Source of the DNA: Isurus oxyrinchus
Taxonomy: Eukaryota
Assembly (NCBI GenBank): GCA_026770705.1
Contig: JANJGN010000150.1
Location: 744,001 to 808,000, forward strand
Length of the DNA: 64,000 nt
Reading direction: 5' to 3'
Shown: one piece after another, positions 1-64,000 of the stretch
How the letters are laid out: each line of letters starts with the position of its first letter
Position numbering within the stretch: the first letter of the stretch is position 1
Program-made: the position numbers and the translations under genes
The notes under the pieces: model-generated
What the model saw: only the letters and a program-made list of their open reading frames with translations
Database searches by the model: none
Told to the model about the DNA's origin: nothing

Positions 1-270
1 GGAAGTGGAGTGACATGAGCTTTGGGATGCCCTGAGGAGGTGAAAGGTTGTATAGAAATGCAAATCCTTCATTGTTTTTCTTCCTTAAAACCTTGTAACT
101 CTCTGCAGAGCATCTATCATCCCACCGTGAATCAAATTAGTCAGTGAAGACATTGTCTAAAAGCAGTTCTGATCTCTCGAGAGCTGTCGGACAAGAGGTG
201 AAGTCTCATTAACTCCTTTCTCTTTCAGAACTTCAGAGTTAGAAGCTGATGGAATATCTATGAGTGGACA

Positions 271-310
271 ATGATCGGGAAATCTTACTTCTTCCTGTCA
301 CTTTTCCAAG
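271..310 (+). CDS. locus B signal-peptide exon (MIGKSYFFLSLFQ-V)
   Basis: Acceptor tctttcAG at 227-228, ATG at 271, donor G|gtaata. Inverted homologue of 59255-59216. Confidence 0.75.
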
Positions 311-1249
311 GTAATATCATCGTCAGCTTGGACAGATTTATGGTCAATAGTCTTCGTAAAAGATCATTCTTATTGAGCTGTGACTGGGAACTGATTCAGC
401 AGTGAGCCAGTGTACAAACTCACACCAAGTCCCATTCACCCATCACCCCTATGCTCACTGATATACACTGACTCCCTGTATGACAGCAGAATTGGAGGGG
501 AGCAGAGATCTCAGAGGGTTGTAGGGGCTGGAGGAGGTTACAGGGTTAGGCAGGATTGTAGCAGCGAGAGCAGAATCTTAAACTTCAGGTGATGTCAGGT
601 GTTGGTCAGTGAGAGATGGGGAGGGATGGGTTGAGCTGAAAATCAGGGATAAAAACTGGGGGATGAAATCTATCCAGGTTCTAGGATCCTGATAGCAATA
701 ATCTGAAATTTGTGCCTTTTGCTGATTTTAAAAAGAATTTCCCATGAAGACAACACAGCAGCTCCTAGAATAGACAGGCTGTTCAGTGTCACACTTCCTG
801 TCCATTCTCACCATGAATTTCAAATCATTCTGTGAAGCAACATTGGGCTGATTGTCTAACTCTAGTTCAAACCTGAAAACAGCTTTAATGAGCTTAGAAA
901 AGCTGGATTTCAAAATAATTGTATAGTGTCCACAGAGGCTTTATTATGTTGTATACATTTGATTTGATTTGAAGGGGACATTTTGCAGGACTGTGGGGGA
1001 GAGATCAGAGGTGAGAGTGGGACTAATTGGACAGATCTTTCAAAGGCCCAGCACATCCTCGATGGGCCAAATGGCTTCCTTCAGTTCCGGATCATTCTAC
1101 AATCCAATAAATTAAATCTCTTATCAGTAACTCTTCAGGCTCCCGCTGCAGGAATGGCTCTTTCAGAAGGGCAGGGAACAAGCGGTTTCTCATAGCATGT
1201 TCATATTTATTGACAATTACATAAGTGCACGGAACTGTTGAATATTTGA

Positions 1250-4200
1250 CTCTCTAAAGTGTGGATTTAACCTTCTGGTACACCCAGATCTTGTGCTGGT
1301 TCCCTTGTCCGGAGGTGTCTTTAACTGCTCACAGTGATCTGTGGGATTGTCATCCTTGGATGTTGTTCCTGATTTCATGTGGGATCTTCTCCTCGATGGA
1401 ATAGGAGCGGGAATGGATCTGATTTATCCTCGGTTCCGCCTCACCGCTGTGCCCTTGTGTGTTTGACTCCATAGGCCCTTGGTTCTGAACAAATCCTCGT
1501 CACCTCGGCTGGTGGTCATGAACCTTCTGTGGGATGCTGGATGTGAACTTGTCCCAACTGTAAACTTGGCAACTCTGCACCTCCATTTTTATCATGAACA
1601 TTCCTTATCTTCTCTTGTAGTTTTAAAAGTTGCCCTCTGGTTTCTGAGAGAGTAGAATGGGTAAGAGTAGCGAAATTGGTCACTACTGGCCCACCAAACA
1701 TGCTCTCTGTCAGTGATGGAATAAGGTGAGGTGATGGTGTAGTGGTATTGTTGCTGGATGAGTAATTCAGAGACCCAGGGTAATGGCCTGAGAATATGGG
1801 TTCAAATCTGACCATAATAGATGATGGAATTTGAATTTAATAAAAATATGAAAATCAAAGTCTAGCAATGACCACAAAACCATTGTTGGAAATCCCACCT
1901 GGTTCACCAGTGCCGTTTAGGGAACAAAATTGTCTGGCCGACATGTGACTCCAGACTCCACGTCAATGTGGTTAACTCTTACATTAGGGATGGGTAATAA
2001 ATCCTGGCCTGGCCAGTGACTCCCACATCCCATGAATGAATTTAACAAAGTTGCAGTTGTAGGTGTCGATCTCAGATGTAACATTGCAATGTGTGGATCT
2101 TGCTTGGCCTGTCTACATTTGAGAATTAGGGATTTCACTGTGTGAATCATTCATTCAGCGAGGCTGTTAGATCTGGGGTAATGAGGAGAAGAAGTAGTGT
2201 GATTGATATTCCAGATTATCTGTAATCATGTCCCTAGGCTCACCAAATAAACTGAAAATAGTGCTTAGAGTGTGTGCACCAGTTGTGCTTGGTGTGTTGT
2301 GCTATTTTTGAATAACGGGATATCTGGTAAAGCTGTCGACGATGACGATGAAGTCAGTGACATGGAAATGAAAGGATTCAGACCTGATTTTGGACTAAGA
2401 ATGGGCAGGAATTTCCTGTGGAATCAGTGGTTCTTTGTGCTGACTTGGCTCATCCTCTTGACAAGCCTCGTACTTCCCTACAACGACTTCAAGGTCATTC
2501 TTCATAACCGGCCAGGGAGTATATCTCTTGTGAGTCTCCTTGTCTGATCTGTGCCCATGTGTGAGGGATGAAGTTGTTGAAGAATATAGGATCACAAAGG
2601 CTCCGGTATGATGCCCTGCCTGCCATTAAAAATGGTTCCCTGGGAGATGCCTCACTTATCCCGATGAGGTCAAGCTGAATCAGGCCACCCTTTCAATGAT
2701 ATTTCCCCAGTTCCTGTAGAATTTTTCACTGTTCCCTTTTGTAGCTGCTGTCATTTCTGTTGTGCTAAATATACTGGATCAATTGACAGACTTGCATTCT
2801 CCTGCAGGTGTAATGTTGCAGCTCCCTTGAAACTGCCAATATTGTTGAAACTTTCTGCATATTTCAATGTTATGTCAATGAATTGAGGTGATGGGGTAGT
2901 TTCTGAGGTTGACCCATGTGAGGTCTGACAGATTCCATGGATTGTCACTAGTGTGAGGTCACCGCATGCTGGTAGACTTGCAATTGCTCAGCCTTTATTC
3001 TGCATGATGTAGAACATCTGTGACACCCAGGAAGATTGATTGTACTTGCACTCTAGGACTATGGATTCTGCACATGGAGTTGGTGAAGTGTTGTACACAG
3101 CAGTAGGTTTCCCCATGGACTTCCATGTCCTTGGATATATGTCTTTGAAAATTTGCTGGGGTGGGCTGGGGGAGGGGAATGTTGGCACTTGTCCCTGTAT
3201 CAATCTTGGCCAATAAAGGGGAGGTAGAAACTTTCTCAGGGCAGATAATTGGAATCTTGGCCAATAGTGCGGGTGAAGTGACGGCATCTGTTCTCCATGA
3301 GATTGATGGTGTAATAGGTGTGAAATTGTTCAACAGTTGCACAATACGTTGAGCACAAGTGTTGCAAAAACTCTAAGCCGGGGTTTTCCGGCCCAGTCAT
3401 GGTGGGACCTGCCGTGGGAGATTGGGACAAATATAAATCCATTGGCTTTCGGCCGGACCGGACAATCCTGGCAGTGGGTGGGGCCAGAAAATCTAACACC
3501 TATGGGACATTTACAGTTTCTTTGATGTGCCCAGAGATATCATGAAGGACAACAATCCACAATTTATTGGCAAGCCACGTCAGGATATGTGTGAGAGGTG
3601 GAATATCGATCACCGCACCTCGTCTCGTCATGCACATCATCGCCATTTCCTGGCTTGTCAGTCACCACATGTATATGCTCCTGATGGGATAGCGGATGGT
3701 CATTCTTATTGCTTGAAGGTTCCCCGTTGTGTAGGGTCTGTTTGGATCAGCGCACGGCTCTTTGTAGCTGCATCAGCCTTTGCTCTAGTGCCCTGCTGCT
3801 GTCAATGGCCCTTTCTGCTACAAGCCTTGCAGGATTGGTGGAAAGCTGGGGATTTCCTTGGTGCCTGCCACACGTCTCACTAGGTTTGGATGTGCTAGTG
3901 AGTGTGTCAACAATTGATGTTGTACTGAGGACCTGTAAGCTTCGTTGACCTGCGAGGATTACTTCGTATTTATGTCCATCCTTGAGTAGCTCTTCAATGC
4001 TATAGGTTTTGGTCTTAACTAGCAGATCTTTCTGGAAGGCTTCCATGGGAGTGGATGCGATCGCCAACTCAACAACTCTGTCTGCAGGCTCTGTGTTTGA
4101 AATCACAGTGCGTACCCTTTTCTCTACATCGGCTGATGAAGTGGTCTATGGATTGTGTCGGCTGATGAAATGACATAAACTCTAGTTGATGAATTTGGAG

Positions 4201-4460
4201 TTTCACCTGATTCTGAAACTGTCTTCCAATACCGTCCGTGTCTATTGGGGATCCTTTCGCTCTTCTGCTGTTAATCCTGATGTCTTCAGCCTGTGTAGAC
4301 CTTCATTCCCAATCACGAGGTGAATTTTTATGGGTGGTTCGTCTGGTTCAGTCACACCAGAATCAGGAAACCTGAGTTCTGTACGCTGTTTAAACATTCT
4401 GAATTCAGATAGTCGGTCAGCTACATCCCAGTTCAAACTGGGGAATTTTGTGGACATTCT
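1250..4460 (-). mobile_element. degenerate Ty3/Gypsy-like LTR retrotransposon internal region (gag and integrase fragments), rearranged
   Basis: Gag-like 4242-4457 and 3747-4106. Integrase pieces WPVMKNDLEVVVGKYEACQ and WNINHTTSSPHYPRSNSLAE*MIHTVKSLILKC. An integrase-core piece (DNNPQFIGKP..CERWNIDHRTSS) lies inverted on the plus strand near 3530. Confidence 0.7.
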
Positions 4461-6581
4461 GACAATATTCCTTTGACCTTCCTTCTCCTACAGGACCTGG
4501 GATGAGTGTCGCTTTAGCCCCTTTCACGTGCTTTTCCGAAGCTCCGCCCACGAAGATGGGTTGCGGCAGGAACACACCACGGAGTAATGGAGTCTTTGTT
4601 TTTTATTCAATTTGCTGTTCAGCAATCTCGAAGCCACCCGTTATAATCACTAACTTCTCTGGGCTGATTTTTATAATGGTTTTTGTGTGTTTGACTCTCC
4701 CTCGCTCACTATCGATCCAGCCCACACCCTGGTCACTCGCCTTCCCTGACTGAGCTAACCCGCTGCTGGTCCTGGCGATACACACTATCCCACTCACTGA
4801 CCTACAGGCCGTGTGCTGTAATCCCACCACGAGGGATCCGTCTGCTCCCCAGCTCTTTACTTGAGCTCTTTCCCGTCACTGTGTCTTCAAAGGTTTCCTG
4901 AGAGTCAGTACACTGCGATTTCAACCCTCTCTGATGCTGTGTCTCTGTTGTGGTCTGACCAAAGCGTCGAGGGTCATCTCATGTCATGTAGCTCGATCTC
5001 AGGCTGTTCACCACATCATACCTGTACTGAATCTTGCGGCCAGAATGTTTGGCCACCGCTGATCACCATGTTGTGTTTTTATAATGATATAAAGGCACCA
5101 GCCACTGATACGGAATTGGGTAAATACATTGTGGGTTCAGTTATTTAGAATGGGGACATGAGAACAGATGTACAAGGATAGAAAGCTGGGAGACACCTGC
5201 AGCCAAACTGTGTGAGCTGTGTTCTGCTCACAGGCCAAAGTGAAACTTGGACTGGATGGTGTTATCATCCCAGCTGATGTTACTACTGGGCAAGTCAGAT
5301 CCCAGGGTGGAACTCAGCTTGATAGGTCCTAACTTTTATTTTTTATTTAGGAATGTGGAGTGCGGCTACTGAACAGAGTCACAGGAATCATCTGATGACC
5401 TTCTAACAAAAGAATAAAACATTTATTAAACTAGGAAAGACAAACTATATTACATTACTCCTTCACCCAGACCTATACATTTACAGATTCATAAGTAGAA
5501 TACAAGTTACAATAACTATCTTATACTCTCATGTTCACACTAAGTACACAGTTCATGCAAACCAATAGACGACCTGGTGTCAGGGACACCACATTCTGTA
5601 ACCAAGTGATAGACCCCAATTGGAACAAATGCTATGGGTTTCAGCTCAACTGACTCCAGACACTTGTTTCACCATGAGGCAACTGGTCTTACAAAACTGT
5701 ATCTTTCACATGAGAGTTTCCAATCTCTACTCACCAAGTGCTCTCTTTGGAATCTTCTCTAACATGACACTTTCACTCAGAGACCTTCCACAAGGGTCCA
5801 CTTCCACGATTTCAAACTCTCCTTCCCATGTTCCTGCCCCCTGGATCGCCACATGCATTCAGCCTTCCTTCTACGCGTTGTCTCTCCAATGCTCAGTCAT
5901 GCCAATGGAACACCATGGCTTCACATGGTCATAGTAAGAAGACATCAACATTTGGCTGTCTCCTATGATCTTCTGGCTTCTAATAAGCCTTTTTTGCTTT
6001 AGGTCTGTGTCCTTTTGCTTTTTCTCTTTTAGCTTGGATCCCTCCTCTGCTCCTCAATCTTATCTCGACTTAACAGGACCTTTTTCAGATTCCTGATCTT
6101 CTTTGGAGTAGAAGGTCTTCTTGGCCCTTTCTCCTGTTCCACTCGATAGTTTTGGCTTCTTCTTTACTTTGGGACTGACTATCTGTCCCGCTCCTTTGCT
6201 GCTTCTCCTGGCAACTCCTTTCAACCAAACTGAAAGCACATTTCTGTTTTTCTCTGTCTCTATGGGTCCGTCCCTATGGATCACTGTTGCTTAGCAATAG
6301 CACAGTTTCTTACACATTGTGTTTGTTTTGACTTCCCTTCAAGAGACATCAAACCCCATTAGATTGCTAAACGAAAATGAAACCAAAACTGAAGTTTCCC
6401 CCTTTCTTAACACACAAATACAGAAATCAAACTAAACTTGAACATAAACATATGCCTTATCCCTAACACACACAAATACACATAGAACTTACTTAAGCTA
6501 TACCCAATTCCTAAAATCACATGACACACTTCCCCTCGAGTGATGTCATGCTGCTGTCCCTGAAAGGCATATTACAACAGT

Positions 6582-7506
6582 GTTATCACTTGGCAGGTGA
6601 TGTGTGCCAGGCAGACCAAGTCCATGAGAGAAAGATGGTCACATGATCATAATGATTTTGCAATTTGTATTTATTATGAGATGTGTGCACTGAATTCAGA
6701 AGCAATAATTACACAAAGACCTTTAGCGATTTGAAAATTAAATTAAAATACTTGCTCTCAAAATAAATGATGTGAAGCACATACATAACTCTACAATTAC
6801 CACTATAATAATTCTTAAAATTCTGAATTAAACTGACTCCCAGTTACACTCCCTTTAAGGCAACGGTCCAAAAATAGACTTTATATTTAAAACAAACCCA
6901 GCAAGTTAACACAATATAAAAGCAATACCCTGCACAGAGGAATTCCAAGTGGCTTTTCCCCAACTTCAGTTCTGTTGGATAGCAGGCTTGTGCACAAATG
7001 CTAGAGGTTTCATTAAGACTATATCACACACTCGTGTTAGATCTTACATGGCATTCTGACACATAGCCTTTCATTCTCCCTGATAGATATATATTTCTCT
7101 CTTTGTAACATGAAAATTCTATTGTTCCATATGTTTTTGAAACTGTATCTTCCACATAACAAACTCTTTCGTGGTGCCCATATTGCCAGGAGCCTTTGAG
7201 AAAAATAAACACATTCCTTAGTCTTGCTTATCTGGCTAGTTGTAAACAAGCTAAGATTCCTTTGAAATCCAACAACCCCTTCATTGATAGAAAAATGCAA
7301 ATTCTCTTCATACCTTCCATGCTAAGCAGCATCCATGTTTCCTCAATAGCATGTCAAGCACCTAGCTCCTTTTGATCATTTTAAACTTCCAATCTAATTA
7401 ACTCCAAATGTACTTAAATCACATGCAGACCTATCACGCGTACCCCCATAAACCTACTTCACAATATACTATAAAATATTATGAAAATTATTATACTTAC
7501 ATCACA
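6582..7506. mobile_element. solo-LTR-like interspersed repeat
   Basis: TG...CA ends; homologous along its length to 39215-40105. Confidence 0.55.
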
Positions 7507-7909
7507 ATAGGAACCACTGCCTTAGACACTGAGGATCTAGGACAGCTAGGCCAATTCATGATTCATGATGGTGATAATGGGGGAATTCTGAAGGCTCCTA
7601 ATCCATTGTCCAACGTTGTAAATCAGCAGTGAACTCACTTCAATTAGTGTGTCTTGTAGACACTGTGTTGGGTGGCAGACTGACTTCACTAAATAGGTAC
7701 CTGAGGGTCATGAGCCAATTTAGAATGAACTTGTCCACTCCTGTGTCCGGAATTCTCTTCAATCTGTTGTGAAACCTTGGGGCATTCATTGTGTGACCTG
7801 TGGATTATCCAGACTGCAGCCTGTGTGCCCCAGTGATGGAGGGGGTGGATATTGAGTCTAGTGGATTGAGAAAACATTCAGAGTTAAATATTGATATTTC
7901 TCTCCCTAG

Positions 7910-8284
7910 TTGGACTATCACAAGTGTGGAAAGGTGACACTCCAGGAGAGGTGACAGCGCAGGAAGGTTCGTGTGTACAGATTCCATGTAATTACAGTTA
8001 TCCATCATATTTAGTAGCGAGATCACCAGTCGGAATCTGGTATATGAGAAGGAATTGGGAAAAATGGAATGAACGGTCTATAGCCTTTCACTCCAAGGAT
8101 CATAATCGCGAGTTACCACAGTTCCACCATCGGACCCAGCTGTCTGGAGACCTGAAAGATGGCGACTGTTCCCTGATTATAAACAACATCAGACGGGAAG
8201 ATGCAGGATATTATTTATTCAGCCTAGAATTTGACAACAGGAATAGATACAACGACCGTCCTGAAACCCAGCTTCACGTTTCTG
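7910..8284 (+). CDS. locus B Siglec V-set exon V1 (essential Arg replaced by Ser)
   Basis: 375 nt, phase 1-1, intact AG/GT; DAGYYLFSLEF. Confidence 0.8.
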
Positions 8285-8559
8285 GTAAGTGCTGTGTTAT
8301 AATTACTCAACAATTCACATCCAACACTCAATGGGAAATAATAGTGTTTGATTTGCTTGTTTTTTGGCCGTGTTAACCAGCGCCACTATTTTTAATGATT
8401 TGTCTATTTCTGCTCCCAGATCCATAAGCTTATTGTGTGTGATTGAATCCACATCATAGCTGTAACATAAACCGAGCTGAGGGGTGATGACACCTGCCCC
8501 CTGAGTGAAGTATCTCCTCCCCACTACACCTTCCACCCCTCACACTGTCCGTGTAAACC

Positions 8560-9530
8560 CCCGTCCCATCTCCAGCCTCTCTTTCCCCTCCAAAGTCCTG
8601 CAACCTGTTTCCATCTCCCGAATCTGTTCCCATCTTTCCCGGAACTCCATGTTTGAATCCCTCCAATCAGGTTCCCACCCCAGCCACTGTGCTGAAACAG
8701 CTCTTATCAAGGTCACAAATGGCATCCTGTGTGACTGTGACAAAGGTCAACTTTCCCTCCTTGTCCTTCTCGATCTGTCTGCAGCCTTTGACACGCTCGA
8801 CCACACCATCCTCCTCCAACACCTCTCCACTGTCGTCCAGCTGGGTGGGACTGCTCTCCCCTGGCTCCATTCTTATCCATCTCATCGTAGCCAGAGAATC
8901 ACTTGCAATGGCTTTGCAGCATCATCTGAACAGTGTTAGTTTTCACCTGTCCACTGAGGATGCCCAGCTCTACCTCACCACCACCTCTCTCGACTCCTCC
9001 ACTGCTGCTAAATTATCAGGCTGCTTATCCGACATCCAGTACTGGATGGGCAGAAATTCCCTCCAATTAAATATTGGAAAGACTGAAGCCATTGTCTTCA
9101 TTCCCCGCTCCAAACTCTGTTCCCTCGCTACCAACTCCATTCCTCTCCTTGGCAGCTCTCTGAGATTGAAGCCAATCTGTTCACAGCTTTGTTGTCCCAT
9201 TTGATCCTGAGATGAGCTTCCGGCCTCCTATCTGCGCCCTCACTAACACCGTCTATTTCCACCTCCGTAACATCGCACGACGTCACCCTGTCTCAGCTCA
9301 TCTGCTGCTGAAACCCTCATCCACGCCTTCATTACCTCCAGTCTCGACTGTTCCAACACACGCTCTACACTCCATAAACTTGAGGCCATCCAAAACTGCT
9401 GACCACGTCCTTACTCACACCAAGTCCCATTCCCTTATCACCCGCTCTGCTCGATGACCGAGACTGGCTCCTGGTCAAGCAAAGTCTCAATGTCCAAATT
9501 TTCATCTTTGTTTCCTCACTATCTCTGTAA
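8560..9530 (+). mobile_element. L2/CR1-clade LINE reverse transcriptase fragment
   Basis: QSGSHPSHCAETALIKVTNGILCDCDKGQLSLLVLLDLSAAFDTLDHTILL and LQLNIGKTEAI motifs. Confidence 0.85.
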
Positions 9531-9960
9531 TCTCCTTGTCCTCCTCCAGTACCTACAACCATCCCATTCTCTGTAACCTCTTCAAGCCTCTACCGCTTCC
9601 CTATATCTGTAAATTCATCCTGCCCAACAAACCTACCAATCTCTGCAACCTCCTCCAGCCACAACAAATCTCCCTATTTCTGTAACTTCCTCCTGCCCCT
9701 AAAAGCTTCCCTATCTCTGTAGCCTGCTCCAGTCCTGACAACTTTCCCTGCCCCTGTAACCTGCCCCAGTCACTACAACCCTCCCGACCTCTGCAAACTC
9801 CTCCAGACCCTACACTCTCCCAATCTCTCTTAACTTTTCCAGCCCCTACAAACCTCCCTATCGCTATAACTCCTCCAATCACTACAAACCTCGCTATCTC
9901 TGTAACCTCCTCCAGCCCCTACAACCCTCCCTATCTCTGTAACCTCCTCCAGACCCACCA
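9530..9960 (+). repeat. ~37-bp minisatellite (ctccctatctctgtaacctcctccagcccctacaac)
   Basis: Degenerate tandem copies; same family at 25765-26657 and 28130-28380. Confidence 0.8.
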
Positions 9961-10844
9961 ACCTTCAGAGGTCTCTGCGCTCCTCCAATTCCAGCCTCTT
10001 GACCATCCCCCGATCTCAACACTCTAACATCGGTGGCCATGCCTTCAGCTGCCTGGGGACCGAGCTCCGTAATACCCTCCCTTAAGCCCTCTCCATCCCT
10101 CACACTCACTCTCTCTCTCTCACTAACCATTTCATCCCTCTTTTAAGTTTCTCCATAACACCGATCCCTTCTGGCCAGCTGTCGCTAATATCTCCACATG
10201 TGTCTGGGTGACATACTTTGTTTTATGACGCTCCTGTGTAGCACCTTGGGGTGATTTGTCATGTTAAAGTTGTTGTGAAAATATAAGTTGTTGCCCTTTG
10301 ACCCTCGACCCCAGATTGAGTCTTATTTTTGAGGGAATGTACAACCTGCTTAGATTTCTGACCAAAGTGTCATTTGATTATTTTTATTGAGCGAATGCCA
10401 AGCCCCGATACCGAGCGAGAGCCTCCTCATTTGCTGAGTTTAAGGTGATGAGTCAGCCCCTTAGTCCGTAGAGGGGATTCTCCTCGGTAATGTACAGCCT
10501 TGTTTGTGTCTCTCCACAAGCGCATGAGGGATTTGTACAGAGGCTGCAGCGCTGGAGGGGGTCTGCACAGGGGTCCTGGCCTGTCCTGAGCCGGTTTTAG
10601 CAAGGACCACTCTGGCCTTGGCAGCTGAAAGCCAGCCATTGGACAGACAGGGCCTGTCACAAGGAGCCTGTTAGTCACTCCCCCCCGTGTCTCCTGTGCT
10701 CGGATCCAGACCATGTTGGCTGGTGGATCTGGCTCAGGAAGGGTCCTCCCCATGGGACCCCCAGATGGAAGGTGGGTCGAGCGGGTCAGTCACTTGCATG
10801 TTTATTCTGCAGCTTTAATATTTTAAGAAGGTAAGAATGTAGGA

Positions 10845-11620
10845 ACATAAGAAATAGGGACAGGAGCAGGCCATTCGGCCCCTCGAGCCTGCCCTCGCTG
10901 ATCTGGTTGTGGCCTTAACTCCATTTTCCTGCCTGTCCCCCAAACCCTTGACTCCCTTGTCGATCAAAAACCTGCCTCACTCAGCCTTGAGTCTATTCAA
11001 TGGCCCAGCATCCACTGCTCTCTGGGGAAGGGAATTCCACAGGCTAGCGCCCCTCTGAGAGAGGAAATTCCTCCTCATCTCAGTCTTAAATGGGAGAGTC
11101 CTCATTCCGAAACTGTGCTCCCTGGTTCTAGATTCCCCCACGAGGGGGAAACATCCTCCCAGCATCCACCCTGTCAAGCCCCCTCGGAATTGGATATGTT
11201 TCAATAAGGTCACCCCTCATTCTTCTAAACTCCAATGGATACAGGCCCAACCTGCTCAACATTTCCTCACAGGACAAACCCTTTAATCCCAGGAATCAGC
11301 CCAGTGAAGCTTCTCTGAACTGCCTGTACACAATGATCCTGTTACAATCTCACTAACGCCCTGTGCAGCTGTTGCAAGACTTCCCTCCTTTTATACTCCA
11401 TCCCTTTGCAATAAAGGCCAACATTCCACTTGCCTTCCTCATTCTGTGGTGTTCCTGAATGCTGACTTTCTGTGATTCATGTACAAGGACACCCAGATCC
11501 CTCTGTACTGCATTCTGCAGCCTGTCTCCAGTTAAATAATATTCTGATTTTCTATTCTTCCTGCCAAAATAATTTGTTGCCATTCTCCTCAGTATTGACC
11601 ATCCCCCCAATTCAGCCTCA
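10845..11620 (-). mobile_element. CR1 LINE 3' fragment (duplicated at ~13128-13905)
   Basis: QRDLGVLVHESQKVS and FKTEMRRNFLSQR..LWNSLPQRAV CR1 C-terminal motifs. Confidence 0.8.
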
Positions 11621-11688
11621 TCTGTAAATTTTGAGTCTAGTGGATCCACAAGCCATCCAGAGATAAATATTGAGATTTCTCTCCCCAG

Positions 11689-12057
11689 TTGGACTGTCAC
11701 AAGAGTGGAAAGGTGACACTCCACGAGAGGTGACAGCTCAGGAAGGTTCCTGTGTACAGATTCCATGTCATTACAGTTATCCATCGTGTCTGGAAAACCA
11801 ACCGCGAGGTGGACTCTGGTTTAATAATGAGAAACAGATTCCCTGGGCTCCCATTGCCTTTCACTCCAAGGATCACAGTCACGAGTTACCACGGTTCCGC
11901 CATCGGACCCGGCTGTCTGGAGACCTGAAAGATGGCGACTGTTCCCTGATTATAAACAACATCAGACGGGAAGATGCAGGACCTTATTTTTTCAGAATAG
12001 AATTTGACAATGGTCCGAGACATAACTATTACCCTGTAACCCAGCTTCACGTTTCTG
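11689..12057 (+). CDS. locus B Siglec V-set exon V2
   Basis: 369 nt, phase 1-1, intact AG/GT; DAGPYFFRIEF. Confidence 0.8.
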
Positions 12058-13970
12058 GTAAGTGCTGTGTTATAATTACTCAACAATTCACATCCAACAC
12101 TCAATGGGAAATAACACAATCTGTGACGTTTACATATTAACACAAAACACAGGTTATTATAACACACTGTCTGATTCTCAATAACCTGGTGATAGCTTCC
12201 AGTTCAGTCCTAAAACAACCTCTAATACTCACTTTAATATCAATAATTAAATGTGTTGACTGTGTCTATCAATGTTATCAGTTTATCCACTCCCATCAAT
12301 CTCTCAAATCCTGTCTCGAAGTCTGACATATCGACAGAAGAAAGATTTACATTTCTACAGCGCCTTTCACCACCCTAGAGTTCCTACCCTAAATCTCTCC
12401 CTCTCTCTCTCTCTCTGTCTCTTTATCTCTGTCTCTCCATAACACCGACCTCTTCTGGTCAGCTGTCGCTAATATCTCCACATGTGTCTGGGTGACATAC
12501 TTTGTTTTATGACGCTCCTGTGTAGCACCTTGGGGTGATTTGTCATGTTAAAGTTGTTGTGAAAATATAAGTTGTTGCCCTTTGACTCTCGACCCCAGAT
12601 CGAGTCTTATTTTAGAGGGAATGTACAACCTCCTTAGATTTCTGACCAAATGTCATTTGATTATTTTTATTGAGCGAATGCCAAGCCCCGATACCGAGCG
12701 AGAGCCTCCTCATTTGCCGAGTTTAGGGTGATGAGTCAGCACCTTAGTCTGTAGAGGGGATTCTCCTCGGTAATGAGCAGCCTTGTTTGTGTCTCTCCAC
12801 AAGCGCATGAGGGGTTTGTACAGAGGCTGCAGCGCTGGAGGGGGTCTGCACAGGGGTCCTGGCCTGTCCTGAGCCGGTTTTAGCAAGGACCACTCTGGCC
12901 TTGGCAGCTGAAAGCCAGCCATTGGACAGACGGGGCCTGTCACAAGGAGCCTGTTAGTCACTCCCCCCAGTGTCTCCTGTGCTCAGATCTAGACCATGTT
13001 GGCTGGTGGATCTGGCTCAGGAAGGGTCCTCCCCATGGGACCCCCAGATGGAAGGTGGGTCGAGCGGGTCAGTCACTTGCATGTTTATTCTGCGGCTTTA
13101 ATATTTTAAGATGGTAAGAATGTAGGAACATAAGAAACAGGGACAGGAGCAGGCCATTCGGCCCCTCGAGCATGCTCTCACTGATCTGGTTGTTGCCTTA
13201 ACTCCATTTTCCTGCCTGTCCCCCAAACCCTTGACTCCCTTGTCGATCAAAAACCTGCCTCACTCAGCCTTGAGTCTATTCAATGGCCCAGCCTCCACTG
13301 CTCTCTGGGGAAGAGAATTCCACAGGCTAGCGCCCCTCTGAGAGAGGAAATTCCTCCTCATCTCAGTCTTAAATGGGAGAGCACTCATTCCAAAACTGTG
13401 CTCCCTGGTTCTAGATTCCCCCACGAGGGGGAAACATCCTCCCAGCATCCACCCTGTCAAGCCCCCTTGGAATCGGATATGTTTCAGTAAGGTCAGCCCT
13501 CATTCTTCTAAACTCCAATGGATACAGGCCCAACCTGCTCAACATTTCCTCACAGGACAAACCCTTTAATCCCAGGAATCAGCCCAGTGTAGCTTCTCTG
13601 AACTGCCTGCACACAATGATCCTGTTAAAATCTCACTAACGCCCTGTGCAGCTGTTGCAAGACTTCCCTCCTTTTATACTCCATCCCTTTGCAATAAAGG
13701 CCAACATTCCACTTGCCTTCCTCATTCCATGGTTTTCCTGAATGCTGACTTTCTGTGATTCATGTACAAGGACACCCAGATCCCTCTGTACTGCATTCTG
13801 CAGCCTGTCTCCAGTTAAATAATATTCTGATTTTCTATTCTTCCTGCCAAAATAATTTGTTGCCATTCTCCTCAGTATTGACCATCCCCCAATTCAGCCT
13901 CATCTGTAAATTTTGAGTCTAGTGGATCCACAAGCCATCCAGAGATAAATATTGAGATTTCTCTCCCCAG

Positions 13971-14339
13971 TTGGACTGTCACAAGAGTGGAAAGGTGACA
14001 CTCCACGAGAGGTGACAGCTCAGGAAGGTTCCTGTGTACAGATTCCATGTCATTACAGTTATCCATCGTGTCTGGAAAACCAACCGCGAGGTGGACTCTG
14101 GTTTAATAATGAGAAACAGATTCCCTGGGCTCCCATTGCCTTTCACTCCAAGGATCACAGTCACGAGTTACCACGGTTCCACCATCGGATCCGGCTGTCT
14201 GGAGACCTGAAAGATGGCGACTGTTCCCTGATTATAAACAACATCAGACGGGAAGATGCAGGACCTTATTTTTTCAGAATAGAATTTGACAATGGTCCGA
14301 GCTATAACTATTACCCTGTAACCCAGCTTCACGTTTCTG
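13971..14339 (+). CDS. locus B Siglec V-set exon V3
   Basis: 369 nt, phase 1-1, intact AG/GT; 4 nt differ from V2. Confidence 0.8.
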
Positions 14340-14806
14340 GTAAGTGCTGTGTTATAATTACTCAACAATTCACATTCAACACTCAATGGGAAATAACACA
14401 AACTGTGATGTTTACATATTAACACAAAACACAGGTTATTATAACACACTGTCTGATTCTCAATAACCTGATGATAGCTTCCAGTTCAGTCCTAAAGCAA
14501 CCTCTAATACTTACTTTAATATCAATGATTAAATGTGTTGACTGTGTCTATCAATGTTATCAGTTTATCCACTCCCATCAATCTCTCAAATCCTGTCTTG
14601 AAGTCTGACATATCGACAGAAGAAAGATTTACATTTCTACAGCGCCTTTCACCACCCTAGAGTTCCCACCCTAAACCTCTCCCTCTCCCTCTTCCTCTCC
14701 CTATCTCTCTCTCTCTCGCTGTGTCTCTCTGTCTCTTTCTCTCTGTCTTTCCATAACACCGACCTCTTCTGGCCAGCTGTCACTAATATCTCCACATGTG
14801 TCACAG

Positions 14807-15150
14807 ATAAACCCACGATATTCCCTGCTGAAATTATTGCAGGAAAGCGTGTGGATGTAAGCTGCACCTTCAACACAACGTGCAATGGAACAGCAGCACC
14901 TGTCTTAACCTGGGACACTCCCACTGACGTACCTGGATCAGTCTCAAACACTGTAACTCAGCATGGTGTCACTCTGACCTATACTTCTGTTCTGACCCTG
15001 ATCCCATCACTCAAACACCACGGACACACTCTCAGCTGCAGAGTGAGATATCCATCTGTTTCATCGGAGCGGACCCTCATACTAACTGTGCAAGTTAAGA
15101 ACGGACACCCTTCATTCTACATCAGCACTCCCTCAGCGCTGACCCTCTGA
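14807..15150 (+). CDS. locus B domain-2 exon with donor loss (G|gt to G|tt at 15095) and read-through to a stop at 15150
   Basis: Almost identical to the gene A D2 exon. The native acceptor is replaced by repeat sequence, leaving an in-frame cAG at 14804-14806. Confidence 0.6.
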
Positions 15151-15419
15151 CAGTGCAGCCCGTTCTCAGTGTCCACATTCTCATGCCTCTCAAAGTGCTT
15201 CACAGTCGATAGAAGTTAACTGATCTTTATTTGATTGTTGCTGAATGAAGAGACAAGCTGTCTAAACTTTACATCTCACACACATTATTTTCCATGGCAA
15301 CACCTCCTCCAATCAGAGACCACTTGCTGATTAACCAGCACTCTCTTCCCTTTAAATATAAATTGTTGTTCACTCTCTGTTGGTAAACATGCGATCTGTC
15401 TTGTTGAGTCCTGCCCTGA

Positions 15420-15569
15420 TATCTGAATATCACAATGAACAGAACAAGTTCCAACAATGAGCTGTGGTTGGTGATTCCTCACGTTACATCCAGGGACACT
15501 GGAGACTATCAGTGTGCTCAGAGAATGAACATGGAGCAGTGGAGGGGTTCATAACCATCACTGTGGAAC
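15420..15569 (+). pseudogene. 3' half of a tandem-type Ig exon, 5'-truncated and frameshifted
   Basis: [27 protein letters not shown], then a 1-nt deletion relative to the gene A exons. Confidence 0.8.
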
Positions 15570-15974
15570 GTTAGTTAAGGCAAACTTCAACATCTCTCTC
15601 AGATTGAAACACTACAAAAACACACATAAATATCCAGCCTTAAATAGACACCTGCAGACAAACAATCCCACATCTATGAGCACACACAAAGACACACTCA
15701 CAAACAAACACACTAGCACATACTCCCCAGTGGGTTACCTGACCTCCCTCAGTGCTGCACCGGAGAGTTGACCTGGATTCTGGGATTTGTGTTCCCTTTC
15801 ATATTTATGGAAGAATATGGAAATTGCAAAGTCTATTACAGACACTCAGATGCACAGAGATACTCACAGATACTCTCTGCCTCTCCAACTCTCTATCCTA
15901 CTTTAAGAACCTTCCTGAAATCTAACACAGGCATCAGATGAAATTTTGTGCAATTTGTACAATGTTCTTTAGAC

Positions 15975-16490
15975 AGCACAGCACTCCCTCAGTTCAAACC
16001 CTCCAACAGCGCAGCACTCCCTCAGATCAGACCCTCCGACAGTGCAGCACTTCCTCAGTTCAAACCCTCCGACAGTGCAGCTCTCCCTCAGTTCATACCC
16101 TCCGACAGTGCAGCACTCCCTCAGTTCAAACCCTCCGACAGTGCAGCACTCCCTCATTTCAGAGCCTCCGACAGTGCAGCACTCCCTCAGTTCAGAGCCT
16201 CCGAAAGTGCAGCATTCCCTCAGTTCAGACCCTCTGACAGTGCAACACTCCCTCAGCTCAGACCCTCCGACAGTGCCGCACTACCTCAGCTCAGACCCTC
16301 CGACAGTGCAGCACTCCCTCAGTTCAGACCCTCCGACAGTGCAGCACTCCCTCAGCTCAGACCCTCCGACAGTGCAGCACTCCCTCAGCTCAGACCCTCC
16401 GACAGTGCAGCACTCCCTCAGTTCAGACCCTCCGACAGTGCAGCACTCCCTCAGAACTGAACCTCCGACAGTGCCGCACTACCTCAGTTC
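15975..16490 (+). repeat. 33-bp minisatellite (cagtgcagcactccctcagt..agaccctccga)
   Basis: About 15 tandem copies; same family at 23060-23295, 25460-25700, 36530-36640 and 38355-38580. Confidence 0.9.
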
Positions 16491-17984
16491 TTCTCTGCCG
16501 ATGCTGCCAGACCTGCTGAGTTTTTCCAGGTATTTCTGTTTCTGTTTCTGTTTTGAATTTCCAGCATCTGCAGTTTTTTTGCTTTTAGTGCTGGGCAGTT
16601 CCTCAGCAAGGATTCGGGCCACAAAACATTGCGAGTGCTGTGGGTCTGCGCCACGATTTAGAGAGCTGTGCTTGGCACGCCTATTCTAGTCCCAGTCCAG
16701 TGTGGTGGGGAGAGCCTGGCAGTCCTGGGTTGGTCGTGCCCAGCATGGTTTGCAGGACGTGGTCAGTCCCTCACACACGTCGGTCCTGGGGGTGGGTGGC
16801 TTGATACTAGGCCGCAGGTGGCACAATCCCAGTCAGGGGAGGCATCTGCAGCCGGTCAATGGGGAGCAGGTAATATAGAGAGTAGGGGTGGGGCTGGGAA
16901 TCGAGGGGGGCCGGTGGTCTCTGTAAGTCACAGTACAATGGGCCTCTAGTTGGAGAGAGGTCAGGTCTACATGGGGCATTGGGATGTCAACATCAGACAG
17001 TCTAGGGAGGAGGACTGGGATGTCAACCCCCAACACAATAAGATCAAGGATTAGAGAGGAAGGGAGGAGACTGATTGGAAGGAGGGGAATGTGCACATTA
17101 TGCTCCTCCAGCACGATGGGAGGGACTGTGATGGTTACGGGGGTGGGGGGGGTGACGTGTGAGGGGATAGACGCTTACCTGGTGGTATTGCCTCAGCCCC
17201 ACCCTTTTTCAAGCTGATCCAATGTCGCAGTTGAAGAATAAGCTACAAAACAAATTGGCAGGGGAGGTCTCCCAGGGCCTGTGGGAGACATCACCCACTG
17301 CATCTTCGGCCTGTTTGAAGGGGCACCCGAACAATTCCGGCTTTTCCAAATGATGAGGAAGACACAGCTGCACCCCGAGTCCCCTACTGGGGATCCAGAA
17401 GGTTGCAATAGCGCTGCGAGGGACTCATGGGCTCCACAGTGACTCCCTAATTAGCGACTGGAAGGTTTATGTTCATTTATCTTTATTATCCGTTCATATT
17501 GAGCAATGGAGCTCCTGATTTGTCACCTTCCTGTACCTCGTCCAATGCTTCTGTTATCAGGACTTCCACATCGATGTGAAAGAGCCATGATGATAGCAGA
17601 CAGTCGCACAATGGGAATGGCACTAGGCCAGTGATCCAGAGGCCCAGGTGAATGCTTTGAAGGCACGGGTTCAAATCCCACCACGGCAGCTGGAGGAATT
17701 TCAATTCGATTAATCAATAAATTTAATTGATTGATACATTTTTTTCTTATTCATTTCAGGGATGTTGGTGTCGCTGACTAGGCCAGTATTTGTTGCCCAT
17801 CCCCATTTGCCTTTGAGAACATATGGATATCTGAGTTAGGATCAGGAGTAGGTCACTCAGCCCCTCGAACCTGCTCCGCCATTCAGTAAGATCATGGCTG
17901 ATCTGATTGTCACCTCAACCTCACATTCCTGCCTACCCCCAATGACCTTTCACCCCCTTGTTAATCAAGAATCTATCTAGCTCT

Positions 17985-19940
17985 GTGGAAGGGGAGCCAA
18001 TCAATCGGGCTGCTTTGTCCTGGATGGTGTCAAGCTTCTTGAGTGTTGTTGGAGCTGTGCTCATCCAGGCATGTGGAGAGTATTCCATCACACTCCTGAC
18101 TTGTGCGTTGTAGATGGTGGACAGGATTTGGGGAGTCAGGAGGTGAGTTACTGTCTGCAGGGTTCCCAGCCTCTGACCTGCTCTTGCAGCCACAGTGTTT
18201 ATATGGCTGGTCCAGTTCAGTTTCTGCTCAATGGTAACTCCCAGGATGTTGATATTGGGGGATTCATTGATGGTAATGCCATTGAATGCCAAGGGGCGAT
18301 GGTTATGAATGGTCTGTGGGATACTCTGGTACAAAATTTCAACACTCGGACTCCAGATGCAATATTCAAGTGGTTCCTTTATTAGGCATGTGGGGAGCAA
18401 ACGCTGGGCAGTACAGGTGCTTCTCCACCGAGGTTCAAATGAGCACAGTTTATATATTTTTTACTCTCAGTTACAAGGTAATGGTATTAGTTAGACAAAG
18501 GCCACAGCACAATGATCCTCCGGTGGGCTGATAATTGTGTTCTTGTACAGTAATTACAGGGCAGAGACTGGCTATTGTCCTTTTGAGACAGCAAAGAATC
18601 TATGTTTGTTCGATACAAAAGGTTTCCGGAGGCTGACTGGATGTGGTTCAAGGCCATCGGAGGGTGTGAAATAACCTTCCCCATTTCTTGATTGAGTCAC
18701 CCTGTGTCCTTGTGTATGTGTCTCCCATTTCCTCATTGCAAATTTACAGCTGAGCCCTTTGTACAGGTTTTTAGCTTTCACGTAAGGATGTGTACGCTTT
18801 GGCACCCTAGCTGCTGGTCCTGGCTGGCTCTTTAAAATAAATCCAAATTTTCTGCGCCTTCAGTTAGATTCTCTCTTGTTGGAGCTGGTCATTGCCTGGC
18901 ACTTGTGTGGCATGAATGTTACTTGTCACCTGTCAGCCCAAGCCTGGATGTTGTCCAGGTCTTGCTGCATTTGGACATAACTTGCTTCAGTATCTGAGGA
19001 GCCGTGAATGGTGCTGAACATTGTGCAAACATCAGCAAATATCCCCACTTCTGACCTTATGATGGAAGGAAGGTCATTGATGAAGCAGCTGAAGATAGTT
19101 GAGCCTCGGACACTACCCTGGAACTCCTGCAGTGATGTCCTGGAACTGAGATGATTGACCCCCAACAATCACAACCATCGTCCTTTGTGCTGGGTATGAC
19201 TCCAAGCAGCGGAGAGTTTTCCCCCGATTCCCATTGACTCCAGTTTTGCTCGGGCTCCTTGATTTGCCACACTCAGTCAAATGCTGCCTTGATGTCAAGG
19301 ACAGTCACTCTGACCTCACCTCTGGAGTTCAGCTCATTTGTGCATGTTTGAACCAAGGCTGTAATGAGGCCAGGAGCTGAATGATCCTGGTGGAACACAA
19401 ACTGAGCGTCAGTGAGCAGGTTCTTGGTAAGCAGGTGCTGCTTGCAAGCGCTGTTGATGACCCCTTCCATCACTTTAGTAATGATCAAGAATAGACTGCT
19501 GGGAAATTGGCTGGGTTGGATTTGTCCTGCTTTTTGTGTACAGGACGTACCCCATAGCCGGGTAGTTGCCAGTGTTGCAGCGGTACTAGAAAATTCCAGA
19601 AAAGCTTGGCTAGGGGCGCAGCAAGTTCTGGAGCACAAGTCTTCAGTACTATTGCCGGAATAATGTCAGGGTCTGGAGCATTTGCAATATCCAGTGCCTT
19701 CAGCCCTTCCTTGATATCACGTGGAATTAATCGAATTGGCTAAAGATTGGCATCTGTGATGCTGGGGACCTCCGGAGGAGGCCGAGATGGATCAGCCACT
19801 CAGCACTTCTGGCTGAAGGTTGTTGCGCATGCTTCAGTCTTGTCTTTTGCACCGATGTGCTGGGCTCCTCCATCATTGAGGATGGGGATATTTGTGGAGC
19901 CTCCTCCTCCAGTGAGTTGTTTAATTGTCCATGACTGGAT
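17985..19940 (-). mobile_element. fragmented LINE (RT domain) pieces
   Basis: QFVFHQDHSAPGLITALVQ..RVTVLDIKAAFD, IFSCFINDLPSIIRSEVGIFAD, ILGVTIEQKLNWTSHI. Confidence 0.8.
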
Positions 19941-21779
19941 GTGACATCTGGAATGCGAAGCTAGTCTCAGTAATGGTGACCATGAAACTAAGGCCAATTG
20001 TTGCAAAAACCCATCTGGGTCACTAATGCCCTTTGGGGAAGGAAACCTGCCGTCCTTACCCATTCTGGCCTACGTGTGACTCCTGACCCACAGCAATGTG
20101 GTTGACTCTTAACTGGCCCCTGAAATGGCCGAGCAAGCCACTGAGTTATATCAAAACCCGCCACAGACCAGTCAAACCAGGCGAACTGCAGCACTTCGAA
20201 AAGGCAGCTCAGCACCCCCTTCTCAAGGGGTCAGTCAGGAACAGGTAACAAACGCTGTCCACATCCCGTGAAAGAATTTTGGTAAAAAGGTAGCCGTGTA
20301 TCACCACCCACGGCCAGCGCCAACCCCCCCACCCCTACCTGATTGCACCAGTTTCAGATTACACCAGGTCAATGAACGGATAGAAACCCAAACCAATGAG
20401 ATGAGCACAGAGAAGGATCAAGCCAGAGAGAGTTGGTGGGAAGAATTGGGAAAGCAACAAAAAAGGCAGAGCGGACACTAACACTATAACAAAGTAAAGA
20501 CCAGAGGAGGAAGGAAGCAAGTGTGAAGAGGAATTGAGAGTAGAGCTGGTAGGCTGCTTGTCGAAGCCAAGGACCCTCCATAGGTCACACCCACAGTGCT
20601 TTTGGGGAGGGAGATACATGATTTTGACCCAGGATCATCAAGTTTTGCACGGGCAGAGCCTTTAAAGAAAAGGGACCTTCACTACCCGTGTCCCCTGCCC
20701 AACAAAGCTGTTGACATGCCGAGTCCACCTGTACAGGCAACCTCCAGACAGTTGACTACAAAGGCCATTGCAGCTGCTGAATATGACTTCCAGTTTCAAA
20801 ACCTTCATGAATACAAGGATGGGGGATTCAGCAGGAATATTCCTGCACATCCTGTGGCAGATCCTGTAAATAAAAGGGACCTTCACTCACTCCTCAAAGC
20901 TGCTGACCTGCTGATTCACATCTACAGGCAACCTCCAAACAGTCGACTAGAGAAGACAATGCAGCTGCTGAATGTGACTCCTAGTTTCAAACCCTTCACT
21001 CTGGAAAGAAGGAATCCAGAGCAATGGGCCTCACTATAATACTTGACAGAAACTGATTTTAACTCTCATCTCTAAGTATTATTTTTCCTTTGCTTACATT
21101 TTAATCCTTGCACCTGATGGCTTTATCGCTTCAACTTAAATAACTTTCAGCAGGAGCCAGGTTCAAATTGAATGGACAAGCAGGCTTGGGGGGCCAAAAG
21201 GCCTACTCCTGCTTCTGTTTATTTATGTTTGTGTTGTTATGTAGTGGAACTAGAGAGGTTATAGCAGTTATGAGAGCATTAAGCAAACAGCAGCAAGAAT
21301 TGAACACCTACGTTGTGGTTTATGAAAAGCTTTTCTACCTGGTCAACTGGTAAAATCTGTTGAAAGTGGGCTATCATGGCGTGTGCCCTTTGTGAGATAT
21401 TTGTAACAACGTTCTCGATGTCGGAACAGTTTGCATTGAACAAAGCTGATCTTTACCCAGAACTTCAGAGGAAGGGGGGACAATTGTTCCCTGGTGTGGG
21501 GGGCATGGTGGGGGGGGAGGGTGAGGGGGAGACAAGTAGCCTGAAATACCAAGCCAGACACTTTGTGAAGACAGAAGTTGTTTATTCATTTTTTTTTACA
21601 AATCATAATCTTTACAATTAAAGTCCCGACAAGATAATGGTGAATCATGAACACATTGTCGGGGTGAATCTGTGCCCGGGAGCATAAAGCAGCAAAATCA
21701 GGAGCCCGCTTTACATCTCTCTGAATTTTAACTATCATTAACCCCAGTAACATCCATTCAAATGACTTAGTCATAAGAT

Positions 21780-22175
21780 TCCTCACACATTCACTTGCAC
21801 ACTCACACACCCACACCCACACAGACACACTGACACACTCACTCATTCACATTGACACACACTGACACAGTCACACACACCCACACAGACACACTGACAC
21901 ACTCACTCATTCACATTGACACACACTGACACAGTCACACACACCCACACAGACACACTGACACACTCACTCATTCACATTGACACACACTGACACAGTC
22001 ACACACACACATACACACACACACACACGCTGACACAATCACACACATTCACATTGACACGCACTGACAGTCACACATACACACACACACACTGACACAA
22101 TCACACACATTCACATTGACACACACATATTGACAGTCACACACACACGCTCATAAAGACAGACACAAACACAGT
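21780..22175 (+). repeat. CA-rich compound microsatellite with ~60-bp higher-order repeat
   Basis: cacacccacacagacacactgacacactcactcattcacattgacacacactgacacagt occurs three times. Confidence 0.85.
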
Positions 22176-22479
22176 CACGTGAGGTGAATAGTGTCGATGT
22201 ATTTAAGGGGAAGCTGGATAAACACACGAGGGAGAAATGAATAGAAGGATATGGTGATGGGGTGAGATGGAGAAGGGGTGGGCGGAGACTCGTGTGGAGC
22301 AGAAACACCAGCATGGAGCAGATGGGCCGAATGGCTTCTTTCCCTGCTGTAAAACGCAGGTAAAGTTTCAGTTGGAATTACTGAACAGGGCCTGTGTGAA
22401 ATAGATTGCTAAGCAGTAGATAAGGAGGGGAGAGGCTGTGGCATGGTGCAGGATGACCTTGCGTGAATGAGGCCAGGGT

Positions 22480-22596
22480 CTAATATCTACAGCAGAGACC
22501 ACAAGTCTCATTTGGTCCTCTCCAATTACAGCAGTTACAGCAGAATCTGCAGAGCTGCTGTCTGCCCATTCTCTTCTGGCGCTGCAGCAAGGAGCC
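22480..22596 (-). CDS. HAMP: hepcidin exon 3: furin site RQKR + 8-Cys mature peptide
   Basis: Long polypyrimidine tract, ttttccAG|GGC; Cys spacing C-x2-CC-x-CC-x8-C-G-x-CC; TAG stop. Confidence 0.9.
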   Translation of the reverse strand, partial: GSLLQRQKRMGRQQLCRFCCNCCNWRGPNETCGLCCRY

Positions 22597-25500
22597 CTGG
22601 AAAAGCAGGAGGACAATAGGTGAGAACATTCCGGAAAGAAAGAAGGCATCATTTCAATCAGGCGCGTCATTGGAAGGAGGATGGCGCATTTCTCTAGCGC
22701 CTTTCCCCTCCTCAGGATGGCCCAAAGTGTTCCACAGCTGAAGGAAGGACTTTTTCTGAAGTGAGCTCACCGCTGTAATGTAGGAAACGCAGCAGGCAAT
22801 TCACGCACAGCAAGATCCCACAAACAGAAATGTGATAATGGCCCCGATTTTCAGTTTTTTACCAATGTCAGTTGAGGGATAAATGTTTGCCCCAGGAAAG
22901 TGGACATAACTCCACCCCATCCAGCCCCCATCACCCCCTCCACACATACCCCCCAACTCCTGACGCACTTCATTTAAATTGTGGCCATGGAATCCTCTAC
23001 ATCCATCTGAGAGGGCAGATGTTGTCTCAGTTTAACATCTCATCTGAAAGACAGCGCCTTCAACAGTGCAGCACCCCCTCAGTACTGACCCTCCGACTGT
23101 GCAGCACTCCCTCAGTACTGACCGTCTGACAATGCAGCACCCCCTCAGTACTGACCCTCCGACTGTGCAGTCCCCCGCTGGGACTGACCCTCTGACAGTG
23201 CAGCACTCCAAGACTGACCGTCTGACAATGCAGCACCCCCTCAGTACTGACCCTCCGACTGTCCTGCCCCCCCGCCGGTACTGACCCTCCGACAGCTCGG
23301 TAATTTCTCAATTACGCCTGGTGGTCCTTTTAACTCAGAGCTGAGAGTTGCAGAGAATCGAGCACACACCCTGAACTGACACTTGCAGTGCAAGTACTGG
23401 GAGCGCGCTGGTCATTATCATGCTGCTGTCTGTGGGATCTTACAGTGCGCCAATGGCTGATTCTTTTCCCACAGTACATCAGTGACCTCACATGAAAGAA
23501 AAAAAGCACTTGATTGTCTGCGAAACAGTTTTGGACGTCCTGATGTGTTGGAAGGCGCTAGAGAAATGCAAGAGTTGACGTTTCGAGTCCTCATGACCCT
23601 TCTGAGGACTCGAAACGTCAACTTTTTTCTTCTCCGCCGATGCTGCCAGACCTGCTGAGTTTTTTCAGGTAATTCTGTTTTTGTTTTGGATTTCCAGCAT
23701 CCGCAGTTTTCTTTGTTTTTATAGAGAAATGCAAGTCCTCTTTGTCTTTCACTCGATCCTCTAAGGTGTCTGTTGATTAACCAGCCTCTCGGTGTTTGAT
23801 GTAGGCCTGGTTATAAACAGGTAGAAGGATCAAATATCAAAAATGCTTTGGCTGACAGTCAAACCGATTGTGCATTCGGAGAGATTAGATACGGTCTGCG
23901 CACAATGACTCCAGTCTCTGGCACTGACTGCCGCCTGGGGTCTCCCTTCCACATAACACTCACAACTTGCATTTACACAGCGCCTCTGACATTGCAAAAT
24001 GTCCCAGCCCACATTACCGGAGCGTAAATCAGAGAGAAGTCTAACACTGAGTCACATATGGAGATATTAGGGATAGGTGACCAAAAGCTTGGTCAAAGAT
24101 GTCAGTTTTTAAGGAGCGTCTTAAAGGAGAGAGAGAGAGAGAGGCAGAGAGGTTAAGGGAGGGTATTCCGGAGCTCAGGGCCCCAGGCAGCTGAAGGCAC
24201 GGCCACCAATGGTAGAGCGATGGGAATCAGGGGGACCCGGGAGATGCAGTAATGTCAGAGATTTTGGAGGAACATCGGGACCGGAGGAGGTGTTCTCCTG
24301 CTCCATATCTCTCTCTCTCTTCCTCTCTTCCACTCCTCCTCTCCCTGTCTCTCTCTCTCCTACTCTTCCGCTCAATTGCCCTCTCTCCCAATCTTTCTCT
24401 CCTCTCTCCCTTTTCCTGTCTCTCTCCCTCTCTCTCCCCTGTCTCCTTCTCCCACTCTGTATCTCTCCCTCTCTCTCACACTATTTTTGTACCTTTCGCT
24501 CACTCTGTAACTCTCCCTTTCCTGTTAATTTCTCTCTCTTGGACAATCTCTCTTCCCTTTTCACTTTCCCTCACTCTGCATCTCTTTAATTTCTCCCTCT
24601 GTCACTCTCTCCCACCTATTTTCTTTCCCTTTCACCCCTCCCCGTCCCACTCTCTGTCTCTCTCTTCCAATCCCTCCCTCCCCCATTCCATCCCTCTCTC
24701 CGACTCTCGACTCCCAGCCTCTCTTTAACCCACTCCCAGGCTGGATCAGTCTCCCTCTCACTATTCCCGGCGTGGGTTACATTTAAAATTCCTGTGGGGA
24801 TATGTTCACTTCCTTGGAATTGCCTCTTCCCAGCTTTGCAAAAAAAGTGGGGGGGGGGGCTCGATTTCAAACATGCCTCCTGAGTATAACCGAGACAGAC
24901 TGCCACTGAAATCAGCTTGAAATCAGAAAACTTTCTGTGGAAGAAACGAGCAGGGAGAAACCTTAAAATAAGGAATGAATTTCCACCTACCGTGTCCGGG
25001 GAATCCACAGATTTCTCAATCGTCGAAGAACCTAAAGCAGTGTCAACCTGCAAAAAGAAAGAATTTATCAGGGAGAAAGTGAGAGGAGGATTGAGGGAGA
25101 GGGAGAGAGAGAGAGAGAGGTACAGGAGAGAGAGGGGGAGGAGGACAGACTTGCATTTCTCTAACGCCTTTCACCACATCCCAAAGCATTTCACAGCCAC
25201 TGAAGGATGTTTTTGAAGTGCACTCACACTGTAGGAAATGTGGCAGCTGATTTGTGCACAGCAAGATCCCACAAATAGCAATGTGATCATGGCCTAGATC
25301 ATCTGTTTTTGGTGATGTTGGTTGAGGGATAAATATTGGTGCCAGGACACCGGGGAGAACACCCCCTGCTCTTCCTCCAAATAGTGGCTGTGGGATCTTT
25401 CACACCCGCCCGAGAGGGCAGACGGGGGACTCGGTTTAATGTCTCATTCAACATTGTTGTGCTCCCTCAGTACTAACCCTTTGACACTGCAGCACTCCCT

Positions 25501-26711
25501 TAGTATTAACCCTTCGATAGTGCTGCACTCCCTCAGTACTGTCCCTCCGTCAGTGCAGCTCTATTTCAGTACTAACACTTCGACACAGCAGCACTCCCTC
25601 AGTACTGACCTCCGACAGTATAGCACTCCCTCAGTACTGTCCCTCCAATAGTGCAACACTTCCACACTACTGACCCTCTGAGAGTGCAGCACTCCCTCAG
25701 CACGGAGTGTTGATCTACATTATGGGACTGAATTCCCTGGAGTGAGACTCAGACCAGTGATTTAGGTAGGGTTGTGGGGGCTGGAGGAGGTTACAGAGAT
25801 AGGGAGGGCTGTAGAGGCTGTAGGAGGTTACAGAGAAAGGGAGGGTTGTAAGGGCTGTAGGAAGTTACAGAGATAGGGAGGGTTGTAGAGGCTGTAGGAG
25901 GTTACAGAGATAGGGAGGGTTGTAGGGGCTGGAGGAGGTTACAGAAATAGGGAGGGCTGTAGAGGCTGTAGGAGTTTACAGAGATAGGGAGGGTTGTAAG
26001 GGCTGTAGGAAGTTACAGAGATAGGGAGGGTTGTAGAGGCTGTAGGAGGTTACAGAGATGGGGGAGTTGTGGGGGCTGGAGGAGGTTACAGAGGTAGGGA
26101 GGTGTGTAGGGGCTGTAGGAGGTTACAGAGATGGGGTGGTTGTGGGGGCTGGAGGAGGTTACAGATGTAGGGAGGGTTGTAGAGGCTGGAGGAGGTTACC
26201 AAAATAGACACTGCTGTAGGGGCCACAGTAGGTTACAGAGATAGGGAGAGTTATAGTGTGGAGAGGAGGTTATAGAGTTCAGGAGGATTGTAGGGGCTGG
26301 AGGAGGTTACAGTGATTGTGAGGGTTGTGGGGCCTGGAGGACTTTACAGAGATAGGGAGGGTTGTAGGGTCTGGAGCAGGTTACAGAGATAGGGAGGGTT
26401 GTAGGGACTGTAGGAGGTTACATAGATAGGGAGGGTTGTCGGGTCTGGAGGAGGTTACAGAGATAGGGAGGGTTATAGGGACTGGAGGAGGTTACAGAGA
26501 TAGGGAGGGTTGTAGAGACTGGAGGAGGTTACAGAGATAGGGAGGGTTGTAGAGACTGTAGGATGTTACAGAGATAGGGATTGTTGTAGGGGCTGGAGGA
26601 TGTTACAGAGATAGGGAGAGTTGTAGGGGCTGGAGGAGGTTACAGAGATAGGGAGAGCAGCAAAGTCAGAGTGAACAAGACAAGTCGCCATTTCATCTGG
26701 GAGCTTCCCAT
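22480..26711 (-). CDS. HAMP: hepcidin-like prepropeptide gene, 3 exons; exon 1 disrupted in this assembly (possible pseudogene)
   Basis: Exon 1 (26711/26696 to ~26655): MGSSQMKWRLVLFTLTLLL. Exon 2 (25047-24991): VDTALGSSTIEKSVDSPDT. Exon 3 (22596-22480): GSLLQRQKR-MGRQQLCRFCCNCCNWRGPNETCGLCCRY*. Three-exon layout with phase-0 introns. Confidence 0.8.
23573..23721. mobile_element. short Penelope-like/retroposon insertion with terminal hairpin and 14-bp target-site duplication
   Basis: TAGAGAAATGCAAG at 23559-23572 and 23722-23735; 21-bp perfect inverted repeat 23573-23593/23603-23623. Related copies at ~16490-16585 and 63655-63790. Confidence 0.65.
24991..25047 (-). CDS. HAMP: hepcidin exon 2 (acidic propeptide)
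   Basis: 57 nt, ttctttctttttgcAG| ... ACG|gtaggt, phase 0-0, in frame with exon 3. Confidence 0.7.
25765..26657 (+). repeat. ~37-bp minisatellite (ggaggaggttacagagatagggagggttgtaggggct)n
   Basis: About 24 tandem copies abutting hepcidin exon 1. Confidence 0.9.
26640..26711 (-). CDS. HAMP: hepcidin exon 1 (signal peptide), fused to a minisatellite with in-frame TAA at 26642-26640
   Basis: ATG AAA TGG CGA then a hydrophobic core, downstream of a TATA-like box; no phase-0 donor visible. Confidence 0.65.
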   Translation of the reverse strand: MGSSQMKWRLVLFTLTLLLSLSL

Positions 26712-26781
26712 CTCTGCCTGTCTCTTCTGATCTTCTGGCTCTGCTTTGATGCTTTGGTTTGTAACTAGAGGAGCTTCCTGC

Positions 26782-26930
26782 TCTTATACCTGAAACACTT
26801 GAAGGGGACAGCCGCGGGTGGGTAGCTGTGTGGTATCACACCCATTTCTGGATATTGCAGTGTCGATGTTCCCTGTCCCACTGGCCTGGGACCAGCAGTA
26901 AGGTCACTGGGACATTGACTGTCTGGCGCC
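26782..26930 (-). promoter_or_regulatory. putative hepcidin promoter: TATAAGA (26788-26782) and BMP/SMAD-response element GGCGCC with adjacent AGAC (26930-26921)
   Basis: Motifs seen directly. GGCGCC is the known BMP-RE core of mammalian HAMP promoters. Confidence 0.55.
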
Positions 26931-28629
26931 GAGAACTATCAGTCCCTCCGCAACGCCCTTCACCTTGTGCAAATATGTGTTCATATTGACGCAACACAAC
27001 ATAGCAAAAACATAGGGGCTGGTTCTTATGTCGGCAAATCAGGTGAACCGCACGCCCCCTAACCCCTTACTCCTCTCATTGCTCCTCCTTCCTGCCAGAC
27101 ACTTACTATTTTACAAATTGTGTGCGTTGCTTTTATTTCGGACCAGGGGCCTCGAGGGGGAACTGATTTACGCTGAGGTTTAGGGGTTAACAGCCATGTC
27201 ATGTGTTGATCGGTCAGTGTTTACCATGTGAAGACTGTCTGTCACCAGCTTTGTTAATGGTTTATCCAGGAACATTGAAGGGCATGAACGTTCTTGCTTT
27301 GTATGGAACAAGTTACCAACTGGGTTCAGTCATCGACTCAGACTCACATCAACATAAACTGGCTTCTGACAGGTAAGTTTCTATTACATGAGGGTAGGAG
27401 GAGGCCATTTGGCCCCTCGAGCCTGCTCCACCATTCAAAGAGTTCATGGCTGATCTGCAAACTAGCCCCATATGCCTTTGTCCCATCTCCTTTAATACCT
27501 TTGGATAACAAAAATCTATCAGTCTCACAGGTTTAAAATGAACAACTTGATCGTGCATCAGTTCCTGTTTGGGGAAGAGAGTTCCAAATTTCTCCCACCC
27601 TTTGTACTTCTGTCTGTCCCTCTCTGTCCTTTTATTTCATTCTTTCATGTGATGTGGACATCACTGCCTAGGCCAGCATTTATTGCCCAACCCTAATTGC
27701 CCTTGTTCAGAGGCCACTTTTTAAAAGTGAACCACATTGCTGAGGGTCTGGAGTCACATGTAGGCCAGACCAGGTAAGGACAGCAGATTTCCCTCCCTAA
27801 AGGGCATTTGTGACCAAATACAAGAATCAGCAATGGTTTCCTGGTCATCATCGGACTTTTAATTCCAGGATTTTATTGAATTCAACTTCCACCAACTGCT
27901 GTGGTGGGATTCTAACCAGGGTCCCAGGAGCATTACACTGGGTCTCTGCATTACTGGTCCAGTGAAAATACCATCAGGCCAACACCTCCCCACTCTTCCC
28001 TTCCACCATCTTTCACACTTGTTCTGTCTCTCTCTCACTCTCCTTCTCTCTTCTCCCTCTCTCAGTCTCTGTCTGTCTCTCAATCTCTCTATCGCTCTCT
28101 ATCTCCTGGAGGCTCTCTCTCTGACTGTCTCCCTCCCTATATCTGCAACCTCCTCTCTCTCTCCCTTTCCTCCAGCCCCTACAACCCTCCCTAAGGCAGC
28201 CTCCACCTGCCTTTACAATCCTCCCCATCTCTGTAACCACCTTCAACCCCTACACCCCTCCCTATATCTGTAACCACCTCCAACCCCCACAACCCTCCCC
28301 ATCTCTGTAACCACCTTCAACCCCTACACCCCTCCCTATACCTGTAACCTCCTCCAGCCCCTGTAACCCTCCCTATCTCTTGAAGGGTTCTCAAAATTCC
28401 CACATTTTCCATATCATCAACAAGGATATCACTTTTGCACCTTTAAACTGCTGAGTTAAGTGGAAAACCCTGCAGACAGGAGGCTGGGCCCATGAAGGCC
28501 CAAAACCAGTTGTCTGCTGCACTTTGTGACAAGCCCCGAATAAGTCCAAGGTCTAGAACCCAGGGAGTGGGAGCGATTCAGACGGCTCAGAAGTCGCAGG
28601 TGAAGCTGACACACACCACCACACCCTAC

Positions 28630-29252
28630 AAGGGGCTGAATGGCCTCCTCCTGTTCCTGTGTAACGGGCATCAGTGGCTGAATGGGCCTCGTCCTTTTTC
28701 TGTGTAACAGGCTCAATAGGGCTGAATGGGCCTCCTCCTGTTCTTGTGTAACAGGCTCGAGGGGGCTGAATGGGCCTCCTCCAGTTCCTGTGTAACAGGC
28801 TTGAGGAGCTAAATGGGCCTCCTCCTGTTCCTGTGTAACAGGCTTGAGGAGCTAAATGGGCCTCCTCCTGTTCCTGTGTAACAGACATCAGTGGCTGAAT
28901 GGGCTTGCTCCTGTCCCTGTGTAACAGTCTTGAGGAGGCTGAATGGCCTCTTCCTGTATCTGTGTAACAGGCTCAATGGGCTGAATGGTCCCCTTCTGTT
29001 CCTGTGTAACAGTCTCGAGGGGGCTGAATGGCCTCTTCCTGTATCTGTGTAACAGGCTCAATGGGCTGAATGGCCCCCTTCTGTTCCTGTGTAACAGTCT
29101 CGAGGGGGCTGAATGGGCCTCTTCCTGTTCCTGTGTAACAGGCTCGAGGGGACTGAATGGCCTCCTCCTGTTCCTGTGTAACAGGCTTGAGGGGGCTGAA
29201 TGGCCTCCTCCTGTTCCTGTGTAACAGGCTCAAGGGGCTGAATGGCCTCCTT
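28630..29252 (+). repeat. ~42-45-bp minisatellite (ggggctgaatggcctcctcctgttcctgtgtaacaggctcga)n, resembling a CR1 3' terminus
   Basis: About 14 tandem copies. Confidence 0.85.
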
Positions 29253-29254
29253 CT

Positions 29255-30619
29255 GCACTGTAAACTTGTTGTGATACTGTAACTGCCTCTTTGGTTTCAT
29301 TCAGCTGAATCTTCAGCTCTTCAGTCTCTTCCTTGTATCTCTTGCCTTCCTCCTGGAACATTGGACATGGTTGGGTCTTCCCTGCCAACTGTTTCTTCAG
29401 TTTGCTCAGAGCGGCACAGAATTCGCTTTCTTTCTCTTCAGGATTTTCCAGTGGAACCAACTCTGACCTGAGGGACACTTGCAGCCTGTGAGGATGCTTC
29501 AATTCTTCAAACTCATTCCGAGATACACTCTCATATTCCCCCAGCAACTCAGCAACTCCTCCAGTGAAACATTTCAGAGCAGCTGAGCTTGGTTTTCTGG
29601 AACCAGTCTCGGCCCAGAAGACTAGGGCCCCCACCTGTCGCTATGATCACTGGAAGCTGGGCTGTCTGCTGCCTGTAGGACACAGGTACTGGGATGAGGT
29701 CCTTTCCCTGTATGGATTCTCCAGTGTGTGTCTTCAGCTGATCCATTGTTTGCTCTAAATTCAGCGTCTGGGTTCCTTCATTTAGCTGTTTAAATGTGGG
29801 CTCTTCCACCACTGTGTCTGAGGCTCCCGTATCTGCCCCATTACTAGTGGCTGCCCATTCACTTGGGTTGTGATGGTTATAGGTTCAGTTTTTACCACTG
29901 TGACATTGGACAGGGAATAGACATCGGTATCAGCAGCTTCAGGCTCTGTGATATTATTCACTTCCATCATGTTGGTGCACTGCCTGATGGGCTGTCTCGA
30001 TTTCACCCTGCATTGCTTTATTACCCACCCCTTTCTTGTGGCAGTGATGGCATTCTGCCCCCTTGAACCTGCAGGTGTCCGGTACGAGCTCAATGCCCCC
30101 CACATCGAGAACAGGCCAACTTCGGAGTTGCTGCTGAAATACTCCCACGAAGCCTTTTAGTTTCTGGAGCGGCAGAGACTGTCTCTCGCTTGGCGGCTGT
30201 CTCTCTCTCTCTCTCTCCAGTTTGAGCCTCACGCCCGGTGGTTGGTTCCTGTCCCAGCTGAGGACTGGCGCCATGTTGTACATCCTGTAAATCCCGCCAG
30301 TCTCTCCCAGCACTTTCCATGCCTGGCGCTATTTCCATGGTGCGCTTCAAATCGATGTCGGCTTCTGCGAGTAAACGGCTCTGAATGGCGTTGGGGTGAA
30401 CGACACAAACCAATCGGCCCCGCAACATGTCATTGAGTGTGTCTCCGAGGTCCCAGTGCTCAGTCACCTGCTTCCACTTCACTGTATAGGTTGCGATGGA
30501 CTCACCCGGGGCCCTTACTCTGGAGTTAAACTTAAACCTCTGCATTATTACCCACGGCTTCAGCTGAAAACACATCTTCATGAGGACGACTAATTGGTGA
30601 AAAGATTTAGAATTGGGTG
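29255..30619 (-). mobile_element. Ty3/Gypsy-like gag-protease remnant
   Basis: SFHQLV..QRFKFNSRVRAPGESIATY..MLRGRLVC..IQSRLLAE (gag); CRFKGAECHHCHKKG (zinc-knuckle-like); GGGPSLLGRDWF (protease C-terminus). Confidence 0.8.
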
Positions 30620-31773
30620 TAATACACGTCACTGTCTTCAGCTCTGAGACTGTCAATCCTCACCAAACAATTCTTCCCTTCCAAGTTCCCAATTATTTTA
30701 GCACGTCCCACGAATGTGGCCACCCCATAATTGGGATCTTTGGTGTATGTGATGGTATATTTCCATCTATACCAATATTTATACCAAGCTCCGTGCAGTG
30801 CTGTGTAAGAGTGGGAAGGAAAGTCAAAGCTACACGGAATAACCACACAAGAGCTGCTGATGGCCCTCCGAGGCAGCGCCTTCATAGACCATCCCTCTGA
30901 CGTCACTCCTGAAAGGCAACGAGGGAGGGGACTGAACATCAAAAAGCAGAATATTACTTCAATGGAGAGAGGCAGCAGAATGCGGTACAGAGGGATCTGG
31001 GTGTCCTTGTACATGAATCACAGAAAGTCAGCATTCAGGAACAGCACAGAATGAGGAAGGCAAGTGGAATGTTGGCCTTTATTGCAAAGGGATGGAGTAT
31101 AAAAGGAGGGAAGTCTTGCAACAGCTGCACAGGGCGTTGGTGAGATTGTATCAGGAGCAGTGTGTAGAGTTCTGGTCTCCTTACTTAGGGAGGGATAGAC
31201 TCTGCATTGGAGGCAGTTCAGAGGAGGATCACTGGGCTGATTCCTGGAATGAAGGGGGTTTGTCTTATGAGGAAATGTTGAGCAGGTTGGGCCCTGTATC
31301 CATTGGAGTTTAGAAGAATGAGAGGTGATCTTATTGAAACATATAAGATTCTGAGGTGGTGGGGGGTTTGACAGGGTGGATGCTGAGGGGATGTTACCCC
31401 TTGTGGGGGAATCCTGTGAAGCAATAAGGATGTTTTACTGCATTAAAGGGCTATATAAATGCACTGTCATTCCTATTGAAACAAGCTCTCTGATGCACAA
31501 ACAGAAAATGCTGGAAAAACTCAGCAGGTCTGACAGCATCTGTGGAGAGAGAAACAGAGTTGGTGTTTCGAGTCCGTATGAGGCTTTTGCTTTTGCTAAA
31601 TTCTCTGACTCGCTATTCGCTCACTCTCTGTGTGATCACTAACCCTGTTCTCTAAAATTAAATGTTCACTTCCTCATTCCAGGAAAGAATCCAATTCCCT
31701 GAGTTCCGATCAGTAATGAATTTGTACCTTGCAGCAAGCTGATGAAGATCAATATCAGACCGACCTCTCCCAT
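30619..31773 (-). pseudogene. divergent Siglec/MAG-like gene C: leader (31773-31728, MGEVGLILIFISLLQ-G) + V-set exon (from 30908) truncated at the F strand
   Basis: Leader donor CAAG|gtac, phase 1; acceptor cctttcAG| at 30909/30908. GWSM...SCVVIPCSFDFP...W...GRAKIIGNLEGKNC..RIDSLRAEDSDVYY runs into retrotransposon gag sequence and a stop at 30607. Confidence 0.8.
30940..31412 (+). mobile_element. CR1 LINE fragment in gene C intron
   Basis: MEYKRREVLQQLHRALVRLYQEQCVEFWSPYL. Confidence 0.8.
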
Positions 31774-32034
31774 CTTCAGTTCCTCATCTAAATCGAAATG
31801 ATAAAGACAGAGACTTTTTCATAAATTGTCCCCAGCGTTTCTTCCTCAAACAACAACTTGTGGTTAAATGGCACCTTTCAGTGAGTTAAACAGCCCCAGG
31901 GAATAAACTAATGTCAAGACAAGGAAGGAGAGATTGAGAAGGGACATCGCAAACCGATTCACCAAACACGGCAAAAATTCATTGTTCCCTCACTCCCTGT
32001 GCTGGGTGTCCAGCTTTTTCTCTCAGTGAGTTTA

Positions 32035-33195
32035 GTCCTCACAATCTCTATCTATCGCACTCTTCTGCTCTATCTCTCTCTCACACACACATTCTCTCTC
32101 TAACACTCACAATCTCTCTCTATCACACTCTTCTGCTCTATCTCTCTCTCTCTCACACTCACACATTCTCTCTCTAACACTCACTATCTCTCTCGATCAC
32201 ACTCTTCTGCTCTGTCTCTCACTCTCTCTCACACACATTCTCTCTCCAACACTCACAATCTCTATCTATCGCACTCTTCTGCTCTCTCTCTCTCTCTCTC
32301 ACACTCACATTCTCTCTCTAACACTCACAATCTCTCTCTATCGCACTCTTCTGCTCTATCTCTCTCTCTCACACACACACATTCTCTCTCTAACACTCAC
32401 AATCTCTCTCTATCGCACTCTTCTGCTCTATCTCTCTCTCTCTCACACACACACACATTCTCTCTCTAACACTCACAATCTCTCTCTATCACACTCCTCT
32501 GCTCTATCTCTCTCTCTCACACACACACATTCTCTCTCTAACACTCACAATCTCTCTCTATCACACTCTTCTGCTCTCTCTCTCTCTCACACACACACAC
32601 ATTCTCTCTCTAACACTCACAATCTCTCTCTATCACACTCCTGTGCTCTATCTCTCTCTCTCACACACACACATTCTCTCTCTAACACTCACAATCTCTC
32701 TCTATCGCACTCTTCTGCTCTCTCTCTCTCTCACACACACACATTCTCTTTCTAATACTCACAATCTCTCTCTATCACACTCTTCTGCTCTATCTCTCTC
32801 TCTCACACACACACATTCTCTCTCTAACACTCACAATCTCTCTCTATCGCACTCTTCTGCTCTATCTCTCTCTCTCACACACACACATTCTCTCTCTAAC
32901 ACTCACAATCTCTCTCTATCACACTCTTCTGCTCTATCTCTCTCTCTCTCACACACATTCTCTCTCTAACACTCACAATCTCTCTCTATCACACTCTTCT
33001 GCTCTATCTCTCTCTCTCTCACACACACATTCTCTCTCTAACACTCACAATCTCTCTCTATCACACTCTTCTGCTCTATCTCTCTCTCTCTCTCACACAC
33101 ACACATTCTCTCTCTAACAAACACAATCTCTCTCTATCACACTCTACTGCTCTCTCTCTCTCACAAACACAATCTCTCTCTATCGCACTCTACTG

Positions 33196-33226
<31 letters not shown>

Positions 33227-36200
33227 TCTCTCTCTAACACTCACAATCTCTCTCTGTCACACTCTTCTGCTCTCTCTCTCTCTCACACACACACATTCTC
33301 TCTCTAACACTCACAATCTCTCTCTATCACACTCTTCTGCTCTATCTCTCTCTCTCACACGCACACATTCTCTCGCTAACACTCACAATCTCTCTCTATC
33401 ACACTCCTCTGCTCTCTCTCTCTCTCTCACACACACACATTCTCTCTCTAACACTCACAATCTCTCTCTATCACACTCTTCTGCTCTATTTCTCTCTCTC
33501 TCTCACACACACATTCTCTCTCTAACACTCACAATCTCTCTCTATCGCACTCTACTGCTCTCTCTCTCTCTCACAAACACAATCTCTCTCTATCGCACTC
33601 TTCTGCTCTCTCTCTCTCTCACAAACACAATCTCTCTCTATCGCACTCTTCTGCTCTATCTCTCTCACACAAACACACATTCTCTCTCTAACACTCACAA
33701 TCTCTCTCTATCACACTCCTCTGCTCTATCTCTCTCTCTCACAAACACACATTCTCTCTCTAACACTCACAATCTCTCTCTATCGCACTCTTCTGCTCTA
33801 TCTCTCTCACACAAACACACATTCTCTCTCTAACACTCACAATCTCTCTCTATCACACTCCTCTGCTCTATCTCTCTCTCTCACACACACACATTCTCTC
33901 TCTAACACTCACAATCTCTCTCTATCACACTCCTCTGCTCTATCTCTCTCTCTCACACACACACATTCTCTCTCTAACACTCACAATCTCTCTCTATCGC
34001 ACTCTTCTGCTCTATCTCTCTCTCTCTCACACACACATTCTCTCTCTAACACTCACAATCTCTCTCTATCACACTCCTCTGCTCTATCTCTCTCTCTCAC
34101 ACACACACACATTCTCTCTCTAACAAACACAATCTCTCTCTATCACACTCCTCTGCTCTATCTCTCTCTCTCACACACACACACATTCTCTCTCTAACAC
34201 TCACAATCTCTCTCTATCACACTCCTCTGCTCTATCTCTCTCTCTCACACACACATTCTCTCTCTAACACTCACAATCTCTCTCTATCGCACTTTTCTGC
34301 TCTATCTCTCTCTCTCTCACACACACACATTCTCTCTCTAACACTCACAATCTCTATCACACTCTTCTGCTCTATCTCTCTCTCACACACACACATTCTC
34401 TCTCTAACACTCACAATCTCTCTCTATCACACTCTTCTGCTCTATCTCTCTCTCATACACACACATTCTCTCTCTAACACTCACAATCTCTCTCTATCAC
34501 ACTCCTCTGCTCTATCTCTCTCTCTCTCACACACACATTCTCTCTCTAACACTTTCAATCTCTCTCTATCGCACTCTTCTGCTCTCTCTCTCTCACAAAC
34601 ACACATTCTCTCTCTAACACTCACAATCTCTCTCTATCACACTCCTCTACTCTATCTCTCTCACTCACACACACACATTCTCTCTATCACACTCACAATC
34701 TCTCTCTATCGCACTCTTCTGCTCTATCTCTCTCTCTCTCACACACACATTCTCTCTCTACCACTCACAATCTCTCTCTATCACACTCCTCTGCTCTATC
34801 TCTCTCTCTCACACACACACACATTCTCTCTCTAACAAACACAATCTCTCTCTATCACACTCCTCTGCTCTATCTCTCTCTCTCACACACACACACATTC
34901 TCTCTCTAACACTCACAATCTCTCTCTATCACACTCCTCTGCTCTATCTCTCTCTCTCACACACACACACATTCTCTCTCTAACAAACACAATCTCTCTC
35001 TATCACACTCCTCTGCTCTATCTCTCTCTCTCACACACACATTCTCTCTCTAACACTCACAATCTCTCTCTATCACACTCTTCTGCTCTATCTCTCTCTC
35101 TCTCACACACACACATTCTCTCTCTAACACTCACAATCTCTCTCTATCACACTCTTCTGCTCTATCTCTCTCTCTCTCACACACACACATTCTCTCTCTA
35201 AAACTCACAATCTCTATCACACTCTTCTGCTCTATCTCTCTCTCACACACACACACATTCTCTCTCTAACAAACACAAACTCTCTCTATCGCACTCTTCT
35301 GCTCTCTCTCTCTCACAAACACACATTCTCTCTCTAACACTCACAATCTCTCTCTATCACACTCCTCTGCTCTATCTCTCTCTCTCACACACACACACAT
35401 TCTCTCTCTAACAAACACAATCTCTCTCTATCACACTCCTCTGCTCTATCTCTCTCTCTCACACACACATTCTCTCTCTAACACTCACAATCTCTCTCTA
35501 TCGCACTCTTCTGCTCTATCTCTCTCTCTCTCACACACACACATTCTCTCTCTAACACTCACAATCTCTCTCTATCACACTCTTCTGCTCTATCTCTCTC
35601 TCTCTCACACACACACATTCTCTCTCTAAAACTCACAATCTCTATCACACTCTTCTGCTCTATCTCTCTCTCACACACACACACATTCTCTCTCTAACAC
35701 TCACAATCTCTCTCTATCACACTCTTCTGCTCTATCTCTCTCTCTCTCACACACACACACATTCTCTCTCTAACAAACACAAACTCTCTCTATCGCACTC
35801 TTCTGCTCTCTCTCTCTCACAAACACACATTCTCTCTCTAACACTCACAATCTCTCTCTATCACACTCTTCTGCTCTATCTCTCTCTCACACACACACAC
35901 ATTCTCTCTCTGACACTCACAATCTCTCTCTATCGCACTCTTCTGCTCTCTCTCTCTCTCTCTCACACACACATTCTCTCTGTCTCCCTCCCTCAAATAC
36001 ATTGTCTCTCTCTCTCTGACACAAACACTCTCTCACACACTCACATACTTTCCCTAAAACTAACACAATCTCTCTTTCTGTCAAGCACACAATCTCTCTC
36101 ACACACACACACTCTCTCTCTCAGACACACACATTCTCTCTCTCTCAAACATTTAACATTTCTCTTCATCTCGATCTTCTGCTGTCTCCCTCTTTCTCTC

Positions 36201-36465
36201 CCTCGCACACACACACACTCTCTGTCACAAACACACTCTCTCTCCCACACAATCTCTCTCACAGACACTCTCTCTCACACACTCACACTCTCTGTCACAA
36301 ACACACGCTCTCTCCCACACACTCTCTCTCACACACTCTCACATGCACACTCTCTCCCTCATATACAAACACTCTCCCTCACACATGCACACTCTCTATC
36401 TCTTTTTCTCTCTCACACAGTCTCTCTGTCTCTCTCTCTCTCTCAGACACTCTCTCTCTCTCTGA
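32035..36465 (+). repeat. 4.4-kb CT/CA compound satellite, unit ~70 bp
   Basis: (acattctctctctaacactcacaatctctctctatcacactcttctgctctatctctctctctcacacac)n. Confidence 0.95.
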
Positions 36466-37356
36466 TACAGAATGTTTTAAGACCTGCTCATGATTTCAGC
36501 TCAAAACCCAGGTAGATTCTCCCCAGTGAGGGAGTAGTGAGGGAGTGCTGCACTGTCAGAGGATCAGTACTGAGGGCGTGCTGCACTGTCGGAGGGTAAG
36601 TACTGAGGGAGTGCTGCACTGTCGGAGGATCAGTACTGAACACAATGTCCATTCAGAACAGCTCGGTCCCCGATCAGAGAAACAGCCTCAGACAGAACCA
36701 ACTGACGCTGGAATCCATACAATTCATCAACGTGTTGGGAGTTAGTTTGATGTCGGAGATGGAGTGTTACTGGGAAGGATGGAACCCGTCAGGATGAACA
36801 GCTCGATGTACGACAAGGAAAGGATGAGCTAAGAGGGGTTGGTCACGGACAGACGGAGCATGTGAAGACTCAACAAGCTAATGGCAGGTGAAGAGCTGGA
36901 AAGGTGTCTTTTCAACACAAGGTTTAGACACAGAACTCGATGTTTGATCGGGTATTTCAAACCAGAGAAACTCTTTACAGGGTGAATGGACCTTGTCAAT
37001 AATCCATCCAGCCAACCTCGCCTGGAGATTAGTCCAATATTAGACACTAAACCGAGTCCCCCGTCTGCCCTCTCGGGCGGGTGTGAAAGATCCCACAGCC
37101 ACTATTTGGAGGAAGAGCAGGGGGGAGATCTCCCCGGTGTCCTGGGACCAGTATTTATCCCTCAACCAACATCACTAAAAACAGATGATCACATTGCTGT
37201 TTGTGGGAGCTTGCTGTGCGCTAATTGGCTGCTGCGTTTCCTACATTACAACAGTAACCACACTTCGAAAAAAGGGTGAACTCACTTGTAAAGTGTTCTG
37301 GGACATCCAGAGACCATGCTGTACAGAAGAGATTTGACAGGAGCAGCAAGTGTTTT

Positions 37357-37680
37357 ACTTACAGGAGAATGAGTCCCCAGGGTTGTAGAGTCAATCCTGT
37401 CAGATGAATGTCTAACTGGAGACACTTCAGGGAGCTGATCTAATTCTGGAAATGTTCAGTTTACCAGGATCGGAGGAGAGATGATCTTCCTCTCCTGACT
37501 GCATCGGACACGAGGTGAACTGGCTCTGGGAGGAGGGTCAGTGTTAACCCAGTTTTTCTGTGTTTGAGGGAGATGTGAAACTGGGGAAGTCACGTGGTTT
37601 TTTGGTGTGGTAACTCCATGTCTTTATTTGGTGCAGCACTCATTTAGTTCATGTCGTTGTTTCAATGCTACAAAACCACA
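37357..37680 (-). promoter_or_regulatory. candidate myeloid-type promoter/non-coding exon 1 upstream of gene C
   Basis: Unique island with a GTAAGT donor at 37362-37357. Cluster of GAAACTGGGGAAGT (IRF/PU.1-like), CACGTG (E-box) and TGTGGT/ACCACA (RUNX) at 37575-37680. Confidence 0.3.
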
Positions 37681-37794
37681 GTGCATTCTGGACTATTTCT
37701 GCCTGACCTGCTGTCAGATACACACAGTCTGACAGAGAGGCGGAAAAGTGGTCCCTAGCAACGTGTGTAACTGTGAACTCGGCTCAGTCAGAAT

Positions 37795-37832
<38 letters not shown>

Positions 37833-38280
37833 ATGCACACTCACACATGCACACATACCCTCAAACACACACTCTTTTGCACAAACACTTTCTCTTTCAC
37901 ACACACACATACACACACACACTCTCTCTCTCACACACATGTTCTCTCTCACTCCCTCTCTCAAACGCACAATCTCCCTTTCTCTCAATCTCACACACAC
38001 ACTATCACATACACAAATACTCTCTCACAGACACACACTCTCTTTTGCACGCAAACTATCTCACACATACATTCTCTCTCTATCTTTCTCTCTCACACGT
38101 ATACTCTCTCTCACTCTCACATAGACATTCTCTTTCTCTCACACACTCTCTCACACACACAAGCTACCTCCCTCTCTCATGCACACACACTCTAACTCTC
38201 TTTTGCTCTCTCACACATACACACTCAGTCTCTCACACATACATTGTCTCTCTCTCTCTCACACAAACGCACTCTCTCTC
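37795..38280 (+). repeat. CA/CT compound microsatellite
   Basis: Direct inspection. Confidence 0.85.
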
Positions 38281-38619
38281 TTCGAGATGGAAGGTTGGTG
38301 TTTTGAGACCATGTCAAGGTTTCAGCTCAAAATGCGGACGGACTCTCCCCAGTAAGGGAGTGCTGAGGGAGTGCTGCACTGTTGGAAGGTCAGTACTGAG
38401 GGAGTGCTGCACTGTCGGAGGGTCAGTACTGAGGGAGTGCTGCACTCCCAGAGGGTCAGTACTGAGGGAGTGCTGCACTCCCAGAGGGTCAATGCTGAAC
38501 GAATGCCACACTGTCAAAGGGTCAGTGCTGAGCGAGTGCTGCACTGTTGGAGGGTGAGCGTTGAGGAAGTGCTGCACTGTCACTGTCACTGACCATCCGA
38601 CAGTGCACTGTCACCTAGG

Positions 38620-39214
38620 CAGGTGGAGATTATTCCATCACACTCCTGACCTGTGCCTTGAGGTTGATGGACAGGCTTTGGGGAGTCAGGAGATGAGTTA
38701 CTCACCACAGGATTCCCAGCCTCTGGCCTGCTCTTGTAGTCACAGTGTTTATATGGCTAGTCCAGTTCAGTTTCTGGTCAACGTTAACCCCCAGCGTGTT
38801 GAGAGTGGGGGATTCAGCAATGGTGATGCCATTGGACATTAATGGGAGATGGATATATTCTCTCTGGTTGGAGATGGTCATTGCCTGGCACTTGTGTGGC
38901 ATGAATGTTACTTGCCACTTGTCAGGCCAAGCCTGGATATTGTCAAGGTCTTGCTGCATTTGGACATGGACTGCTTCAGCATCTGATGAGTCATGAATGA
39001 TGTTGAACGTTGTGCAATCATCAGCGACCTTCCATAATTCTGACCATCTGATAGAATGAATGTCATTGATGAAGCAGCTGAAGATGTTTGGGCCTAGGAC
39101 ACTACACTGAGCAACTCCTGCAGTGATATCCTGGAACTGAGATGACTGACCTCCAACAACCACAACCACCTTCCTTTGTACTTGGTATGAATCCAATGAG
39201 TGGAGAGTTTTCCC
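38620..39214 (-). mobile_element. LINE RT fragment
   Basis: VVVGGQSSQFQDITAGVAQCSVLGPNIFSCFIND..ADD..MQQDLDNIQAW. Confidence 0.85.
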
Positions 39215-40105
39215 TGTGACATGACATGGCAGATGATGTGTGCTTGGTGCTCCAAATCCACAAGGGAAAATTGGTCATGCTATCACAATAGTTTTGCAAT
39301 TTGTATTTATTATAAGAAGCGTGCACTGAATTCAGGAGTAATGAGATGACCACAACCTTTAGAGATTTTAAAAATTGGATTAAGATATTTATTAACAAAA
39401 TAAAAGATTTCAAGCACAGACATAATACCACAGTTAGTTACAGCTAAAATATATTCTCAAATTCCTAATTAACCTGACTCCCAGTTACAGAGCCCGTTTA
39501 ATGCAACAGTCGAAAATAAGATTTTAGATTAAAAACAAACCCAGCGAGTTAACACAGCACACACTTGACAGTGGAATTCTAAATGGATTTCTCCAACTTT
39601 ATTTACTGAACATAACAGACTTATGCACAAATGCCTGGAGGCTTCTTCAAGCCTGTTTCACACACTCCTGTTAGATCTTACATGGCCCCAACATAGTCTT
39701 TCATTCTCCTTTATACATGTTTCTCTCTCTTTGATGTAAATTCTTTGGAACTGTACCTTTCCCATAATATAAACTTTCATGTTGCCAATATTGTCAATGA
39801 AGTTTGGGTAAAATTAAAAAAAACTCCTTAGCTTTGCTTATTGGGCTTGTCCTAAACAGACCAACATCCCTTTGAAATCAAAACAACCCCTTCACACCTT
39901 ACATGTTAACACAGCCTCCATGTGTTCTCATTAGCATTTCAAGTACATTTCTACATCTAGCTTCTTTTGATAATCTCAAGCTTGCAGTCTACCTGACTCC
40001 AGATGTAATTAAACCACACAGACAGATCCATCTACACTCACACTCATAAACCTACTTTAAAACAAACCAGGAAAATATTAAGCAAATTATTATACTTTCG
40101 TACCA
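39215..40105. mobile_element. solo-LTR-like element inserted into a LINE fragment
   Basis: TG...CA ends. It interrupts the LINE sequence ggagagttttccc|...|cccctgattcccattgactcc, which is seen uninterrupted at ~19211-19240. Confidence 0.65.
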
Positions 40106-40396
40106 CCCCTGATTCCCATTGACTCCAGTTATGCTCGGGCTCCTAGATGCCACACTCGGTCAAATGCAGCCATGATGTCAAAGGCAGTCATTCTCGTCTC
40201 ACCTTGTATTAACAGATGTAACATTATACATAATTCATAAGCTTCTCACAATCTTTGACAGCATGGAAAAAGATGCAGCATTCAGAAAGCTCACTCAGAA
40301 CCAATAAAAAAAAGTTGAGCAACATCATATTTCTGTTCATTACTATTTGGCCATGTTGGCTGCACACACCCCACAGCCCCGCTCCCTGTTTCACAC

Positions 40397-40645
40397 TCAG
40401 TTTTTCTGGAACCTGATCTGTGCGTATTCCGTGTCCTCGCTCCTGTGCACAGTCCTGTCACCGCCGGGCAGCTTTGAAAAGTTGATGTTGGCGTAGAAAA
40501 GCTCGTCTGGTTTGTCGGAGTTCCCATGTCCAACATCGCCTCCCACTGGACCTTCAGAGAGACCCCGGGGAGCTGGGGTCTCCCCCTCACTAGTTGTGTC
40601 TCTGGTTGTGTTCCGGGGCTCAGTAATCAGCACGTTCTGTTTACC
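40397..40645 (-). CDS. gene A last coding exon with ITIM (LFYANI, 40501-40484) and ITSM/ITIM-like motif (TEYAQI, 40432-40415)
   Basis: tttctctgtAG| acceptor, phase 0. Motifs match (I/L/V/S)xYxx(L/V/I) and TxYxx(I/V). Stop at 40397. Confidence 0.88.
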   Translation of the reverse strand, partial: GKQNVLITEPRNTTRDTTSEGETPAPRGLSEGPVGGDVGHGNSDKPDELFYANINFSKLPGGDRTVHRSEDTEYAQIRFQKN

Positions 40646-43600
40646 CTACAGAGAAATGGAAACAGAAGACATCCTCACATCATTTACTGGCACTGATAGG
40701 GTTAAATTATTGTGCAGCCTCATTAGTGTCAGTCGTGTCTCAGTGGGTTTAAGCCTTTTTTCACTCTCTTTCTCTGTCTCTCTTTCTCTCTCGCTTTCTC
40801 TCTCTCTTTATAATTTAATCTCTATCACACTCCAACAGTGCAGCACTCCCTCAATACTGACCCTCTGACAGTGCAGCACTCCCTCAATACTGACCCTCTG
40901 ACAGTGCAGCACTCCCTCAATACTGACCCTCCGACAATGCAGTACTCCCTCAGTACTGACTCTCTGACAGTGCAGCACTCCCTCAGTACTGACCCTCCAA
41001 CAGTGCAGCACTCCCTCAATACTGACCCTCTGACAGTGCAGCACTCCCTCAATACTGACCCTCTGACAGTGCAGCACTCCCTCAGTACTGACCCTCTGAC
41101 AGTGCAGCACTCCCTCACTACTGACCCTCCGACAGTGCAGCACTCCCTCAGTACTGACTCTCTGACAGTGCAGCACTCCCTCAGTACTGACCCGCTGACA
41201 GTGCAGCACTTCCTCAGTACTGATCATCCGACAGTGCAGCACTCCCTCAGTACTGACCCTCCGACAGTGCAGCACTCCCTCAGTAATGACACTCTGACAG
41301 TGCACAACTCCCTCAGTACTGACCCTCCGACAGTGCAGCACTCCCTCAGTACTGACCCTCCGACAGTGCAGCACTCCCTCAGTACTGACACTCTGACATT
41401 GCAGCACTCCCTCAGTACTGACCCTCCGACAGTGTAGCACTCCCTCACTACTGACATCAGGTGCCTTGTCATTATTGTGTTCAGATTTCTGGTCAAAGAG
41501 CGAGTGATGGAGGGTGACAGCGGCTGGGAGCGAGAGACAGTGCTGACCACTGAGCCATTGCTTCACAGGGAGATATCTGTGTGTAACCCGGCTGGGAATC
41601 TGGGACACGTGTTGTCTACACACTGAGGTTGAAGCTTTGAAGTGAGTGTAAACAGCTCCTGTACCTGGTGCTTCACAGAGAGTGACCTGGGGTTCAATGC
41701 AATGTCACTGGTCCCTGAAACTCTCTCCTGCGTCGCTGTCTTTCTCCTGCAATAACACAATATCACACTGTGGTTATCATATAGCTGAGAGTCAGTGCAG
41801 CACAGACACAGAGACCACTGTAACCGTACAGCAACGGCTGGACTGTCTCTAGTTCCAATAAGGGGTATCAGCGTGACATCACTATAATGGAAGTGTGTCA
41901 TGTGATCCAATCTCAGTTTGACATTTGCTTTGAGCAGAGCACACACTCACAGCTCTGATGCCTTCAATCTTTCTCCATATGTATAACTGTTCTCGTGCCG
42001 AGTCTTGATAAACAAATCATTAACATTCTCACCAAATCCCCTATGAGTGATTGGTGTTTTCTGTCTTATACAGTAAATAAGCCTAAGGTATAATATCATT
42101 ATAATGACACGCCATATCTTTGACCCCCCCCTCCACCCCTGCTCTTCCCCCCATAGCCCTTCAAATGTTCCCCCTTCAAGTATTTATCCAATTCCCCTTT
42201 TGAAAGATCCTATTGAATCTGCTTCCACCGCCCTTTCAGGCAGCACCTTCCAGATCACAGCAACTGATTATTATTCATCTGGATAACGGGCAATGAAAAA
42301 CACTCTCTGGATCATAACGGATAAAGAGACCAGTTAGGGAGAGGCATCTGGCGCTTAACACAAGGGAAACAATCACCGACTTCAGGAAAGAACATTGAAG
42401 CAAATGTTTATATTAAAATCAAGTTAAATCTTCAGACTTACTTTCTCACACAGATGAAGATGAAGATTCCAGCCAGGAAAACACTCAACATGATCCCAGC
42501 CGTGAACAATCCTACTGTCCATTTACTGGAGTCTCTACCTGTAAAAACAGCCATTAATTACTGCACTACAGGTTTACAATGATGCTCCGATGTATCTCGA
42601 GAAGCGATACACTCACTCAGTGTTTAAATACTCATTCTCGGGCAATGCTGACATTTATTGTCCATCCCTAGTTTCCCCTTGAGAAGGTGGTGGGGGGTCT
42701 TCCTCCTGAACCACTGGTTTGTCCCAAACTGGGAGACCAGTTCAGAGGGCAGGTAAGAGTTAACCATGTTGGTGTCTGAGACTGGAGTCACATCCACATC
42801 GAGACATGCTTCCCTCCCTAAAGGGTATGTAGTCTCTACACATGTAACAACCAACCTCACTGAAATAATCGACTATCAGGTCATTATCACACGGTGGTTT
42901 GCGGGATCTTGCTGTGCACAAATCAGTACCTGTGTTTCCTACATTACAAAAGTGTGCTCACTTCGATAATGCTTCATTGGCTGTTGAATGTTTAGTAATT
43001 TCTAAGCAATTTATGAATACAAGTGTTGCATTTCAAAGTAATCCATGTAACATTTATATATATTTATCAATTAAAGAATGAGAAGTTCAGCAATTAAAAG
43101 GGTTGTTCAGGACAGTTAGAGAGAGAAAGGTCGTCAAGTATGGAGATTGGAAACGAAGACCTGACAGCCTTGTCCTCACAACCATTGAAGGAGAAACTGA
43201 GAGCAAAAACAGAAAGGGAGAGGAAAAATTGGGTGTGTGGATAACGTGGACTGAGCGAGGATTGAAGAAAACTGGATTAAAAACAACACGATCCCAATGG
43301 CTCCACGGAGACCACGGAGACAACAAACAAACAAATGTATCTCCACACTCACGTTCCACAGTGATGGTTATGAACCCATCCACTGCTCCATGTTCATTCT
43401 CTGCCACACACTGATAGTCTCCAGTGTCCCTGGATGTAACGTGAGGAATCACCAACCACAGCTCATTGTTGGAACTTGTTCTGTTCATTGGGACATTAAG
43501 ATGTCGCCACGTCAGGTTAGAAGCTGGGAAGCTCTCGACAGAGCAGATTATCATTGTAGAATTCCCCTCAATTATATTGATCGATGAAGCGTTAATCATA

Positions 43601-44323
43601 TCAAGAGAAGTAAATGAGAGATTCTGTGGAGCATCTAAGAACAAATCAAGTGTTTAAAAGTGAGCAAGCACAGTTTACAGCAAGACTCCATGCATCATCT
43701 CTCTGTATCTGATGTCTGTATGCATAGCCAGGTCCCTCCACTCCATATAACTTCCATTGTCAAATTTATAGTGGGCACTGCCTATGTAAACAGTCAAACT
43801 GCAGTTACATTCTCCCAACAGTAGAGGTGCTGTCCACCTAGAATGAAAGAAACTTTCACATCCTCAGGATATACCCAAGGGCTTGACAGGCAATGATTGT
43901 ATTTGATTGATGGAGCACTGAGGGCTAAATCTACAATCTCTGTTCAGGAGGTTGCTCATCCAATTCAGGGTCTTGTTGATCTGGAGTTTACCTTCCTTCA
44001 ACACAGAATCAGAGCTGATACCGAGACTCCAGTGCAGCACTGAGAGAGGACAGGGAACTCACACATGTGTTTGTGTTTGTGTGTTTTAGTATGTTTGTGT
44101 TTCTGCACAAGAGAGTATGTTTATGTGTGCGTGTGTGTATGTGTTTGTGCATGTGTGCGTGTGCCTGTTTGTATACATCTGTGCATGAGTGAGTGTGTGC
44201 ATGTGTATGTCTATGTGTGTGCACATGTGACTGTGTGTGTGAGTTGAGTGTGTGTGTGTTTCTGTGTATGTGTTTCAACATGCATCACTGTGTGTGTAAG
44301 TGTGCGTGTATGTGTCTACACAT

Positions 44324-44384
<61 letters not shown>

Positions 44385-47300
44385 TGATGTTGAAGTTTGC
44401 AGTAACTCACGTTCCACAGTGATGGTTATGAATCCCTCCACTGCTCCATGTTCATTCTCTGCCACACACTGATAGTCTCCAGTGTCCCTGGATGTAACGT
44501 GAGGAATCACCAACCACAGCTCATTGTTGGAACTTGTTCTGTTCATTGGGACATTAAGATGTCGCCACATCAGGTTAGAAGCTGGGAAGCTCTCGACAGA
44601 GCAGATTATCACTGCAGAATTCCCCTCAATTATCTTGATCGATGAAGCGTTATTCATATCAAGAGAAGTAATTGATGGGTTCCGTGGTGCATCTAAATAC
44701 AAATAAAGGTTTCATTGTGAGCAAACACAGTGCACAGCAAGACTCCATGATACATCTCTCTCTATTTGGTGTCTATGTGCATTTCAAGGTTTCTGTCCTG
44801 TTTTAAGTTCCTATGTCAACTTTTATAATGGTCACTGCCAGCGTTTTTCTTTTTGTACATTCATGGGAAGTGGATGTATCTACCTAGAGCAGCATTTATT
44901 ACCCATCCCTAATTGCCCTTGAGGAGGTGGTGGTGAGTTTTTCACCCCCACAGAATTCCCAGCCTCTGACCGGCTCCTATAGCCACAGTTTTATTGGCCG
45001 GTCCAGTTAGTTGTTTGGTTAACATCCCCCAGGATGTTGATCGTGGGGGATTCAGTGATAGTAAACTCACTGAACATCAAGGGGAGATGGTTAGATTCTC
45101 TCTTGTTGGACATGATCACTGCCTGGTACTTGTGATGCATTAATTGTCTCAGCCCAAGCTGAGTGTTGTTCAGCTCTTGCTGCGTCTGGATATGTAAACT
45201 GTCACGCTGTAATTACAGCCTTCCACCAGAGGAGACACTGTCAGGCTAGAAGAAAAGAAAATGTCTTTCACATCATCAGGATGTTCACAGGGATTTGACA
45301 GTGGAGGAATTGCTTTAGAATAATGGGGTATTGAGTGATAAACCTACAATTCTCTGTGCAGGAGGCTGCTCGTCCAATACAGGGTCTTGTTCAGCTGATG
45401 TCGTCAGTGTTTCAGAGCAGAATCTGGAGCAACACTCCAGTGCAGCACAGGGAGAACAGACAACTCATACATGTCTGTGTGTGTGTGAGCAAGCACACGT
45501 GTGATTCTGTATGTATGCTTCTGTGTGTGAACATGCAGGCGTGCACACCTGTGCACATGTGGGATTCCACATGAATGCTTGTTTGTGTGCACGTGTCTGT
45601 GTGTGTGTGTTTGTGTGAGTGTGTGTGTATATGTGCGAGTAATGTTGAAGTTTGTGTTAACTCACATTCCACAGTGATGGTTATGAATCCCTCCACTGCT
45701 CCATGTTCATTCTCTGCCACACACTGATAGTCTCCAGTGTCCCTGGATGTAACGTGAGGAATTACCAACCACAGCTCATTGTTGGAACTTGTTCTGTTCA
45801 TTGGGACATTAAGATGTCGCCACGTCAGGTTAGAAGATGGGAAGCTCTCGACAGAGCAGATTATCACTGCAGAATTCCCCTCAATTATATTGATCGATGA
45901 AGTGTTAATCATATCAAGAGAAGTAATTGAGAGATCCTGTGGTGCATCTAAAAACAAATCAAGTGTTTAAAAGTGAGCAAGCTAAGTGCACAGCAAGACG
46001 TCATGCATCATCTCTCTGTATCTGATATCTGAATGCATTTCCAGGTAACTTTCCTCAGGATAAGGTCTTATGGCACATTTATAATTGACAGTGCCTATGT
46101 AAACTGTCACACTGCAGTTGCATTCTCCCACCAGTAGAGGTGTTGTCCATCTAGAATGAAAGAAGCTTGCTTTCACATCCTTAGGATTTCGCAAAGGGCT
46201 GGACAGGCAATGAATTGTATTTGATTGATGGAGCAATTAGGAGTAAATCTACATATCTCTGTTCAGGAGGTTGCTCCATCCAGTTCAGGGTTTTGTTGAT
46301 CTGGAGTTTACCTTCCTTCAACACAGAATCGGAGCTGATACTGAGACTCCAGTGCAGCACTGAGAGAGGACAGGGAACTCACGCATGTATATGTGTGTGT
46401 TTGTGTTTCTGCACAAGTGAGCGTGTTTGTGTGTGTATGCACACATGTGTCTGTGTATGCACTTGTGCATGTGTCTGTGTGTCTACGTCTGTCCATGAGT
46501 GAGAGTATGTGCATGTGTGTGTCTATATGTGGGCATGAATATGTGTGTGTTTGAGATGGGTGTGTATTTTCCTGTGTATGTGTTTGTGTGTGTATGCATG
46601 TGTGTGTAAAGTTATGCATGTGTGTGCCTACAGGTGTCTGTCTGGGTGTGTGTGTGTGTCTGTGTGCGTGTGCGTGTGCGTGTGTGTGTGTGTGTGTCTG
46701 TGGGTGATGTTGAAGTTTGCAGTAACTCACGTTCCACAGTGATGGTTATGAATCCCTCCACTGCTCCATGTTCATTCTCTGCCACACACTGATAGTCTCC
46801 AGTGTCCCTGGATGTAACGTGAGGAATCACCAACCACAGCTCATTGTTGGAACTTGTTCTGTTCATTGGGACATTAAGATGTCGCCACATCAGGTTAGAA
46901 GCTGGGAAGCTCTCGACAGAGCAGATTATCACGGCAGAATTCCCCTCAATTATATTGATCGATGAAGCGTTAATCATTTCAAGAGAATTAATTGAGAGAT
47001 TCTGTGGTGCGTCTAAAAACAAATAAAGATTTTAATGTGAGCAAGCTCAGTGCACAGCAAGACTCCATGCATCATCTCTCTGTATCTGATGTTGGAATGC
47101 TTTTCCAGGTACCTTCCCTCATGAAAAATTACTGTCATATTTATAATGGGCGCTTCCTATGTAAACTGTTACACGGCAGTTGCTTTCTCCCACCAGTAGA
47201 GTTGCTAACCGTCTAGAATGAAAGAAACATCCTTTAACACTCTCAAGATGTCCCCAAAGGCTTGACAGGCAATGAATTGTATTTGATCGATGGAGCACTG

Positions 47301-47444
47301 AGGGGTAAATCTACAATTCTCTGTTCAGGAAGTTGCTCATCCAATTCAGGGTCTTACTGATCTGGAGTTTACCTTCCTTCAGCACAGAATCAGAGCTGAT
47401 ACCAAGACTCCAGTGCAGCACTGAGAGAGGAGAGGCCGCGCATA

Positions 47445-47484
<40 letters not shown>

Positions 47485-48698
47485 TGTGTGTGTGTCTGTG
47501 TGTGTATGTCTGTGCTTGAGGGAGTGTGTGTGCATATGTGTGTCTATGTGTGCGCATGAATGATTGTATGTGTGAGTTGAGTTTGTGTGTGTTTCTGTGT
47601 ATGTGTTTGAACGTATGTTTGTGTGTAAGCGTGCATGTTTGTGTCTACACATGAGTATTTTTGCATGTGTGAGTATGTGTGTGTGTGAGTGATGTTGAAG
47701 TCTGTGTACACTCACATTCCACAGTGATGGTTATGAATCCCTCCACTGCTCCATGTTCATTCTCTGCCACACACTGATAGTCTCCAGTGTCCCTGGATGT
47801 AACGTGAGGAATCACCAACCACAGCTCATTGTAGCAACTTGTTCTGTTCATTGGGACATTAAGATGTCGCCACGTCAGGTTAGAAGCTGGGAAGCTTTTG
47901 ACAGAGCAGATTATCACTGCAGAATTCCCCTCAATTATATTGATCGATGAAGCATTAATCATTTCAAGAGAAGTAAATGAGAGATCCTGTGGTGAATCTA
48001 AGAACAAATCAAGTGTTTAATGTGAGCAAGTAAAGTGCACAGCAAGACTCCACGCATCATCTCTCTGTATCTGATGTCTGTATGCATTGGCAGGTACCGT
48101 CCCTCCATATAACTTCCACTGTCAAATTTATAATGGGCACTGCCTATGTAAACAGTCAAACTGCAGTTACATTCTCCCACCAGTAGAGGTGCTGTCCACC
48201 TAGAATGAAAGAAACTTTCACATCCTCAGGATTTTGCCAAGGGATTTACGGGAATGAATTGTATTTGATCGATGGAGCACTGAGGGGTAAATCTACAATT
48301 CTCTGTTCAGGAGGTTGCTCATCCAATTCAGGGTTTTGATGATCTGGAGTTTACCTTCCTACAACACAGAATCGGAGCTGATATCGAGACTCCAGTGCGG
48401 CACTGAGAGAGGAGCGGGACCTCACGTGTCTGTATGTTTGTGTTTGTGTTTCTGCAGATGTGAGTGTGTTTGTGTTGGTATGCACACATGTGTCTGTGTG
48501 TGCATGTGTGTATGTGTTTGCGCAAATGTGCATGTGTCTTTGTGTATATTTCTGTGCATAAGTGAATGTGTGTACATGTGTATGTGTATGTGTGGGCACG
48601 TGTGAGTGTGTGTGTGTGAGTTGACTGTGTGTATGTTTCTGTGTAGGTTTATGCACATGTATGACTGTGTGTAAATGTGCATGTATGTGCCCCCACAT

Positions 48699-48748
<50 letters not shown>

Positions 48749-50551
48749 AAGATGTTGAGGTCTGTGTAACTCACGTTCCACAGTGATGGTTATGAACCCA
48801 TCCACTGCTCCATGTTCATTCTCTGCCACACACTGATAGTCTCCAGTGTCCCTGGATGTAACGTGAGGAATCACCAACCACAGCTCATTGTTGGAACTTG
48901 TTCTGTTCACTGGGACATTAAGATGTCGCCACGTCAGGTTAGAAGCTGGGAAGCTCTCGACAGAGCAGATTATCACTGCAGGATTCCCCTCAATTATATT
49001 GATCGATGAAGCGTTAATCATACCAAGTGATGTAATTGAGACATCCTGTGGTGCATCTAAAAACATAGAAAAATTTTAATGTGAGCAAATATAGTGCACA
49101 GCAAGACTCCATGCATCATGTCTCTGTATCTGATGTCTGAATGCATTTCCAGGTAACTTCCATCAGGATAAGGTCTTATGGCACATTTATAATTGACACT
49201 GCTTATGTAAACTGTCACACTGCAGTTGCATTCTCCCACCAGTAGAGGTGTTGTCCATTTAGAATGAAAGAAGCTTGCTTTCACATCCTCAGGATTTCGC
49301 AAAGGGCTGGACAGGCAATGAATTTTATTTGATCGAGGGAGCATTTAGGGGTAAATCTACATTTCTCTGTTCAGGAGGTTGCTCCATCCAATTCAGGGTC
49401 TTGTTGATTTGGAGTTTACCTTCCTTCAACACAGAATTGGAGCTGACACCGAGACTCCAGTGCAGCACTGAGAGAGGACAGGGAACTCACGCGTGTGTAT
49501 GTGTGTGTGTGTGTTTCTGCACAAGTGAGCGTGTTTGTGTGTGTATGCACACATGTGTCTGTGTATGCACTTGCGCATGTGTCTGTGTGTCTACGTCTGT
49601 CCATGAGTGAGAGTATGTGCATGTGTGTGTCTATGTGTGGGCATGAATATGTGTGTGTTTGAGATGGGTGTGTATTTTCCTGTGTATGTGTTTGTGTGTG
49701 TATGACTGTGTGTGTATAATTATGCATGTGTGTGCCTACAGGTGTCTGTCTGGGTGTGTGTGTGTGTCTGTGTGCGTGTGCGTGTGCGTGTGTGTGTGTG
49801 TGTCTGTAGGTGATGTTGAAGTTTGCAGTAACTCACGTTCCACAGTGATGGTTATGAATCCCTCCACTGCTCCATGTTCATTCTCTGCCACACACTGATA
49901 GTCTCCAGTGTCCCTGGATGTAACGTGAGGAATCACCAACCACAGCTCATTGTTGGAACTTGTTCTGTTCATTGGGACATTAAGATGTCGCCACGTCAGG
50001 TTAGAAGCTGGGAAGCTCTCGACAGAGCAGATTATCACTGCAGAATTCCCCTCAATTATATTGATCGATGAAGCGTTAATCATATCTGGAGAAGTAATTG
50101 AGAGACTCTGTGGTGCGTCTAAAAGAAATAAAGATTTTAATGTGAGCAAGCACAGTGCACAGCAAGACTCCATGCATCATGTCTCTGTATCTGATGTTGG
50201 AATGCATTTCCAGGTACCTTCCCTCATGAAAAAATACTGTCACATTTATAATGGGCACTTCCTCTGTAAACTGTCACACGGCAGTTGCTTTTTCCCACCA
50301 GTAGAGTTGCTAACCCTCTAGAATGAAAGAAACATCCTTTAACACTCTCAAGATGTCCCCAAAGGCTTGACAGGCAATGAATTGTATTTGATCGATGGAG
50401 CACTGATGGGTAAATCTACAATTCTCTGTTCAGGAGGTTGCTCATCCAATTCACGGTCTTGCTGATCTGGAGTTTACCTTCCTTCAGCACAGAATCAGAG
50501 CTGATACCAAGACTCCAGTGCAGCACTGAGAGAGGAGAGGCCGCTCATACT

Positions 50552-50586
<35 letters not shown>

Positions 50587-50636
50587 GCAAGTGAGTTTGT
50601 ATTTGTGTGTATGCGCGTGTCTGTCAGCGCATATGT

Positions 50637-50671
<35 letters not shown>

Positions 50672-51847
50672 TGTGCTTGAGGGAGTGTGTGTGCATATGT
50701 GTCTCTATGTGTGCGCATGAATGATTGTATGTGTGAGTTGAGTTTGTGTGTGTTTCTGCGTATGTGTTTGAACGTATGTTTGTGTGTAAGCGTGCATGTT
50801 TGTGTCTACACGTGAGTGTTTTTGCATGTGTGAGTGTGTGTGTGTGAGTGATGTTGAAGTCTGTGTACACTCACATTCCACAGTGATGGTTATGAATCCC
50901 TCCACTGCTCCATGTTCATTCTCTGCCACACACTGATAGTCTCCAGTGTCCCTGGATGTAACGTGAGGAATCACCAACCACAGCTCATTGTTGGAACTTG
51001 TTCTGTTCATTGGGACATTAAGATGTCGCCACGTCAGGTTAGAAGCTGGGAAGCTCTTGACAGAGCAGATTATCACTGCAGAATTCCCCTCAATTATATT
51101 GATCGATGAAGCGTTAATCATACCAAGTGAAGTAATTGAGACATCCTGTGGTGCATCTAAAAACATAGAAAGATTTTAATGTGAGCAAATATAGTGCACA
51201 GCAAGACTCCATGCATCATGTCTCTGTATCTGATGTCTGAATGCATTTCCAGGTAACTTCCCTCAGGATAAGGTCTTATGGCACATTTATAATTGACACT
51301 GCCTATGTAAACTGTCACACTGCAGTTGCATTCTCCCACCAGTAGAGGTGTTGTCCATTTAGAATGAAAGAAGCTTGCTTTCACATCCTCAGGATTTCGC
51401 AAAGGGCTGGACAGGCAATGAATTGTATTTGATTGATGGAGCACTTAGGGGTAAATCTACAATTCGCTGTTCAGGAGGTTGCTCATCCAATTCAGGGTCT
51501 TGTTGATCTGGAGTTTACCTTCCTTCAACACAGAATTGGAGCTGACACCGAGACTCCAGTGCAGCCCTGAGAGAGGAGAGGGAGCTCACGCGTGTGTATG
51601 TGTGTGTCTGTGTTTGCTTTTCTGCACAGGTGAGTGTGCTTGTGTGTGTATGCACACCTGTATCTGTGTGTGCGCATGCACGCGTTTCTGTGTGTCTACG
51701 TCTGTCCATAAGTGAGTGAATGTGCATGTGTGTGTCTATGTTTGGGCATGAATATGTGTGTGTGATTGAGATGGGTGTGTATTTTCCTGTGTATGTGTTT
51801 GTACGTGTATGAATGTGTGTATATAATTATGCATGTGTATGCTTACA

Positions 51848-51886
<39 letters not shown>

Positions 51887-54800
51887 GCGTGTCTGTATGT
51901 GTGTGTGTGTGTGTGTGTGGGTGATGTTGAAGTTTGCAGTAACTCACGTTCCACAGTGATGGTTATGGACCCCTCCACTGCTCCATGTTCATTCTCTGCC
52001 ACACACTGATAGTCTCCAGTGTCCCTGGATGTAACGTGAGGAAACACCAACCACAGCTCATTGTTGGAACTTGTTCTGTTCATTGGGACATTAAGATGTC
52101 GCCACGTCAGGTTAGAAGCTGGGAAGCTCTCGACAGAGCAGATTATCACTGCAGAATTCCCCTCAATTATATTGATCGTTGAAGCGTTAATCATATCAAG
52201 AGAAGTAAATGAGAGATTCTGTGGTGCATCTAAAAACATATAAAGATTTTAATGTGAGCAAGCACAGTGCACAGCAAGACTCCATGCATCATCTCTCTGT
52301 ATCTGATGTCTGAATGCATTTCCAGGTTCCTTCCCTCAGGATAAGAACTTATTTCACATTTACAATGGGCACTGCCTATGTAAACTGTCACACTGCAGTT
52401 ACATTCTCCCACCAGTGGAGGTGTCTATCTAGAATGCAGGAAACTCCCTTTCAGATCCTCAGGATGTCGCCAAGGGCTTCAAAGGCAATGAATTGTGTTT
52501 GATCGATGGAGCACTGAGGGGTAAATATACATTTGTCTGTTCAGGAGGTTGCTCCATCCAGTTCAGGGTCTTGTTGATCTGGAGTTCACCTTCCTTCAAC
52601 ACAGAATCAGAGCTGATACCGAGACTCCAGTGCAGCACTGAGAGAGGAGAGGGTACCCACACGTTTTTGTCTGTGTATGTGTGTGTTGGCTTGTGTGTGT
52701 GTATGTTTCTGCNNNNNNNNNNNNNNNNNNNNNNNNNNNNNNNNNNNNNNNNNNNNNNNNNNNNNNNNNNNNNNNNNNNNNNNNNNNNNNNNNNNNNNNN
52801 NNNNNNNNNNNNNNNNNNNNNNNNNNNNNNNNNNNNNNNNNNNNNNNNNNNNNNNNNCACTCACATTCCACAGTGATGGTTATGAACCCCTCCACTGCTC
52901 CATGTTCATTCTCTGCCACACACTGATAGTCTCCAGTGTCCCTGGATGTAACGTGAGGAATCACCAACCACAGCTCATTGTTGGAATTTGTTCTGTTCAC
53001 TGGGACATTAAGATGTCGCCACGTCAGGTTAGAAGCTGGGAAGCTCTCGACAGAGCAGATTATCACTGCAGAATTCCCCTCAATTATATTGATCGATGAA
53101 GCGTTAATCATATCAAGATAAGTAATTGAGAGATTCTGTGGTCCATCTAAAAACATATAAAGATTTTAATATGAGCAAATATAGTGCACAGCAAGACTCC
53201 ATGCATCATGTCTCTGTATCTGATGTCTGAATGCATTTCCAGGTACCTTCCCTCAGGATAAGAACTTATTTCACATTTACAACGGGCACTGCCTATGTAA
53301 ACTGTCACACTGCAGTTACATTCTCCCACCAGTGGAGGTGTCTATCTAGAATGCAGGAAACTCCCTTTCAGATCCTCAGGATGTCGCCAAGGGCTTCAAA
53401 GGCAATGAATTGTATTTGATCGATGGAGAACTGAGGGGTAAATCTACAATTCACTGTTCAGGAGGTTGCTCATCCAGTTCAGGGTCTTGTTGATCTGGAG
53501 TTTACCTTCCATCAACAAAGAATCGGAGCTGATACCGAGACTCCAGTGCAGCACTGAGAGAGGAGAGGGTACCCACACGTTTTTGTGTGTGCATGTGTGT
53601 GTTGGCTTGCGTGTGTGTATGTTTCTGCACAACAAGGATCTGTGTGTGTGCACGCACGCATGTGTGTTTGTGTGTGTGTGCACGTGTGTCTGTCTGTGCG
53701 TGTGTGCGTGTGTGAGTTAAGGTTGTGTGTCCTTCTGCATGTGTGTCTGTTTGTGTGTGTGTATGTGTGTGTGTGTGTGTGTGAGTGATGTTGAAGTTTG
53801 CAGTAACTCACGTTCCACAGTGATGGTTATGAACCCCTCCACTGCTCCATGTTCATTCTCTGCCACACACTGATAGTCTCCAGTGTCCCTGGATGTAACG
53901 TGAGGAATCACCAACCACAGCTCATTGTTGGAACTTGTTCTGTTCATTTGGACATTAAGATGTCGCCACGTCAGGTTAGAAGCTGGGAAGCTCTCGACAG
54001 AGCAGATTATCACTGCAGAATTCCCCTCAATTATGTTGATCGATGAAGCGTTAATCATATCAAGAGAATTAATTGAGAGATTCTGTGGTGCATCTAAAAA
54101 CAAATAAACATCAATTAACTTAAACTGACTGTGAAGCACTTTGAAAGACACTGAGAATGTGAAAGGTTTGATATCAATGCAGGTTCTTTCACCACAAAGC
54201 CCGTAATCCAGGCAGACAAATCAGTTCAGTATTGAGGGAGTGCTGCAATGACAGAGGGTCAGTACTGAGGGAGTGCTGCACTGTCAGTGTGTCAGTACTG
54301 AGGGAGTACTGCACTGTCAGAGGGTCAGTAATGAGGGAGTGCTGTAGTGTCAGACGGTCAGTACTGAGGGAGTGCTGCATTGTCAGTGTGTCAGTACTGA
54401 GGGAGTGCTGCACTGTCAGAGGGTCAGTACTGAGGGAGTGCTGCACTGTCAGAGGGTCAGTACTGAGGGAGTGCTGCACTGTCAGATGGTCAGTAAAGAG
54501 GGGGTGCTGCACTGTTTGAGGGTCAGAACTGAGGGGGTGCTGCACTCTCAGAGGGTCAGTACTGAGGGAGTGCTGCACTGCGAAGATTCAGTACTGAGGG
54601 GGTGCTGCACTGTCGAAGGGTCAGTAGTGAGGGAATGCTGCAGTGTTGGAGAGTCAGTATTCAGGGACTGCTGCAGTGTCAGAGGTGAATTTGTATCAAT
54701 TAAAGACTATTGATTTGTTGCTAAACACAATGCAGTTGTGGGATCTTGCAGTGTACTATGTGTAGCTTTCTAGCTAATGTAGATGGAAGGGAGTCGGTAC

Positions 54801-57800
54801 TTACCTTGCACAGTTAGTACGAGGGTCCGCTCCGATGAAACAGATGGATATCTCACTCTGCAGCTGAGAGTGTGTCCGTGGTGTTTGAGTGATGGGATCA
54901 GGGTCAGAACAGAAGTATAGGTCAGAGTGACACCATGCTGAGTTACAGTGTTTGAGACTGATCCAGGTACGTCAGTGGGAGTGTCCCAGGTTAAGACAGG
55001 TGCTGCTGTTCCATTGCACGTTGTGTTGAAGGTGCAGCTTACATCCACACGCTTTCCTGCAATAATTTCAGCAGGGAATATCGTGGGTTTATCTGTGAAA
55101 TCTAACACACAGAGAATGGATCCTTTTAGAGAAATATAACGTGAAGCATCAGTTCAAATAGAAACCACAGTCCCACAAGAGAAAGCACTTTTACAAGGAT
55201 GATATCAGAACTGAGTTGTTTTAACTATCCTGATAGACTGTTAGACACGATTAGAGAGATCGATGGGAGTGGAATACATTTAATCATTGATATTAAAGTG
55301 AGTATTAAAGGTTACGTTAGGACTGAACTGGAAGCTATCACCAGGTTATTGAGAATCAGACAGTGTGTTATAATAAGCTGTGTTTTGTGTTAATATGTAA
55401 ACGTCACAGTTTGTGTTATTTCCCATTGAGTGCTGAATGTGAATTGTTGAGTAATTATAACACAGCACTTACCAGAAACGTGAAGCTGGGTTACAGGATA
55501 GTAGCTGTATCTATTCCTGCTGTCAAATTCTATTCTGAAATAATAAGGTCCTGCATCTTCCCGTCTGATGTTGTTTATAATCAGGGAACAGTCGCCATCT
55601 TTCAGGTCTCCAGACAGCCGGGTCCGATGGCGGAACCGTGGTAACTCATGATTGTGATCCTTGGAGTGAAAGGCTATAGACGATCTTCCCCGTTCCTCAT
55701 TATTAAACCAGACTCCACCTCGTTGTTGGTTTTCCAAATTTGAAGGATAACTGTAATGACACGGAATCTGTACACACGAACCTTTCTGTGCTGTCATCTC
55801 TCGTGGAGTGTCACCTTTCCACTCTTGTGACCATCCAACTGGGGAGAGAAATATCAATATTTAATTCTGGACGGTTTGTAGTTCCATTAGACTTGATATC
55901 CACTCCCTCCATCATTGGGGCACAGTGGCTGCAGTGTGGACCATCTACAGGACACACAAGGAACTCCCCAAGGTTTCACAATGGTTGGAAGAGAATCCTG
56001 GACACAGGAGTGGACAAGTTCATTCTACATTGGCTCATGGTCCTCAGGACCCTGTTTAGTTTTTTCGAATTATTCATTCATGGGATTTATTACCCATCCC
56101 ATGTCCATCAGAGGCATTTAAGAGTCAACCACATTGCTTTGGGTTTGGAGTGACATGTAGGCCAGACTGGGTCAGGGTGGCAGATTTCCTTCCCTATAGG
56201 TGATCAGTGAACCAGGCTTTTTAATCCCATTCATCTGCTGTGATAGGATTCACACCCAGGGCCCCAGAGCATCACCCTGGGCCTCTGGAATACTAGCCCA
56301 GTGACAATAACTCTCTGCTACCGCTTCCCCTTAGTGAAGCCAGTCTTCCACTCAGAACTCCCCCCATTATCACCGTCATGAATCACTAATCAGCCTAACA
56401 TTCCTGTCTGCTCTTCAACACAGCTGATTGGCTAATCTGATTCAATCTGATTGGTGTTCATTCCCTCTTCAATGTTTAAGGAATCACCAATCACTCGTCC
56501 TCTAGTTATTCTCCTGCCCACAAGAGGGAACATTCTCTGTCTACCCAGTCAATCAAAACCTTTCATCTAAACCTAGTGGTACTTGAGTATATAGTCGGGA
56601 ATCCAGGGCAATGGAGCCTCAGGAGAAGAGATGGAAACCCTGTGAGGTGGAACGTCACTGAGGCCATCCGAGTTGAAGCGACTTTTGGAGAGAATTCCAA
56701 GGCAAGATCTTCGAAGTTGAAGACTGGAATCCCTCATGAGAGAAACAGAGTTTCAGTGAGATTGGTTGACTGACAGTGTTCACTGATATCCGGGTGGGTT
56801 GTTGTGAAATCCATGGGCTCTATCTTGGTCGCGTTTACAATTTAATGAGTAGTGTGGCTGTGAGACCACAGTTTGCCTGTTAATTCACATGAGCTCATAT
56901 TAATCCAGAATGTTAGGGTATAAGGTGGATATTGTAAATTATTTTATCTTTCTGAGCTGGTGCAGTAAAGTTTATTTTTGTTTGTTTAAAAGCCATGGAA
57001 TCTTGTAGCTTTATTCTCTTTGCAAGCATCTTAAATCTCAAACCTCGTCTACTTGAAACAAAATATTATTGGTTCCTAACTGTAAATTACGAAAAATATT
57101 GGGTGCCTGTTCCTCCATCAGCAACTCTTCAGAATCCTGCTGAAGTCACGGATATTTCAGAAGGACAGGGAACAAGAGGTTTCTGGTATCAGCGTTTTGT
57201 GTGGGGCCCAGTTCAGTTTGAACAAATAAACAACACCATCTTTGAAAGTCATGAACCCACCACAGCGGCACCTCCGACACATGCAGAGCTCAGGCGAGAG
57301 GCGCTTTGTTAGTGTGTTTCACAGTGTCTGCTGGAGTAGGGTCAGTGCTGAGAGGGTCTGCTCAAGGATCATAACAACCTGCACTTGCACCTTCCAAGTA
57401 ATAAGATTTTGTAAATGTATTCATTCATGGGATGTGGGCGTCGCTGCCAAGGCCAGCATTTGCTGCCCATCTCTAATGTCCCGTGACATAATCTCTGTAG
57501 CAGAGTAGAGACAATCATGATCACTCAGGATATTTGACATCTATCCACATGAGCAGCTTTACCTTCCTTCTCTCTTTCAGTTATCTTACTCCCTTATTGA
57601 AGTTTCTAGCATGGTGAGAACTGGATGGTTTGCTCGGACATTTCAGAGGAACCACGTTGCTATGAGTCTGGAGTCACATGTAGGCCAGACCAGATATAGA
57701 CGGCAGATTTCCTTCCCTAAAGGCCATTAGTGAACCAGATGGGTGTGTATGACAATCGATGATAGTTTCATGGTCTCCATTACTGAGACTAACTCCCATT

Positions 57801-59255
57801 AGTGTAAACAGAGTGAACAGTTTTCCATTGATCCCACCTTTCCCGTTCTCTCCGGTATTTTACACACTATTGCTCGATAATTTGATTCTGCCAAGGACCC
57901 CTTGGAAAATCATGGACCCCAGTTAGACAACCAATGGAATAAGGAATCTCTTTGGATTCTCATTGTCTAAGGAATCTCTTCGGATCCTCATTGTCTGAAG
58001 AATCTCTTTGGATCCTCATTGTCTAATGGATTATTTCTGATCCAAACCCCATATTGTTGTATTGTTGATTCCGATGCAGCATTGTAGACTGACTTGTCCC
58101 CAAGCTCAGCACTGACCCTACTCTAGCAGAGACTGTGAAACACACGAACAAAGCGCCTCTAGCCTGAGCTCTGAATGTGTCGGAGTTGCCGTTGTGGTGG
58201 TTTCATGACTTTCAAAGATGCTGTTGTCATTTTTTTTGTTCAAACTGAACTGGGCCCCACATGAAGTGTTGATACCAGAAACCTCTTGTTCCCTGTCCTT
58301 CTGAAACATCTGTGATTCAACAGGATTCTGAAGATTTGCTGATAAGGGTCTTAAATTGTCTGATTGTTGATTGATACAACACAGGAGGAGCTCATGTGAC
58401 TCATCGTGCATGTGCTGACTCTTTCCCAATTCCTCTCCAACACCTTTCACACATTCCTGCAAATTTCCCTTCAAGTATTTATCCAGTTCCCCTTCTGAAA
58501 GTTCCTGTTGAATCTGCTTCCACCGCCCTTTCAGGCAGTGAGTCAATGGTCTCTCTCTGAGCTGCAACGTGCCCAGATTCCGTGAAATTTAAACTCTGCA
58601 GCAGATCAGAGACACTCATGATAACTCAGAATATTTGACAGTTTTAGACACGGACAGCTTTACCTTCCTTCTCTCTTTCAGTTATCTTGCTCCCTTATTG
58701 AAGTTTCTAGCAAGGTGAGAATGGACAGGAAGTGTGACACTGAACAGCCTGTCTATTCTAGGAGCTGCTGTGCTGTCTTCATGGGAAATTTTGAATAAAG
58801 GCAGCAAAGGACACAAATTTCAGGTCATTGCTATCGGAGACCTCACATTAGGATAGACTTCATCCCCCAGTTTTTATCCGTGCTTCTCTACTCAACCCAT
58901 CACTCCCCATCGCTCACTGACCAACGTCCGACAGCACCTGAATTTCAAGATTCTGCTCTCGCTGCTTCAAACCTGCCTAACCCTGTAAACTCCTCCAGCC
59001 CCTACAACCCTTCAAGACCACTGGTCTCCTCCAATTCTGCTGTCAGACAGGGAGTCAGTGTATATCAGTGAGCACAGGGGTGATATTTGAATGGGACTTG
59101 GTGTGAGTTTGTACACTGGATCACTGCTGAATCAGTTCCCTATCAGAGCTCAATAAGAATGATCTTTTACAAAGACTATTAACCATAAATCTGTCTGAGC
59201 TGACGATGATATTACCTTGGAGAAGTGACAGGAGGAAGTAAGATTTCCCGATCAT
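40397..59255 (-). CDS. Siglec-family inhibitory receptor with 13 Ig domains (V-set + D2 + 11 tandem Ig), TM, ITIM and ITSM; ~1410 aa, 17 coding exons (gene A)
   Basis: Exons 59255-59216, 55838-55473, 55101-54805, eleven 282-nt exons between 54093 and 43353, 42538-42442, 41746-41665 and 40645-40397 all have AG/GT boundaries and compatible phases. They sum to 4233 nt, an open frame ending in a stop. Siglec V-set signature: CVQIPC, DCSLII, YYFRIE. Confidence 0.92.
40830..41455 (+). repeat. 33-bp minisatellite in the last intron of gene A
   Basis: About 19 copies of cagtgcagcactccctcagtactgaccctctga. Confidence 0.9.
41665..41746 (-). CDS. gene A cytoplasmic exon 1 ([27 protein letters not shown])
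   Basis: ttattgcAG| acceptor, CAG|gtacag donor; phase 2-0 links the TM exon to the last exon in frame. Confidence 0.8.
42442..42538 (-). CDS. gene A transmembrane exon ([33 protein letters not shown])
   Basis: tttttacAG| acceptor, AA|gtaagt donor, phase 1-2. 25-residue uncharged hydrophobic helix followed by basic stop-transfer residues. Not in the ORF track. Confidence 0.88.
43353..43634 (-). CDS. gene A tandem Ig exon 11 (membrane-proximal)
   Basis: 282 nt, phase 1-1, intact AG/GT; followed by a unique intron. Confidence 0.88.
44411..44692 (-). CDS. gene A tandem Ig exon 10
   Basis: 282 nt, phase 1-1, intact AG/GT. Confidence 0.88.
45666..45947 (-). CDS. gene A tandem Ig exon 9
   Basis: 282 nt, phase 1-1, intact AG/GT. 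Confidence 0.88.
46731..47012 (-). CDS. gene A tandem Ig exon 8
   Basis: 282 nt, phase 1-1, intact AG/GT. Confidence 0.88.
47716..47997 (-). CDS. gene A tandem Ig exon 7 (extra Cys, NRTSCYNEL)
   Basis: 282 nt, phase 1-1, intact AG/GT. Confidence 0.88.
48775..49056 (-). CDS. gene A tandem Ig exon 6
   Basis: 282 nt, phase 1-1, intact AG/GT. Confidence 0.88.
49837..50118 (-). CDS. gene A tandem Ig exon 5
   Basis: 282 nt, phase 1-1, intact AG/GT. Confidence 0.88.
50875..51156 (-). CDS. gene A tandem Ig exon 4
   Basis: 282 nt, phase 1-1, intact AG/GT. Confidence 0.88.
51948..52229 (-). CDS. gene A tandem Ig exon 3
   Basis: 282 nt, phase 1-1, intact AG/GT. Confidence 0.88.
52713..52857. other. 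assembly gap (145 N) inside the Ig-exon array
   Basis: Run of N in the microsatellite part of an intron. Confidence 0.99.
52865..53146 (-). CDS. gene A tandem Ig exon 2
   Basis: 282 nt, phase 1-1, intact AG/GT, same motif. Confidence 0.88.
53812..54093 (-). CDS. gene A tandem Ig exon 1
   Basis: 282 nt, ttttAG|...GAAC|gtgagt; [13 protein letters not shown]...[14 protein letters not shown]. Confidence 0.88.
54225..54680 (-). repeat. 33-bp minisatellite between D2 and the Ig array
   Basis: About 14 copies of the same family. Confidence 0.9.
54805..55101 (-). CDS. gene A Siglec domain-2 (C2-set) exon
   Basis: 297 nt, phase 1-1. [10 protein letters not shown]...[19 protein letters not shown]...LSCRV has the three-Cys pattern of Siglec domain 2. 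Donor CAAG|gtaagt. Confidence 0.9.
55473..55838 (-). CDS. gene A Siglec V-set exon with essential Arg ([10 protein letters not shown])
   Basis: 366 nt, phase 1-1, ctccccAG|...TCTG|gtaagt. Siglec-type Cys pattern: GSCVQIPC and GDCSLII, with no F-strand Cys. Confidence 0.92.
59216..59255 (-). CDS. gene A signal-peptide exon ([14 protein letters not shown])
   Basis: Acceptor ttctctttcAG before 59297; ATG at 59255; donor G|gtaata, phase 1, joins the V exon (G|TT GGA). Confidence 0.85.
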
Positions 59256-59688
59256 TGTCCACTCCCAGATATTTCCTCAGCTTCTAACTCTGAAGTTCTG
59301 AAAGAGAAAGGAGTTAATGAGACTTCACCTCTTGTCCGAATGCTCTTGAGAGATCAGAACTGCTTTTAGACAATATCTTCACAGACTAATTTGATTCTTT
59401 GTGGGATGATAGGTGCTCTACAGAGAGTTACAAGGCTTTCAGAAAGAATAACAATGAAGGTCTTGCATTTCTATAGCACCTTTCACCACCTCAAGACGTC
59501 CCCAAGCTCATGTCCCTTGAGCTAGAAAGATGTTCTGTACAACAGACTTGAGCCTCACACCCAGATCTCAATAATCAGTAGAAATCTTTCAAAGGCATCG
59601 ATCATTGGAATCTGTCTTTATAAAGTCACAACATCAACAAAGGACGGTGTTGGTGGTGGAAGTGAATTCCAATCGTTCCGTTACTTAC

Positions 59689-59830
59689 CCAGGACCTGTC
59701 CGACTGCTCGCCTGGGGAGGAACTGCCCACACGCTCTGCTTGGGCTGAATGACCTCATCCTGTGCTGATCCATCTGTGTATTAAATTAGAAAAGGCTGAT
59801 GTGTCACTGTGAGCCAAAATGAGGAAGTTG
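59689..59830 (-). promoter_or_regulatory. candidate non-coding first exon/promoter of gene A with PU.1/ETS sites
   Basis: Strong donor TGG|GTAAGT at 59689/59688 on the minus strand; AAATGAGGAAGT at 59817-59828 and GAGGAAC near 59718. Motif-level evidence only. Confidence 0.3.
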
Positions 59831-59989
59831 GAACAAAGTGAGTGAACAGCACTTAGCTGTGCACTGTCAGCAAAACCTGTGTCTGTATAAGAATATAAGA
59901 ACAGAACAAGTAGGATCAGCTGGACACCCTGACATTTTCATTCCTTATATTCCATCCACTCATTATTTTATCTACTCACTGAAACTATT

Positions 59990-62830
59990 TATCTCCCTCT
60001 GCAGCCTCTTTGTGTCCTCCTCACAACTTGCTTTCCTGCACAGCTTATATATTTCCTACCTATCTTCACCATACAGTCAGAAAATCTGCCTACAGTACAG
60101 TCAGTCTCTTCATCCAAGTCACTAATGTCGATTGTGAATAGTTGAGGCCTCAGCACTGATCCCTGTGGCTCTCCACTAGTTACAGTTTACCAAGCTGAAA
60201 ATCACCCATTTATCCTGGCTCTCTGTTTCCTGTCAGTTAGCCAGTCCTCTATCCATATTAATATATCCCCCCCAACACCATCCAATTTCACCCTGTGCAT
60301 TGTCCTTTGATGTGGCTCCTTATCAAATGCCTTTTGGAAATCCAATGTCATGAAGAGATATTTGTGTGTAAAATGTGCTTTGAAATTATTATTTAAAATA
60401 GAATTCTAGTGGTGGTCCATGTATAGGAGTGTGTCTGGGTGTGTCTTAATTGGATTAAAGCCAGCTGGTCTGTGTGCTTTGATGTTTAGTAGTTTTGAGA
60501 TGTTAATTGGGTGAATTGTGAGGAGAACAGTAAAGTGTTCATTTGCAATTGTTGAATAAACCATTCCAGACTGGGGGTAAAATCTTGCACCTAGTTAGAA
60601 GGAGCCAAAAGATGTGTTTTTTCTTGTTTTTACTAATGAAATTGGTGCTATGAAAGGGGGTTTTATTGTTCGAAGAGCTGGAGTTCAGAAGACCGAGTGA
60701 TACAATGGAAAATTTACATTCAAAGGGAAAGCTAGCTATATAAAGGAAGGAATTTGTGTGTGTGAGGCAGGAGCATTTCAGACCGAACCAGCCTGTAGCC
60801 TCCAACCAACTAGCAAAGGAACCTCATTCGGAATTCGTAATGTCAAATGTGCTTTGCCTGGTGTCTATATTATGTCAATGGTTCATTGTTGCCTTAGTAG
60901 AGATTTTCATGGGGGTGATTAATTGGGGAATTTGTTAAAAAGTTATTATAGTAGTTATTTGTAGCCAGTGTGTATGTGTTAAATTAATAAATGGTTTATT
61001 TAGTTTGATATAAAAAAACCCACAAGCCTCCGTGGTCTTATTCCTACTGAATTCAAAGTCTTCATCTCGAAATTACAATCAGCAAAATTGGGTTACGACA
61101 GTTGTTTCAATTTTCCCTCTGGGATTTGAACAACTCAGCCTTTACCCTTGGCTGTGTCATAGTCCCTAATACACCACATCTACAGGTTCCCCTTTATCCA
61201 ATCCACTTGTTACATCCTCGAGGAAATCTAATTATTTTTTCAAACATGATATCCCTTTCACAAACCCATGTTGACTCTGTCTGATTGAATTATGGTTTTC
61301 TAAATGTCCTGCTGCTCCCTCCTTCATAATGAATTCTGGTATTTTCCCAATGACAGATATTAGACTAACTGACCTGTAGTTTCTTGCTTTCTGCCTCCCC
61401 CCTTTATTGAACAGAAATGTTTCATTTATGTTTTTCCAATCCGCTGGGACCTTCCCATAATCTAAGGAATTCTGGAAGATTACAACCAATGCATCCACCG
61501 TCTCTGCAGCCATTTCCTTTCAGACCCTCACATTCAGGCCGTCTGCTCCATGGGACTTGTCAGCATTTGTCTCATTAGTTTTCTTAATACTTTTTCTCTG
61601 GTGATAGTGATTGTTTTATGTTCCTCCCTCCTTGTTGCACCGTGACTTTCTCCTGCTATTGGGATGGTTTTAGAGATTTTTACTGTGAAGACAGACACAA
61701 AATTCTTGTTGGAAGTATCTGTCATTTCCTTGTTTCCCATTATTAATTCCCCAGTCTGATTTTCTATGTGTCCCATTATTACTGGAGCTTCTCTCTTATT
61801 TTAATGTACAACATCTCACTGTCATTGTTTATGGTTCTTGCTAGTTTACTCTCATATCATCATTTCTGCCTCCTTATATTTCTCCCCTCACTTTTCTGGT
61901 TTCTCAAATATTCCCAATCTCCAGCCTATCACTAAACATCCCAACATTGCCGGCTTTATCTCACAATTGGATACCGTCCTTAGCTTCCTGAGTTAGCCGC
62001 CGATGCTCCATCCTTCTTATAGATTCTTTCTTTCTTACTGGAATATATCTTCATTGGCATTTATGAAAGATCTCTTTAGATGCCTATTACTCCTCATCTA
62101 CCCACCACACCCCCCCTTTAACCTGCTGTCCCACTCTACTTGGGCCGACTCTGCTTTTAACCCTTGTAATTGCCTTTAGTTAAGTTTATGACACTAGCTT
62201 CAGAACCAAGTTTCTAAACTGAATATTAAATTTCAACACCGTATGATTACTCTTCCCTTGAGGGTCCTTTACAATGAGATGTTAATTAGTCTTGTCTCAT
62301 TAAACATTGCCAGGTCTAAAACAGCCTCTTCCCTGGTTGGTTCCATGTTGGATTGTTCTAAAATACTGTCCTGAATACAATCTGTATAATCTCGCTGAAA
62401 GCTACATTTGCTAATCTGATTTGTCTAATCGATATGACGATTGAAAACTCCCATGATTAATGTGGTGCCTTTCTCACAGACCTCCTCATGTATTGATTTA
62501 TAATCTACCCCTGCAGTGTAACTACTGTCAGGGTGGAGTATAAACCAACCCATCAGAGATTTCTTTCCCTTGCAATTCCTTATGTTCACCCAAACTGACT
62601 GTGCATCTTGACATCTGAGCCAAAATCATTTCTCACTATTTTACAGGTCTCATCTTTTATTAACAGAGCGACCCCACCTCCTTTTCATTTTTCCTATCCT
62701 TTCAAAGATTCCAAATATCCTTCAATTTTCAATTTCCAACCTTGGTCACCTTGCAACCAACTCTCTGCAGTGTCCATCTTATCGTACCCATTAATCTCTA
62801 TTTGTGCTATGACTTCATTCATTTGTTCCA
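59990..62830 (-). mobile_element. degenerate CR1 LINE ORF2, interrupted by an LTR-like insert (~60346-61158)
   Basis: VDALVVIFQNSLDYGKVPADWK..KGGRQKARNYRSVSLISVIGKI..QHGFVKG. Confidence 0.8.
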
Positions 62831-62879
62831 ACTTTATATTTTATATATTCATTCTTCCATGGGAAGTGGGCATCACTGG

Positions 62880-63585
62880 CTAGGCCAGCATTTATGGCCC
62901 ATCCCTAATTACCTTGAGAAGGTGGTGGTGAGCTGCCTTCCTGAACCTCTGCACTCCATGTGGTGTAGGTACACCCACAATGCAGTTAGAGAAGGAAGTC
63001 CAAGATTTTGACCAAGTGGCAGTGAAGGGACGCCAATATATTTCAAAATCAGGATGATGTGTGGCTTGGAGGGGAACTTCCAGGTGGTGGTGTTCCCCTA
63101 TGTCTGCTGCCCTTGTCCTTCTCAATGGTAGAGGTCGTGGGATTGGAAGGTGCTGTTGAAGGAACCTTGCTGAGTTGCTGAAGTTCATGTTGTAGATGGG
63201 ACACACTGCTGCCACTGTGCATTGACGATGGAGGGAGTGAGTGTTGCTGTGGTTGAGGGAGAGCCAATCAAGCGGGGCTGCTTTGTCCAGGGTGGTGTCG
63301 AGCTTCTTGAGTGTTGTTGGAGCTGCACTCATCCAGGCAAGTGGAGAGTATTCCATTCACACTCCTGCCTTGTGCTATGTCGATGATGGACAGGATTTGA
63401 GGAGTCAGGAGGTGAGTTACTCACCGCAGGATTCCCAGCCTCTGAGCTGCTCTTGTAGCCACAATGTTTATGTGGCTGACCCAGTTCAGATTCTCGTCAA
63501 TGGTAACCCCCAGGCTGTTAACACTGGGGGATTCAGTGATGGTGCTGCCATTGAATATCAAGGGGAGATGGTTAGATTCCCTCTT
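62880..63585 (-). mobile_element. LINE 3' fragment
   Basis: MEYSPLAWMSAAPTTLKKLDT; same family as 17985-18310. Confidence 0.8.
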
Positions 63586-64000
63586 GCGTGCATTCAGATT
63601 AAGAACCTATCTGTCTTTACCCCATTTCCCCTACTCTGACCTTATTTGCTGGGATAAAAACAAAGAAAACTGCGGATGCTGGAAATCCAAAACAAAAACA
63701 GAATTCCCTGGAAAAACTCAGCAGGTCTGGCAGCATCGGCGGAGAAGAAAAGAGTTGACGTTTCGAGTCCTCATGACCCTTCGACAGAACTTGATTTCGA
63801 GTCCAAGAAAGAGTTGAAATATAAGCTGGTTTAAGGTGTGTGTGTGTGGGGGGCGGAGAGATAGAGAGAGACAGAGGTGCTTGTGTAGCCCCCAGTTTCA
63901 TTTTATCCTTCGGCTCATCTGACGCCTCAACAAGAAACTTTTTCTCTTTCTCTCAACTGCTAAGGAACGTAAGCTCCAACAACTCATCGACACCAACACC

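What the first reader, a model, noticed from the sequence alone, without database searches (positions are those of the whole stretch)
22480..26930. Hidden hepcidin-like gene with an atypical 29-aa mature peptide (extended loop, glycosylation sequon, no DTHF/QSHL N-terminus)
Seen: not in the ORF track. Minus-strand 22596-22480 reads GSLLQ-RQKR-MGRQQLCRFCCNCCNWRGPNETCGLCCRY* behind a strong acceptor, with a 57-nt acidic propeptide exon and a signal-peptide exon upstream. Established: human hepcidin-25 ([25 protein letters not shown]) has Cys at 7,10,11,13,14,19,22,23 after a furin site, and its N-terminal residues (His3, Phe4) are needed for ferroportin regulation. Here the first five Cys sit at identical positions. 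The C5-C6 loop has 8 residues instead of 4 and contains an N-E-T sequon, and the N-terminus is MGRQQL with no His. Inference: a divergent, possibly antimicrobial or neofunctionalised hepcidin paralogue, comparable to teleost hamp2 but apparently in a cartilaginous fish.
Basis: partly seen in the sequence, partly recalled or inferred. Interest (0 to 1): 0.88.

Follow-up and report, generated by a model that had tools for sequence, protein, structure and literature searches.

The report
Shark hepcidin paralogue, damaged copy
This is a real shark gene of the hepcidin family (small cysteine-rich iron and defence peptides), but its "odd" long loop and sugar-attachment motif are the normal elasmobranch design, only its N-terminus is unusual, and this copy as assembled lacks the end of its first exon.

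Summary
Minus-strand exon 22596-22480 encodes GSLLQ-RQKR-MGRQQLCRFCCNCCNWRGPNETCGLCCRY*. It passes Pfam Hepcidin (31.2 bits, cut-off 27).

RNA-like contigs of the same species confirm exon 2 and intron 2 with an exact GT..AG joint. Exon depth there is several hundred times intron depth.

- **"Atypical" features:** mostly not atypical. RefSeq hepcidin-1 of the ray Mobula hypostoma (XP_062912710.1) also has a 29-aa mature peptide. It has the same eight Cys positions, the same 8-residue loop and an N-x-T sequon at the same place.
- **N-terminus:** this is what is special. It reads MGRQQL where the ray has MSHLSI. One RNA contig of this species reads RQKR-MSHLSICMYCC, so a canonical sibling exists. 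This is therefore a hamp2-like paralogue and probably not a ferroportin ligand.
- **This copy is damaged:** exon 1 runs into a 37-bp minisatellite and stops. Transcripts carry about 31 further exon-1 bases that are absent from the whole window. No in-frame donor remains. The cause is a real deletion or an assembly collapse.
- **Context:** the gene lies among Siglec genes.

The scan has already found sibling copies on other DNA of this genome. Novelty is modest.

The parts
22480..22596 (-). Exon 3 coding part: end of the propeptide (GSLLQ), the RQKR cleavage site, the 29-aa mature peptide and the stop codon
   Evidence: Translation. Pfam Hepcidin 31.2 bits against cut-off 27. Acceptor and frame. 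RNA joint at 22596.
22570..22581 (-). RQKR, a proprotein-convertase (furin-type) R-X-K/R-R site directly before the mature peptide
   Evidence: Read from the sequence. The same RQKR-M junction is present in Mobula hepcidin-1.
22483..22569 (-). Mature peptide MGRQQLCRFCCNCCNWRGPNETCGLCCRY: 8 Cys, 8-residue loop, NET sequon, pI 8.5, charge about +2.4
   Evidence: Alignment to Mobula hepcidin-1 and a frog hepcidin.
22350..22479 (-). 3'UTR, at least this far. The end is not mapped, and no AAUAAA/AUUAAA lies within 580 nt of the stop
   Evidence: X6 depth in bin 22350-22505 equals exon depth. Hexamer scan. Sequence.
22597..24990 (-). Intron 2 (GT..AG), full of SINE-like and simple repeats
   Evidence: Joint 22595/6 to 24990/1 in 9 contigs of X6. 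A second junction form in X6 (also seen in X17, organism B) carries C>T at 24992.
23652..23806 (-). Minor alternative cassette exon inside intron 2. It is 155 nt, out of frame, with a stop at its 10th codon (a non-productive isoform from an exonised repeat)
   Evidence: Joints 23805-24990 and 22595-23651 in X6. AG|..|GT sites and translation checked.
24991..25047 (-). Exon 2: 57 nt, phase 0/0, acidic propeptide VDTALGSSTIEKSVDSPDT
   Evidence: RNA joint and depth peak.
25763..26655 (.). 37-bp minisatellite, 24 copies. It abuts and overlaps the last bases of the retained part of exon 1. An 8-nt match (CTCTCCCT) links the exon end and the repeat unit
   Evidence: TRF. Junction sequence.
26650..26711 (-). 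Retained 5' part of the exon 1 coding sequence (62 nt, MGSSQMKWRLVLFTLTLLLSL..). The remaining 31 nt and the donor seen in transcripts are missing
   Evidence: Loose ends at 26650 (13 contigs) and at 25048 (9 contigs) carry the same 30 letters. Those letters are absent from the window at up to 3 mismatches.
26712..26788 (-). 5'UTR and core promoter with TATAAG at 26788-26783
   Evidence: X6 depth is high in bin 26718-26873 and at background in 26874-27000.
26921..26930 (-). GGCGCCAGAC, a candidate BMP/SMAD-responsive element 219 nt upstream of the ATG (inference only)
   Evidence: GGCGCC occurs only twice in the 64-kb window. That GGCGCC is the BMP-RE core of mammalian HAMP promoters is my own knowledge.

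Best explanation
This locus is one copy of an N-terminally diverged paralogue type of the elasmobranch hepcidin gene. It lies at the ancestral HAMP position among Siglec genes in a shark genome.

In intact sibling copies I infer an 88-aa prepropeptide: 31 aa from exon 1 (signal peptide), 19 aa from an acidic pro-exon, and 38 aa from exon 3. It would be secreted and cut after RQKR by a furin-type convertase. That releases a 29-aa cationic peptide held by four disulfides in the hepcidin hairpin. The hairpin tip is 4 residues longer than in tetrapods and carries N-x-T, as in other elasmobranch hepcidins.

The first six residues are MGRQQL instead of the conserved x-S-H-L-S-I. That is the segment which in human and teleost Hamp1 hepcidins engages ferroportin. 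So this type most likely no longer acts as the iron hormone. It more likely serves as an abundant host-defence peptide, like teleost Hamp2. A canonical sibling (MSHLSIC..) would keep the hormone role.

The copy in this window has lost the last 31 nt of exon 1 and its splice donor at a junction with an intron-1 minisatellite. As assembled it cannot make the prepropeptide. It is probably a dead copy.

Shown: family membership, exon 2/3 splicing, strong RNA signal of this peptide type, existence of a canonical sibling, and the exon-1 defect in the assembly. Inferred: secretion, cleavage, loss of ferroportin activity, an antimicrobial role, and that the defect is biological.
For: Family and design:
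- Pfam Hepcidin is above its cut-off.
- 57% identity over 37 aa to XP_062912710.1 hepcidin-1 of Mobula hypostoma, with no gaps, identical Cys spacing, loop length and sequon position.
- The closest solved structure is bass hepcidin 1S6W, sharing CRFCCNCC..PN-x-S/T..CG-x-CCR.

Expression and splicing:
- In X6, exon bins reach 1.5e5-5.9e5 against roughly 700-1,400 in repeat-free intron bins.
- Exact GT..AG joint for intron 2.
- The same splice form is present in a second species (X17).
- The long-loop coding part 22480-22566 has the same depth as the UTR.

Paralogue status: one X6 contig shares the exon-3 start through RQKR-M and then reads SHLSICMYCC. This matches the ray and frog N-termini.

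Functional analogy: synthetic sea bass Hamp1 (QSHLSL..) lowers ferroportin expression. The paper's title states that Hamp2 (HSSPGG..) does not regulate ferroportin (PMC5665920).

Exon-1 defect.

Locus: flanking V-set plus 'CD22-like first Ig' exons, nearest to white-shark Siglecs. In human, HAMP lies next to MAG and CD22 (own knowledge).
Against: - No functional data exist for any elasmobranch hepcidin.
- The peptide keeps L6, C7 and F9 and the exact 6-residue spacing before Cys7, so residual ferroportin binding is possible.
- A GGCGCC+AGAC motif in the promoter would fit iron/BMP regulation.
- The canonical sibling rests on a single contig in one run.
- Contig depths are summed over copies, so expression of this very copy is unproven. 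The deepest exon2-exon3 junction contig differs from the window at 24992.
- The exon-1 truncation sits at a minisatellite with 8-nt microhomology, exactly where assemblies can collapse.
- The tissue of run X6 is not known to me.
Confidence: 0.6

Rival explanations
1. The gene is intact in the animal. The abrupt passage from exon 1 into the minisatellite is an assembly collapse or misjoin, and this copy is one of the strongly expressed long-loop, His-less hepcidin genes.
For: The break lies exactly at an 8-nt match between the exon end and the repeat unit. It is next to a 24-copy minisatellite, a classic site of assembly error. Intron, promoter and exon contigs of X6 match the window at about 98-100% (table 8). 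Nine junction contigs match the window's exon2/exon3 sequence exactly.
Against: The missing 30 letters are nowhere in the window. Other copies in this genome are reported, in unchecked notes, to have different exon-1 donor defects, so decay of copies seems common. Near-identical siblings could supply all the matching RNA contigs.
Confidence: 0.25
2. The MGRQQL-type peptide is still an iron hormone: a ferroportin ligand with an altered N-terminus, perhaps tuned to shark ferroportin.
For: It has the same 29-aa scaffold as ray hepcidin-1 and conserved C7, F9 and C-terminal CGLCCR. There is a candidate BMP-responsive GGCGCCAGAC in the promoter. The RNA signal is very high, as expected for liver hepcidin.
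Against: The x-S-H-L-S-I motif is conserved in ray, frog and the shark sibling. Here it is replaced at 5 of 6 positions, including His3 and the hydrophobic residue 4. A canonical sibling exists in the same species. By analogy, the paper's title states that teleost Hamp2 does not regulate ferroportin (PMC5665920).
Confidence: 0.15
3. The hepcidin-like reading frame is a chance ORF in repeat-rich DNA and not a gene.
For: It is absent from the ORF track, and the region is packed with SINE-like and simple repeats.
Against: Pfam is above its curated cut-off. It is the only CC.CC peptide in six frames of 64 kb. There is gapless 57% identity to an annotated ray hepcidin. Spliced RNA contigs use exact GT..AG sites.
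Confidence: 0.01

Closest known systems
Hepcidin-1 of the ray Mobula hypostoma (RefSeq XP_062912710.1, 87 aa, automatic annotation)
   Same: RQKR-M junction. 29-aa mature peptide. Cys at 7, 10, 11, 13, 14, 23, 26, 27. 8-residue C5-C6 loop. N-x-T at positions 20-22. CGLCCR C-terminus. Pro-segment beginning VD and ending DT like the window's exon 2.
   Different: The ray peptide starts MSHLSIC (canonical). The window's starts MGRQQLC. Loop residues other than N20 and T22 all differ. Overall 16 of 29 mature residues are identical.
Teleost Hamp2-type hepcidins (sea bass Hamp2 HSSPGGCRFCCNCCPNMSGCGVCCRF; hybrid bass hepcidin, PDB 1S6W)
   Same: Non-canonical N-terminus beside a canonical sibling gene in the same species. 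Identical CRFCCNCC core, P-N-x-S/T in the loop, and CG-x-CCR-aromatic end. By analogy, host-defence rather than ferroportin regulation (PMC5665920).
   Different: Loop of 5 rather than 8 residues. Hamp2 is a teleost lineage. The shark duplication is probably independent, because the two shark types still share the exon-3 start. No function has been tested in sharks.
Human hepcidin-25 (HAMP)
   Same: Three-exon gene with the mature peptide in exon 3. Furin-type site. First five Cys at identical positions. Location beside Siglec genes (MAG and CD22 in human, own knowledge).
   Different: Human has a 4-residue loop, no sequon and a DTHFPI N-terminus needed for ferroportin binding. It is a single-copy gene.

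Membership tests
Hepcidin (Pfam PF06446, HAMP/LEAP-1) | Match to the family profile above the curated threshold | tested here: met
   31.2 bits against 27, E 2.7e-7, residues 5-37 on profile positions 24-52 of 53. That is 33 residues on 29 positions, so the loop carries a 4-residue insertion.
Hepcidin (Pfam PF06446, HAMP/LEAP-1) | Eight cysteines in the pattern C-x2-CC-x-CC-xn-C-x2-CC | tested here: met
   Cys at 7, 10, 11, 13, 14, 23, 26, 27. n = 8, as in ray hepcidin-1. n is 4 in frog and human and 5 in sea bass.
Hepcidin (Pfam PF06446, HAMP/LEAP-1) | Proprotein-convertase site R-X-K/R-R directly before the mature peptide | tested here: met
   RQKR|M, identical in Mobula hepcidin-1.
Hepcidin (Pfam PF06446, HAMP/LEAP-1) | Three-exon gene: signal-peptide exon, pro-exon, mature-peptide exon, all joined in frame | tested here: not met
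   Exons 2 and 3 and intron 2 are confirmed by RNA joints. Exon 1 in this window lacks its last 31 nt and its donor, and the only GT is in phase 2. The family design is met by the transcripts but not by this copy as assembled.
Hepcidin (Pfam PF06446, HAMP/LEAP-1) | Conserved neighbourhood with MAG/CD22-type Siglec genes | tested here: met
   V-set plus Ig_CD22 exons at 7891-8376, 11670-12140 and 13952-14422. Ig exons at 43087-43644 and 48422-49066. Shark Siglec relatives. The human gene order is my own knowledge. USF2 was not looked for.
Hepcidin (Pfam PF06446, HAMP/LEAP-1) | Beta-hairpin fold with four disulfides | tested here: inconclusive
   Single-sequence AlphaFold2 gave a helical model with pLDDT 71 and pTM 0.36. 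That is unreliable for an unaligned disulfide-rich peptide, so no fold search was run.
Iron-regulatory (ferroportin-binding) hepcidins: tetrapod hepcidin-25, teleost Hamp1 | N-terminal x-[ST]-H-[FL]-[PS]-[IL]-C motif | tested here: not met
   MGRQQLC here. Compare MSHLSIC (ray, shark sibling contig), FSHLSIC (frog), QSHLSLC (sea bass Hamp1) and DTHFPIC (human).
Iron-regulatory (ferroportin-binding) hepcidins: tetrapod hepcidin-25, teleost Hamp1 | Causes ferroportin internalisation or lowers serum iron | not testable with these tools
   Needs a synthetic peptide and a cell or animal assay.
Teleost Hamp2-type (antimicrobial) hepcidins | Membership of the teleost hamp2 clade | not tested
   No tree was built because only two outside sequences were retrievable. 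The shared exon-3 start with the canonical shark sibling argues for an independent, elasmobranch-side duplication. It may work like Hamp2 without being a member.
Teleost Hamp2-type (antimicrobial) hepcidins | Direct antimicrobial activity | not testable with these tools
   Needs MIC assays.

The most novel reading that the evidence does not exclude
Elasmobranchs independently evolved a two-type hepcidin system. One type is a canonical MSHLSI iron hormone. The other is a multi-copy, very highly expressed, N-terminally rewritten type that was amplified together with Siglec genes. In addition, the N-x-T in the elongated hairpin tip is really N-glycosylated, which would make these the first glycosylated hepcidins. 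That motif provides the only two loop residues conserved between ray hepcidin-1 and this shark paralogue.
Probability: 0.25. Interest if true: 0.6.

Novelty: new member of a known kind. Interest (0 to 1): 0.33.

Why it matters
Hepcidin is the master iron hormone of vertebrates, and almost nothing has been published on it in cartilaginous fish, the sister group of all other jawed vertebrates.

The useful results here are corrective:
- The 29-aa, long-loop, sequon-bearing design is the elasmobranch norm and is already in RefSeq for a ray. It is not a curiosity of this gene.
- Sharks appear to have both a canonical hepcidin and a His-less hepcidin, which parallels the teleost Hamp1/Hamp2 split.

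If the split holds, it gives an independent natural experiment on how a hormone scaffold is re-used for defence. The conserved N-x-T also poses a simple testable question about glycosylation.

For genome annotation, these small three-exon genes are being missed, and several copies, this one included, look damaged.

Tried and rejected
**Blank or uninformative searches**
- Word-indexed protein search with the exon-3 ORF alone found no candidate. It worked only after a short canonical fragment was added to the query.
- phmmer of the 38-aa exon-3 peptide against 1.8 billion representatives gave 0 hits at E <= 0.001. That is uninformative for so short a query.
- ESM Atlas gave no meaningful neighbour: best score 0.76, an unnamed plant cluster.
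- Single-sequence AlphaFold2 gave a helical model with pTM 0.36. I judged it unreliable and ran no fold search.
- The search of earlier findings by sequence was blank.

**Literature**
- Seven full-text searches found no paper describing an elasmobranch hepcidin sequence.
- One paper mentions hepcidin among the nurse-shark proteins that lack a whale-shark orthologue (PMC9207270). Its held supplement does not contain the word.
- Two hepcidin/fish antimicrobial-peptide reviews do not mention sharks.

**Ideas considered and rejected**
- The alternative ATG at 26691 (MATCLVHSDFAALPIS) is in phase with the 26643 donor and exon 2. It has no signal-peptide character and lies behind two out-of-frame ATGs, so I take it for coincidence.
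- The loop as a recent internal tandem duplication: the two 12-nt halves share no positions.
- Other hepcidin exons or the missing exon-1 tail elsewhere in the window: none.

- The joined three-exon model was not submitted to any search or fold tool. All searches were exon by exon, by reference.


Full report
**What is in the sequence**

On the minus strand, 22596..22480 translates as GSLLQRQKRMGRQQLCRFCCNCCNWRGPNETCGLCCRY-stop. It follows a pyrimidine-rich acceptor, TTGTCCTCCTGCTTTTCCAG|G.
- It is the only CC.CC-containing peptide in the six-frame translation of the whole 64-kb window.
- BLAST of its exons finds no other copy or remnant in the window.
- Pfam's Hepcidin model (PF06446) matches at 31.2 bits against a curated cut-off of 27, E 2.7e-7.
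- After cleavage at RQKR the peptide would be 29 aa. Cys are at 7, 10, 11, 13, 14, 23, 26, 27, the C5-C6 loop has 8 residues, N20-E21-T22 forms a sequon, pI is 8.5 and net charge about +2.4.

**Gene model and RNA evidence**

Exon 2 is 25047..24991. It is 57 nt, open only in phase 0, and encodes VDTALGSSTIEKSVDSPDT with charge -3.3. Its splice sites are TTTCTTTTTGCAG|G and ACG|GTAGGT.

I laid contigs of four public runs on 22350-27000.
- Run X6 is the same species as the best DNA holders and is labelled only 'RNA?'. It behaves as RNA. Bins containing exon 3 and the UTR, exon 2, and exon 1 with the 5'UTR reach 1.5e5-5.9e5. Repeat-free intron bins sit at roughly 700-1,400.
- Nine contigs join 24991 to 22596 with GT..AG ends.
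- A second junction form has a C>T change at 24992, making the last exon-2 codon ATG instead of ACG. It is carried by one contig of higher depth.
- A joint at the same coordinates is listed for run X17 of a related species.
- The depth falls to background above about 26874. That fits a start site about 30 nt below the TATAAG at 26788.

So this kind of gene is spliced and strongly transcribed. Contig depths are summed over near-identical copies, so they do not prove that this particular copy is expressed.

**Exon 1 is broken in this window**

ATG 26711 opens MGSSQMKWRLVLFTLTLLLSL, a good signal-peptide start.
- At 26650 the sequence passes into a 37-bp minisatellite (25763-26655, 24 copies).
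- The frame ends at TAA after 23 codons.
- The only nearby GT (26643) is in phase 2, and exon 2 has stops in the two other frames.

In X6, 13 contigs that match exon 1 down to 26650 continue with 30 letters that do not fit the window. Nine contigs that match exon 2 up to 25048 are preceded by the same 30 letters (table 7). Those letters occur nowhere in the window, even with 3 mismatches.

Reading the 62 retained nt, the 30 letters and the G at 25048 together gives a 93-nt, phase-0 exon 1: MGSSQMKWRLVLFTLTLLLSLQLSHFFSLSR. This is what a hepcidin first exon should look like. It would make an 88-aa precursor, close to the 87 aa of the ray protein below.

The end of the retained exon (CTCTCCCT) is identical to the end of the minisatellite unit. 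So either a microhomology-mediated deletion removed the exon tail, the donor and the start of intron 1, or the assembler collapsed the region. Another first-stage note on this stretch (s1-863692) saw the same break.

**What the 'atypical' features really are**

The first protein searches were blank.

One X6 contig shares the start of exon 3 through RQKR-M and then diverges. The divergent letters translate as SHLSICMYCC, a canonical hepcidin N-terminus. I added this 20-aa fragment to the exon-3 reference (alignment A1) so that the word-indexed search had more seeds. That search returned two annotated proteins:
- hepcidin-1 of the ray Mobula hypostoma, XP_062912710.1
- a frog hepcidin-like protein from Hyla sarda

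The ray precursor ends ..VLLRQKR|MSHLSICVFCCNCCQKQLKNRTCGLCCRL. Compared with the window's peptide it has:
- the same RQKR-M junction and the same 29-aa length
- Cys at the same eight positions and the same 8-residue loop
- an N-R-T sequon exactly where the window has N-E-T

The alignment is gapless with 57% identity. The frog sequence shows the 4-residue loop typical of tetrapods. Sea bass Hamp1 and Hamp2 have 5.

The long loop, the sequon and the 29-aa length are thus the ordinary elasmobranch hepcidin design, shared by a ray and a shark and already present in RefSeq. Within the loop, only N20 and T22 are conserved between the ray protein and this shark peptide. That is a hint, no more, that the sequon matters.

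**What is special**

The N-terminal hexapeptide is what differs.
- Ray: MSHLSI
- Shark sibling contig: MSHLSI
- Frog: FSHLSI
- Sea bass Hamp1: QSHLSL
- Human: DTHFPI
- This window: MGRQQL, with His3 and the hydrophobic residue 4 replaced

From established work on human hepcidin (my own knowledge), this segment inserts into ferroportin and is required for activity. In sea bass, the paper's title states that the canonical Hamp1, but not Hamp2, regulates ferroportin. Synthetic Hamp1 lowered ferroportin expression, and the two injected peptides are printed as QSHLSL.. and HSSPGG.. (PMC5665920).

The window's core (CRFCCNCC ... PN-x-T ... CGLCCR-aromatic) is closest among solved structures to bass Hamp2-type hepcidin, PDB 1S6W.

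The best reading is a hamp2-like, probably host-defence, paralogue that coexists with a canonical hormone gene. The two shark types still share the exon-3 start and diverge sharply from the first mature residues onward. That suggests the duplication is on the elasmobranch side and that the mature peptide has diverged faster than the pro-region. This rests on one contig.

**Context and taxon**

The gene lies between Siglec-type genes.
- V-set plus 'CD22-like first Ig' exons are at 7891-8376, 11670-12140 and 13952-14422 on the plus strand.
- Ig exons are at 43087-43644 and 48422-49066 on the minus strand.
- The first V-set exon's best named relatives are Carcharodon carcharias Siglec-13, Siglec-14 and CD33-like at 69-73% identity. 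Catsharks follow at about 60%.

In human, HAMP lies beside MAG and CD22 (own knowledge), so this is the ancestral HAMP neighbourhood.

The scan's earlier notes are AI notes that I could not check, because they lie on other DNA. They report further copies on this scaffold about 127 kb and 391 kb away and on other pieces. Some are said to be intact and expressed, and two are said to have a changed base at the exon-1 donor. One note says shark hepcidins are already in public databases. I confirmed that for a ray.

**Promoter**

- A TATAAG lies 77 nt upstream of the ATG.
- A C/EBP-like TTGCACAA is at 26972.
- GGCGCCAGAC is at 26930-26921. GGCGCC occurs only twice in the 64 kb.

GGCGCC is the core of the BMP-responsive elements of mammalian HAMP promoters (own knowledge). 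I record this as a weak lead. If it were real, it would argue for iron and BMP control even of this paralogue type.

**Limits and procedure**

- The three exons were never joined for any search or fold. All searches were exon by exon, by reference.
- Short strings printed by tools were typed in three places: the 30 loose-end letters, and the 20-aa fragment.
- The N run at 52713-52857 was left alone.

**Verdict**

This is a real hepcidin-family gene copy in a shark. Its loop, sequon and length are standard for elasmobranchs. Its N-terminus marks a diverged, probably non-hormonal paralogue. The copy in this window is defective as assembled.

Novelty is modest: a new member of a known family, already met several times by this scan on other DNA of the same genome.

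Noticed in passing
window 23652-23806 (minus strand): RNA-like contigs show a minor isoform that includes a 155-nt cassette exon inside intron 2. It derives from a highly repeated element, is out of frame and has a stop at its 10th codon, so it is a non-productive 'poison' exon.
   Followed up: partly
window 26921-26930 and 26965-26972 (minus strand): GGCGCCAGAC (GGCGCC occurs only twice in 64 kb) and a C/EBP-like TTGCACAA lie 213-261 nt upstream of the hepcidin ATG. They may be BMP/SMAD and liver-type promoter elements.
   Followed up: partly
window 24992: The deepest exon2-exon3 junction contig in run X6 carries C>T here (last pro-exon codon Thr to Met). A joint at the same coordinates is listed for a related species. 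It marks a sibling copy or allele that may be the main expressed one.
   Followed up: no
window 32038-35981: A 4-kb satellite of a 72-bp unit (about 55 copies, 88% matches), rich in CT/CA, lies between the hepcidin gene and the downstream Siglec gene.
   Followed up: no
window 7891-8376, 11670-12140, 13952-14422 (plus strand): Three intact V-set exons of the Siglec (CD22-like first Ig) type lie in a row. The last two give nearly identical Pfam matches, suggesting a recent duplication.
   Followed up: no
window 38702-39196 (minus strand): A reverse-transcriptase fragment (RVT_1, E 3.9e-5), probably a LINE remnant.
   Followed up: no
window 23063-23295 and 25462-25700: Two arrays of a 33-bp unit (..CAGTACTGACCCTCCGACAGTGCAGCAC..) lie in introns 2 and 1. 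They have enormous contig depth in all four runs of both species, so this is a very abundant shark repeat family.
   Followed up: no
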